DNA of 64,000 bases. It comes from Macrostomum hystrix. Its lineage: Eukaryota > Animalia > Platyhelminthes. This document shows positions 1 through 64,000 of the stretch, piece after piece; within the stretch, counting starts at the first letter, position 1; every line of letters starts with the position of its first letter. The stretch is taken from assembly GCA_950097015.1 (NCBI GenBank), contig CATNEN010000011.1:4836001-4900000 (forward strand), in the 5' to 3' direction. A program made the position numbers and the translations under genes. The notes under the pieces are model-generated. The model searched no databases. It had not been told where the DNA came from and saw nothing but the letters and a program-made list of their open reading frames with translations.

Positions 1-2675
1 GAGTAGCGATCTTTGTTGCGAACGGAAGCGACCTCGCCAAGCATGCCTTGCACAGTCTGGCGGATCAGGGCCTGCTCCTCTTCGTTAAGTCGGCTGCCAC
101 CGGCAGTGCGGTTAGATGCCGAGGCTGTTGAGGCTGGGCCAGATTTCTGGTAGGACACTGGAGTGCCGCGGTGACCAGCAGCTTGGATGCCAGACTGAAA
201 AGAAAAGATTGCAATTTTCGATGCTTGAGGATCTCTGAGGATGATTATCCTGATGAGAGGATCTGTGAGGATGATTATCCTGATGAGAGAATCTGTGAGG
301 ATGATTATCCTGATGAGAGGATCTGTGAGGATGATTATCCTGATGAAAGGATCTGTGAGGATGATTATCCTGATGAGAGAATCTGTGAGGATGATTATCC
401 TGATGAGAGGATCTGTGAGGATTATTATCCTGATGAAAGGATCTGTGAGGATGATTATCCTGATGAGAGGATCTCTGAGGATGATTATCCTGATGAGAGG
501 ATCTCTGAGGATGATTATCCTGATGACAGGATCTGTGAGGATGATTATCCTGTTGAGAGGATCTGTGAGGATGATTATCCAAAAGTGAGGATATTTATCT
601 CAATGTGAGGATCAGTGAGGATGATTATCCCAATGTGAGGATCTGTGAGGATAATTATCCCACTGTGAGGATCTGAGAGAATATATGATCTAGTAGGAAA
701 TGAAGTCAATGCGGGGATCTTGAAGAATAGAAATCCCTGTAAAGATCTTAAATGAAGGAAAAAGGGATCTGGGAAACTAGAATCCCTAATGAAGGACATT
801 AGGATCTAGGAGTTTTGATCCCATTAAGATAAGTTTGATCTTACTTAAATGAACTTACAGGTCCAATATTGGCGGGCCCAGGCGATGACACAGGAAAATC
901 GATGCCCGTGTATTTCACAGCCATCCGGGCATAATTAACCAAATCCCTGCGGTGGAATAGCAGGGCCGGATGCGCGGCGCAGATCTGAGCGGCAGCTTCG
1001 TTCACAGACAGCTCGTACAGAGTCAGGGGGCGACTCGACGGGCCGCTGGGACGGAACAGCATGGCGTGCCGACGTAGAAGAGCCAGCTGCGATTCAGTGG
1101 CAGTCTCTGGGCTGACACTCTGCAGGCGAACCATTTCCTGGTAGGCCTGGTAGCTGCCCAGTCGCTTGTGATAAGGCTCCGGATAGAAGACGCGATCCTG
1201 GCGTTGCATTTTTGGAGAAAATATTTGAGTATCATCGATTAGTCCATGGACTGGGAGACACCAAAGCCACCTTTGAAATATCCTATCTGATGCTGGGACC
1301 CATTTAACAGCTGGGAAAACTGAATTTATACAGATTAAAGTACAAAATTTATTCTAGTGGAGTTGGGAATCGAAACTCAGACCTTTAAGCCATGAGTCCG
1401 ACGTTGTAAGTACTATGCTACAACCCTCTATCCAGGTCTGGGGTGAAACCTCTAGAGCATTAAAATCTCTAGCCTGAGTCCCTTATAAACACAGGGGAGA
1501 TAAGAGCTTTTATGACAGGCAGACTAAATAAGAGCCTTAGTTATAAATTATGTGAAATCCGGCCTATCCTCCTGTAGCATGTGGCAACTAGATGAACTGA
1601 TAAATTAGAAAATTAGGTGCCTGATATTAGCTGGGATTCGAACTCAAGACCTCTTGAAAATAGTGAAAATCACCTTTAAACTCTTAAGAGTGAATGCGAC
1701 TGCGTCTTTCAAAGCGTCCAGATGCTCCTGCTGAAGGTAGGTACCGCGAAATTGAGCAGTGACATTGGCGGCCGAAGTTTTCGATAAGCCGCTGGGCACT
1801 CCAGCTTGAGCAGCCGATGCAGACGAAGCCGGCTTAGCTGTAGATGACGTCGCGGTGGCAGCGGCGGCAGTGGCAGCGGCGTGAGCGGATTGCATAACAT
1901 ACTGAATCTTGTGAATGCCATAGTCTAGGATGACAGGCTCATCAGGATTGGTCACCTCTTTGCGAGTGATCACATTGCCGTGCGAATCACTCAGGACAAC
2001 AGTTGGCGGGCCGCCGTTCCTGCCGGGCTCCTCCGTGATGATCAGCTGTTCCTCCTCGCCTTCGCCGCCGGCGTCAGCGGCTTGCTGCTGCTGCTGCTGC
2101 TGAGTAGCTTCAGCAGAACTCGATGCTTTCATGTCAATTTCAGTAGCCTAAGGGAGGTAGAAACAATGAACATACTTAGTAACAGCAACATATATACGAA
2201 TAATAGTGTACAACTGTTCAGTCCATAGACGCCACACACCAACAAGTTACCCTATGCTATTATTGTATTATATTTGCACCGGTACATCATTTAGTGACAG
2301 TGGACCTGCAGCCAACGAGGAGGCCATTCTGCCTATTTCGTTGACTCCTGAAACATCTGCCCTGGTTTGCAAAAGTGTGTGTGCTGGGTAAAGATTAACA
2401 AAAATATAATAGTTTTATACCTGCGATGGCTGCTGAACATTGGCAGCATCGCCAGCAGCTCCGATCTGCTGCTGTTGCTGATCAGTAGCCACAATGACAG
2501 CCTGACCCTCTTCATCAATTTGCAATGTTGCCTCGCCTGACAATATTCTTTGTGCATCCTGAGGTGTCACATAGGCATAGGATGGCTGGCCCTGATTAGC
2601 CTCATCAACAATGACTAGTTTGACAAGCTCCTGTCCGTTCTCATCTTTCACAATCTCTGCATCCATGTCAGCCAT
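1..2675 (-). CDS. Spliced gene (exons 2421-2675, 1674-2147, 859-1197, 1-194, continuing off the left edge) encoding a Q/A-rich protein with a NAB NCD2-like domain
   Basis: All junctions are GT-AG and phase 0 (exons 255, 474, 339 nt). Exon 3 encodes PLTLYELSVNEAAAQICAAHPALLFHRRDLVNYAR, resembling NAB NCD2 (LTLHELTVNEAAAQLC...LLTRRDELFALAR). Confidence 0.75.
229..680. repeat. Intronic 30-bp minisatellite (gaggatgattatcctgatgagaggatctgt), about 14-15 copies
   Basis: Tandem units read directly; explains the repetitive ORFs 112..582, 171..608 and 241..588. Confidence 0.95.
1240..1430 (+). mobile_element. Family B dispersed repeat (CORE/MIR-like SINE), fairly complete copy
   Basis: agtccatggactgg, then gctgggacccatttaacagctgggaaaactga, then gggaatcgaaactcagacct. 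Shared with copies near 2205, 8330, 16190, 33975, 36460, 40235, 47820, 51090 and 59500. Confidence 0.55.
2279..2375 (-). mobile_element. Family A tRNA-derived SINE, 3' fragment in an intron
   Basis: ggtacatcatttagtgacagtggacctgcagccaacgaggaggccattctgcctatttcgttgactcctga matches the copies at 14548 and 21560. Confidence 0.7.
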
Positions 2676-3709
2676 GACTGCTGCTTATTGAAGGTTAACA
2701 GATGTATTGTAAGTATAATAGTTTTCTTGAAGGAACTAATTTGCTCTGTAATAAAACATGTGCATTTAAGAATTTAAATTTAAATTTAAATTAAATTTAA
2801 GAAACAAGCTTTAATATTGAATGGATTCAACCTACAAATCAAGATAGACAAGTAAACAAAAATTACCTGCTCTAGTTTAAGTAACACAATTAACTCACTT
2901 AACTCAAATATAATGCCAAGTATTTGTTAAGTAACATGTTTTGTGGAATTATTAATGTGTACAAATAAAAAAGTTGGATATAAAGTAAAAAAATACAATG
3001 AATAAAAAATACATAAAGTTGCTGACTTTTATTATGAGGCCTGACTTATTTCAACCTTACTAATGCTGCTATTAACCTACATATTAGAAAAAAACTTATA
3101 AAAATACAATCTTTTGCCTTGTTAAGCTTTGACAATATTGTAGTATAAGTCAAATGTTTTAGTAGAGATAAAAACAATTTATGGCCTTCCTATGGCTTGG
3201 TAATGAAAAAAACATTTAAAATGTTTTACATCACAACCTCAAATGGCTAGACAGACAATATATCTAACAATAATCACTCGAATGGACAAGTTGCAACTCA
3301 AAGTTCTGGACTATGTAGGCACATATATCCTGTTTGACACTTATCTACAAGAGTGCATGTGGCACCATCTTTAGTCTTTGGCTTGTGCCAGAAAATTTTC
3401 ATATTTTAACCACTTATATCAGAGTATTGTCAAATATAAAAAAAATTTTTTTGACTTTTGCAAAAAATCTATTTGTATGAATAGTAACTTACAAAACAGG
3501 AAAAGTTAAATGTGTAACAAAAATCTGCCTAATATATAATAAGATATATTATGACACTTATAATTTACTTCAAATTTTATACTTCATAATCTACATAACA
3601 ATACATGACAAATGACAATCATCAAGCTAGTAATCTATAATTGTTAGCATTATCAGAAAAAATATATTTATGCGTAATTATTCAAAAAAACACAAGCTAA
3701 GGCAGGCTA

Positions 3710-4005
3710 CATACATGTGCAACACCTGGCCGAACTGGCCGGTTGAAATGAGGGCCAAGCAAGGTAAGTCACAAAAACCAATTGACCAAGTGCAAAAAAA
3801 TCAAAGGGGGGGGGGCCAAGGGACAAAAAAGGAAGGAGTGAAGAAAAGGAAAGATGGGAGAGAAAAAGAGAGCAAATGAGAGCAAACTAAGTCGTAAGTA
3901 GAGCAATGAAACAAACTAAGTCACAAATGAGAGCAAACTAAGTCATAAATAGAGCAAAAACTAAGTCGCATGGCTGGCTAAGATTTGGGAGGTTGCACAT
4001 GTATG
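3710..4005. mobile_element. Non-autonomous hAT-type MITE, 296 bp
   Basis: Perfect 14-bp TIR CATACATGTGCAAC/GTTGCACATGTATG flanked by the 8-bp direct repeat GCAGGCTA (3702-3709, 4006-4013); 8-bp TSDs are typical of hAT. Confidence 0.85.
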
Positions 4006-7000
4006 GCAGGCTATAATGTGGAAAGTCAGAGATACATAGTCATAGTTTGTGCAAAGTTAGATTATGCCATTTCCCCCTATAAAAATTACTTTTGAAGTAT
4101 AGTATAAAGAACACTATCTTGATTATAGAAAACTTTTTCATAGCCCAGATCATTCTATGTGCAAGCAAAAAGAAAATAGCAAAAAATATATTTACATGCC
4201 AGTGTGGCCTGCAGAAACAAAATCATAGGGTGAAAAGTTATAATTTAAATTTATAAATGACATAATATATGAAGGAGGAAACAGTATGATTTGTCATAAT
4301 TAAAAAGGATAAAGTTGTTTGCATACAATATTTAACTAAAACCAATAGAGTATTGACGAACCAAAAGGGTAATGTATCATCAACCAAACAAGAATGTGTA
4401 TTTTTTTAACTTCAAACCTAAGCTACAGATTTTCTATTTAAGATATGATGATAAATCAAAAGCCAAGTTATAGAAAACAGTTACATCTTTCTAAAAAGTA
4501 TCTGCTTTTGCTATTTTATCAAATAGAAAAAAGTTATTCCTGTTTTTTATCTAAAACCGAACAATGATTTTTATGTATCTTCAAACTAAACAGAGAATTT
4601 GATGTTTGGTTTTACAATTTGAGTGAGTGGTTTAATCTTGTTTTAAGGAGTGAACTATCATGAATTATGTAATTTGAAAGCATTTTTCATGCTCTATAAA
4701 TAACTACATTTATGGTCATTTAATTGGCAAGAAACCACATACAATCTTCATCTAAAGTACATACTGAAAAATGTTGTTAAAAAGTATGCTTTTGCAATAA
4801 AAATGTCTACTAAAACATCAATATCTTTCTTTCCTCTTAATGTTTCATTGCACATCATGCCTCAGCTTGTAGATAATTTCTTTAACTTTTAAATTAGTTG
4901 TTCTGTGAAACACAATAGCTTGTTTCTGTCTTGCATGAGACCAAGGAAGAAGTCAAAATTCATGTTCGGTTTTGAAAATACACTGTTTGGTTGATGATAC
5001 ATTACCCTAATGATTAATCAATGTTAACTATTTTATAGATGACTTATTTTCTGGTATGCATCTTTGAATGAATTTAAATCTAACTTCAAACAGAATTTTT
5101 TATTGTGCTGGTGCATGTTGTTAAAAATAGATTTTTTTATGTAAATCGCTTTTTGTAGGACAAAAATTTTAATAATATAGCTAGAAGTTAACTTTAATGA
5201 ATGACTTATTTATAATATTGATAACACTAAGTTATTATTTCATGTGGAGCTCAATGTTGTAAAGCTACTGTGACAACAGAAAAAGTCTTTATACAATACT
5301 TATATATACTAATTTTATATTACAATACTATTATGAATTAGCAAAAGGAAGCTCCATCAGTGCTAAATAGAAATAAAGATAGGCCTAATAGTTTAATTGG
5401 CAAATGAAAAACTATGAAACTATGAAAAAACAGTTTTTGATAATCTAAAATTTTCAGATTAGATACACCATTTTTTTAGGAAAAAAATCTAAAAGTGAGT
5501 GATAGGCCTAATGCTGAATAACTGCTTGCTTTCCATTAACTCACCAAAGGGACTGTAATTTTTGTTTGCTGTTGCTAAAATGTGTACAATGCCTAATTGT
5601 AAGTTAAAAAATGGCTTTAATTTTTTTCTGCCCTGATTAAAAAACACTCTGAAAACAAAACACTGTAAAAGGGATTATGTAAAATAAATTTATATTTTCT
5701 AGAATAAATGATCATTGATTGGTTGACTTCCAATCACGATCAGGACTTTCCTAAGTCAGGAAAGTTAACTTAAGATAACCTGACACTGTCACACTGATGA
5801 TATTCAGAAATTATTTTAGTGATACATAAATAACATGTGATATATCTACTAGAGGGTTCGATTTTTAATTATAGAATGCTACCGCGAAAACATTCGATTT
5901 AACGGGAGCTTTTTAAAACGGTGAAATAAGCTTTACCAAAAATATTCAAAATTTTTAATTTTCAGCAAAACAACAATTTAATTAAATAAAAAATAATTTA
6001 GATTATCATAATCTTCACCTATCGCATTTTAACGTGCTAAATATTTCATAAATACTTCTTCAAACAATGCTAAAGCGTTAGTCGACTTGATATTGTTGAA
6101 AGTTAATTGTCGTAAATTTGTAGCAAAAATGCGTTCTGAATTGTTGTTCAATGCATTTAGCATTTAAGCGTTAAAACAACATTGTATTATTACCATTATA
6201 TATATGTCCTATATTCTTTATATTATTACATTAAATTTTATTATTATATTTTCTTAAGCGTTAGGTTGACTCATTTACCTAAAAAACTTTCTACATTAAA
6301 AATATTAAAGGTATTTAAAATAGCGGTGTCTGATAATGCAACATGCACCAATTTAAAGTTTTTTAAGCTGACATTTTATTGGATGCTCGTCTGTGAAATT
6401 AAAGTACACACTCTTTTCCTTTTTGCCACTTTTGTTAAGACATTATTAGTGCAAAAAATAAATGGCACATTCACTTTTGCTAGTTAAACTATCTTTTTGT
6501 GGGAGAAAATCAAATCCAAATAAATTCATCGAAAAGTATACGTCTCACCTAACAGAGAAGACTACCAAAAAACGGGAAATTTGTTTGAAAATTATAATCT
6601 AACCCATCATGACCCACTTGAATATAAACTCGACAATGACGGTGAAAGCTGTCTTGGTGAAAATAAGATTTATAAAAATGCACTGTTGTCAGTGATAAAA
6701 TATATATTTACAAAGGATGTGTTAAATCACAGCTTGAATCTATTAAATAAATCATTGACGTAAAATTTTGATTTTAATATAGTCGTATATGTTGATGTCA
6801 ATGGAAAGCAAGGAGATTGCACGGTTGCTCATTCCAGTTTGAGAGAGAATCATTAGGAAAATGCAGTTCGACCTGATTTACCTTCATCAAGTCAGGTCAG
6901 GTACTATTTTTTTTGTTTTACTTTGCTTTTATAATGCAGGCAGTTAGTTAAAAGAGAGTTCTATGATCTCGATGGAAACTACCCTACCTGCTACTCGTGT

Positions 7001-7665
7001 CAGGAAGCATTGAATGATCAATTGCATTATTCAGCTCTTTTTTGTTTTCATTGAATTCCATGTGCACTTCAATGCAAATAATGACTCTACGCCCTTCCGG
7101 ACTTTCGCAAGTGTCAATTCTCTTCAGAAGCCACTTTCTAAATAAAACTCTTTTCCGCAGGCTAAATAGCAGGGGCGGAGCAGTCCGCACTGTGGACATT
7201 AGGTGCACCGCGGCTATAATAAGTTTTGCGCCAGAATAAAATGGTTATTTTTTCCCAAAGGAATTGTCCTGTGTCATAGAAAAACACTTCTCTGCGAAAG
7301 AATGGTAGTATAAGAGCTATACTTTTGAGCACTTTAGGATTTAGTAATCGATTTTTGGCCATAGCACCAAGGTGCACACTTACTGGACACTAACGCTTCC
7401 CTCACGCTGTTATGCCTGCGCGCTGATTTCTTCAAATTCAGCAGCCCAGCACACGCAGGGGAGCCAGTCAAAAGATTGTTCAAGCCGCATTGCTGTTTGC
7501 TCTATGCATGGGGGGACGACATGAGGCCAACCCGCGCTAACACCTGACCACACTGTCGCCTATATAACCAGTCTGAACTAATGCCAGCCCACAAAAAGGG
7601 CGTCCTTATATTGAGAGTCATAACAAGGTAACTTATACACTCTGATAAGTGCTTCAAAACGCAGC

Positions 7666-8124
7666 ATGGGGGGCACACAGTCGTGGCTGGCTTGCGACGG
7701 CACTTACCCGACTGCGGCCCCGGTGCCAGGCCAGCAGCAGGCAGCTCCTGGAGGTCTACCAGACGGCAACCTTCTCATAGCTGTGATCATGTTCGTTGTC
7801 ACGGTCTTCCTGCTGTTGAGCCTGACCTGCCTGGGTCACTGCATTGCCATCGCCTGGCGAAGGAAGCCGCCAATGGACCACTCCGCGGCCGCCGTTCACT
7901 CGGCCAGCCAGCATTCAGCTTCAGTTCACGTGACTATGGAAGCTGAGAATGAAGAGCTGACAGCCTCCGACATGAGCTCTTCCGACAGTGACGAATCTGA
8001 CATTGACAGCGTCACGGCCAGGGCGATGCAGCTGGCGGCAAGTCGGCGAATGAGCCGCAGCCCCGCCGCTGTTGGTGGCATAGGAAAACACAATGGGTTT
8101 GACAATGGGGGCTTTGTGCACTAG
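7666..8124 (+). CDS. Small single-pass membrane protein, 152 aa, unknown function
   Basis: GC-rich ORF in AT-rich flanks; hydrophobic LLIAVIMFVVTVFLLLSLTCLGHCIAIAW followed by RRK; acidic Ser-rich tail ending FDNGGFVH. Confidence 0.7.
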   Translation: MGGTQSWLACDGTYPTAAPVPGQQQAAPGGLPDGNLLIAVIMFVVTVFLLLSLTCLGHCIAIAWRRKPPMDHSAAAVHSASQHSASVHVTMEAENEELTASDMSSSDSDESDIDSVTARAMQLAASRRMSRSPAAVGGIGKHNGFDNGGFVH

Positions 8125-8319
8125 GTTTGTAGGTATTGAACCTTCCAATTTGATGCTATGTTGCGCTATGAATTGCATCAGTTTGTATGTATCAAATTAA
8201 ATAAACTATTTCAAGAATTGCGTCGAAAACAAAGTAGTGTGTCTTACTAATGGCGTCTCCTAAGTGCGTCTCCCTAACTGATTGAAATGATAAGCCTATC
8301 TAGGCTGCAAATGATGGTC

Positions 8320-8530
8320 CAGCGCTTCCAAAGCCTGTGTACAACATGTCAGTCCATGGACTTGTGGCCGCAAAACCCACCGAAAATTCTCTCCCAGTTG
8401 ATGCTGGTACCCATTTTACAGCTGGGGAAACTGAAGCAAAATTGAATTATGATTTTCTTCAAGCACCCAAATATTGCATCGCATATGGACTGAGTTCATT
8501 CGGGCTATGTACTCTGAAAGCAAGTACGAT
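8320..8530 (+). mobile_element. Family B dispersed repeat (CORE/MIR-like)
   Basis: gcgcttccaaagcctgtgtacaacatgtcagtccatggact, then gctggtacccattttacagctggggaaactgaagc, which resembles the MIR core cccattttacagatgaggaaactgaggc. Confidence 0.6.
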
Positions 8531-8961
8531 GAATCTGCTGCCTGTACCTTGGATTAGTATGAAGGCCGTCACATTTCTTGGAAATTATACTGCCTGCCTT
8601 GTCAAAACCCCGTCCAATGTCTGACAATAAAGTGCAAACGAAAAAACGGAGAGATGGCGAGACTTTTCTGAAAGATGTACTCATCCGTCCAGCACTGTAC
8701 TCATTTCTCCAGTACAATAGAAAAAGGGATACTTTTAACTGTTTTTTCAGTACTGCTTTCGGCGAATGAACAATAGACCAAATAAATATAAGCTTTCACA
8801 GCTATCTGCCACAGCAAAATGCGTCTATCTATTTCATTAGCAGTTTATATATTGCTGTATAATTTAAATTCAACACTAACAAACAAGAAAAAGTAAAAAA
8901 ACGCGTGAGTTTTCGTTATAAAACAGAAGCTTCACAGACAACAACTTGAGAAGTCAGGACT

Positions 8962-11709
8962 ATGACACTCTCATTGGACCAACTGGAGTGTCACTTCACG
9001 TGGTGTCCTGAGAAAGGAAGCACCAAGTCTGCAAACATCGAGGATGTGATTGAGAAGACTCAGAGAAAGATTGAACGCGAGCCGCACAAGAAAGCCGCGC
9101 ACCTCGCCACGCTGGCCTACCTGCACACCATAAAGCCGAAGGTGGACTACGCAGAAGCGAAAAAATGTCTCGAGATAGCTCTGAGCATCGATGAGCAAGT
9201 TCAGATGGAAGGCCAACAGGATGACAATGTGTCGAGTGAGTTCGTCATCAGAGCCGACATGCTTCACCTTGAGCAAAAGAGAAAAGGGAAGAAGCCTCTA
9301 AAGTCTGGTGAAATGAGGCAAGAATTGGAACTTCTGAACAAGCTGTGGCAGGACCCAGTCAACAGAGCTCGAGTGTTCGGAGTGAAGGGCGTTGCCTTTG
9401 ACTGTTTCGGTCCGAAGAAGTATTGTGAAGGCGTCAAGGCCTTTGCGGCGGCACGTGAGACGCAGCCAGATAATTTCAACTGGCTTTACGGTGAGGCATA
9501 TTTAAGAGCTCGATGTGACAGGCAGACGGCTAAGAAGGCTGCAGACAATGAGCAGGTGGAACTATGGATAAAGGCCAGACTTGTTGGTGAGCCGAGGGGA
9601 CTTACGTCTGCTACTTTTTATGCGAATTTCGCTGAAGCAATTTTGCATAATATGAAGCATGGAAAGCAATGTCTTGAACTGGCAGAGAAGGCCATGGATT
9701 TTTTCCTCAACTATTCAATTGAGAAGAAAAAACTAGATCCAGTCGTGTACATTATCTGCTTCAAGCTTTTTCGACATCTTAACTGGCGCCAGTTCAACAC
9801 GAAGGATCGTCATGAAGACTTGATGAAGGACGCTTTAAAAACCGCTGCTTGCTTGGGAGATCCCGCGTTTTATCTGGATCTGTCATACGCAACAGACAAT
9901 AAAGAAAAGGCTATCGAATTCCTGATGGCTGGTAAAAATCTGGCTCCTGATCCTGGAAATCACTGGATTGAGCTGCGGATTTTAGAGCTTCGGAGTGACG
10001 AATGGGACGCAGACCGAATCCTCGCCAAATTTGACTCGCTGAGAGACACTTTCTCGAGTTACGATAAAAACGTCTCCGTCATAGAGTTTTGCAAAGCTCT
10101 GTATTTGATAAAACGACGCGAAACAAAGCCGGCAATGAGCTCATGTATTGAAGCTGTTGAGGCGAATCCATCGTTAGAACTGGTATCAAAAGGAAAGAAG
10201 ATTGACTTTTTCCAACACATTTCTGACCAGAAACATAATCACGAGGAGTACCTGGCCTGGTACGCTGCCAATGTCATAAACCTGGCTGCAAAATTGAACT
10301 TAGAGTCTCTCTACAAGACTGCCCTGTCCCGCGATGCTAGCAATGAGTTCGCCCAGGAACATCTGGGCCGCTACTACATGAAGACGGGACAGTTCGAAAA
10401 CGCTGCCAAATGCTTTAGGGAGCTGCCAGCCGAAAATGACAACAGACGCAAGCTGCTCGCTGAAGCAATTCTCGAAATGACTGCAGCTGCTGCTGACTTG
10501 GACCTCCTGCAGGAGTGTCTCAGCCTTGGCTGCATAGATGCAGCTCCGAAAATTTTTGATGCCCTGAATCGAGAGAAGGAAAAGCAGGACACTGCTCGCA
10601 GAGTAATGGACGAAGCTTCAAATAGTGGCAGCGATGTTGGGCTAAAACCGTTGTTCTTCAGCACTCAGTTGTATGAGCTGTGCGCTGAAGTGGTGGCCAC
10701 GCTACAGGATTCGAACAGCTTTTCGCTTTATAAGACAGAATCGACTAGTGATCTTTTCGAGTTGGTGAAGCAGAGGATTGCCAAGTTTTTAGAGCTGGAC
10801 CAGCTCATGAGCACAGTGGCATCGACTCGGCCCAACGATGGCACAGCTGACCGGGGAAACCTGATGAGGTCGAGCAGACTACGCTTAACTGAGCAGCGTC
10901 TTGAGAAAGGAAGCAAAACTCAACAACAAATGCAGGAGCTCAACAATCTCATCGTATCAGTACTGAAGGAGTCGAAGGAGGTTCTAGACCGCTCTTTAGC
11001 TGTCTTACTTTCTCGGTGCAAAAAAGAAGTCAAGGAAACAAAAAATTCGACACGAGCTCGTAAAGAGAAAGATAAAAAAAGCAAAAATACCGATCACTAT
11101 TATCCTCATGCGTTCAACAAAATCAAGAAGCAGCTTGGTAGTGCCTACCAAAAAGAACTCAACAAGCTGGCTTCGGATGGTCAGGATACAAAAGCTTTCG
11201 AGCGGAACTCATTGATAGCCGCCTTTCTTAAAGAAGCAAAGGATTTTCAAACCGAACCGGGAACTACTTTGGTATCGCTTGAGAATGTTCGAAGATGTCT
11301 TTTAGATGCTGTCTCCGAAATCGACCCAAACTTTCATCAGCAGAAGAGCACCAAAGATATATTTGAATTCATGGCGAGCCGTGAGCACAGGATCCTGTCT
11401 AAGGAGGACTGCTGGATAGTACGCTGGATCTACCTGGCAAATAGCGAGAAGCACTCGGATGAAATTATAGTGGCAGAGCTGGAGGAGCAGCTGCGCTCTG
11501 ATTGGTCGGGATGCGGTCAGTGCGACAGGACTGCGTACCGCCTGGCGCACCTCGCAGCGGAGTTCGCTGAAGAGACCTGGGCCGTGTTCTCAGCTGGAAA
11601 TCGGTCAGCAGGAAAGGCTGATGCCGAAGCTCCTGAAAGCGCTATTCTCCAAGGAGCCGAAGGCCAAAGTGTGGCGTCTTGTCGGCAAAGCCCAAAAAAT
11701 GAGGACTGA
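8962..11709 (+). CDS. IFIT-like TPR protein A, 915 aa, intronless, with an extra C-terminal helical domain (HEPN-like candidate)
   Basis: N-terminal LDQLECHFTW is the IFIT hallmark; HLATLAYL; KGVAFDCFGPKKY...AFAAARETQPDNFNWLYGEAYLRARCD parallels IFIT5 KGWALLKFGGKYY...[27 protein letters not shown]; later TPR-like repeats (LGRYYMKTGQFENAAKCF). Confidence 0.85.
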   Translation: MTLSLDQLECHFTWCPEKGSTKSANIEDVIEKTQRKIEREPHKKAAHLATLAYLHTIKPKVDYAEAKKCLEIALSIDEQVQMEGQQDDNVSSEFVIRADMLHLEQKRKGKKPLKSGEMRQELELLNKLWQDPVNRARVFGVKGVAFDCFGPKKYCEGVKAFAAARETQPDNFNWLYGEAYLRARCDRQTAKKAADNEQVELWIKARLVGEPRGLTSATFYANFAEAILHNMKHGKQCLELAEKAMDFFLNYSIEKKKLDPVVYIICFKLFRHLNWRQFNTKDRHEDLMKDALKTAACLGDPAFYLDLSYATDNKEKAIEFLMAGKNLAPDPGNHWIELRILELRSDEWDADRILAKFDSLRDTFSSYDKNVSVIEFCKALYLIKRRETKPAMSSCIEAVEANPSLELVSKGKKIDFFQHISDQKHNHEEYLAWYAANVINLAAKLNLESLYKTALSRDASNEFAQEHLGRYYMKTGQFENAAKCFRELPAENDNRRKLLAEAILEMTAAAADLDLLQECLSLGCIDAAPKIFDALNREKEKQDTARRVMDEASNSGSDVGLKPLFFSTQLYELCAEVVATLQDSNSFSLYKTESTSDLFELVKQRIAKFLELDQLMSTVASTRPNDGTADRGNLMRSSRLRLTEQRLEKGSKTQQQMQELNNLIVSVLKESKEVLDRSLAVLLSRCKKEVKETKNSTRARKEKDKKSKNTDHYYPHAFNKIKKQLGSAYQKELNKLASDGQDTKAFERNSLIAAFLKEAKDFQTEPGTTLVSLENVRRCLLDAVSEIDPNFHQQKSTKDIFEFMASREHRILSKEDCWIVRWIYLANSEKHSDEIIVAELEEQLRSDWSGCGQCDRTAYRLAHLAAEFAEETWAVFSAGNRSAGKADAEAPESAILQGAEGQSVASCRQSPKNED

Positions 11710-13527
11710 AGTACTCCGTATGACAGAAGCCACCTTGCGGACACAAACTTGTTTTTTATCCAGATTATCATTGAGCCTAGACATGAAAAGCAACTATGTC
11801 GATTACATTTTTTTCTGAAAACCGACGACTTATAACTGTAGCTTTTGCCTAAAATTGGTTCTTTTATTATTTACTTTTTTTAGCGTTTGGTAAACTCCTT
11901 TGTTTTTTATAGTATGTCGTTGTGTCTTTTTGAGTTGTTTTAGAAATATTCAGTTATATTTTTTGTCAGGCCGTACCATTTTATACATCCCCGGTACATT
12001 CTATAGCCAATGAGCTTGCAAGGCACATGCTGCATATGATAGCATAGACTTCAAGGTCGAAAAACAATGAATACTTTAAGTCAATAAGCATCGGACTAAA
12101 ACAGGTAGAGGGGGTAGGTATTCGTTTATTGTACACAATAACTACCACACTTAGACTACCAAACTGTAATCAATTAATTTTTTTACAATTTAAGAAATTA
12201 ACTTTTAAAAGTATTTTTACAATCCTGTGATCTGCAAGCCTGTAATAATACACTATGTTATCTTTAGTCGTAAATGATTTATTCTAAAAATAGCTTTTAA
12301 TCCAAATATTTCTTTTTGTTTTACGCATTGTCGTAGCAAACCACATTTCTATTTTACAAATAGTTACACACTCTAGCCGATTGCTCAAGGCAACTGCCCC
12401 CTTTGTTATGAAAAACTGGTGTCACCTCTCTTCATTTTCATAACCATCAAACGACATTACTAAGGCGAAATTGAAAGCATGACAATCTTGTTTGTTGTGT
12501 TTAAACAGTGTTTTTTTCCTAGTTGTCGACATTCTACTCAATAATTAATAGAGAGAAAAAAGCCAGGACAAATTGATTTTGCTAATTATAAGTTATTATA
12601 TGCAGATCGAAGCTTTTCGCTCCTTTAAAAGATTAACACACGAATAAAAGATCAGCAACTCGCAGACTCATGCGATCAGAATTAACCAAGTTTGCAAAAA
12701 TCTAGCGGAGGAGGGTTGGCTGTTTCGTGAGCTAAGCACGGTCATTGATGAATCTGTAGCAAATCGTAAAATTGTTATTGTATCGTACTTACTAAAAATA
12801 GTTTTCTGTCGTAGAAATTTCTATAATTTTCTTAGACTTTCTTTAGGAATTGTTTGCATTCCAATTTATTGATATGAAATAGATAAATTATTTAAAGCAT
12901 ACGCATTTACTTTGTTTGTATCAACCCTAGTCTGTACGAAATTAGTTATATTATATTTGTTATAATTGTAAAGAACTTTCCAGAAAGCCGTTAATAACTA
13001 TAAATATACAGGAGGTACCCAGCCTAAAGTTTAACCGTATTTTTACTACTTCAAACACAACCTTAAAACTACAAAAGAACCACCGCCTTTACGCCTTGCA
13101 TTTATTAAAACACCTCTACAAATCCGCTAATCAACAGGATTTACCTTTACGCACTGCTAACCGACAATGACAGTACACACATCAAACTTGACAAAGCTAA
13201 CAGAGGCACTGGAAAGCAAAAGACTAAAACAATAAGCAAAAACTTTAAGATGTACAGCTCGAGTTTTCGACGCGTTTACAGTTTAGACAGAAAATGACCA
13301 CAAAATGTTAGCATCGAAGGTAAAGACAGAAATGTATCTACACTTACACACGAAATTTACTGGACTTTAAGTCGAAGTGAATGATGTGAAATTTCTAGCG
13401 AGCAGATAATTTTTATTCCAAACAGTACGTTAGTATCATATTGATAATGTCGTTTTCATAAACGTTTAAATATTTTAAATATGGCCTTAAAATCAGAAGC
13501 GGTACTAGAGCCTTCAGAGATTTACTG

Positions 13528-14073
13528 TTAAGTTGCATCGTCAGTAGAGACAATTGGATGATTCGGTGGTTCAGGAAATTTGTAAGGCCCACTGGTTTCC
13601 GTTGTTTTCAGATCCAACATTCTTCCGGTGCTGGCCACTAGAAGCAGGGCAGCAGCCAGAGCAAATGCACTCACCAAGCCAGTAACCACCCACACAAGCC
13701 ATTGGGAATCTTGGGATGCAGAAACGGTGCCTTCGCGAGCCTCAATGAAGCATGCTTTTTCCAACGGACCTATTTTTAATCGCTCTTTATTGACACCATT
13801 TTTCGGTGAACCGAACCTGGAGGCGCGAAGGCCCGAGCAGGAGCAGTTAGCCTGCCACGCCGTTGACAGGCCGATACGCAGTCTAGCAGGAAGGACGTCC
13901 AGTCTCGCTCTCAGTAATTCCCATCTAGGACATGGAAAGCAGAGGCATCGCTCCTCGGCTCCCGGAAAGGTGGTACCGACGCTGCACGGCAGCTGCTGTT
14001 CAGCTGTAGATCCTTGATGCGCCAACAGGTGATGGAGTAGGATTGTTTTCAGAATTAACAGCAACTTAGTCAT
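13528..14073 (-). CDS. Small type I membrane protein, 181 aa: signal peptide, Cys-rich ectodomain, one TM helix
   Basis: MTKLLLILKTILLHHLLAHQG leader, 7 Cys, WLVWVVTGLVSAFALAAALLLVA TM segment. A short in-frame intron near 13770-13820 is possible. Confidence 0.65.
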   Translation of the reverse strand: MTKLLLILKTILLHHLLAHQGSTAEQQLPCSVGTTFPGAEERCLCFPCPRWELLRARLDVLPARLRIGLSTAWQANCSCSGLRASRFGSPKNGVNKERLKIGPLEKACFIEAREGTVSASQDSQWLVWVVTGLVSAFALAAALLLVASTGRMLDLKTTETSGPYKFPEPPNHPIVSTDDAT

Positions 14074-14547
14074 GTCTCAGCTGCAGGCCTTCTAACCTGG
14101 CAGTGTCTTGTAAAGCAATTTAAGCGCACTTATGACTATATGAATACAGGGCGCAAATTATATTTTCAACATGTATTCTGTAGTGGCGTGAGCTTTGCTA
14201 TGCTAGGTATTATGCTTGTCCGCGTACACTTGTGCAAGCGCTGCACACTAGCGCGCAATGGTCACACGTGCAGTCATTTTATCTCTTGCAATCTTGATTA
14301 ATGCTTTAAGAGGCTTGAAATTAAACAAATGCACATATTTAACGATCTGTCAGCTTTTTTGCACTGCCATTCGCAGTATAAGCGATATTCCGCATTATTT
14401 GGAAGAGTGAAAATTAAAGGAAAAAATGCTCGAAATTCTTTCAGAATCTGACTTCAGAAACCTTCAGTTTCATAACAACAAGCTCTTCAATTGAATGCAC
14501 ATAGCGCAGTCTTTACCAATGTAGAGTTATTTGTGGCAACTTGGAAA

Positions 14548-14790
14548 TGGCACATCATTTGGTGACACTAGACCCGCAGCCAGCGAGAAGGCAGTTCTGC
14601 CCATCTCGCTGACTCCTGAGCACACACTCACACAGGTGTGCACACCTGCCCCTAACTTTCTCATCGTTAGACGGTGCACTCTCTCACTGTGCCTTGGCCG
14701 CTGCGCCCCAAATGAGTTGGCCTCGTGGCGAAATCGAGGCCAGGGACATTGGTGCGAGAGGCACCTGCAATACCCTTGCTTAGGGCTCGT
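14548..14790 (-). mobile_element. Family A tRNA-derived SINE copy
   Basis: High similarity to 21560-21840 and to the reverse complement of 46360-46530 and 59600-59880. Confidence 0.75.
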
Positions 14791-15202
14791 TCACATTGCT
14801 ATCAAATGAATAGTTTTTGGTGTGAACTTGCTTGATGTTCAAAAAGATGCTATATAGTTATTAAAAAGGAATGCACAATCATCGTATTTTACAGCCTCGT
14901 TTGATGCCAAATTTAACCAACATTTAGCAATGCTTACTTCTGCAGCGTTATCATTTTTGGTACCCCTCGCCAGTGCGTTTAATATTTCACTTTTATACAT
15001 TCAGTTCTGAGTAATGTTTATATTTCGCAGCTTCGACAAGTTTCGGTTTCAAGTTGAGTGAGGTGTCGTCTCCATGTGATTTTCTATTCCATCCAAGCAT
15101 TAGTAGGAGAACTTCTTTTTCTTAAATAGAGTTCGTCTTATTACGAGCGTACTTTAGGAAGTAAATCTGCAGTGATGTCAATAACTCATCAGCAATATTT
15201 CG

Positions 15203-15355
15203 GGACGCATCATTTCAACATACAATTAAAGTCTTTGTATGTGTACGCATCATTTCAACATACAATTAAAGTCTTTGTATGTGTACGCATCATTTCAACA
15301 TACAATTAAAGTCTTTGTATGTGGACGCATCATTTCAACATACAATTAAAGTCTT
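15203..15355. repeat. 40-bp tandem repeat, about 3.8 copies
   Basis: acgcatcatttcaacatacaattaaagtctttgtatgtgt repeated in register. Confidence 0.95.
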
Positions 15356-15899
15356 ACATACAAAACAAAGAGCACGAGCTTTGTGTTTAAAATTAGAGCA
15401 AGAACTGTCCCGACATAAACAGGTATAATGTTGCTGCATTCCGTTTTATAGTGTCGTAAACAAAAATTGTTAAATGTACGAGCACGTGTGCGTGTGACTA
15501 AATCAGCGCATTATTGTGTCGATACACATCTTAGTATTGGAAACAGTATCAAATAGCTGATCTGCAGAAGCGGTTCAGTCCATGTATTGCTATTTTATAC
15601 ATTTATATTAACAAATACGGTACACACCAGTTAAAAGTTTGTTTGTAGCCATCATGAATATTGCTACCTTAACGAACTTGCAAACTTCATGCTTAGAAGT
15701 CCGGATGTATATGTATTTAATTCATTATCTAGAATACAGGAAAGGTGGTATTTTCAGAACGAGCATGGCAGTAAGTGTTCTGAAAGCGATAGATAATCAG
15801 TTCTTAAAGCTTTTGCCAGTATTTATTGACTACGATTTCTCCATTTGCATTCTCATTTGACACGTGGTATTCTCCGACAAGCCGGAAGAATAAGGTACA

Positions 15900-16109
15900 A
15901 TGTCTAATGTTATTTTCCCGTCGTCTTGTTCTGCATCGGCAGCTCTGGCGGCTCTGGTGGGTCTCGCGGTCTTGCTGGCGGAGTTGTCTCCGAAGCCCTG
16001 GGCTGTTGATTGTGGATGCAGGCTCCGTATACAAATCTGGCTCGAACCGGTTGATCCGGCCTTCTTAATTTATTATAGGTCTCGTCTTCAAAGCTATGAT
16101 GCTGCTTAG
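15900..16109 (+). CDS. Possible small secreted or membrane peptide exon
   Basis: GC-rich island with hydrophobic ALAALVGLAVLLAEL after a pyrimidine-rich cggcag acceptor-like site; start exon unresolved. Confidence 0.3.
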   Translation: MSNVIFPSSCSASAALAALVGLAVLLAELSPKPWAVDCGCRLRIQIWLEPVDPAFLIYYRSRLQSYDAA

Positions 16110-19100
16110 TATCGTTCTTCTTGTCTGAAGAAATTGTCGGAAGAAGCAATGACCCTGGTGTACATGCCCAGTTGGGCCAAGTGTACAGCAAAGAGGCCGT
16201 ACAGCTGTTCAGTCCGTGGACTGGAGAGGCCGCCAAACCCCCCCAAATTTCCCCGCTTCTACGCAAATTAATCGCCTAGTTACAAACTGCCAATTAGCTA
16301 GCTGTTACCAATGTCATCAACTTACCCATTGGAAACTGCTCCGAGGTAGGACTTGAACTAAGGATAAATTTAATTCCACTTTGGAATACAATACGCAAGT
16401 CAGAATTAAGGAAGTTGATCTTAACTTCTAAATTTACTGTCTGTAAAATAGTTCATATTTCTCAGCGAAATCGATTCTATTGGCAAGCTGCTGCTGTCCA
16501 ATGTGAGGGCTTCAAAGCAGAGCCTGAATATTTCTACCATGACTGAAATCTAAGATATGCTTTAAATCGAGACACGTATAAAGGAAATTTATGGACGTTA
16601 TGAAAGACACCTGGTATGCAAAAACAATCCGTTACATATAGCTGACATGGTTACACATTGACATTTTGTGAGCAGAAAAATGGTGCAGATATTGGTGCTT
16701 TTTGCCACGAGACACCCTGACGGGAATCATTGAATATCTCGACGATGTCTTTATTTTGTAAATTCTGTTTGTTTTTGTTCATTGGAAAAAGCGGAAAATT
16801 TTCGCCCCGTTTTTGAATTGTCATGACGATTGGGGCAGGTAACGAGAGAGAGGTAAGAAAATAATAGGGCAGGGTGCGTCACGACAATTATAATTAATTC
16901 TCTTTGCATCAAGGAAATACGAGTTGCATTGTACTGAGGACTTGCCGCTTTATCGGCTGTGTTGTACGTGGGAAATTCCAATGCATGCTTCAGCAGTTAA
17001 TCCAGCAGTTTGTGGCAGCCTCTTAAGTCCACGGACGAAATAGCTGTACACAGCCTTTAAAAGCGCCTGTGACTGCCTGTACCAGTGTGCGACCCAACTG
17101 GGCTCGTATGTCTTATTTATTTTTAAATCAATCTGTAATATAGTTTTCACTATATAGCACAAAGCGTATTTCGAAATTTGAGCAGCAGGCGAGAACATCT
17201 TACAATTACCTTCGACAGGAACCTCTTCCGGGGTTCGACCCCGGGAAACGACTTTAAGTTGAGTCTGACTCAAATGAGGAAGCAATTGAGTCAAAATGTT
17301 TTATAGAACTGTTTTATAGAACCGGCTCAGAGTCTTTTAATCGCCAGTCATTGTGTCTTTCTGTGGCCCTGTTAAGTAGGTGTGTAGAAAGTAGTAAAAT
17401 ATGCCATTTGTTTAACGCGCTACTTAAAGTAATATTACAAGGAAACCTAAGCTGTAATTTGAATCTATTTTTAGGAATGAGTCATGACGACTAATATGCT
17501 ATTTTTAGAAACAAATACCGGTGACTTAAAACGACGGCTGCATGCATTGCTCATACTTCCATATATGGTAATGCTCACTTGAAAACCCCCAAAATGCAGC
17601 TGAACAAACAAGTTTGACCTCGCTGTGCAAATATTTATTCCCTAAGTAAACACACTGAACTAAAGCGGTTTTCCCCAAAAATCTACTATAAATACAAGTT
17701 AAAATTCAGACTCGGAGCGGTCCAACGGACTTCAAAACTTCTTTAAGAAGAAGAGGACTCATCTATGAGGAAAAGACAATTGGTAAGCGCTTTACTAGGC
17801 AGAGTTATTTATTGCTAACAATCGTTGTTGAATTGAACTAAGTTTACAAGAGCCGTCGATACATTTGAGAAAGGCCTCCTTGTTTCCTAGGATACATTCC
17901 TAGAGGATTATTGATTGATTGATTTGAATTATCCGTTATCGACAGAGATTTTAATTGTTCACTAGGTCGCACGTTTCTATTGTGAATTCTGAGCTCGAGG
18001 AAACCGACAAGTGATCTGATTCGCTCTCGTCCTTTGTTGGCCAACAGATGAAGTCGAGCGCAACAGACCGGATCGACTAGCCGCTGCCAAGAAGACAAAG
18101 AAGACAAGAAGACTGCAAAGACTCAAGAAGCAACAGAACCGAAACTTCAAGGTCAATCAGCAACAAGGAGAAGAAGAACCGCCGACTTACGAAGACCAAA
18201 GACTAGGCGCAACTAGCCATCGAGGAAGAAGAAACCACTGCAGTAAGTGTCACGTGACACGTTATAAATTCCTAGGCAATTCTTCCCCATTGTCTAGAAG
18301 TGGGAGCTTTGTGTGTCTGATCAACACACAATGTTACCTCTTCAGGTATTGCTGTCGCGACCTTGACCATTAACTTGAATTCTCACTTAATGTTACGGTC
18401 GTAGCAACATTGATTGTCTATGGCTGAAACAGTGGGAAAGGAAGTTACGATGCGTACACATGCGCTCGTGTTTGTTCCCTAGTTTGTTCCCTAGAATGTG
18501 TTGGCAAGCATGCCTATGGCCAAAGTTGGAGGGAAGAACCTGCACTTTTATTATAGTCATTGTTTAGAGGCTGACCCTTACTAATTTACTGCAGTTTGGG
18601 GCAACTATATAGTCCAGTGGATAGCAGAATAACAAATTCGAATTTAGACCTCGTATCTTCTGCTTCTACAACCAATCGTCATAAGGCCATAGGTTTGCAA
18701 GCGACCAGCTAGGCAGCGACGTCGGCATTGATATTAGATAAAATTGATCAGCAGGTCTTTGCCGCAAGTCGGATGTTTTTACCAAAGTGATCGACACTTA
18801 CAACATTATACAAACATTATATCGACATTATACAAACGCATTCGAGAAAAAATAGTTAAAATATTGTAAGCTCGAGTAATTATAGAAAAACGAAGTAATT
18901 GCAGCGATAAAGTAATGAAGTACAACTGCAGTGTAGTTCTGAACATAGAAAGTAGAAAGTACCGCGAAATATTTAACAAGTTACTTTGAGAACAAGACAT
19001 AATTTTTATCGCCATAACTCCAGTTCTATTATTTGCAAACAAGTTCGATTTTGAAACAAGGAAATTGTTAAAGAGCCAAGCGCAGGGAAATTTTGTTAAA

Positions 19101-19497
19101 GAACTTTTTTTCCACGAAAACGTAGGTAATTTCATGGAAGAAACAAGTGAAAAGTTAACGGTTTTTTTCAAAAGAGGTGGTGCATCAGAACTATTGTGCT
19201 GGGTGCGTTTCCTGCTTTGGACTTTCGAAATTCGAAATTAACTTTTGTTTTAAATGTTTCTAACAATAATGTATGTATATATGTACACATGTATGAATGT
19301 ATGAAAAATGACTCCTAATCCCTAATCTACATCTTGTGACGTTGTCACTTGTTGAAGGCGCCCCTGCAATATTACTCTATGCGTGACTATATGCTTAATT
19401 TCCTAATTATGTACTAGCTTGGGCCGTTTTAACTCATCGTATAATATCATCCAATTCTGTTAATTTATATTATTAAGTCAAATTATTAGTGCGCTAC

Positions 19498-19894
19498 TGT
19501 CAGTAACCATAAACGCATATCGCGCCATTCTAGCTATTTCATACGCGTATCTTAATGTATTTCCCCCCCCCGGCCAATGAGCGTGCGAGCTCTGGCTGGC
19601 CGGAAGTATCGATCGCTATGTTTTTCAGTCAGCCTAGTTTACTTAATCAAGGGCTTCAGGCCCGCTCGCGCTTCACTTTCTTTCTTTCATTCGTTCGTTC
19701 TTTCCTTCCTTCCGTCTAGCCATTCTCGCCCTTCTACGTTTCGTGCTGTGCCATTCTCTCACTACACTCCACTACATTCGGTTCTGTTCGTGTCCAACCA
19801 TCACCATTAACGAGCTCCTACGCCTTACATAACGCCCTGCTTGTCGACGTCCCAGTGCACCCAGAATAAAAGTGCTACCGCTACATCACAGACA
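19498..19894 (+). mobile_element. Possible solo LTR, about 397 bp
   Basis: TGTC...GACA ends, AATAAA near the 3' end, GC shift; the flanking 4-mers ctac/ttac match imperfectly. Confidence 0.4.
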
Positions 19895-21028
19895 TTACTG
19901 ACTCTGAATTGCCAAACTTACAAATGCCGCTGCTCTGACTTCGACTTCGTCCTTTGCGTTTTAATCGTCACAATCTCACGACTGTATGCATAAATAATGA
20001 ATTTCTTCAGTCCTCCGACTTGGGAGGCCACCAACACCCAGTAAATTTCTACCACACTTGGAATTCGTATTTTCTGCTTGGAGAACCTGGCTATTCAGAA
20101 CTGAGTGTCTTGCTTAAGAATGGTAACTATTTTTTTATTGGTTGAAATTGTGTGCTAGGGCTATATGTTATGATATTCAATATTTCACCGCTGTTATCAA
20201 AGAATTGTTACATGCGTGTTTAAACAATACTGGCTTTTATAAGAAAATCCCACCGAATGGCACCAAAGTTGTACCAGGGCGGATCTTACTGCTGCTGTCT
20301 CAATTTAATTGATATTTAGACTGGCGGTCCTTAAATGGGCCGTTTTAACTCCTCAATATGGTAGCGTATGTATTGCACGAGCGGTAATTAGGCAACTGTA
20401 TGCGTTTCCAGTCAATTAGGCGTCCCCGAGATTAGAGTTTAGCAGTTTCCCTTTTGTAATATTCTTGGTATTAATCTGAGTACAATTCTTAGTATGGTTC
20501 TTTAGAATAGTTCTGAGTATATTCCTCAGTGTTTTCCTCTCTTAAAATGAATAACACAAATCACCTCTTTTCAATGCACTCCTTTTATATCTTGGATAAA
20601 CACTTTCAAGCAACGACTTTCAACGACTTTCAAGGACTTTCAAGTTTACTCACAAAGTTTTTCAAGCTTTAATAACAACTACTACAAGGTTATTTTTCTG
20701 TCTGAAAATTGCGGCTATTTATACGCACAGGATTTCCGCATTTGTTAAAATGGCGGATTTTAGCAAAATAATATTTATACGGTAGTCATTAAAACAGAAG
20801 GATTTTATACAGTATTATTTTTATTACGGAAAAAATTAAAACGAATATTTTATTTTTTGGCGCATTTTCAACTTTAAGATTTTTTATGATTATTTTTATA
20901 AGGTAAAACGTATTTACAAAATGAAAACGCATCTACACGAAAACATACTATTACAATTGTAACTACCGGACTTCTAATTACTCATTATTAGTAATATATA
21001 TTAAAGCGACAGACCGCAGTCACAAAAT

Positions 21029-21478
21029 TCATTGTTTGTCTGCAGCATTTTGCTCATCGATTTCAATTATTACTGGTGGCTCGTCCTCTGTTGCTTTCTG
21101 GCCATCAGCTTTCAAAGTTTGCTCACTAGACGCAAATGCATTTAATCTGCTGTACTTAGCACCTTTGCACTTTCTGACAGCAAGCACACTAAAACCAATG
21201 GCTGCAGCAATAAGAAACAAGCTGCTAATAAAAACCGTGGTAAAAAGAGCTGGATCAAACGCGGCCTCTGATTGACCAATCAGACTCAGCCTCAATTCCG
21301 TTGACGCTGCACTGGCAGCAGTTGACAACGGCATTGCAGACTGGCTGTTTAGGTTCAGCGATGCTGCTGTTTCTTGATCGATCGGCTCTTCAGTGAGACT
21401 CGAAGCGTCAACTGCTTGCTGCACCGAAACCGCTGACCAAAGCAGCAAGACGGCAACATTGATTCGCACCTTGGCCAT
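21029..21478 (-). CDS. Small type I membrane protein, 149 aa from MAKVRIN
   Basis: Acceptor-like ttttcag just upstream of the ATG at 21478; leader VAVLLLWSAVSVQQAVDA; TM LFTTVFISSLFLIAAAIGFSVLAV followed by RKCK and KYSRL. The upstream part of the tracked ORF is SINE sequence. Confidence 0.7.
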   Translation of the reverse strand: MAKVRINVAVLLLWSAVSVQQAVDASSLTEEPIDQETAASLNLNSQSAMPLSTAASAASTELRLSLIGQSEAAFDPALFTTVFISSLFLIAAAIGFSVLAVRKCKGAKYSRLNAFASSEQTLKADGQKATEDEPPVIIEIDEQNAADKQ

Positions 21479-21559
21479 TGTCTGAAAATTTATTAAAGAG
21501 ACATTAACAGTTTTTGGTTTTAATAATAATAGTGGTACTTGCAGGAGGGCTGCGGGCAA

Positions 21560-21840
21560 TGGCACATCATTTGGTGACTTTAGACCCGCAGCCAGCGAGG
21601 AGGCAATTCTGCCCATTTCGCTGACTCCTGAGCAACACACTCACACGGGATGTGTACATCTGCCCTGACTTTCCCATCGTCAGGCAGTGTACACCCTCAC
21701 TGTGTCCTGGAGGTTGGCCCTCAAGGGCGTCAATTTCACGACAAGCCCACAAGCCTTCTCTCCGCGGCTGCGTCCCATATATACGTGACCTCGCCATGGA
21801 ATCAAGCTCAGTGACCTTTGTGCGAGAGGCAAACGGTTTA
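21560..21840 (-). mobile_element. Family A tRNA-derived SINE, near full length
   Basis: Collinear with the reverse complement of 59600-59880, including the head. Confidence 0.75.
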
Positions 21841-22859
21841 GACCGCTCTGACACTCACCCTCTAGTTTTGAGAATAATTAGAAACGTATTAATTTTCCGA
21901 GTTAGGACACAGCGACGAATATCAAACATCAACCATAGGCCTAGGCATTCCGGGCGTACGTGTAGTTACTAAATTTAATTATATACAGTTTCCCATAAAA
22001 TTTTCGAATGATATTTTACGACAGCACAAACAATGCTCTGGTGGGGCTGGGGCTGAGGCTGGGCATACTACTAGCATATCTTAAATACGTCCCTCAATTT
22101 CTGGAAAGTGAACTACCCTAGGCCTAACCAACAAAGTTGATTCGAAATAAGTAAAATACTCGTATCTGTGTATTTTTTCGATTTGCTTTACTCTTTTAGT
22201 TTCAGGCGAAAAATTCTTCGTACGTCAAAAATAAACAAGCAAATCGAACTGTATAATATGAAGTTGGGCCATATACTCGTACTTTCAAAATGAGGACATC
22301 CTACTGAAAAGCCACGTTAAACTATATTCAATAAATTAATAATATAGTTAATACCATACCTGATCCTCGTTTTGGCTTCGGTAAGCAAACAGCAATATAC
22401 TCAGTCCCGCGATACTGCCAACAAGAGCAATTAACAATGAGATGTTTCTTATTATCATTGTACTCGTAGCTTAAAATAAATGCTACCAGACAAAGAGAAC
22501 TTTCCAATTGTACTCAAAGCACTGTACTCACTTTGAGACTGTACTCACAGCATTTTTAGATTTTCTTTCTCTGGTTTTTAGTAAACTCTTTCTCACGTAC
22601 CTCTCATGTTTCTCACGTTTCTCACGTTTCTCACGTATCAAGTATCTCTTATCTCTTTTAGTAAACTCTTTCTCACGTAGATTCTTACGAAAGGTTCGTA
22701 CTTTCTCACGAACCTTAAAACTGAAGGACCTTTTTAGAAGGAAAATTTTATTCAAGTCTTCATTGCATTGGGGCTTTCTACAAAATGTATTCGTGAAATG
22801 GTCCCGAAAGATAAGCAAATGTGCCACATTCGCCCTCACGAAAGGCCCCCTAGCCTCGT

Positions 22860-22950
22860 CACAAAATAAATGTGGCCTCGCCGCGGAATCGAGCTCAGGG
22901 ACCATGGCGCGAGAGGCAAACGCATCACGAGCTAGACTGCTCTGCAACTC
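22860..22950 (-). mobile_element. Family A SINE head fragment
   Basis: tgtggcctcgccgcggaatcgagctcagggaccatggcgcgagaggcaaacg. Confidence 0.65.
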
Positions 22951-24283
22951 AACCCATCGTTACCCTGGAGTGCCCTGCAGAATCCACCTTAGAGAAACCT
23001 TGCTGGAAGTCTCTAAGTGATTGAATTGTGCGATGACGACTGTGTACGAAAGCTGTGTTCGTGCGTCTAAGGACGTGGATCGCCGCACGGCGACAATTAG
23101 TGGATTCCCAATGAATTCCAGCGAGTCGGAGGGTCTCTATCTGTCGACGAGTTCGTTGAAATTGATTTTGAGAATTTTCGCTGTGCCGCCTTATCAGGCT
23201 CCCATTCCGATCGCTCTGTTGTTGGACCACCCGTTTGCTTTGCTTGTAGTATCTTAAATAGAAATTTTTATTTAAATCTTTCAAGTCTTTTAAAGAAAGA
23301 CTTGCACTTGATATTAACAAATTTTATGTGGAAGGGATTTTTTTTCTTCCTTATGCTACGGCGCAATCATTGCCTTTAGAGTTTAAAAATATAACTCAAT
23401 TTTTTAGTACATGATATAAAAACATTATTTGAGCTATCGTTAAAGAGTAGTAAATATCAGAAAAATACATTGACTCAATCATTTTGAGTCTTTCTTTGGC
23501 ATTCCTGCTGGCATTTCTGGCGCTGAACCTCAAGCACGATCGGGACACAGAAAACGCCTTGGAGATAAAGGAGATTTTACTAGGCCTCATAAATCCCAGG
23601 CGAGCTAGAAATTCGACAGTGCGAAATGTCTTGCGCAATATTCTGCTTCAGCAGTAACTTTTTTCATGAAATTTTTTTTCAAAAACTTGTTATGAAACTC
23701 ATTATTAATTGTCTTGCAGTGTCTAACTCCTGTAGAGTTAGTGTCTTGTATTTGTTTCAGAAGGTTCGTAACCTCTATTTTCATTTTGGATCATCAATTT
23801 TGCGAGTATGTGTTTCAATTAATTAATATATATATCAGGTAGTTCCGCATTACTTTAGTTCCATATTTGCAGTCCTATACAACTGGATTTTCCAGCCAGA
23901 CAATTGCATCAAAGTGTACTGTGAATGTACAAAATACCGAGTACATGTTGAGTTGGGTTGTCTCTCCCGGATAAGGTAAGAGATATTTTCCCCGAGAAGT
24001 AGAACAATATTGTACAGTGGGTAGTAATTAAATCTAGCAGTACCAAGAAAGCAAATAGCTGACAGAATTTTACGGAAAAATCTAAGAAATTCATTTGACT
24101 CACGCGAGTAGCACGAACAAATATGGTGAATGTTTGACTCAAAAATATTTGAGTCAATTTTATAGCATCTAAGAGGCGGCAAACTCTTGTGTAAGAAGTT
24201 CCAAATTTTTGTTCTTCCGGATCGATGCGTTTCCTGAGCGAGCGACCATAAAAATTTCAACGCCCGAGCTCGCAATCGACTGT

Positions 24284-24758
24284 CTCGAGTGTCCATTTGT
24301 TTGGCAACCCGAAGCGGGTAGCACCAAGAGTTAACCTTGACGATGTGATAAAAAACATGCAGATAAAAATCGAACGAGAGCCTCTCAAGAAAGTGGCCCA
24401 TCTAACGACTCTAGCATACCTTTTCATTCGAACTACACGGGTGGATAGAGCTTTGGATAGAGCCAGCTCAGAAAGCCATTCTCGGAGTGAAGGGCGTCAC
24501 ATTCGACTGTTTCGGTCCGTTGAATTACGAAGCCATTTGTGGATCGAGCTGCGCATTGTTGAGCTACTGGTTGGAACTGAGAAGAATTCAGAAATAGTAA
24601 CCAGGTTGGAGTCGATTCGAGAAAGTTTTTCTAAGTATCCGAAAAATGTGTCTGTCGTCGAGTTTAATAAGACCTTGCACTTGATGAGAATGGGAAAGGT
24701 GCTGGACGCAATGAACTCATGTATTGCCGCTGTTGACGCCAGACGGGGATCTGTGTGA
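24284..24758 (+). pseudogene. IFIT-like paralog C, frameshifted and internally deleted
   Basis: LECPFVWQPEAGSTK, then a frame change to NLDDVIKNMQIKIEREPLKKVAHLTTLAYL, then ILGVKGVTFDCFGP in another frame, then HLWIELRIVELL...KNVSVVEFNK. All are collinear pieces of genes A and B with large gaps. Confidence 0.85.
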
Positions 24759-25640
24759 GATTGCTAAGCAGAGAAGTGAGGCACTTCTAGAAGTAGACTA
24801 CCCAATTATGGGCACTGGCTTTAGTTAAGGATTCAAATGGACTTCAGAGCGAGTCACGAGCTGGTAGAAGGGTCGGAGCTAAATCCTTTTTCTAAATCCT
24901 TTTGCTAAATTCTCCTTGGCGAATCTTCGCCTTGAGGCGGGGAGTCACCTTTACTACGGTGGGAGCGAGTAGTGCAGAGCGGGGACGCAGTCCCGATTTC
25001 TAGTACAGCAAGAAAACACTACGATAGTTCGTTGCTAGGGAGATCTCCTCCATTGACATTGGGCAGATGGAATTGTTCTCTCTCTGTTTCACGTTTCTAT
25101 TCCCTTTCGCACTTTAGTTGTTGTTTCACATCGATCGGCCTCCATCGGGCATCTTCAGGCGGGGTCTAAAAATGGGCAAGAAAAGTATTTGCAATTGCAT
25201 AAATTCAAGCTAACTCGCAGAAAGTAAGCGATAATATTTGCTTTGATTTTCCATATAAAAGTCTAGATGATAAGTTTTCACTGATAGCTAACTAAATATA
25301 AAAGCTTCGCCCAGAAATGTGTCGTCTGAAACATTAAAAACACTTTCTTAAAGTCGAGCAAATTTCCTGGAAACGTTTCGAGACGAGAGACGAGACGAGA
25401 ATGTGTCGCCGTCTGAATGCGCGACATTAAGTACAGCAGTAAAATTAGCTGTACTTTATTCTAGTGAAAACTGCTTTGCTCTTCTGTACTGCACACTGTA
25501 CACTGAAAGCCACTGTACTAGCTGTCTATCTAATCTAAGTTTGCATTTGAAGTCTGGGGGTACAAGTCTAGCCTGTCTGGTAAAATATTTATTCTCATCC
25601 AAACAAGCGAAATTAAGAAGTCTGCAAAACAATTGAAAAC

Positions 25641-28600
25641 ATGTCGGCTCTTGAAAAACTTGAAGAGCTGGAATGCCACTTCACCTGGCTCCCAGAGGAT
25701 GATAGCACGAACACAAGCATTGATGACGTCATAAGAAAGACTGAAAAAAAGATTGACCGCCAGCCTCACAAGGAATCGGCTCATCTGACCACTCTAGCCT
25801 ACCTGTATACTCGCACAACGGTTAAGAAGTTCGGTTTGGCTCACAAATGTCTGGACGACGCATTGAAGATCGATAAGCAAATCCGGGACGATAAACAGGA
25901 AGATGTGCAAGTGTCTAGCGAGTTTGTCATCCGAGCCAACATGCTGCACCTCAAGCAGTTGGAAAAAGGACAAAACAGAAAGTTGAAGCCTGCAGAAATC
26001 GCTCCGGAAATGAAAGGACTCAACAGCATATGGAGCGACTTCAACAGCCGAGCCCGGGTGTTCGGAGTCAAAGGTGTCACGTTCGACTGCTTCGGCCCCA
26101 TGAAGTATCCGGTCGGAGTTCTTGCCTTCGCTGAGGCGTCAAGGCTTCAAGCGCACAATTTCAACTGGTTGTACGGTGAGGCGTTCCTCAGAGCTCGATG
26201 CGACAGACAGGTGGTAAAGAAGTACGCCGACAGTGCTCAGCTTGAGCTGTGGAGAAGGGCCAGAGAAATTGGTGAGAAAACAGAACAAGCAACTCAAAAT
26301 GCAACCTTCTACACCAATTATGCTGAAGCCATTTTGTATAACAATGGAAATGCTCAATTGTGCTGCAGACTGACGGATATTGCAGTCAAGATTCTTAGCA
26401 GAAAGTCACAGGAAGAGAAAGAGAACTCCCATGTGGACTTCAAGATTTGTCTAAAGATTTATCGGTACCTCACGAAGCGAGGGAACTTAGACTGTGAAAG
26501 CCGCCGACGAACATTGTTTAAAGAAGCAGAAAAAGTGGCAATGCTGCGCGAAGACCCAGACTTTTGGTTAGCGGAAGCTAATGAGGCTAATGAAACGGGA
26601 GATCGAGATAAAGCAATTGAACTGCTTGAGAAAGGCAAGGGATTAGCAGGTGAGCCGGGCCACATATGGCTGAATCTTAGACTTTTGGAGCTACAAATGC
26701 ACGCTTTGACAAAGCAACAAGTCCTTAATGAGTTTGTCTCCATGAGAGAAACTTTTGGAGTCTATACAAAGAACGTTTCAGCCATTGAGTTCCACAAGGC
26801 ACTGTACTTAATTAAACAAGGCGATACAACTGAGGCCTTAGAGTCATGCGTTGCTGCTTTAGAGGCTGATCCCAAAGTGAGCCAGGTCTGGTATAACAAA
26901 AGGAAGGAATTCTTCCAATGTCTGATTAAAAAGACTGCCGGCTTCGAGGAATATGTGGCCTGGTTTGCTGACAACCTCGGTGACTTCAAAGTTTCGTTGA
27001 ACATTGAGGCTCTCTTTCTAGACTCGCTGAATAGAGATGCTAAAAATGAGTTCGCGCTTGAGCATCTAGGCCGTCATTACATGAAACAGCGCCGATTAGA
27101 CGATGCTTCCGAATACTTCAGGAAGCTGCCTGACCACGTTGAGTGCAAATACAAGCTACTCGCTGATTCGCTGCTTCAAGACCCGAATGCTAGCTTCCAG
27201 AAGCTGCGGGAGTGTCTACAGTGTGGTTGCATGGATGCTGGACCGATGCTTCTAGACATTCTTGAGCAAAGAAAGGCAAGTCAAAACACTGCTAAGATAG
27301 TCATCAACGATGTCGTGAGTCGAAGTGCAGTGGCTCAGGATCCGTTGTTCTTCAGCACTCAGTTGTATGAGCTGTGCGCTGAAGTGGTGGCCACGCTACA
27401 GGATTCGAACAGCTTTTCGCTTTATAAGACAGAATCGACTAGTGATCTTTTGGAGTTGGTAAAGCAGAGGATTGCCAAGTTTTTAGAGCTGGACCAGCTC
27501 ATGAGCACAGTGGCATCGACTCGGCCCAACGATGGCACAGCTGACCGGGGAAACCTGATGAGGTCGAGCAGACTACGCTTAACTGAGCAGCGTCTTGAGA
27601 AAGGAAGCAAAACTCAACAACAAATGCAGGAGCTCAACAATCTCATCGTATCAGTGCTGAAGGAGTCGAAGGAGGTTCTAGACCGCTCTTTAGCTGTCTT
27701 ACTTTCTCGTTGCAAAAATGAAGTCAAGGAAACAAAAATTTCGACACGAGCTCGTAAAGAGAAAGATAAAAAAGGCAAAAATACCGATCACTATTATCCT
27801 CATGCGTTCAACAAAATCAAGAAGCAGCTTGGTAGTGACTACCAAAAAGAACTCAACAAGCTGGCTTCGGATGGTCAGGATACAAAAGCTTTCGAGCGGA
27901 ACTCATTGATAGCCTTTCTTAAAGAAGCAAAGGATTTTCAAACCGAACCGGGAACCACGGTGTCAACAAATACGCTTGAGAATGTTCGAAAATGTCTTTT
28001 AGATGCTGTCTCCGAAATCGACCCAAACTTTCATCAGCAGAAGAGCACCAAAGATATATTTGAGTTCATGGCGAGCCGTGAGCACAGGATCCTGTCTAAG
28101 GAGGACTGCTGGATAGTACGCTGGATCTACCTGGTGAACAGTGAGAAGCACTCAGCCGAGATTCTAGTGGCTGAGCTGGATGAGCAGCTGCGCTCTGATT
28201 GGTCGAGAGGCGGCGAGTGCGATAGAACTGCGTATGACGTGGCGCATCTGGCAGCGGAGTTTGCTGAAGAGACCTGGGCCGTCTTCTCGTGTGAAATCGG
28301 AGCTGCTGTATGCACCGGCGTGCATTCAACGACGGTAGTTGCTAGTGTCGGAGATTCCAGAAATTCCGAAAATGTAACAATTACCGCCACCGTTAATGGA
28401 AGAGATGCTACTGGTGCCAGAGATGCCACCGGCATTGAACACGCTACTTGTGTTGGAGCAACAGCCAGCAGCGTTGCGCAAGTTTCATTGAGCACTAGTC
28501 TTGACTTCAATGCCGGCGAAAGAGACGACTCGACGACTCGAATCGACTTCCAAAGCAGAGGCGGCAGTGCCTTTGGCGATGGTCAACGCTTACGAGGCAG

Positions 28601-29027
28601 AGGGAGAGGCTTCAATCAGCACTTCCAAGGCAGAGGCGGCAGTGCCACCGGCGATGACGAGCGCTCACGAGGCAGAGGGAGAGGCTTCAATGGACGCTTC
28701 CAAGGCAGAGGCGGCAGTGCCACCGGCGATGACGAGCGCTCACGAGGCAGGGGGAGAGGCTTCAATGAAGGCTTCCAAGGCAGAGGCGGCAGTGCATTTG
28801 GCGATGACGAGCGCTCACGAGGCAGAAGCGGCAGAGGGAGAGGCTTCAATCAATACCCCCAAGGCAGAGGCGACAGTGCCTTTGGCGATGACGAGCGCTC
28901 ACGAGGCAGAGGCGGTAGGGGGAGAGGCGTCAATGCGCGCTGCCATACCGATGGAAGGAGTGCTAAAGCTACCGAAACCGGTGCCGAGGTACGAGGCCAA
29001 TGGGAATTTGCGAATCGAGAGGACTGA
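25641..29027 (+). CDS. IFIT-like TPR protein B, 1128 aa, intronless, with HEPN-like candidate domain and RG/RGG repeat tail
   Basis: LEELECHFTW, HLTTLAYL, KGVTFDCFGPMKY, FNWLYGEAFLRARCD; collinear with gene A; five 25-28 aa RG-rich repeats at 28548-28940. Confidence 0.85.
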   Translation: MSALEKLEELECHFTWLPEDDSTNTSIDDVIRKTEKKIDRQPHKESAHLTTLAYLYTRTTVKKFGLAHKCLDDALKIDKQIRDDKQEDVQVSSEFVIRANMLHLKQLEKGQNRKLKPAEIAPEMKGLNSIWSDFNSRARVFGVKGVTFDCFGPMKYPVGVLAFAEASRLQAHNFNWLYGEAFLRARCDRQVVKKYADSAQLELWRRAREIGEKTEQATQNATFYTNYAEAILYNNGNAQLCCRLTDIAVKILSRKSQEEKENSHVDFKICLKIYRYLTKRGNLDCESRRRTLFKEAEKVAMLREDPDFWLAEANEANETGDRDKAIELLEKGKGLAGEPGHIWLNLRLLELQMHALTKQQVLNEFVSMRETFGVYTKNVSAIEFHKALYLIKQGDTTEALESCVAALEADPKVSQVWYNKRKEFFQCLIKKTAGFEEYVAWFADNLGDFKVSLNIEALFLDSLNRDAKNEFALEHLGRHYMKQRRLDDASEYFRKLPDHVECKYKLLADSLLQDPNASFQKLRECLQCGCMDAGPMLLDILEQRKASQNTAKIVINDVVSRSAVAQDPLFFSTQLYELCAEVVATLQDSNSFSLYKTESTSDLLELVKQRIAKFLELDQLMSTVASTRPNDGTADRGNLMRSSRLRLTEQRLEKGSKTQQQMQELNNLIVSVLKESKEVLDRSLAVLLSRCKNEVKETKISTRARKEKDKKGKNTDHYYPHAFNKIKKQLGSDYQKELNKLASDGQDTKAFERNSLIAFLKEAKDFQTEPGTTVSTNTLENVRKCLLDAVSEIDPNFHQQKSTKDIFEFMASREHRILSKEDCWIVRWIYLVNSEKHSAEILVAELDEQLRSDWSRGGECDRTAYDVAHLAAEFAEETWAVFSCEIGAAVCTGVHSTTVVASVGDSRNSENVTITATVNGRDATGARDATGIEHATCVGATASSVAQVSLSTSLDFNAGERDDSTTRIDFQSRGGSAFGDGQRLRGRGRGFNQHFQGRGGSATGDDERSRGRGRGFNGRFQGRGGSATGDDERSRGRGRGFNEGFQGRGGSAFGDDERSRGRSGRGRGFNQYPQGRGDSAFGDDERSRGRGGRGRGVNARCHTDGRSAKATETGAEVRGQWEFANRED

Positions 29028-29929
29028 AGCTATTCGTAATTTTTTAAGTACCGAGTGTGAATTGTTTTTTTGACTTTGGCTGTGATTGCTCCGAATAGAG
29101 TAGCGACGTAGTCTTTTGTTTGCGTCAATCCGTAACTGGTATTTATTTAGTATCTCTAATTATTATAAGCAATGAAGCTTATAGTTTATTTTTGTTTCCT
29201 GAAGTTCTTTAGCTATTTATCTATTATGTCGTCTTTCGGGATTTATCATTAATACGATTGGCACAGAGTTATAGCATCGATCCTTCGCACTTGGTTGACT
29301 TATCTAGGTAGGATTAAGACTTGGTAGGATTATCTTCGATAATTTTAAACACACATTCCATGCCGACTAAAGCATTAGTACGTTCCTATAGTATTACTTA
29401 AACTGACAAACAGTTCGACTCGTATTGGTGATAAATCCTTTTCGATAAGCCGATAAAAAAATTCGGCAACGCTGCAAAGCTGATCAAGTTCACAATTAGT
29501 TTTACATATATATAATTTCCATCACAAAAAATTCCACGTCCAGTTTTTGTGATTTGTTGTCGATTCGAAAACAATGCTAAAATTGTATTTTATGATGAGC
29601 ACGCGTGTATTAAACAAAAAATTCTCTATAAATTTTGACTGAATATGTTTTGCTTATTTAGACACTATTTTAGAAATTTGATTATTTCTCTATAATTTGG
29701 AGATGATATATTTATAGAGTTACTGTATGATGTTGGTAACTTTTTATTTTCCCATTTTTAGCTTTGCTTGTCCCTGAAATATTGTACTAAGCATGCTGTA
29801 CTGTATATGCACAGTATTTACTGTAGCCTAAAATCAAATCAAATTATATTCTTTCTTTTTTATCTTGATAAACTCTTGACAATTAAAAAGAACTTAAAAA
29901 ACTTTGCAAACTTGAAAGTTGATGACAGT

Positions 29930-31022
29930 CGACTACCAAGCCGTTTTGCCACCCGTTTTTGTGCTCGCGCGATTGCCAGAAGGTCGGCGGGTAGTTAAAA
30001 AATGGGTTGTCAGCGTATTAAATTACATGGACGGCGTATGTATCCGTGACATCGCGGGACAGAGTGTCGGCAACGACGTTTGTGGTGCCCGGGATATGTA
30101 CCATCTCCGTGACGTATTCCGTAATGGTGGATAATTCGCGTTGCTGTCGATCCGAAAGACGTTCTTTGGTGCTATAAATTGCTCTTTATATTGCTCTTTA
30201 TTCCTATCAGTGGTTTGTGGTCGCAAAACACAGTTGTCGGATGACCATGAATGAGATGGCGCCAAGTTTTTACTGCAGCGAACACAGCCAGAAGCTCACG
30301 GTCGAATGCGCTGTATGAGCATTCGGTTGTTGTTAGCTTACGTGAGAAAAACGCTATCGGTGAGGAGTTACCTTCAACTACCTGATGAAGACTGGCACCA
30401 ATCGCAAAAGAACTGGCGTCGGACGTTATGGTGAAAGTAGCTGTAGGATCAGGAAAGGCGAGGGTAACAGCGGAGGATAAACTATCCTTAAGTTGTTGGA
30501 AAGCGGCATCATGGTGAGCAGTCCATTCGTAGTAGTCATCACTCAATGCTCGAAGAGGTTGAATAATGTGGGCGCCCGGCGTAGTTCGGAATATGACGTT
30601 GGTAAAAACCAAACATACCCAGTACTCTCTGTAGACTCTTGAAATCGCGCGGAGATGAGAGTTGGCGAAGTGCGTCTAGACGAGATGGAATTGGTTGAAT
30701 GCCTTGGGCAGAGACTAGGTGACCCAGGAATTCAATTTCCTTTTGAAAGAATTGACATTTTTCAGGATTTACTCGCAAGCCTTCTCGGTGCAGTCTCTGT
30801 AAACCGGATTCAACATCCCTGTGGTGCTCCTCCTCCGATTTGCTGTGGATCAGGACGTCGTCGACATACATGATGGCACAATCCAGATCACGGAAAAGGG
30901 AGTCGGTGAACCGTTGAAACGTCCTCCTCAGCCATAGGAATGAAGTGGTATGCCCTGACAAGATCCAGTTTGCTGAAAACATTGCTGCCTCGTAACTGGT
31001 GATGAAAATGTCGAAGATGGAT
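29930..31022 (-). mobile_element. Decayed Ty3/Gypsy pol fragment (RT, RNase H, start of integrase region)
   Basis: FSKLDLVRAYHFIPMAEED; deletion; FQRF...YVDDVLI...KCQFFQKEIEFLGH; RNase H DASSFAIGA...FFSRKL...YSAFDRELLA...DHKPL; HIPGTTNVVADTLSR. Several frameshifts. Confidence 0.9.
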
Positions 31023-32215
31023 TTTGTATTCTGTATTACATTTTGCTGTTGTTTGCCTCCAACTTTAGTTTTCATGGAATACAATTTTGGTCGCAATCGA
31101 ACCCACTCAAAGTGGAGGCAGCTGGCATATTCATCTTTAATACAGACTTTAATAGCGGTTAATGTAGCTGCAACAAACAGCTTAATTACCAGTGCTTCAT
31201 GAAATTGGTCCATGACGTCCTCCGTCCGTCTTGGTCACCTTTGTTAATTTCGAGGACCTTAACTTGGTTCACCCTTCGGTATCGTCGCAGACTCCACTTC
31301 GACACCCGCTAACAGGCTTCAGCTCGTGACAGCCACTGAGCACAGACAGCACAGCGCCTGACATCCGCCGCACCTTCCCGGTCGACTCACTTTTTCTCCA
31401 AATTATTTTTTTAATTTGTCAATTGTGGCATATTATAATAGAACGTTGAATCGCGGCAACCTCACTCCGCCAATACACAGTGGCATTTATACGCGTAATG
31501 TGCTAATGACCTCCTTTCCGCCCTCCTTTCAAACGACCGCCAATTCTCCACTGGACCAAGGTGAGGGATATGGTAGCTAATTAGTAATACTGACACTTAT
31601 TTATGCTTTTTTGAGATATTAAAACTAAAATTTTCTGAATTCAAATAGCTCATAGCATAAGTCGGAAAATTTACGCTTTTCTCAGGTAAGTTGCGACACT
31701 GAGTTGCAAGTATTCTAAGATGAGGAGAGAGAAGACAAAAAGGGGTATAGAAAAGAATAATATTGTTTACTAAGTCGTTGAACGAGAATATTCTAGCTTT
31801 GACCACTAACTTTCTGATGCCAGTAGTTATGTGGAACTTGCTTTTAATCTGTCATTTGCGTTCAACGGGTGTATGAACTTCACGCAGTGTGCGGATTAAA
31901 AGCAGAAAGGAAAAGAAACTAACTTGCACATTACGTGTTACAGCTGATGATCTGCCAAGATCAGCAGTGTAAAATACGCAACTTCTTTTTCTCAAAATGG
32001 TCCAACTCTATTTAGATTGATCTGTTTACATTGCTGCTGAAAGCTTTTAAAATGTGATAATGGCTTGGTTGCGAATAGAAAGCGCATGCACATAGACATG
32101 CACAGAGGAGTCTTGGCTTAGACATTGCTAAGAAAGTTTTTCAAGTGACTCGCCTCGTTGCTTAATTTCTGGTTTCGCAGCATACGAACGTGTTTCCTAT
32201 ATCGAAGCGTTGATA

Positions 32216-35200
32216 ATGTTATGTAATCAGTGGATTGCCTGCTTCACCATCATCTCTGCTGTCTGTAAGAGTTCAGTAAAATTTTGTGCTCTCAAGATTA
32301 TACGTTTTGAAGAGATTCAACATTAAAATTACGCTCATAATTTGCAGCTGCGTGTCGTATCTTAAACAATTTCACCTTAACTAGTGGAATTATTGAGTAT
32401 CCTCGAGGGTCGAAAGGAAGCTATGAACCAAACTTGGATCTGTGCTGGACTATCAAAGTCAGGGGCGCGATTGCCGTTAAATTTACCAAATTTGACGTTG
32501 AGAAGATGCACGATCATGTTGGGCTCTTCGACGGCGCCTTAACTGACACGGGCGTCAGAGAGAGATTCCGCTTGATCAGTGCTGAGCAGGGCCAATCTGA
32601 GTACTGGTTGACAGGCCAGACAGTCACTGTTCGATTCCGTACTGACGCCAATGTTGAGATGTCTGGCTTCCGACTCAATTACAGAGGTATTCCGAAATTC
32701 AGCTTGCCAGTCGCCGGTAAGAGTCACTCGGAAAGTTTCCCTTTAAGATTACTTGCTATATCCATCTTAATGTAGAGACAAAACTTTCCCGCCTAAGTCC
32801 AAGCGAGGTCAGCCCTAGGGAAACAATTTGAGTCCTTGTGCAAGACAATATTGTGCAAGCACTACAGTTAAGCCAGCTGTAAAATAGGCACCAGCACCCG
32901 ATTCTTCAGTGAGTCGTTGGTTGTCACCACCCGATTCTTCAGTGAGTCGTTGGTTGTCACCACCCGATTCTTCAGTGAGTCGTTGGTTGTCACCACCCGA
33001 TTCTTCAGTGAGTCGTTGGTTGTCACCACCCGATTCTTCAGTGAGTCGTTGGTTGTCACCACCCGATTCTTCAGTGAGTCGTTGGTTGTCACCACCCGAT
33101 TCTTCAGTGAGTCGTTGGTTGTCACCACCCGATTCTTCAGTGAGTCGTTGGTTGTCACCATCTGATTCTTCAGTGAGTCGTTGGTTGTCACCATCTGATT
33201 CTTCAGTGAGACTGTGGTTTGCCCCACCCGATTCTTCATTGCCCCAGAACTGACGTTTTCCAAAAAAACTAAAATTAGCTGTATTCATACATTTCAAGGT
33301 GCATCTGCTGCACTGGAGATTATATCACGAGCGAGAAGCGGTATTATAGAAAGTCACATTGAATTCAGCAAAGGCCAGAACTATTCAAACAACACCCTTC
33401 AAGCCTGGACGATTCACGCTGCTTCAAGCGAAATCGTGAAAATCAACTTCGCAAAATTTAACACGGAATCAGGTTATGACTTTCTAAGAGTATTCTCTGG
33501 CGCTCTGCCCAATGTTCGAAACGCATCACTGTTAAACCAGGTGACAAAATTCTCTGGTACACTGAGAAATAGAACTAGCTACAGTTTTTTCGGCAGCGTG
33601 ACTTTTGTCTTTAAATCAGACTCGTCAAACAATGATAGAGGATTTCAGTTCGAGTTTAGTGTCACGAAAACAGGTACGAACATTGTTCTGCCTTTACTGG
33701 AGTTTTTTGGGTTTATTTTCCCGAGCGTCGTTTTTTTGCCCAGCGGCTAGAACTTTCGACTCCTGACTGGAATTTCTGAGCCCGGTCGAAGGGAGACATC
33801 CTTGAGCAAGACACTAGGTCGTATGAATAACTGAAACTGAGTATTCGTAATCGTACGAAAAGTGAGCGGTTGCTCAAATTCCGAGATATTTCCCAGCTCT
33901 AAGCACTTGCTCCAACTCAAAGTATCAACATTAGCAGGGGGTAGAATAAACTTTGATGCGTTGGTTTTCATCCGCTGTCCATGGACTGAACATCTGTGCA
34001 ACTAGGTTATTATGAATATCGTGAGGAAAGATTCTCATGTACCAAATTCGATCGATTTTAAACACCAAGCTCACATTTCCCCAAACTCGCCCTCCAACAT
34101 ACGAAGAGTACCATGTTCGAGCGGACTACCAACAGTGGACTGGAGGCTACAGTTCCGGAACTGGTTGCGGCAGGGAGCCGAACCAGTTCAGTCTGGTAGC
34201 TAACCCGCCAGATAGCGCTCTGGAGGCATTCTGTCGAGTTGACAATCGATGCAGTAATTATTCCACGGCGCAGATACAGGTGAATAGCACACAATTATCA
34301 ATGATAACTTCAGATATGCTCAGCAGATTTCGTTAGTGCAATTTTACGGCATCAAAGCATGCGTTCTAAATTGTAGGAGAAAAAATCTATTACGTCCAAA
34401 AATGAGACCCGACTTCAGTTCCGCATTGAAGCGCGGAAAAGTGTCAAAAATCAGTTTTACTGCATCGGAGACATTGTTTGTAGAGTGACGTGGATTACTG
34501 AAGCTTATCTAAGTATTGAGCAGCGGTTGATTCTGCCAAATCGTAAGATATTAAAATTGAACCTCCAGTGGAGCCGGAGGTTGCTTAGTAAAAATGTATA
34601 CTTTCTGTCATTCCAGTCGATCCATCGTCAATTGAAATCCAGTTTGTGCAGCCCGACACCTGGTTAAAGGCTGGTGTGATCCTATTTGACGCCGTGTCAA
34701 ATTCTGTCTGTCCCAAAGTGCGGCACAGGTGCCAGCTTAATTTCGTCAATTACAGTTTCGAAGCTAAGCCTATTACATTGGTAAAGTGCTTCCTCATTTT
34801 TGGAAAGATGGTTCCTTTTTGGTACTAGCAAGGCTACTGTAGCAGACATTTTTTCCGAATCCGCCATTCCAAACATGTGTTGTAGTTTTTTAGTCAACTA
34901 AAATCCTTGAGCTCGATTACGCGGCAAGTCAGGGCCGATGTACTCCCCTGTGTGAGTGCGTAGCTGAATGACGTATCTCTGTGCTGAGTATGTGTACTCA
35001 GGAGTCAGCGTAGGGAAGCATATTTGCAAGAGTTTTTTGTGAGGCTACGCTGAAATCTATAGTTTTTCATTTTCAGACAATTTCACCGGTCAAACCACCG
35101 TCGTGTCTGAGCAGCTGGGTGCGAACCCGGTTCGCTATTTCTGTTCCTCAAGATATCAACATCGCTAATGTTAGCTCGACTGTAGTATGTCATCTACTAG

Positions 35201-35779
35201 ATGGTAAAACTGTCGAGCGACTTGTTCCGAGAAATTCGGACGCACCAACGCCAGGTGAGGCGTCATTGTTTAATGACTTTGATCATCCTTTATAAGCTTC
35301 TATGTATTATTCATTCTAGTATAGTGGCAATCCTAAATAGGAGCTGAGTCAACAGAGAATAAAAAAGGTCTGAAAGTCCATTATAGCGACGCAGATAACC
35401 GGAGAACAGCTGCCCTGAAGCTTAATGTGCACCCATTGATGACGTGCGCTTCATAATACTCAGATTAGTACTGTAAATTTTAGTTTCGGAAGAGCTCCGC
35501 AGAACAGGATCCTGGGAGCGATCTGCGCTTGTAACCACATGGCTTCTTGTCGCTCTGATCTGCATTCTACTGACCGGCTTCTGTCTTCTAAAGGCGAAAC
35601 AAAACAGACAGAGTTCGGGTTTTAACATGCCTGGTCGCGGTGGTCTGATGTTTGGGAAGACAAGACGCGAGTCGGGTACCGCTGGAAGAGGCAACTCTTA
35701 CGTCACAGCCGCACCGCCTGTTGATGTGAGTTCTGGTGGAATGGCAACGTTATTCCGTAGCGCACTTGTTAAGCGGTAG
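32216..35779 (+). CDS. Type I membrane protein with two CUB domains (exons 32216-32264, 32348-32686, 33299-33673, ~34006/34026-34279, 34652-34780, 35077-35254, 35484-35779)
   Basis: Signal exon MLCNQWIACFTIISAV; two phase 1-1 CUB exons (SGIIEYP..YEPNLDLCWTI..FDVEKMHD..RFRTD..SGF; YSNN..WTI..FNTESGYDFLRV..FKSDSSNNDRGF); TM WLLVALICILLTGFCLL. The start of the fourth exon is ambiguous. Confidence 0.75.
32897..33240. repeat. 33-bp minisatellite (cccgattcttcagtgagtcgttggttgtcacca), about 10 copies, between the CUB exons
   Basis: Tandem units read directly. Confidence 0.95.
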
Positions 35780-37384
35780 GCGGCATACATATTTGTTTAT
35801 CATGTGTCACTTCTCGCATAAACAATCATTTCAGGTTAATGAAGTTTACGTCATCTGAACTGGGGTCGAATTCTTTTGCAATTCTTCGTTATTACGCAAT
35901 CGTGACTGCTGATTATAAGATCAAGCACCTTTTCGTAGTTACTGCAGTTAAGCGTCAATATTTTATATAGCGTTTCACACTTTTGAGTTACTCACTACAA
36001 TATACTACTACCGGTAGGTTATCAGTGTGACATTATACACTATTTTCAAAAATAAAAATAAGAGTTACTCGTACATTGGCAATTAAAGTTTTCTGTATAC
36101 TTAAACACATAATATGCTTATCAACCAAAAAATGGAACTTTTATATTCAAGACGTGAATTAATGCTCGTATTTACATTAGGAAATAAATTATCAATTTTA
36201 GTATATTAAAACTACGCTAGTATCTTTGTCACAGACTGGAAGTTCATTATTTATTTTTTTAATCGTCTCTCTTTTGATCTCGTCCTATTTTAAATTGTTT
36301 ATCCAGAAAATTTTTTCTTTTTGATTTATTTTTTAATCTTACTTTTTACTGCTTTGTTCGTTAATAAACTTGTCTGTAATTCTTTGCCTTGGCAAAAAAG
36401 TTTTCTAATTAATGAAACTTTTGTAAGAGCTGGCAGCTATAGCGCGTTGCATCCGAAGGCTGCGTACAGCTGTTCAGTCCGTGGACTGGGTGGGGCTGCA
36501 AAGACAGCAAATTTTCTAATACTGGAATCAATTTTGCTGCTGGTTGAACTAACGAGTATTGAAGAGTGAGCACGCGGTAGAAATACTCATACCAAGTTGC
36601 TAACCCCAAATCATAAAGCATAGCGTATTAAAGGCGATTTGTTAATCAGAAGTTTTACAAATGAGCACAGATGCAGCTGTTAAACATGTTCAGACTTTAT
36701 TGGTTGCTATAGAATCGGAGCATATGCAGTCTGAGTATGCACTAGGCTCACCTGTAGTCTAGAGCTTATCAGAGCAGAAAATAACTGCACCATGGAGAGT
36801 GGGACGGAGGTGGGGTTGGCGCGTCGCGATCACCCTGGCAGCGGCTACAAATTAATGATTCATCGACTCAGTCTTACCACTTCAGTCTAGATGTGTGCTC
36901 AAATATCTGTGTGAGTGCCATCGGCCCATATGGATAACTAGGCTTGCTGGGCCAAAGTCCGCGCTTTCGCTTTCCGCACACACTGCGCACACTCGAGGCC
37001 GTTTCCCTTTCATTCTTACCTTTTCTCGTCCTCACATCCCTACTCTACTTGATTCCTGTGCCGCATTTCCTAAATTTAGGTGTAGAAGGGGAAGTGCAGG
37101 ATTAATGAGTGAGATGAGCTGCTGAGCCAACGCAGAATGAAAATGGCCTCATGAGAGCTGAGAGCGGCAGTCGGGTGAATAGCTAGTGCAACATCTCCTG
37201 CGCCTCCTCCGGCGACACGCACTGGTGGTCAGGCGTTTTGAACATTCTCAAAGCCTCCCAGTCATTCTAGTCGACAATTTTTCTCGCCAGATTTATTTCC
37301 AGGCCTCTCTAACCCTTTCTGTTGTCAGCACAATAGATTTTCTCCAGAACTAAATCTGGGTAGATTAAAAGGCCGGTTGTCGTC

Positions 37385-37735
37385 ATGACAGACCAGAATA
37401 GTGACAATCGATGCGTCACAATGGAAGCTGAGATTCAAAACGAAGCCGGAGTCAAGAGCGAAGACAATGACGACAAAGACTCGCTGGACGACGAGATCAA
37501 TATTAGGCGCAGAGAAGATAAGCCGCAAGAAGGTCAAACATTTGCGAAGCAGCGCCATTCTAAGAAAAAGAAGCGCGCAAATTCAAAATCCAACAGTACC
37601 GGAAAACTGCAAGCCGTTGCGGCAGTGCCGGAAGTGCTGCCAGCACCGCTTCCGGTGACAGAAGAGCATCAACCTCTTCTAGAACAGCCAGCTTCACCGC
37701 CGCCACCGCCACCACCGCCACCGCCGCCGCAGCAT

Positions 37736-37769
<34 letters not shown>

Positions 37770-40700
37770 GTGAGAAGCGACCACCAAGAAAAATTCAAGT
37801 CGTCCCACCTGGTAAACGAATCGGCTACTCAAATTGTGCCAGTGACGGAGGTAAGAAGACGTTACGAGCTATAATACTCGTAATTTAGTACATAAAATTC
37901 AGTACATTTTGACCGAAACTGGTAGCAAGTGGTTATAGAACTTTAAACTCTTGGCTAAAAGGTCTGCTGTTCCAATCTTGACTGGGGGGAAACTCTAATT
38001 TTGTCCTTTAACAGTAGAAAGACCACCCGGGGTAGTTCAACACTTCACGATGGCTCCCAAAACGAATCACCGATTTTCGTGAAAGAAGCAACTTTCAACG
38101 CCGTCCAAGTCAGCATCGTCGGGATTTTCAGCGATTCTTGTCTTCCGGGCGAAGCTGCATGGGACCGGCCTGTTGCCGAATCCCTTCTTGGGGGGGGGGG
38201 GTTGTTCGTAGCACAGGTAGGACCGCGACAAAGACCAGCTGCAGTTTGGTCCCAGCGATTCTTGTCAGAGACCCTGGTGACAAGTACAAATAAGATTTGT
38301 GATTCTGGATGTTTTTTTATCTGATGGAGTGGAAAATTTTAGTCTTTGGTCTGGATTTTCATGACGTGTCGTTGAATAATTTGGGAGAGACCCCGGGGGG
38401 GTCTTTCAACGGTTAAGCTGGATTCTGAATTCGTTCATTTTATTCAGCTTTTGAATTGCTTTCAGCATTAGCTTGGGCAGCAATTCAGAATTGTGGGCCG
38501 GCCTATCGACGTTACTGATCAATTTATCGCTTTCTAAACTTTCAAGACAATTCAACAGCAGCTGCAACAGTGCTGCATCAAGCTCAGCCTGAGGCGACAT
38601 CACAGAAGCCTCAAAACAGTGTCGCCTCAACTGCGAATAATAATCATTATAATCAGCAGAAGCAGCAGCAGCCGCGTCGCCGCAGAGACTCAAAGCAGGT
38701 TGGCGCTGGTGGGCAAGAAGTGGAGACCCTCCTGTCAGAATCTGCAAAGCCCGAGAAGGAAATGTTGCCGGCTTCGTCGACAAGAAAAATCTACCGCCTT
38801 GAGCCTTCGAGTGGCCTGACTGAGCAGAAGCAGCGGGACCTGATCGGTGCTGTTCGGCTGCAGCCAGGCGAAACGAGCTCGCGACGTTCTAGCGTTTCCT
38901 CGCAGCATCGCGAGATGGTCGCGGGGGCAGCTGTGGCGGCCGCAGCGCAGCAGTTGCAGGCGCCGAATGCGTTGACTAAAAGGCAACAGCAAAAGTCTGG
39001 AGTTGCTGGCGGTCGGTAAGATGACCGATGGCCAACTGACCCAATGATATGACCGGATGATCTGATGACCCGATCACCGAATGACCCGATCACCGAATGA
39101 CCCGATCACCGAATGTCCCGATCACCGAATGACCCGATCACCGAATGACCCGATCACCGAATGACCCGATCACCGAATGTCCCGATCACCGAATGACTCG
39201 ATGACCTAATGACCCGATGATCTAATGACCCGATGATATGACCCAATGGTATGACCCGATGATCGAATGAACCGATGATCTAATGACCCGATGATCTAAT
39301 GACCCGATGATCTAATGACCCGATGATCTAATGACCCGATGATCTAATGACCCGATGATCTAATGACCCGATGATCTAATGACCCGATGATCTAATGACC
39401 CGATGATCTAATGACCCGATGATCTAATGACCCGATGATCTAATGACCCGATGATCTAATGACCCGATGATCTAATGACCCGATGATCTAATGACCCGAT
39501 GATCTAATGACCCGATGATCTAATGACCCGATGATCTAATGACCCGATGATCTAATGACCCGATGATCTAATGACCCGATGATCTAATGACCCGATGATC
39601 TAATGACCCGATGATCTAATGACCCGATGATCTAATGACCCGATGATCTAATGACCCGATGATATGACCCAATGGTATGACCCGATGATCGAATGAACCG
39701 ATGATCTAATGACCCGATGATCTAATGACCCGATGATCTAATGACCCGATGATCTAATGACCCGATGATCTAATGACCCGATGATCTAATGACCCGATGA
39801 TCTAATGACCCGATGATCTAATGACCCGATGATCTAATGACCCGATGATCTAATGACCCGATGATCTAATGACCCGATGATCTAATGACCCGATGATCTA
39901 ATGACCCGATGATCTAATGACCCGATGATCTAATGACCTAATTAGCCTAATGATTCGATTGCAGAATGACTCACAGCTAATGAATTAATTGAAAATAACT
40001 TTTTGCTGACAACCTCAAACATAATTTTTCTCCTAGCTCAAAGTCTTCAAAAGGTTCGACAAGTCAAAGGGTGAAAATTATTCAACCAGAGTCGCAGGAA
40101 GATCAGAGCCAAAGCCAAGCTGGTGCAGCGAAGTTAAACGAAACTAAAAATCTTGGCGAAGAGGCAGAGAACACTGCAGACTCAAGGCCCAGGTGAGAGC
40201 TAGATGACATGAATAATCATTTCTAGAATATAAGGGCTGTTCAGTCCATGGACTGGGAGGACGCCACACACATAATAAATTTTCCCTGCTAATGCTGGTA
40301 CCAATTTAAAATATTTATTTAATTTAAACAAATTAAACTTCTGTTTCGTTTCTCGCAGTCCGCCAGACGGAGCTCCGACTGATGCGGAAGACGACGAACC
40401 GGTTGACGCCGAGGACACTCTGGTGGAAGCTGTTACAGCCGGCCAGACGGCAAAGAAGGTCAGGGGGCAGCGAGGCAAGAAGTCCAAGAGGAAGAAGTCG
40501 GCCAAAGCTGAGGACGCCGACGACAGCAGATCGGCCAAGTCTTCGTCAAAGAAGAAAAAACGCTCGGGCAAAAGCGGCGGCGGCGGCGGCGGCGGCGGCG
40601 ACAGGCCCTTTTCGGCTCCCGTGATGGGATCTGGAAAAGTGGTTTACAACCGGCAGCCGATAATTATTAATACGAGAAAGCACTTCTCTGTAGGAAACTT

Positions 40701-42497
40701 TTAAAACGCATTAAGAACACAGAACTGTACATAATTTAATTATCGAGATTTCTCCTGAAACGACGTCATCTCGAAAACTTCAACTTTCCAGGAAATAGAA
40801 ACTGACGGATTGAAGGAATGCCGAACTATCTATGAGAAGTTCTGCAGCTACGGACTGACGATCGATATGGACAAGCTGAAAAGGTGAATTGTGGGCTGCA
40901 TGGTGGTAGATCATCTGGTGATTTTGTGAGACACCGACTTAATGACCCAATGACTCTGATGACCATTAAGACTAATGACTCTATGACGACCCAATGACTC
41001 CATGGCCTAATGACTCCATGAACCAATGACTCCATGACCCAATGACTCCATGACCCAATGACTCCATGACCCAATGACTCCATGACCCAATGACTCCATG
41101 ACCCAATGACTCCATGACCCAATGACTCCATGACCCAATGACTCCATGACACAATGACTCCATAAACCAATAAATTCATGACCCAATGAATCAATGACAC
41201 AATTACTTTATCAATTAATGACTCAATGACCCTATTACTCGATGACCTAATGACTCAATGAAGTAATGACTCGACGAACCAATGACTCCATGACCCATTG
41301 ACTTCATGTCCCAATGACTAATTGACTCAATGACTCCAGGATCCAATGACTTCATGACCCAATTAATCGATGACCTAATGACTCAATGACCGAATGACTT
41401 GATGACCCCATGACTCGATGACTCGACGAACCAATGACTCGATGACTCGATGACTTCATGACCTAATCACTTATTGAACTGAATGAATCAAATTACTCAT
41501 TGACAATCGTTTTCAATGAACTGATTATTTCGTCATCGTAATTATAGCTGAATATTTTCGAACGCATTCAGAGCTCTGCTACCGCCGAACGAGTACAGAC
41601 AATGCCGCTACCTTCTTGACGATCAAAGACTACCCAGCGCCACGTCATCGAAGTAAGAATTTTCATTTCTCCAACCTTCTAACTGTCAGGTATCAGTGAC
41701 AGACAGCTATTCAACTGTCTAATCATCTTCTCCTTTGAAGCCTTCTGAGCCACCCGAGCGAGTGGCTGCCGAAGGAGTTCGCCCGACTCGAGGCCGCGAA
41801 CAGGGCTGTGGAGCGAATGAAAGTGGCCGAGCTCACTCGCAGCGGCACAGAGATCATGTCCAGGCCCAGTACAGCCAAAGGCGACATCTACACGGCCTTC
41901 CAGCGCACCAACTCTCGCGGCTCCCTGATTGGCCAGTCGCAGCAGCAGCAGGCGGCGGGTCCATCCGGCAGTCGGCGAAGTGGCAGCGCGCGGCCCAGAC
42001 TCGCCCGCATGGGCAGCAACTTCAGCGTGCAGAGCATCGGCTCGACGGCTTCGATGGAGAACATGCCGACCTCCGGGCTGCCGGGGCCAGGTGGCGGCGG
42101 CGTCGATCTAACCGAAATCGACCGAATCGACGAGTTGCCAGAAATCGGCGCGGATGTTGACGGCGTGGCCGTTGGCGAATCCGCCACCACCGCGACCATC
42201 CTGATGATGAAGAAGCTGTCGGCTATAGGCCACGAAGGCGACCGCAGGCTCAGCAGCAGCGACGAAGATGACGATGATCAGGATGGGGACAGCGATGAGC
42301 AGGACGACGATGAGGAGCAGCCGACGACGACGCCTCCACCGCCTTCAGTAGCAACAGCAGCAGCAGCAACACCACAGCCGTACTGGGAGGTCGCCGGTGA
42401 CCTGATGTCGCAGCCGCCAATGCTCCCGACCGCGCCATCCCCGGATGTCTACGAAGCATTCCGACGCTCGAAACGACAACACGGGAATGCGCCATGA
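37385..42497 (+). CDS. Seven-exon uncharacterised low-complexity protein (P/Q/K/D-rich)
   Basis: Phase-consistent exons 37385-37850, 38547-39015, 40037-40192, 40359-~40640/40692, ~40792-~40884, ~41571-~41652, ~41739-42497. The only globular-looking block is ECRTIYEKFCSYGLTIDMDKLKRALLPPNEYRQC; family not recognised. Confidence 0.65.
38012..38412. mobile_element. piggyBac-type MITE, 401 bp, in an intron
   Basis: TTAA on both sides (38008-38011, 38413-38416); imperfect TIRs cagtagaaagaccacccggggt versus ccgttgaaagacccccccggggt (reverse complement of the right end). Confidence 0.7.
39025..39960. repeat. Intronic minisatellite: 14-bp tgacccgatcaccgaa-type units grading into 16-bp gacccgatgatctaat units
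   Basis: Tandem units read directly, starting right after the splice donor. Confidence 0.95.
40940..41500. repeat. Intronic 16-bp minisatellite (ccaatgactccatgac), degenerate toward the 3' end
   Basis: Tandem units read directly. Confidence 0.9.
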
Positions 42498-42639
42498 CTG
42501 AAATTCACTGACGCTGTTGCGACCATTTCTTGAAGTTGTTTAATTAACTTGCAATTTCAGATGAAATTTTGTATAAAAAAACGAGCTTTTGTATATTTAA
42601 ATTTATTATCAAGGAATTGTGGATATAGAACCTGGCATT

Positions 42640-43492
42640 CTTGTGTCTCATCTCTCCCGTGTCTCATCTCTCTCGTGTATCATCTTTCTGTGTCTAATCT
42701 CTACTGTGTCTAATCTCTCCCATGTCTAATCTCTCCCGTGTCTAATCTCTCCTGTGTCTAATCTCTCCCGTGTCTAATCTCTCCCGTGTCTAATCTCTCC
42801 CGTGTCGAATCTCTCCTGTGTCTAATCTCTCCTGTGTCTCATCTCTCCCGTGTCTAATCTCTCCTGTGTCTCATCTCTCCCGTGTCTAATCTCTCCTGTG
42901 TCTCATCTCTCCCGTGTCTAATCTCTCCTGTGTCTCATCTCTCCCGTGTCTAATCTCTCCCGTGTCTAATCTCTCCCGTGTCTAATCTCTCCTGTGTCTC
43001 ATCTCTCCTGTGTCTAATCTCTCCCGTGTCTAATTTCTCCCGTGTCTAATCTCTCCTGTGTCTCATCTCTCCTGTGTCTAATCTCTCCCGTGTCTAATCT
43101 CTCCCGTGTCTAATCTCTCCCGTGTCTAATCTCTCCCGTGTCTAATCTCTCCCGTGTCTAATCTCTCCTGTGTCTCATCTCTCCTGTGTCTAATCTCTCC
43201 CGTGTCTAATCTCTCCTGTGTCTCATCTCTCTCGTGTCTAATCTCTCCCGTGTCTAATCTCTCCCGTGTCTCATCTCTCCCGTGTCTAATCTCTCCCGTG
43301 TCTCATCTCTCCTGTGTCTAATCTCTCCCGTGTCTAATCTCTCCTGTGTCTCATCTCTCTCGTGTATCATCTTTCTGTGTCTCATATCTCCCGTGTCTAA
43401 TCTCTCCCGTGTCTCATCTCTCCCGTGTCTAATCTCTCCCGTGTCTAACCTCTCCCGTGTCTCATCTCTCCCGTGTCTCATCTCTCCCCTAT
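42640..43492. repeat. 16-bp pyrimidine-rich minisatellite (tctaatctctcccgtg)
   Basis: Tandem units read directly. Confidence 0.95.
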
Positions 43493-44039
43493 CTCATATT
43501 TATACAGTCAATGCGGCTCGCTGTCGTCTTTTAGGTTTTCTCTTTGACCCGCCAGCAAATAAGTTTGCCTACCCCTGTTATAAGTACTTAGAAAAATAAA
43601 TCTTTGTACTCGGACTTCTGCATGAACTGATAGAAGGCATGATAAATGTGCAAAGATTTTTATGTTTATTTTGAACTTTTTTACTAAGCAAGTGGTTTTC
43701 CTCTCTGTTCTATACTCCCAGTGCGTTAGCAACTCCAAGTTTTTGCTGCATGCTTAAATAAAGATTGAGATTTTCATACAGATCATTTTTTACTTTGAAC
43801 TTTACTGCCATATTAAAATTTAGTACATATTAATTTTTATCTACAATACTACAAATATACTACTTCTCAGTAAGCATAAAATAAAATAATAACTCAAAAG
43901 TAGAATACGATATTAAATTAAATGACTCCCTTAATACAGACCCCAGGGCTGGGGCCTGAGATTCGAACCTCAGACCTCTCCGCTCGGAGACCAAAGCTAA
44001 GGTTGACTCTTGAGTTTAATATCCTGATAGTGTAAAGAA

Positions 44040-44500
44040 CCTGTGATTTTCGTGCAATCGCCTGCGTTCTCAGCGTAATCATCTGTGATTTTGTTTAATC
44101 ATCTGTGATTTTGTTTAATCATCTGTAATTTTATGCAATCTTGTGTGATTTTGTGCAATCTTGTGTGATTTTGTGCAACCTGTGATTTTTGTTTAATCTT
44201 GTGTGATTTTGTGCAACCTGTGATTTTTGTTTAATCTTGTGTGATTTTGTGCAACCTGTGATTTTGTGCAATCATGTGTGATTTTGTGCAACCTGTGATT
44301 TTTGTTTAATCATGGGTGATTTTGTGCAATCATGTGTGATTTTGTGCAATCATGTGTGATTTTGTGCAATCATGTGTGATTTTGTGCAACCTGTGATTTT
44401 TGTTTAATCATGGGTGATTTTGTGCAATCTTGTGTGATTTTTTGTAATCATCTCTGATTTTTGTTCAATCATCTGTGATTTTCTTCAATCAATCTGTGCT
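44040..44500. repeat. Degenerate ~18-bp minisatellite (tgtgattttgtgcaatca)
   Basis: Tandem units read directly. Confidence 0.9.
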
Positions 44501-45738
44501 TTTTTCGCAATCACCAGCCAAATCGGTGTAATCACATTGTTCAATAAGTGGGATCACCTGTTATATCTTTATCTCCGCCCGGATGCTGGCAGACAATTCT
44601 GTTCTACCAGGAATATTCCAGCAATGCTTCCCAATGCAATGTCCAACAGTATATTGTATACTGTATTTCGGTAGTCAACTCAACACCTTTGATTTAGGAC
44701 AAAGAACATCTGGAATCACCTACTCTATATATTTTGTTTTTGTTTTTTGTTAATAAAATCAATTAGCTATTTGGAATTCGGCTTGCTGGTGGGCTAATTG
44801 CCACAGGCGGATTAAGCAGCTGATCTTATAGGATTGGCGAAATCGAATCAACCGAAGATTAGCATTTCTGTCGAGCAGTAATCTTTCGAAGAAGTTATTT
44901 ATCAAAATGCGCCCCAGTCTGTAAGTAAGAAATCTAAACAAGAAAGATTTTGGATTAATTTGAATTGCAAATTTAAGCTTCGGAATAAAGTATCGTTTAA
45001 GCCTGTCTTGAATGGCTAAACAAAAATAAACAAGCAATCAAGCTATAATGCCAGCTGCAGAATTTTATTGAGAATGCGCTCTTAAATTTGCTTTAATATT
45101 GGAAACAAAGCAAAAGCAGTTAATTATACACAACATTGCTAATTTGGTACTAACATTGAAACTAATCATGTTTAAGTAATTTATTTTGGCGCTCTCATGA
45201 CGACCAAATACGAATTCAAATTTGTAAAATAAAGGATTTACGATTTATCGAAAAATTGTAACATGTCGCTAGCAAAATGGAAATGATTACGATATCGGGC
45301 AAGAAGTAATTAATAGTTTTTCTTTATTTTGATAAAACAAAATCATAAACACCAAAAAACATTTAAAATATCAATAGATGGTACGATTCATTCATCGGTT
45401 GATCGATGCACAGAATGGAATTTTGTGATCGTTTGGTCGCAGATAGCTTTGTCGTTTTCTTATTGGTCAATAGGGGTAGGAATATTTCTGGGGTGGGGCA
45501 TGCAGCCTTAACCCACCAGTTTAAGTAGCGACCCAGTAAATATTCTTATTGGCCTATTGGGGTAGGAATGTTTTAATGTGGGACAGCCCAACCAATCAAC
45601 ATTCTTCTCAGTTTCTAAATTGTCTATTTAAGTTTAAAAACTTTTGGGGTGGGGCAGTCTCAGCCAATCAGAGTTGAACACTCGAGACACTACAGCGTTA
45701 GCTCAATAAAATCAAATTAGTTCAAAGCTAAGAGTTCG

Positions 45739-48700
45739 TCAAACATCGCTGATGTGATCGTAGGGTGGGCGTACGTGCGAACCCGGTTGCTGCTGCTGCT
45801 GCTGCTGGTTTGCTGTCAGGTTGCTAAGCAACTCGGTGTAGTGATGATGCTTGGAGGCCATGTACGGTCGATTGCTAATAGTAGCTGATGCTGGCAGCTG
45901 ATGGACACTGTAATTCTCTGCCTGCTGGGACCTGCAGCCTGATGTTTGAGGATCCTGGTAGCGGAAGGCGCTTGGATAGCTCTGCTGCTGCTGCTGCTGA
46001 AGTCGCTTCATCGTCAACGAAGTGCCAGGTTTAATCGCCTGCGCTGAAAGCAGCAAATTGTCGGCCGACTGAGCAGAATGACCGGACTCAGTCTGAGACT
46101 GCAGATCTGCGGCGCAAGAAGGGGATTAAGAGTATAGAAGACAAGGGTGGTATCTTAAACATCCACATTTTTCTTTTTTCCCGTGTCTGCCAAAATATTC
46201 AAACAATCGCCATGCCAATCCAGAAGACGGGCTAAAATTTTCCGCTCACTCTATTTAATCATGTATTACCATGTCTGCTATCGTTTTTAACTATTTCGGA
46301 TTGATAAACTGTTACTTTTTTAATTTTTCCCAACATAGATTCGCCAAAGATCAAAGTTTGTCGGTCAATGCTAATGTCCGAGGTCCCTAAGCTCGATTCC
46401 GCGGCGAGGCCACATTCATTTGGGGGCTTGTCGTGAAATTACGCCTTCGAGGGCCAACCTCCAAAGGCACAGTGAGAGTGTACACCGCCTGACGATGAGA
46501 AGTTCAGGGCAGATGTACACACCTGTGTACGTGGACAATTGACAATTGACAATTGAAATTGTCCTTGGACAATTTATAACCGTGTGCTTTTATTGCACAG
46601 ATTCTCTAAAACTATTTTTTCAGTCAGTTATTTTTTCAGTGCTTTTGGAAAAACCTCAAAAAATGAATGCTATTAATAGTGGAGGCACTCAAACATGCGG
46701 CTGAGAAGCAATCATGATGGAGAGATTGTAAATGCAGCCTAACACAATCTCACAAGTCATTTGTGTGCGAGGGTGGATAATAGTAGCATATTTGTAAGGC
46801 CTGTACGACTGCGAGTGTTTCTGAAGTGGCTTCTGTTCTATAAACTGCGAGTCAATCATTGTAGATTCTCATTACGGAAGCTGGGGGTAACAGTGCCATT
46901 GTGGAAAATGCATCAACTAACTATTTAGGGATTTGCTAGAGATCACTGCACTAATTGCTGAATTCATTTTATGAGAATGAAACACTGCCTTATCTGACAC
47001 CAGCTGCCTTATCTGACACCCGCTGCCTTATCTGACACACCCGCTGCCTTATCTGACACCCGCTGCCTTATCTGACACCCGCTGCCTTATCTGACACCCG
47101 CTGCCTTATCTGACACCCGCTGCCTTATCTGACAATCCATTGCCTGATCTGACAATCCATTGCCTTATCTGACACCCGCTGCCTTATCTGACACCCGCTG
47201 CCTTATCTGACACCCGCTGCCTTATCTGACAATCCATTGCCTTATCTGACACCCGCTGCCTTATCTGACAATCCATTGCCTTATCTGACACCCGCTGCCT
47301 TATCTGACACCCGCTGCCTTATCTGACACCCGCTGCCTTATCTGACACTCGCTGCCTTATCTGACACCCCACCATTATCTGATACCCAAAGCCTTATCTG
47401 ACACCCAAAGCTTTATCTGAAACTTCATTGCCTTATCTGACACTCCATTGCCTTATCTGACACTCCATTGTCTTATCTGACACCCTACTGCTACATCCAG
47501 ACGCCACAGCAAGTTAATAATGAAAGTGAAAAATCAATAGTACTCACTGGGGTCTGTGCTCCTTCTTTTAAATTCAGTGAGCAAATTTTTTCGGGACACT
47601 GAAACTTCCGTCATTAGCTGCGAAGGCTGCTCCAGCTGCTGCTGCTGCTGCTGCTGCATAGAACTGCCGCAGGCTGCCAGCATGAGCTCAGCAGACTCAG
47701 CTGTCTCTTGTCTGTCAATCTGTCCAATCTTCAGTCTTCTATTCTTGCCGAGAGAAGCCAGAGGCTTGAATGGAGAACAAAAAATCATTTGAATAGTAAT
47801 CGATTGCACCTACGATTGCTGTCCAGTCCATGGACTCAATTATTCTAGCTAATGCTGGTACCCATTTAAACCCAGGGTTGGGCTCACCACGCCAATCTGT
47901 TGATGGTCCGGACTGCTCAAAGTAAGCTGTGCGGGCAGTTTTCCCAGATGATCATAAGATGGCAGGTCAGTCTTCATGGCAACTGATGCATCTGAAATTT
48001 TGTTGAGAAGCAAAGTTATACTCTTTATTTAGTGCGTGTGCGAGTTGTCTCAAGGGCGGACGTATCACTCGATGTATCCCAACCTGTCGTCTTTCACGCT
48101 TCAGATACTGTTTGATTAACCGGTTGACGACAAGCGAAAGTGACAAGTCACAGATTGGATTTAGGGAACACACTGAGACAAGCAGTGTTTGTTAAGCCCC
48201 TGACACTCAATAATAGAGCCTCATTGTGATGAACAGGTTGATTTTCAGGAGCTAAAGAAAGATTAAATCTGTTAGACAGGACTGTTATCTGTTTGACAGA
48301 AGTATTATCTGTTAGACGGGAGTGTTATGTGTTAGACAGGAGTGTTATATGTTAGAAAGGAGTGTTTTCTGTTAGACAGGAGTGTTTTCTGTTAGACAGG
48401 AGTGTTATCTGTTAGACAGGAGTGTTATCTGTTAGACGGGAGTGTTTTCTGTTAGACAGGAGTGTTATCTGTTAGACAGGAGTGTTTTCTGTTAGACAGA
48501 AGAATTATCTGTTAGACGGGAGTATTATCTGTTAGACAGGAGTGTTTTCTGTTAGACGGGAGTGTTATCTGTTAGACAGGAGTGTTTTCTGTTAGACAGA
48601 AGAATTATCTGTTAGACGGGAGTATTATCTGTTAGACAGAAGAATTATCTGTTATACGGGAGTGTTATCTGTTAGACAGAAGAATTATCTGTTATACGAG

Positions 48701-51700
48701 AGTGTTATCTATTAGACAGAAGAATTATCTGTTAGACAGGAGTGTTATCTGTTAGACAGAAGAATTATCTGTTAGACAGGAGTGTTATCTGTTAGACAGG
48801 AGTGTTATCTGTTAGACAGGAGTGTTATCTGTTAGACAGAAGAATTATCTGTTAGACAGGAGTGTTATCTGTTAGACAGAAGAACTATCTGTTAGACAGG
48901 AGTGTTATCTGTTAGACAGGAGTGTTATCTGTTAGACAGGAGTGTTTTCTGTTAGACAGAAGAATTATCTGTTAGACGGGAGTATTATCTGTTAGACAGG
49001 AGTGTTTTCTGTTAGACAGGAGTGTTATCTGTTAGACAGGAGTGTTTTCTGTTAGACAGAAGAATTATCTGTTAGACGGGAGTATTATCTGTTAGACAGG
49101 AGTGTTTTCTGTTAGACGGGAGTGTTATCTGTTAGACAGGAGTGTTTTCTGTTAGACAGAAGAATTATCTGTTAGACGGGAGTATTATCTGTTAGACAGG
49201 AGTGTTTTCTGTTAGACGGGAGTGTTATCTGTTAGACGGGAGTGTTTTCTGTTAGACAGAAGAATTATCTGTTAGACGGGAGTATTATCTGTTAGACAGA
49301 AGAATTATCTGTTATACGGGAGTGTTATCTGTTAGACAGAATAATTATCTGTTATACGAGAGTGTTATCTGTTAGACAGAAGAATTATCTGTTAGACAGG
49401 AGTGTTATCCGTTAGACAGAAGAATTATCTGTTAGACAGGAGTGTTATCTGTTAGACAGAAGAATTATCTGTTAGACAGGAGTGTTATCTGTTAGACAGG
49501 AGTGTTATCTGTTAGACAGGTCGTCATATTTTAGACACTAGCGGGAGCAGTTTGCAAGACAGACGGACATAAATTGTATCCAATATAACAAATGAAATTG
49601 AGCAGCCAATTTTAAGCTTTAATCTCAGTTTCTAGGAAACCATTTAGTCAAATTATCGCTTTAAGGCAAAGCTTTCATAAAATTGATTCAATTTGATAAT
49701 TGAGTCATTTCTCAGTGTCTAAATCTAAAATCTTCGGTTTCAATATGGCAATTAAATTTGATTAAATTAGCTAATAGCTGATGAAGATCATCAATTTAAT
49801 GGAAGCTTTGCATTTTCGCTCGCGAGTCTAAATCATCGTGTCAGGTGGACTCTGACTGACTGTTGAAAATGCCCGCTTGGATTTCATGATTTCGCATTTT
49901 TTTACCAGCGGTTGATGATGATGACTCAAGTGGAAGGATGCGGAACTGCAGCTTGGGACTAGTAAAAAGCAATCGAGGATGAAGACTTCAAATCAAGTGT
50001 CATTCACAATGAGCCACTTCCCCACTTCAGCCAATGGGGCTTCTGGCGCATACATGTATATATATGGAGTGTCTGTGACTGTTTTGTTGCCAAGATAAAA
50101 AAACACACTTGCACGAGAGTAATTGAAGACCGTAATTAATATCTAGATAATTTTCAATGAGTTTGTAAAGTGCAAGTAAATAATTATGGCCTAGCATGGC
50201 TGTCTAATCTAGTTAAATAAGCTGACACCTAAATAACTAATATGATTCTAATACCCACAGACTCACCTGACACCCCCTTCACTCACCTGGCACCCCACAG
50301 ACTCACCTGACACCCCACAGACTCACCTGGCACCCCATAGACTCACCTGACACCCCACAGACTCACCTGACACCCCACAGACTCACCTGACACCCCACAG
50401 ACTCACCTGACACCCCACAGACTCACCTGACACCCCATAGACTCACCTGGCACCCCATAGACCTACCTCTTCTATTACGCAGCTCGGCCCGTCGCTTCAC
50501 AAACAGGAAGACAACGGTGAGGATTAGAATGAGCAGCACCAGAATAGCCAGCGATGCCACCAGCAGTACAATCAGGCTTGACAGCTCCGAACTGACCCCG
50601 GGTGTCGCACCGCTTCCACCGCGCCCGCCGACGCCTGCAGTTCCGCGATCATCAGCGGCGTGATTTCTTGCCCCGGCAGCCGCAGCGCCGGCGCCAGCAA
50701 AGCCGACACCGCTGTTATCGGGTCCGACAAGGACGCAAATCTTGATGAAGCTTGTTCGCTTCAGAGGCTTTGGTTGGCCCTGATCCGCAGCCTCCAGGTG
50801 AAGCTTGAACTCGAAAAATCGCCTACCGGTGGCAACCAGAGGCGACAAACTTCGGGCCAATCGAAGGAGACCGCTCAGCGGGTCCAGGTTGAAGTAGGCG
50901 GCTGCTCCGGATGCGGCCCCCAGCAGCCGGTAGGTCACATTCCCGTTGGCGCCTGCGTCGTCGTCTTTGGCAATGATTTTGGCGAAATCGGTGCCTGGTG
51001 CCATTGTACTGCTGATGTTTACCTGCAAGGTCGCGAGCGATCGCCACGAGATATTTTGTGTGCCTCCTCTAAATGTTTTGGCGTCCCTACCCCAGTCCAT
51101 GGACTGAACAGCTGTACACAGACTTTGGAAGCGCCGTACAATAGCTACGGCCGGGCTACTGGCTTAACTGTAGGAAGACCCTGGTGACAATAACCAGTAA
51201 CATTGCTTTGTTTAAAATTCTATGGTGAATCCTATTGGTTCAATAATAAAGAAATGTTTATACAATAATATAAGATTGTATAATGCTTTGGGCCTCACCT
51301 TGCAGGAATCGTTCATGTTGTCTGGAAACAGAAACCTCGGCGGTGTGTCGTTGACGTCACCGACTAGGACCGTCAGTTGAAACTCCGAGCTAAGACTTGG
51401 CGTGCCGGAGTCTGTCACAATGATCCTGAGCTGGTGGACGCTCTCCTGCTCGCGATCCAGCGAAAACATCAGCTTCAGGTTGCCCCAGTGATCGATGCGA
51501 AACTTTCCGCTGCCGCGATTGTTGTCATTGACAACGGAGAACTTCAGCATGGAATGCGAGTCCGGCTTGTCAGCATCGCTGGCGTTGATGCAAAGCACCG
51601 TAGTTCCTGGCGGAGTGTCCTCCGGCACGGTGATCTGACGCGGCGTGCCCTCTGCCACCATAGGCCGGTTGTCGTTCTCGTCAATCACGTCGATCTTCAC

Positions 51701-54015
51701 CTCGACGGTGGCCGAGTAGCCAGGTGGCTCCGTGTTGAAAGCAACCACTTTCAGCATCAGCTGGTCTTGAACCTCTCGATCGAAGGCACGTCGACTGGTG
51801 AGCTCGCCGCTCCTTGGATGCACCACGGCGTCCGGCGAGTCTTCCGGTTCCAGACGGTAGCGCACGATGTTGTTTGGCGTCGCGTCCGCGTCGTCGGCTC
51901 TGACGAAGCCGAGCTGCGCGCCGGGCGGGCTGTTCTCGCGCAGCTTGAAAGTGTAACTCGGCTGCAGCCACACCGGCGGATTGTCGTTAATGTCGTCGAC
52001 GATAATTCGCACCTGAATGTTTTATTCGTTGTTCGTTATTTTAGGACAGAACTTATGACAACTTAAACTTGAAGTACTTTTATTGACTTCAAGCTGGGGT
52101 TGGTCGGGCCACTTTTTGGCCAAGTTAATGGTCGCTAACGGTCTCTGCGGCTCGCTCTGAGAAACTCAAGAAGCTGTGGGAGTCTACTCATTAACTTTGT
52201 GCTTTTACCTATTTTCTTTGTATTATTTACAATGGATTATGGATAATGGCAAATCAAATTGAAACAGACGCAACTAGCGAGGAGGCAGTTCTGCTCACTT
52301 TGCTGATCCCTGAGCACACAGGCTTACGCAAGCACACACTCGCAAATGTGTGCACATCTGCCCTGACTTTCTCATCTTCAGGCAGTGTGCAGGCAGTGGG
52401 CAGTGTAAATTGCGCGAACCTATCATTGGTTGGCGCTGAAATCACAAAAAGTCTTGAGGCTAACCTCGACAGAGCTGGACCTCGGCGTTGGTTCTCCACC
52501 GTCGCGACAGACGACCATCACATTGTGATGACTAGCCGCCTCTCTATCGAAATTCGTGCTAGCGTACAGGTGATAGATGAGGCCGCCCTGACTGGTGAGT
52601 CGCTGCTTCGACTGAAGGCCGAAGTCGCCGCCTCGACCGGTTTCGCTGCCGTGCAGGAAGCACTCGGCGACGCCGTTGGTCCCATCGTCCTTATCCGACG
52701 CGTGCACAAAACCCAGCGTTTTGTCGCTGGTATACTGGACATTTTCACGGACACGAATGATGGAGTTCGGGCCGACGCCCTGGCCGCGAACTTCGATGTC
52801 GGGACTATGGTCGTTCACGTCGACTACGGTCACCTGATGGGAGATCAATCAGGGCGCGTGCTAGGTAAACAGTGAAATTATTTGTACTAGGAGCTATTCA
52901 AGCCTCACCTTCAGAAGAATCTCGCTGGACAGACTCGGGTTGCCGTTATCGAATGCAACGATGGTCAGATCGAGTTTGTTGCTGCCACCCTTCACATACC
53001 TGAGGCGCCTGATTAGTGACACCTGGCCAGTGTACTGGTTGACCATGAACGGACTGTCTCGCTGTGCCAGCCTGTACTTGACCCGCGCATTCGCTCCGTC
53101 GTCTTTGTCCAGTGCGAGCACGCTGAACAAGTCGGCATTCAACCGAGAGTCCTCCCGTATCGACACCTCCGTGCCGCTGATGTTAACGAATTCCGGTCGG
53201 CAATCGTTGACATCGGCCACGCTGACATTCAACGCAACTGTCGTCGCGTTGCCGTCGCCGTCTTCGGCGATGAGATGCAGCTGGTGCCACGAGCGCGACT
53301 CCCTGTCCAGCGGCTGAAGATTGACCAGCTCGAGCTTCTGAACCCTGTAGCCGTTCCATCGCGCATCGGCGTCGCGAGTGATCCGGAGCTCGAACACGCC
53401 GCTGTGCTCGCGCAGTCGGTAGTCCACCACGGCGTTCCGTCCCCAGTCGGCGTCTTCGGCCAGCTCCAGCGGCACACTCTCTCCGGTGCGATTGGTCTCG
53501 AGAAACTGCAGAGAATAGCGCGGCAATTTGAATCTGGGCCGATGGTCGTTCAGATCGGCGATGAGCACGGTGAGCTCCGGGGAGACCAGTTTGCCGCTGA
53601 CTCGACTGCTAGCTGTGACGAGAAAGTTCAGCTCGCAAACTGGGACTCGATATTCGGGCCCGAGGTGGCGCATGCTGGCATCGCAGCAGAGGCCCCGGCT
53701 CTGGCACAGCTGGTCGCGATCGATGCGCTCCGTGGTGACCAGAAGACTTGAGTCCGTGCGACTCATTCTCAGAGGAATCAGCGACAGCTTGCTCTGGTCC
53801 TTGGTGTAGTACAGGTCCACGGTGACATTGTTGAGCTCCTCGACTGTCATGTCCCGTCGGAGCAGGTTGCGAATGCTTCCCACAGAAGCTCCAGCCGGTC
53901 GCTTCTCGTCGATTTGCAAGACGAAAGCAGACTGGGACAGCAGGCTCAGTGCTAGGCCGCCCGGTAGTAGGAGGGAGACTGACAGCAGGAGACACACCAG
54001 GTTCCGAGTGGCCAT
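45739..54015 (-). CDS. Protocadherin with about 7 EC repeats, ~1127 aa (exons 52909-54015, 52465-52833, 51299-52012, 50467-51022, 49906-49958, 47548-47764, 45739-46106)
   Basis: Signal peptide; repeated cadherin motifs DLNDHRP, DVNDCRP, DVNDHSP, DINDNPP, DENDNRP, DVNDTPP, LDRE/FDRE, DADxGxN; TM LIVLLVASLAILVLLILILTVVFLFV; exon phases 0,0,0,1,0,1 are consistent; Q-rich tail. Confidence 0.9.
46360..46530 (+). mobile_element. Family A tRNA-derived SINE copy in a protocadherin intron
   Basis: cgaggtccctaagctcgattccgcggcgaggccaca...gggcagatgtacacacctgtgt. Confidence 0.7.
46987..47485. repeat. 19-bp minisatellite (cccgctgccttatctgaca)
   Basis: Tandem units read directly. Confidence 0.95.
48265..49520. 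repeat. 20-bp minisatellite (gagtgttatctgttagacag and variants), about 60 copies with higher-order blocks
   Basis: Tandem units in register at 20-nt spacing. Confidence 0.95.
50258..50466. repeat. 20-bp minisatellite made of splice-donor-like units (minus strand caggtgagtctgtggggtgt)
   Basis: About 9-10 units starting at the donor of the protocadherin TM exon. Confidence 0.9.
52270..52420 (-). mobile_element. Family A SINE fragment in a protocadherin intron
   Basis: gcgaggaggcagttctgctcactttgctgatccctgagcacac...acatctgccctgactttctcatc. Confidence 0.7.
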
Positions 54016-54584
54016 GTGTCTCGAATTCTGTGATAAATTGCGGTCAACAATGATAATTGACCGTTGAGTGACAGTAAATAATGCGTGACAAAGTTAACTC
54101 TGCAAGGCAGCATAGCCAATCAGCTTCATCCCTTACTGAATAATCAGAACGGGACACGCGTAAGATTACGAACGTACAGCACGGCACAGGAAACACATCC
54201 CAAGATAGCCCCCGAGCAAAAGGATAAGTTGCTAACGGATTGATTGATCGATTGATAAATGGGAGAAGATCCCCAAACTGTGCCCGGAGCTGGGTAAAAT
54301 GAATATGGACGCTATATGGAGTTCGGCTCAATGGATCAGACTGCTCAGGCTGAAGAGAGTTTGCGAGCTGGCAAGAGTAACCCCTTGCCTGAGTGAGTAA
54401 CGTGGGAGTGTTTTCGCTTGGGGGGCTGACAGAGAAGAAGGGGGAGTCTTACATGGAAAATATGATTTTTTTCCTGGCAATTTCGGATTTTCTGACTGAG
54501 ATTTTTTTCCTTTTGTATCTTTTGCAGCCAGGTGCATGTAAATTTAAGTAGAATGAATTTTATATCCCATTCTTGGAAACAGGG

Positions 54585-55265
54585 AATTGCTAATCTATCC
54601 CTTTCTAGAGTAGAATGGATTGCTAATCTATCCCTTTCTAGTATAGAATGGATTGCTAATCTATCCCATTCTAGTATAGAATGGGATTCCTAATCTATCC
54701 CAATCTAGTATAGAATGGATTGCTAATCTATCCCATTCTAGAGTAGAATGGATTGCTAATCTATCCCAGTCTAGTATAGAATGGATTGCTAATCTATCCC
54801 ATTCTAGAGTAGAATGGATTGCTAATCTATCCCATTCTAGAGTAGAATGGATTGCTAATCTATCCCATTCTAGTATAGAATGGATTGCTAATCTATCCCA
54901 TTCTAGTATAGAATAGATTGCTAATCTATCCCATTCTAGTATAGAATGGGATTCCTAATCTATCCCAATCTAGTATAGAATGGATTGCTAATCTATCCCA
55001 TTCTAGTATAGAATAGATTGCTAATCTATCCCATTCTAGTATAGAATGGGATTCCTAATCTATCCCAATCTAGTATAGAATGGATTGCTAATCTATCCCA
55101 TTCTAGAGTAGAATGGATTGCTAATCTATCCCAGTCTAGTATAGAATGGATTGCTAATCTATCCCATTCTAGTATAGAATGGATTGCTAATCTATCCCAT
55201 TCTATAGTAGAATGGATTGCTAATCTATCCCATTCTAGTATAGAATGGATTGCTAATCTATTCCA
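54585..55265. repeat. 33-bp minisatellite with internal inverted repeats (atcccattctagtatagaatggattgctaatct), about 20 copies
   Basis: Tandem units; ccattcta-gta-tagaatgg is a perfect 8-bp stem. Confidence 0.95.
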
Positions 55266-55763
55266 TTCGATAAAAGCTTAGTACTGATCTTATTAAACGG
55301 TTGAACTCGATTTAATCATCACTAGAAATGTCTTCATTCCCAAAATTATGTTTGCATTTTATGTCCCACTCAGTTTGCAAATCTCCAGCAAGTCCACTCG
55401 AAGCTTGAGTCAACAGTTTTTTAAAAAGATTTTTAACAATTTTTTTTAATTCTCCAATAATTTTGTGAACTGTATTTTTCACATTTCTGGTTTGAGAGCT
55501 TCCTTCGCCTCCAGTAGAAAAAAAGAGTACGAATGAGGAAATCAGGAAATAGCCACACGTACTAGGTTTAATGGTCGAACAGGAAAAGAATAGCATTGAA
55601 CCATTTCTTTCTGGTTGGCTAGGCTCAGCGGCCACCCCAATAATTTTATGAGTTTATGACCCTTTTCCCCATTGCGTGGAGCCCAGCTAGCTATGCTCAT
55701 ACGCAGCATCTATGAGCATAGCTATATTATTGCCATAGCTTAAGTAGAACCACAAACCCAGTA

Positions 55764-55795
<32 letters not shown>

Positions 55796-58299
55796 CCCGT
55801 GGCCGGATGAGAACTTAAGAAGCGGGCAATGAAGGGGTGGCAAATAATGCAGGCCAAGTAGGAGGAGAGAATGGGAAGCAGAAGAGGGAGACGCGAAGGG
55901 GGGAATGGGTTCTTAAGCTTCCTGCCTTCTTTTATTATTGTTCGAAAGTCGAGAGAGGCGGAGGAGAGACAGACAGCTGGAAAGAAGAAAGAGGAAAGAG
56001 GAAGGAGCGAAAAGATTTTTTTATAGAGGCTGATTTTTATGAGACCCTTTCAGATTTTTATTGTCAGTCCTGAGCTCAGGGACCATGAGCTGGTCTCTGC
56101 CTGACTGCCTTCACAGCTGTGGCGTCAAAGTGGAACACCCAATTTTTTTTTCTAGGGCCTGTCATTTCTAACAGTTTTTTGTTGCTATGCTAAACAAATT
56201 GGTTTCTTTTTTTAATTTACATGAAGCGGATTAGATAAAAATGATCAAGAAACAACCTCTACATACTGCCTGGGTGATGACTGCACAATAAACCACTGAT
56301 TAGTGACAGTGGAAATTATTATTTAAATGACGCTGTCAAACTTATAGTGCATATAGTTCCGAATTGACTTGTTCAAGCTAAATTGTTCAAAGCACAAAGC
56401 ATAAAATGAAGGACGCGGTCAGCATGGTTACTACCATGGTAAGGAACCGGAATCGCAATGTCCTGTCACACAGAGGCTGAACAGGACTTGACATGGAAGC
56501 GGTCAGCTGGACACAGCCCGGGCGGGGTTGGTAAATTGAGAAAAAATTGAAGTCTTAAGTGGCATTTCTGACATTTCTTCTTTGCGGAAGAAATCTTTGC
56601 TTTGGTCTAAACCAGCCAGCGATGCGAACAGCAGCTGTCAGACTGCTTACTGTTCTGCCCCATTCATCCAATAGTAATAAAAAGTGGATCTTAAAAAGTA
56701 TGGAATAGCGTAAATGTTCATGGGAATCTGCTGGACTTATTGTAACACATATCTAGCCAGGGTATCGCTATATTCTATAGAAAGTTGAACGAATTGGACT
56801 AAAAAAAAGTTTGCCAACCGAAACGCGCCGAAAACAGTAGCGTCCTCTTACATTTCCAGAAATTTGAAAGGCCTACCACCCCCTAGGGTCTTCTGGTCTC
56901 CAGAGGGCTGAGGCAGCTGACGGACAGTCATCAAACAGAGCCCTCTATGCCTAGCCCGCCCTCGGCATCCAATGGGGGCAAATGGGAAATTTCTCACGCA
57001 GCTAAGAAACTAAATTGTTTTTTGCAAAATTGTTTTGAACAATTTCTTATCGGAGGGGAAAGTGATGCCGGAAAATAATGCGTTTCTTAACATTCTCTTC
57101 CCAGTGCATTTGTCCCAGAAATCTAGATTCCGGATTTATCAGATTAACAATTTAGGTCGATCAGAAGATAATTTTATCCCCAAAGATTAATTTGGTGTCG
57201 GAAACATAGTTGCTGTTTAATCGCACCCAGAGGTTGAAAAAAATAAGTTAGGATTTAATTCCACCCTCAGGCTTATAGGTTGGGCCCACTGACAAGAAAT
57301 GTATCTATGCTCAACATTTTATTGAGTCTGGTGTTGAAATTCTGGCGCCACTGAGCACAAAGACCCCCCCGGCGGCATAGTCTGGTCCTCTATTCTTGCC
57401 AATTTCTCCCAATTGTGTCAGCTCATGCGTTATGTCAGATGCGAGGGAAAAGAAGGATGGATTGAGCTGTCCTTCAAGACATTGCGTGACGCTGCTGTGA
57501 TTCCTTCAGCCCCGACTCAGCAGCCATAACCTTAGCCCTATAAACCAGCTTGCTTGCTTGCTTGCACAGCTTTTAATAGATGCCGGGAGGGAGAGAGAAG
57601 GGACGATGGGGGTTATAAGAATCAAGGCTTCTATAGGACCTGAACTGTGTGTGTGTGTGTCTGTGTGTGTCAGATAGCTTTAAATTTGAAGCAAGTTAGC
57701 AAGAGCTAACTCGCATTTTAAAGATTTTTACCTATATAGAAAAGAAGAAGACACATTTAAGAAATCTGTTGTCAGGGCGGATAAAAAAAGAAAAGTTTGA
57801 TTGTAAATTAGCATTTAGGCGGGCGGGTGACGCTGTGACAGGGCGGGATTTGACGGAATGCAAACAAGCGAGTGGCTTGCTACGGCCTGGGTCTGTCACG
57901 TGAAGCCATGTTTAAGCCTTTTAATCCTATTGCCATTAAAAATGGGATTCTTTTCTTTTGCTTTCGGAAAGCAGGATTAGCTCATTGCCTATTTAGTCCA
58001 TGATTTCGGGGACATGCTAATCTTGTCTGTCAAAGTCCCCTTTTCTGAGGTGGCGAAGGAAGCCCTTGCACAAGAGACCCGGTGGTGCGGGCAGCGATCG
58101 GGCAGGGTCTAGTGTCCATGAGAAACAGGTACTGGAATGAGGGCTTCATAGACAAGAAGAGCACAATGCTGATAAGATATTATATATTAAAGAAGACTTA
58201 TATTTATAGTAAGAAACTACCTAAAAACTGAATTTTAGTGGAAACAAATATATTGACGCTACAACTCATTTCAAATCAGTCGAGACAGAACAGTCAAGA

Positions 58300-59100
58300 C
58301 GGGGAGATATGAGACAAAAGAGAGATCAGGCAGGAGAGATGATACATACGAGAGATGAGAGAATCAAGAGATAAGACGCGAAAGATATGAGTCTAGGGAT
58401 AGATAAGATTGGAGAGAGATGAGACATGGGAGATATGAGACACCGGAGAGATGAGACTAGAAAGAGATGAGACTAGAAAGAGATGAGACTAGAAAGAGAT
58501 GAGACTAGAAAGAGATGAGACTAGAAAGAGATGAGACTAGAAAGAGATGAGACTAGGAAAAGATAGAGACTACAGTGAGAGAGGGACAAGGGATAGATAG
58601 AGACTAGGGTGAGATGGGACAACGTAGAGATAAGACGCGAAAGAGATGAGACGGGAGAGATAAGACTAGAGAGAGATAAGACTAGAGAGAGATAAGACTA
58701 GAGAGAGATAAAACTAGGGAGAGACAAGTCTAGAGAGAGATAAGACTAGGGAGAGATAAGACTAGGGAGAGATAAGACTAGAGAGAGATAAGACTAGAGA
58801 GAGATAAGACTAGAGAGAGATAAGACTAGGGAGAGATAAGACTAGGGAGAGATAAGGCTAGGGAGAGATAAGACTAGGGAGAGATAAGACTAGAAAGAGA
58901 TAAGACTAGGGAGAGATAAGACTAGGGAGAGATAAGACTAGGGAGAGATAAGACTAGAGAGAGATAAGACTAGAAAGAGATAAGACTAGGGAGAGATAAG
59001 ACTAGGGAGAGATAAGGCTAGGGAGAGATAAGACTAGGGAGAGATAAGACTAGAGAGAGATTAGACACTTGAGAGATGAGACTAGGGAGAGATGAGATAA
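58300..59100. repeat. 16-bp purine-rich minisatellite (gagataagactaggga)
   Basis: Tandem units read directly. Confidence 0.95.
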
Positions 59101-59599
59101 GATGAGGTTGCAGGGGCCCATGGGGCGTGATTCAGAAGCATCGAGGCCATAGCTTGCCGACTCCTGATTTCAGTGCACACCCAGGCCAAATAGCAGGCAC
59201 ACTACGCTATTACAGAATAGTGCAATGAGGCGCTGTATAATAATTTATCGAAAGTCCAGGGTTCTTAAATGATTACAGCTACATCAGCAGTTCTCTAATT
59301 AGCTGTAGAAGCTTCGCTTGCTTCAACATCGAATGGGCCAACTAAAGCAAACTAAAGCTGATTAATACTGCCAGAAGTTATAAGACTAGTAGCTAGGCAT
59401 TTAAGCTAAATTGCTAGCAATACAATAAGTCAATATGCTAGCATAGCTTAGTTATAGAAATAATAGATTATAGAAATTATGGCAAACACAGTTCTTCTGG
59501 GCACAGCTGTTCTGTCCATGGACCTCATGGTCCAAGATTTGAATCCGCGACCTTTCAATTAGGAGTCTTCACTTTTACAAAGTCATGCACTAAATCGAA

Positions 59600-59880
59600 G
59601 GACGGGTCGCGTAGCAAAGCGGTATTAACTCGTTTGCCTCTCGCAACAAGGTCCCGAGCTCGACTCCGCGGCGAGGTCACGTTTCTATGGGGGCGCAGCC
59701 TCTGAGAGAAGGCTTGCGGGCTTGTCTCGTGCGACCTTGAGGACCAACCTCCAAGGCACAGTGAGAGCCTACACTGCCTGACGATGAGAAAGTCAGGGCA
59801 GATGTACACACCTGTGTGAGCGTATGCTCAGGAGTCAGTGGAATGGACAGAATTGCCCCTCGCTAGCTGCGGTGATAACT
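59600..59880 (+). mobile_element. Family A tRNA-derived SINE, best-preserved copy, with Pol III boxes
   Basis: A-box TAGCAAAGCGG (59612-59622) fits TRGCNNARYGG; B-box-like GAGCTCGACTCC (59656-59667); body shared with the other copies. Confidence 0.75.
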
Positions 59881-60219
59881 CTCTTGCAATTATCATCATC
59901 ATTGTGTAGCAGTTTTCATTTATCAGTCATGAAAAATATCTTCGACAAAGAGCCAGTAGCATCAACAGTTACTTGTAAGCTGATCGCCTTAATCAAAGCA
60001 ATCATAAAAAATATCGGAATAAAAAAGGGAATGTAAATGAAGGAGATTGCCGCTGCTGCTGCCGCTGCTGCTGCTGAGACTGTATCAGAATCGGAACCAC
60101 AGCATATGTCTAAGCAGTCGCCTGTTCAATCTGTGTAGAGATACTGGCCTACATGCAGAATTTGTCTATTGCATTCTTGTGTAATTCATCTCATCTTATC
60201 AAGCGATGAGTGGCACCTC

Positions 60220-60325
60220 TTTGCCAAGTTGTCAAGAGGTCGATTTCGCGGCGAGGCCACCTGCGTACAGTATCCGAGTGTGTGCTCAGGAGTCAGCGGA
60301 ATGGGCAGAATTGCCTCGTCGTTGA
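60220..60325 (+). mobile_element. Family A SINE, internally deleted copy
   Basis: Head (gtcgatttcgcggcgaggccac) joined directly to tail (gtgtgtgctcaggagtcagcggaatgggcagaattgcctc). Confidence 0.65.
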
Positions 60326-60819
60326 TGTACTGTTGCCAACATTACGATTCTCTTAATATACCTCACACAGATTTCCAATAAAAAAATCAAGTTAAATAAA
60401 GAACGACTCACAAAATAGTTTGCCGTAACCTTAATACAAGGCTTAAGTCAGTGTTTATCGCTTCAAAACTTTTCGAGTTTATCAAATGAAGAAGTTTTTG
60501 TTAATTATTCTTGATTTTCTTAAGCAATGATGAGAACATCGGATTAAATTTCGGGCATCGCGGATGTGGGCAGATTTAGAACCGTTGCTCATTCTAGGCC
60601 CCTATTGGCTGACAGATTTCAACCAATCAGGGGGCAAACCAATAATTGTTGTCTAATGCAAACGAAACGGCACTTTTTGCATCAGATATACATTTTTATA
60701 ACAGTTATTCTTGTTATACTGTATTTATAATTGTGTACTTACATTACTTACAATTACATAAATGCGTTAATGAAGTTTTTTATTATTTTGTAAAAAAACT
60801 GTTTATCAAATCACGTTAA

Positions 60820-61140
60820 ACTGTTTGAGTCTTTTATCCAGTCAAATTTTGTTTAATCACACTGAATTGAGTTCATCAAGTCATATTTCGTGTTTAATCA
60901 CTCCAATTGAATTTATAAATTCATATTTCGTGTTTAACCACACTAATTGAGTTTATACATCAATATTTTGCGTTCAATCACACCCAGTTGAATTTTTTGT
61001 CGTATATAGCGCTTGTCGATAACGGATTGAGTTTATTCAGACATAGTTTGTGTTTATTGGTACAAGATTGAGTTTATTCAGACATAGTTTGTGTTTATTG
61101 GTACAAGATTGAGTTTATTCAGACATAGTTTGTGTTTATT
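60820..61140. repeat. 41-bp tandem repeat: 3 near-perfect copies at 61025-61140 preceded by degenerate copies
   Basis: gattgagtttattcagacatagtttgtgtttattggtacaa repeated. Confidence 0.85.
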
Positions 61141-61574
61141 GATTTTACTAAAGCTTGGGCAGTCGATAGTAACCACTATCGTCACACTTGATGAATCTGT
61201 CACACTTGAAACACTCGAATCTTAATAGGTTTGAGTCCAACGTTTTGAGCAACGGAACACAATTAATTTCATTAAACGCCGGTTAAATTAAATTCGAATA
61301 AATTTATCTCTTAAACACTTGAAGCTACTTATAAGCTACTTACTGAGGCGAGTAGGCATGTCAGTGAAAAATTCTCTATACCTCTTAAGGCTCGATCGAA
61401 CTACAATCAAATAAATCGTTTTTAAGCATACTTGCGTGATTTTTTTATTAGATCGCACTTCCCATAACTAATGAACAAATTAACCATTATCAACAGTAGA
61501 AGGAACACAACATTATTATTTTTTGTATCGCCCAAAATCTGAGACAAAATGACTAAGAATCCGATATAACGAGA

Positions 61575-62985
61575 GTCCAGTTAGGACTCGTGCTGCGATT
61601 CCAGTTAGGACTCTTGCTGCGATTCCAGTTAGGTCTCATGCTGCGATTCCAGTTAGGACTCTTGCTACGATTCCAGTTAGGTCTCATGCTGCGATTCCAG
61701 TTAGGACTCGTGCTGCGATTCTAGTTAGGACTCTTGCTGCGATTCTAATTTGGTCTCGTGCTGCGATTCTAATTTGGTCTCGTGCTGCGATTCTAGTTAG
61801 GACTCTTGCTGCGATTCTAGTTAGGACTCTTGCTGCGATTCTAGTTAGGACTCTTGCTGCGATTCTAATTTGGTCTCGTGCTGCGATTCTAGTTAGGACT
61901 CTTGCTGCGATTCTAGTTAGGACTCTTGCTGCGATTCTAGTTAGGACTCTTGCTGCGATTCTAGTTAGGACTCTTGCTGCGATTCTAGTTAGGACTCTTG
62001 CTGCGATTCTAGTTAGGACTCTTGCTGCGATTCTAGTTAGGACTCTTGCTGCGATTCTAGTTAGGACTCTTGCTGCGATTCTAATTTGGTCTCGTGCTGC
62101 GATTCTAGTTAGGACTCTTGCTGCGATTCTAGTTAGGACTCTTGCTGCGATTCTAGTTAGGACTCTTGCTGCGATTCTAGTTAGGACTCTTGCTGCGATT
62201 CTAGTTAGGACTCTTGCTGCGATTCTAGTTAGGACTCTTGCTGCGATTCTAGTTAGGACTCTTGCTGCGATTCTAATTTGGTCTCGTGCTGCGATTCTAG
62301 TTAGGACTCTTGCTGCGATTCTAGTTAGGACTCTTGCTGCGATTCTAGTTAGGACTCTTGCTGCGATTCTAGTTAGGACTCTTGCTGCGATTCTAGTTAG
62401 GACTCTTGCTGCGATTCTAGTTAGGACTCTTGCTGCGATTCCAGTTAGCACTCTTGCTGCGATTCCAGTTAGCACTCTTGCTGCGATTCTAGTTAGGACT
62501 CTTGTTGCGATTCCAGTTAGGACTATGCTGCGATTCTAGTTAGGACTATGCTGCGATTCTAGTTAGGACTCTTGCTGCGATTCCAGTTAGGTCTCTGTAG
62601 AGTCTTTGATTTGTGGTCGAAAATATGCTCAACTGAGCGCTGCCCCGCGGGCGACAATATATATTTAATGGATCGATAATTGGGGTGGGGGTACGACAGG
62701 TGAGAGTTGAAAGTGCTGAGTGCGCGCACAAGACGTAAGAGGTATTGATTGGCTGGAGCAAGCTGACGCAATGCGGGGCGAAGTACAAGTACGCAAGTCT
62801 TACAGTCTCATGCTGCGATTCTAATTTGGTCTCGTGCTGCGATTCCAGTTAGGACTCTTGCTGCGATTCTAGTTAGGACTCTTGCTGCGATTCCAGTTAG
62901 GACTCTTGCTGCGATTCCAGTTAGGACTCTTGCTGCGATTCCAGTTAGGACTCTTGCTGCGATTCTAGTTAGGTACTGCAGTACC
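61575..62985. repeat. 24-bp minisatellite (gctgcgattctagttaggactctt) interrupted by a solo LTR
   Basis: Tandem units read directly; the 8-aa periodic ORF 61684..62475 is a by-product. Confidence 0.95.
62596..62804 (-). mobile_element. Solo LTR, 209 bp, inserted in the 24-bp minisatellite
   Basis: TGTA...TACA termini; exact 5-bp TSD GTCTC (62591-62595, 62805-62809), which is part of the repeat variant ggtctcatg; CCAAT and ATTAAA on the minus strand. Confidence 0.8.
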
Positions 62986-63181
62986 AGTTAGGACTTCAAA
63001 GTAAGTAAAATACTGAAATAAACTTTGACAACATCTTTGAACAATAGCTTAGAAATTAACAGGACTACTATTCTACTATTCTGCGTTTTATAGTATTGTA
63101 TTTCTTGCCTGTAGGGGTAATTTACAAGCAGTAGAATGTGAGCTTGAGTTTTGCGTCTATAACAGTTCGAGTTTCTATCCC

Positions 63182-63589
63182 TCAGGGCCATCGGTATCCG
63201 TATGCTTCCACCTCACACAGAGAAAGTACACCCATGTACAGCCGATTGAAAACTCCAATCCTACTTCCGTAGCCGACGCAGGTGAAGTTGCGGACACTGA
63301 ATGTGACGGTGTCATTGTACTCGTTGCATTGAATGTTGTCCAATAGCAGACGGAAGTTTCTCAGCCTTTCAGCGCAGCAATCCTGCCTGTTGTAGATGGT
63401 GACGAAGGAAATGACCGCGGCAGCTGGCAGCTGGCTCTCCCACCATTCGTTGCTAAGGGTGCCAGGGAGTTCCGTGTGGCTGCAGGAGGAGCCACTGTAA
63501 ACTTGGTTTCTGTTGCCATCGATGGCCCTAGAACATGAGCCAGCATTAGAGCTCTGGGTACAGCTGGTCATTGGGAGTCTCTGATCCAC
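63182..63589 (-). CDS. F-type lectin (fucolectin, F5/8-like) domain, terminal exon
   Basis: AIDGN...CSHTE...EWW...VTIYNRQDCCAERLRNF...LSLCEVEAY contains the H...RxDxxxxR fucose-binding motif; cccgcag acceptor just upstream; upstream exon(s) unresolved. Confidence 0.9.
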   Translation of the reverse strand: MDQRLPMTSCTQSSNAGSCSRAIDGNRNQVYSGSSCSHTELPGTLSNEWWESQLPAAAVISFVTIYNRQDCCAERLRNFRLLLDNIQCNEYNDTVTFSVRNFTCVGYGSRIGVFNRLYMGVLSLCEVEAYGYRWP

Positions 63590-64000
63590 TGCGGGAGTGA
63601 CATTGTGTCGTCAGGCGTATTTGGTTCGAGTTCCATTTGCAGAGACCAGAGTTGACGTTTTTTAAAATGCTTCTCAGGCCGAGACTTTAGAGATCGAATT
63701 TTTGAGTCAACAAAAGGGTTTACGCTTCAGATATCTGCCACACCTTTATCTCGTTTTAACCCTCTCTGTTACACCTTGATCACTTTTAGCTAACCAATTC
63801 CTCTTGCTTCAATTGTCTCACATCTGTATAATTGCGTCTCAAACAGGTGCACGTTTCTGTGCATCGCTGCCTCGAATTTTTTACACAGCAAAATGGACGA
63901 ATCTAGAGAAAATGAAGCTAAATTGGTTGAAGTTTTGTTCAAATTGAAATCGCTGCCTCGCGGTGAAAAGTTTAGAACGCAAAAGGGGACATTTAACTCA

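Follow-up and report, generated by a model that had tools for sequence, protein, structure and literature searches.

IFITs are textbook interferon-stimulated genes. The nearest known counterparts of the genes described here are IFIT1 and IFIT5 of vertebrates, which are monomeric TPR clamps that bind RNA at its 5′-end (PDB 4hor, 4hot, 5udi). IFITs have been described as occurring only in jawed vertebrates and as having arisen together with interferon (PMC3688568), and our literature searches on IFITs of flatworms or other invertebrates, and on an IFIT–HEPN fusion, returned nothing relevant. A recent precedent comes from another gene family, as Macrostomum lignano carries at least six Mx genes and the origin of Mx was moved far back in a 2025 paper (PMC11789081).

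Within the window, by which we mean the whole 64 000-nucleotide stretch of Macrostomum hystrix DNA analysed here, two genes (A and B) encode proteins that begin with an IFIT-type clamp and continue into a conserved helical domain. These differ from IFIT1 and IFIT5 in several respects: rather than TPR-only proteins of about 470–490 aa, they are twice as long, at 915 and 1128 aa, and add approximately 370 conserved residues, followed in gene B by an RGG tail; identity among the structurally aligned residues is only about 17–20%; and, unlike those of vertebrate IFITs, the genes are intronless and reside in a flatworm. Flatworms are not known to have interferon.

Genes and transcripts

Genes A and B are tandem paralogues (Table 1). 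Their open reading frames are both uninterrupted and intact, intronless and of the lengths originally predicted, and open with the expected LECHFTW signature (…LDQLECHFTW in gene A, …LEELECHFTW in gene B). Both genes are transcribed unspliced, where the unlabelled runs X2–X4 are read as RNA from their size and from the uncovered intergenic gap: contigs of these runs span gene A from 8829 to 11848 without a joint, and expression of gene B is seen in a loose end at 10648 that reads gene B's own upstream codons. Between the two genes lies the relic of a third paralogue, the tblastn pieces of which match gene A residues 10–64, 121–154 and 335–401 at 47–53% identity.

Table 1. Positions of the features discussed, in window coordinates, with the M. 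lignano relatives.
Feature	Position	Strand	Description
Gene A	8962..11709	+	Intronless CDS, 915 aa; coordinates include stop
Gene A head, aa 1–505	8962..10476	+	IFIT1/IFIT5-type TPR clamp; LECHFTW at aa 8–14
Gene A tail, aa 506–877	10477..11592	+	Conserved all-helical domain; pLDDT 81, pTM 0.84; 24 phmmer homologues
Gene A conversion tract	10648..11437	+	~98% identical to gene B 27342–28134
Tail core, aa 795–877	11344..11592	+	Most conserved part; near-invariant columns in alignments A2 and A5; common to 24/24 homologues
NSEKH pentapeptide	11440..11454	+	HEPN-motif site of the original prediction; N-x-x-K-H in 24/27 sequences
Third-paralogue relic	24291..24740	+	Internally deleted; tblastn pieces
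Gene B	25641..29027	+	Intronless CDS, 1128 aa
Gene B counterpart of converted tail	27342..28300	+	Megablast against gene A 10648–11604
RGG/RG box repeat	28546..28912	+	4.8 copies of a 75-nt repeat (Tandem Repeats Finder); in gene B's 243-aa tail
M. lignano relatives			BOX15_Mlig030191 = P0001; Mlig031348 = P0002; Mlig010163 = P0011/P0027; Mlig019237 = P0018

An IFIT-type head

Several lines of evidence strongly support genuine homology of the first 505 residues to the monomeric IFIT1/IFIT5 clamp. Structure searches place IFIT5 and IFIT1 on top, far above any other TPR scaffold, such that the head is IFIT-type as proposed and not an unrelated TPR protein. By sequence, IFIT5 is matched at E 2.3e-5 by a single sequence, improving to 1.3e-6 when the family profile is used, and IFIT1 at E 6e-4, in each case within the first ~180 residues only, while IFIT5 is also the best natural sequence match in the PDB (E 2e-5). 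A language-model feature search agrees, its ten best clusters being all chordate IFITs (score 0.96). No sequence similarity to IFITs was detected in the middle of the clamp (aa 185–450), and a word-indexed protein search queried with the isolated TPR head and with the family profile gave nothing new, a blank bounded by that search's length window and word filter.

The matching sequence includes the IFIT signatures themselves. LECHFTW of both proteins aligns to the same heptapeptide at positions 16–22 of IFIT5, and its C, F and W are retained in 11 of the 13 family members. The IFIT-type block that had been read by eye is likewise found in both genes, as KGxxF.CFGPxxY...AF..A....[PA].NF.WLYGEA.LRARCD, and is aligned by HMMER to IFIT5 144–188 (KGWALLKFGGKYY...EPDN...YRLD), which sets the Arg of AYLRARCD, gene A R184, on IFIT5 R186 just as the visual alignment had done.

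By analogy to IFIT1 and IFIT5, the head would take up single-stranded RNA by its 5′-end in a central pocket. We take this pocket, which holds the 5′ triphosphate or cap, to be formed in IFIT5 by E33, T37, Q41, K150, Y156, R186, Y250 and R253 (from the 2013 IFIT5 structures). The R184 position is R or K in 10/13 family members and Y154 (IFIT5 Y156) is retained in 7/13, whereas the positions of IFIT5 K150, E33, T37 and Q41 here hold Cys, Asn, Val and Thr respectively. For Y250 and R253, mapping by sequence gave no equivalents, as they fall in the region lacking IFIT similarity. Because several of the IFIT5 triphosphate contacts are lost, the specificity of the head may differ from that of IFIT5.

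A new helical domain in the tail

Past the clamp, the original prediction had noted some 300 extra residues; an extra region exists, and its conserved part is longer, at ~370–380 residues (aa ~506–877). Residues 560–880 of gene A, previously placed at nt ~10940–11590, in fact lie at nt 10639–11601. The tail is modelled with confidence (Table 1). Its first ~110 aa form TPR/14-3-3-like hairpins and are followed by a long-helix bundle; in the model of the whole chain (pTM 0.65) the arrangement of the domains relative to each other is uncertain. All of the tail motifs quoted at the outset, VLKESKEVLDRSL, HYYPHAF, IFEFM, WIVRWIYL[AV]NSEKH and LAHLAAEFAEE, are present and conserved among relatives. 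The landmarks of the core are RE(H) 807–809, W818, W822, N827-x-x-K830-H831, Y859, A-H863 and AAEFAE 865–870, giving a consensus of RREH..W...W....N..KH...Y..AH.AAEFAE in which R807, E808, W818, W822, Y859, A862, A865, E867, F868 and E870 are near invariant.

This tail is a new all-helical domain outside every described family. No named family was found for it in sequence libraries with genes A and B, and profiles from Pfam, NCBIfam, PADLOC, PHROGs and the PDB gave no credible match. Foldseek searches with the tail against the PDB, AFDB clusters and BFVD returned nothing at E <0.1 except the M. lignano homologue itself, and atlas feature searches returned only sub-threshold bacterial ‘hypothetical’ clusters. 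The domain family is unannotated in public databases.

The tail had been proposed to be HEPN-like, and there are points of resemblance: HEPN proteins (ST0689, 1wol; HI0074, 1jog; MNT–HEPN toxin, 8xdj; and the KEN domains of RNase L and Ire1) are also long antiparallel helix bundles, and the conserved N-x-x-K-H of the tail recalls the HEPN R-N-x-x-x-H. We reject membership of this group on motif count and profile searches; the structure searches, in which only the M. lignano homologue passed E <0.1, give it no support. As originally observed, the fifth residue ahead of the NSEKH His, where the motif would call for Arg, is Ala (gene A) or Val (gene B), and lack of this Arg proves to be the rule for the family: only 3 of 27 sequences carry an Arg 5–7 residues before that His. 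R-x4-6-H is conserved nowhere in the 27-sequence tail alignment, no other aligned column having it in more than five sequences. Pfam HEPN families were absent at E values up to 10 with 27 members searched, and neither phmmer and profile searches of the PDB nor PADLOC gave a HEPN match. A second candidate, DUF1722/YbgA (PF08349), was prompted by the UniRef name of P0002 and is also rejected: its Pfam matches are confined to two M. lignano proteins, P0002 (27.3 bits) and P0003 (18.3 bits), with none in genes A and B, hhalign of the family alignment against Escherichia coli YbgA gives a probability of 0.05, and a BLASTP test of the kinship found nothing.

Distribution of the family

A search of 1.84 billion representatives placed the family only in Macrostomum and two animal assemblies (ENA ERZ25074608 and ERZ26859043), in which neighbouring matches to a Pao retrotransposon and ZBED point to animal DNA. 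The tail domain occurs in several M. lignano paralogues; P0001, P0002, P0011/P0027 and P0018 represent the same family and architecture in another species, P0018 having the tail domain without the IFIT head. The only annotation of these relatives is generic TPR, plus a DUF1722 label that is doubtful. The orthologue of gene B is P0001, at 80% identity in the head and 72% from end to end, and it too has an RGG tail. Searches covering 185,579 genomes of bacteria and archaea and, by the most conserved peptide pattern of the tail, the species genomes of GTDB and the metagenome contigs of JGI turned up no relative. The HEPN-like family described as common in bacteria was not recovered. A bacterial or viral origin of the tail is rejected, with BFVD, PHROGs, NCBIfam, PADLOC, GTDB and JGI all blank.

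Gene conversion and the RGG tail

The two paralogues differ in how far their parts have diverged. Their heads reach about 57% identity (a second figure is about 48%), as against ~98% over 790 nt of the tails, where a single 790-nt unitig is common to both transcripts; beyond this tract, sliding identity drops to 82–84% and continues to gene A 11604. The tract in gene A is of the B/P0001 type: gene conversion has recently replaced the gene A tail with one of B type. Such homogenization of tails is specific to the M. hystrix genome, because the M. lignano tail types (P0001, P0002) are only ~57% identical.

Gene B continues into residues 886–1128, which contain 22 RG and five RGG, are 21% Gly and 15% Arg, and are built on a 25-aa repeat unit. 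Gene A lacks the RGG box, and RGG tails recur in M. lignano P0001 and P0018. The third-copy relic, the RGG repeats of gene B and the near-identical tails of A and B did not figure in the original prediction.

Possible functions

We favour, as the probable explanation, an IFIT-type RNA-clamp head joined to a conserved helical tail that lacks the HEPN motif, in a protein whose effect on RNAs would be sequestration or marking, not cleavage. The invariant tail may give all paralogues one common output, most likely partner binding or self-association, while the basic insert and the RGG repeats would add extra RNA contact. A role in defence is plausible. Of the sensor–effector system first envisaged, what survives is a clamp of IFIT type carrying an additional conserved domain, in an animal that lacks interferon; the RNase effector remains hypothetical. 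We call the tail a non-catalytic adaptor only as the more cautious reading, because the polar residues of the core (R, E, H, N, K, H, Y, H, E, E) are of a kind that could serve an enzyme as well.

Alternatively, and with rather low probability, the proteins could be housekeeping scaffolds of RNP or RNA processing, in the manner of SKI3 and CTR9, with the IFIT fold reflecting shared ancestry only. Both genes do occur at moderate depth in contigs of runs that look unchallenged, several IFIT5 triphosphate contacts are not kept, and an RGG tail is a usual feature of general RNP proteins. With the whole chain as query, Foldseek ranks SKI3/TTC37 and CTR9, which are long alpha-solenoids of similar size, and NAA25 next, yet the SKI3 and CTR9 matches reach TM values of just 0.12–0.24 at an rmsd >25 Å, which is generic TPR similarity only. 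The narrow distribution described above is not that of a conserved housekeeping gene, and a family with many diverged copies, a pseudogene relic and gene-converted tails shows a pattern more usual among conflict genes.

It is about as improbable that the tail is an undescribed enzyme or signalling domain, distinct from HEPN, whose target would be the bound RNA or which would trigger a response downstream, making these proteins a new sensor–effector fusion. Consistent with this, R807, E808, W818, W822, N827, K830, H831, Y859, H863, E867 and E870 are conserved within 80 aa, the set persists across sequences that are ~25% identical overall, gene conversion holds the tail constant while the heads diverge, and the domain stands by itself in P0018. 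However, no catalytic family or fold was matched, and the same residues could equally line a protein–protein interface. We would give similarly little weight to the most far-reaching form of this idea, a flatworm IFIT-type 5′-end RNA clamp predating interferon and hard-wired to a new effector domain with the core as its active or signalling site; if true, the paralogues would pair diverging sensor heads with one RNA-targeting or alarm tail held constant by conversion. Least of all do we expect a degenerate HEPN, whether an unusual active RNase or a dead RNA-binding or dimerizing pseudo-HEPN in a one-chain sensor–effector, as the missing Arg and the blank profile, structure and bacterial searches speak against it.

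The IFIT signature and full IFIT1/IFIT5 fold in a flatworm place the beginnings of this RNA-sensing clamp far earlier, and the extra domain offers a testable handle on what the clamp was coupled to in the absence of interferon. RNAi is used in Macrostomum, a laboratory flatworm, so loss-of-function tests look feasible.

Two tandem paralogues and the relic of a third

Both open reading frames of the original prediction, genes A and B, were confirmed as uninterrupted on the forward strand, and all of the motifs quoted for them were found. The two proteins are 64% identical across ~880 aligned residues. Their closest public relatives come from the flatworm Macrostomum lignano, where they are classed as hypothetical proteins, and one of these (BOX15_Mlig030191, here P0001) is 72% identical to gene B over its full length and 80% in the head (residues 1–505); existing annotation of family proteins consists of generic TPR labels only. 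The pieces of a third paralogue are fused into a single 153-aa ORF ~900 nt upstream of gene B.

Family members and a neighbouring ORF in the window
Feature	Position	Strand	Description
Small ORF	7666–8124	+	152 aa with a single hydrophobic segment; lies immediately upstream of gene A
Gene A	8962–11709	+	Uninterrupted ORF, 915 aa
Third-paralogue relic, internally deleted	24291–24740	+	Pieces match gene A aa 10–64, 121–154 and 335–401 at 47–53% identity
Gene B	25641–29027	+	Uninterrupted ORF, 1128 aa

The N-terminal half is an IFIT

The N-terminal half of genes A and B is an IFIT. Human IFIT5 is the top match to gene A among all PDB sequences (E 2.3e-5), with residues 5–186 aligned to IFIT5 13–188 such that LECHFTW falls on LECHFTW and ARCD on YRLD, the latter as the original prediction had aligned AYLRARCD by eye. 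A 13-member family profile found IFIT5 at 1.3e-6 and IFIT1 at 6e-4, and only designed consensus TPR proteins scored better than IFIT5. Structure searches used a full-length AlphaFold2 model (31-sequence alignment, pLDDT 83.4) as query: in Foldseek against PDB, IFIT5 with ppp-RNA ranks first (E 5e-8, TM by target 0.55) and IFIT1 has a TM of 0.60, while among Swiss-Prot models IFIT5 again ranks first, its residues 13–480 matching query 5–504, the top of both lists thus being held by IFIT5 rather than by unrelated TPR scaffolds. A shape search of the ESM Atlas returned a chordate IFIT1B-like cluster at TM 0.71, and language-model features of residues 1–505 matched ten chordate IFIT clusters at 0.95–0.96, with >200 features in common.

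The sequence similarity to IFITs is restricted to the first ~180 residues, and sequence search with residues 185–450 returned nothing. Among the IFIT5 triphosphate contacts, which we take to include E33, T37, Q41, K150, Y156, R186, Y250 and R253, the counterpart of R186 is R184, a position occupied by R or K in 10 of the 13 family members, and that of Y156 is Y154, kept in seven of the 13; K150, E33, T37 and Q41 of IFIT5 face Cys, Asn, Val and Thr, respectively, in the flatworm head. Because the similarity is so confined and several contacts differ, binding of an RNA 5′ end is put forward as a prediction from the fold, and the ligand of the head may be different from that of IFIT1 or IFIT5.

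A conserved helical tail

A phmmer search with gene A residues 555–885 against 1.84 billion representatives gave 24 matches: some are paralogues from M. lignano, and the others are ORFs located on long contigs with high coverage in two ENA assemblies (ERZ25074608, ERZ26859043). Several are full length with a start of the ECHFKW type, so that, judged by sequence comparison, the head–tail fusion is old and shared and no accident of assembly. On two of the ENA contigs, family members are flanked by Pao-type retrotransposon, ZBED and integrase ORFs (L005, 1361–8415; L006, 3620–4288), and the Pao retrotransposon and ZBED genes point to animal DNA in assemblies filed as metagenomes.

In a 27-sequence alignment (mean identity ~26%), motifs extend over the entire tail in the order L.ECL.LG..D, FFS...YE.CA, RI..FLE, R..RL..TK, VL.....LD and YPHA, the strongest block being an 85-residue core, F.ARREH.I..KE.AW...W....N..KH...E..L..YR...TAYDVAH.AAEFAEQT. 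The model of residues 500–885 is all-alpha and confident (pLDDT 81, pTM 0.84), and a Foldseek-independent VIA search divides the tail model into two parts. One ENA ORF (P0004, 570 aa) holds two near-identical tail modules in tandem, which reflects a recent duplication or, alternatively, an error of assembly. In another M. lignano protein (BOX15_Mlig019237, P0018), the tail domain appears to lack any recognizable IFIT-like head, and RGG repeats extend for ~500 aa beyond it; provided that this gene model is not truncated, the domain can stand as a module of its own.

The tail had been proposed to resemble HEPN-like helical families common in bacteria. It has no credible family match in Pfam, NCBIfam, PADLOC or PHROGs, nor by sequence or profile in PDB, and Foldseek against PDB, AFDB clusters and BFVD gave nothing below E 0.1 except the M. 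lignano homologue itself. The R-x4-6-H motif that defines HEPN is conserved nowhere in the domain: an Arg lies 5–7 residues upstream of the N-x-x-K-H His in just three of 27 sequences, such that the Arg replacement noted at NSEKH was correct and is true family-wide. As motif, profile and structure searches all lend no support, we do not assign the tail to HEPN. Its most conserved peptide pattern likewise retrieved no relatives from a set of bacterial and archaeal genomes with one per species, nor from metagenome contigs of JGI. The DUF1722 label on BOX15_Mlig031348 (P0002) was also rejected, as it derives from a Pfam hit of 27 bits to a coiled part of the protein, with an hhalign probability against E. 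coli YbgA of 0.05.

RGG boxes are RNA-binding and condensate-forming motifs. Within the 243 residues by which gene B extends past the shared tail, an RGG- and RG-rich unit of 25 residues is present in 4.8 copies, and P0001 and P0018 also end in RGG tails; by analogy, that of gene B would fit an RNA-related role. A 190-aa ORF at 28501–29073 (+) is an alternative frame of the 75-nt RGG repeat and no independent gene.

Gene conversion and a possible mechanism

The heads of genes A and B share 44–70% nucleotide identity and their third codon positions look saturated, whereas nt 10648–11437 of gene A are ~98% identical to gene B, third positions included, and identity holds at 82–84% from 11437 to 11604. 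The tract belongs to the B/P0001 type, with 77% identity to P0001 versus 56% to P0002, and shares with P0001 a basic insert that P0002 lacks. From its ~98% identity and P0001-type character we infer that, once the lineage had separated from M. lignano, gene A received a copy of the B-type tail. No similarity links the sequences flanking the two genes.

Heads that diverge while the tail is homogenized would be expected if a module for recognition were coupled to one that stays constant, a pattern that is no more than suggestive. We consider it reasonably probable that an IFIT-type clamp is here combined with a new, probably non-nucleolytic helical domain: the head would hold single-stranded RNA ends in an IFIT-like manner, the tail would deliver one output common to all paralogues, and the RGG tails could contribute RNA or condensate affinity. 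That the tail is instead a new catalytic or signalling domain seems unlikely to us, and we give equally little credence to a housekeeping RNP scaffold. A degenerate HEPN domain, or HEPN-derived dead bundle, is very improbable, and no positive evidence speaks for it.

Some invertebrate proteins carry automatic ‘IFIT-like’ names, so an IFIT-like head by itself is not without precedent. In the literature searched, no IFITs are described from flatworms or other invertebrates, and one paper states that the IFITs arose with jawed vertebrates (PMC3688568). New here are the conserved domain fused to the head and how strongly that head matches the IFIT fold.

Expression and neighbouring features

Three small sequencing runs from one organism hold 96–97% of the sampled words of gene A; these are taken as RNA from their small size and coverage gaps rather than from a recorded run type. 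Their contigs span 8829–10677, a 790-nt unitig (10648–11437) common to both genes, and 11408 onward, with no joints. A loose end at 10648 leads into gene B's own upstream codons, and thus both genes occur in these runs; the depth of the unitig (34) approximates the sum of its branches (20.7 and 12.7). No run covers 8435–8768, upstream of gene A. This supports intronless mRNAs starting ~125–135 nt upstream of the ATG.

The small ORF upstream has its own contigs (7600–8234) in the same runs, the coverage-free interval lying between it and gene A, and appears to be a small expressed gene in its own right. Elsewhere in the window, 50000–54000 has a G+C of 0.54–0.55 against ~0.42 around it, with ORFs of 209–373 aa on both strands.
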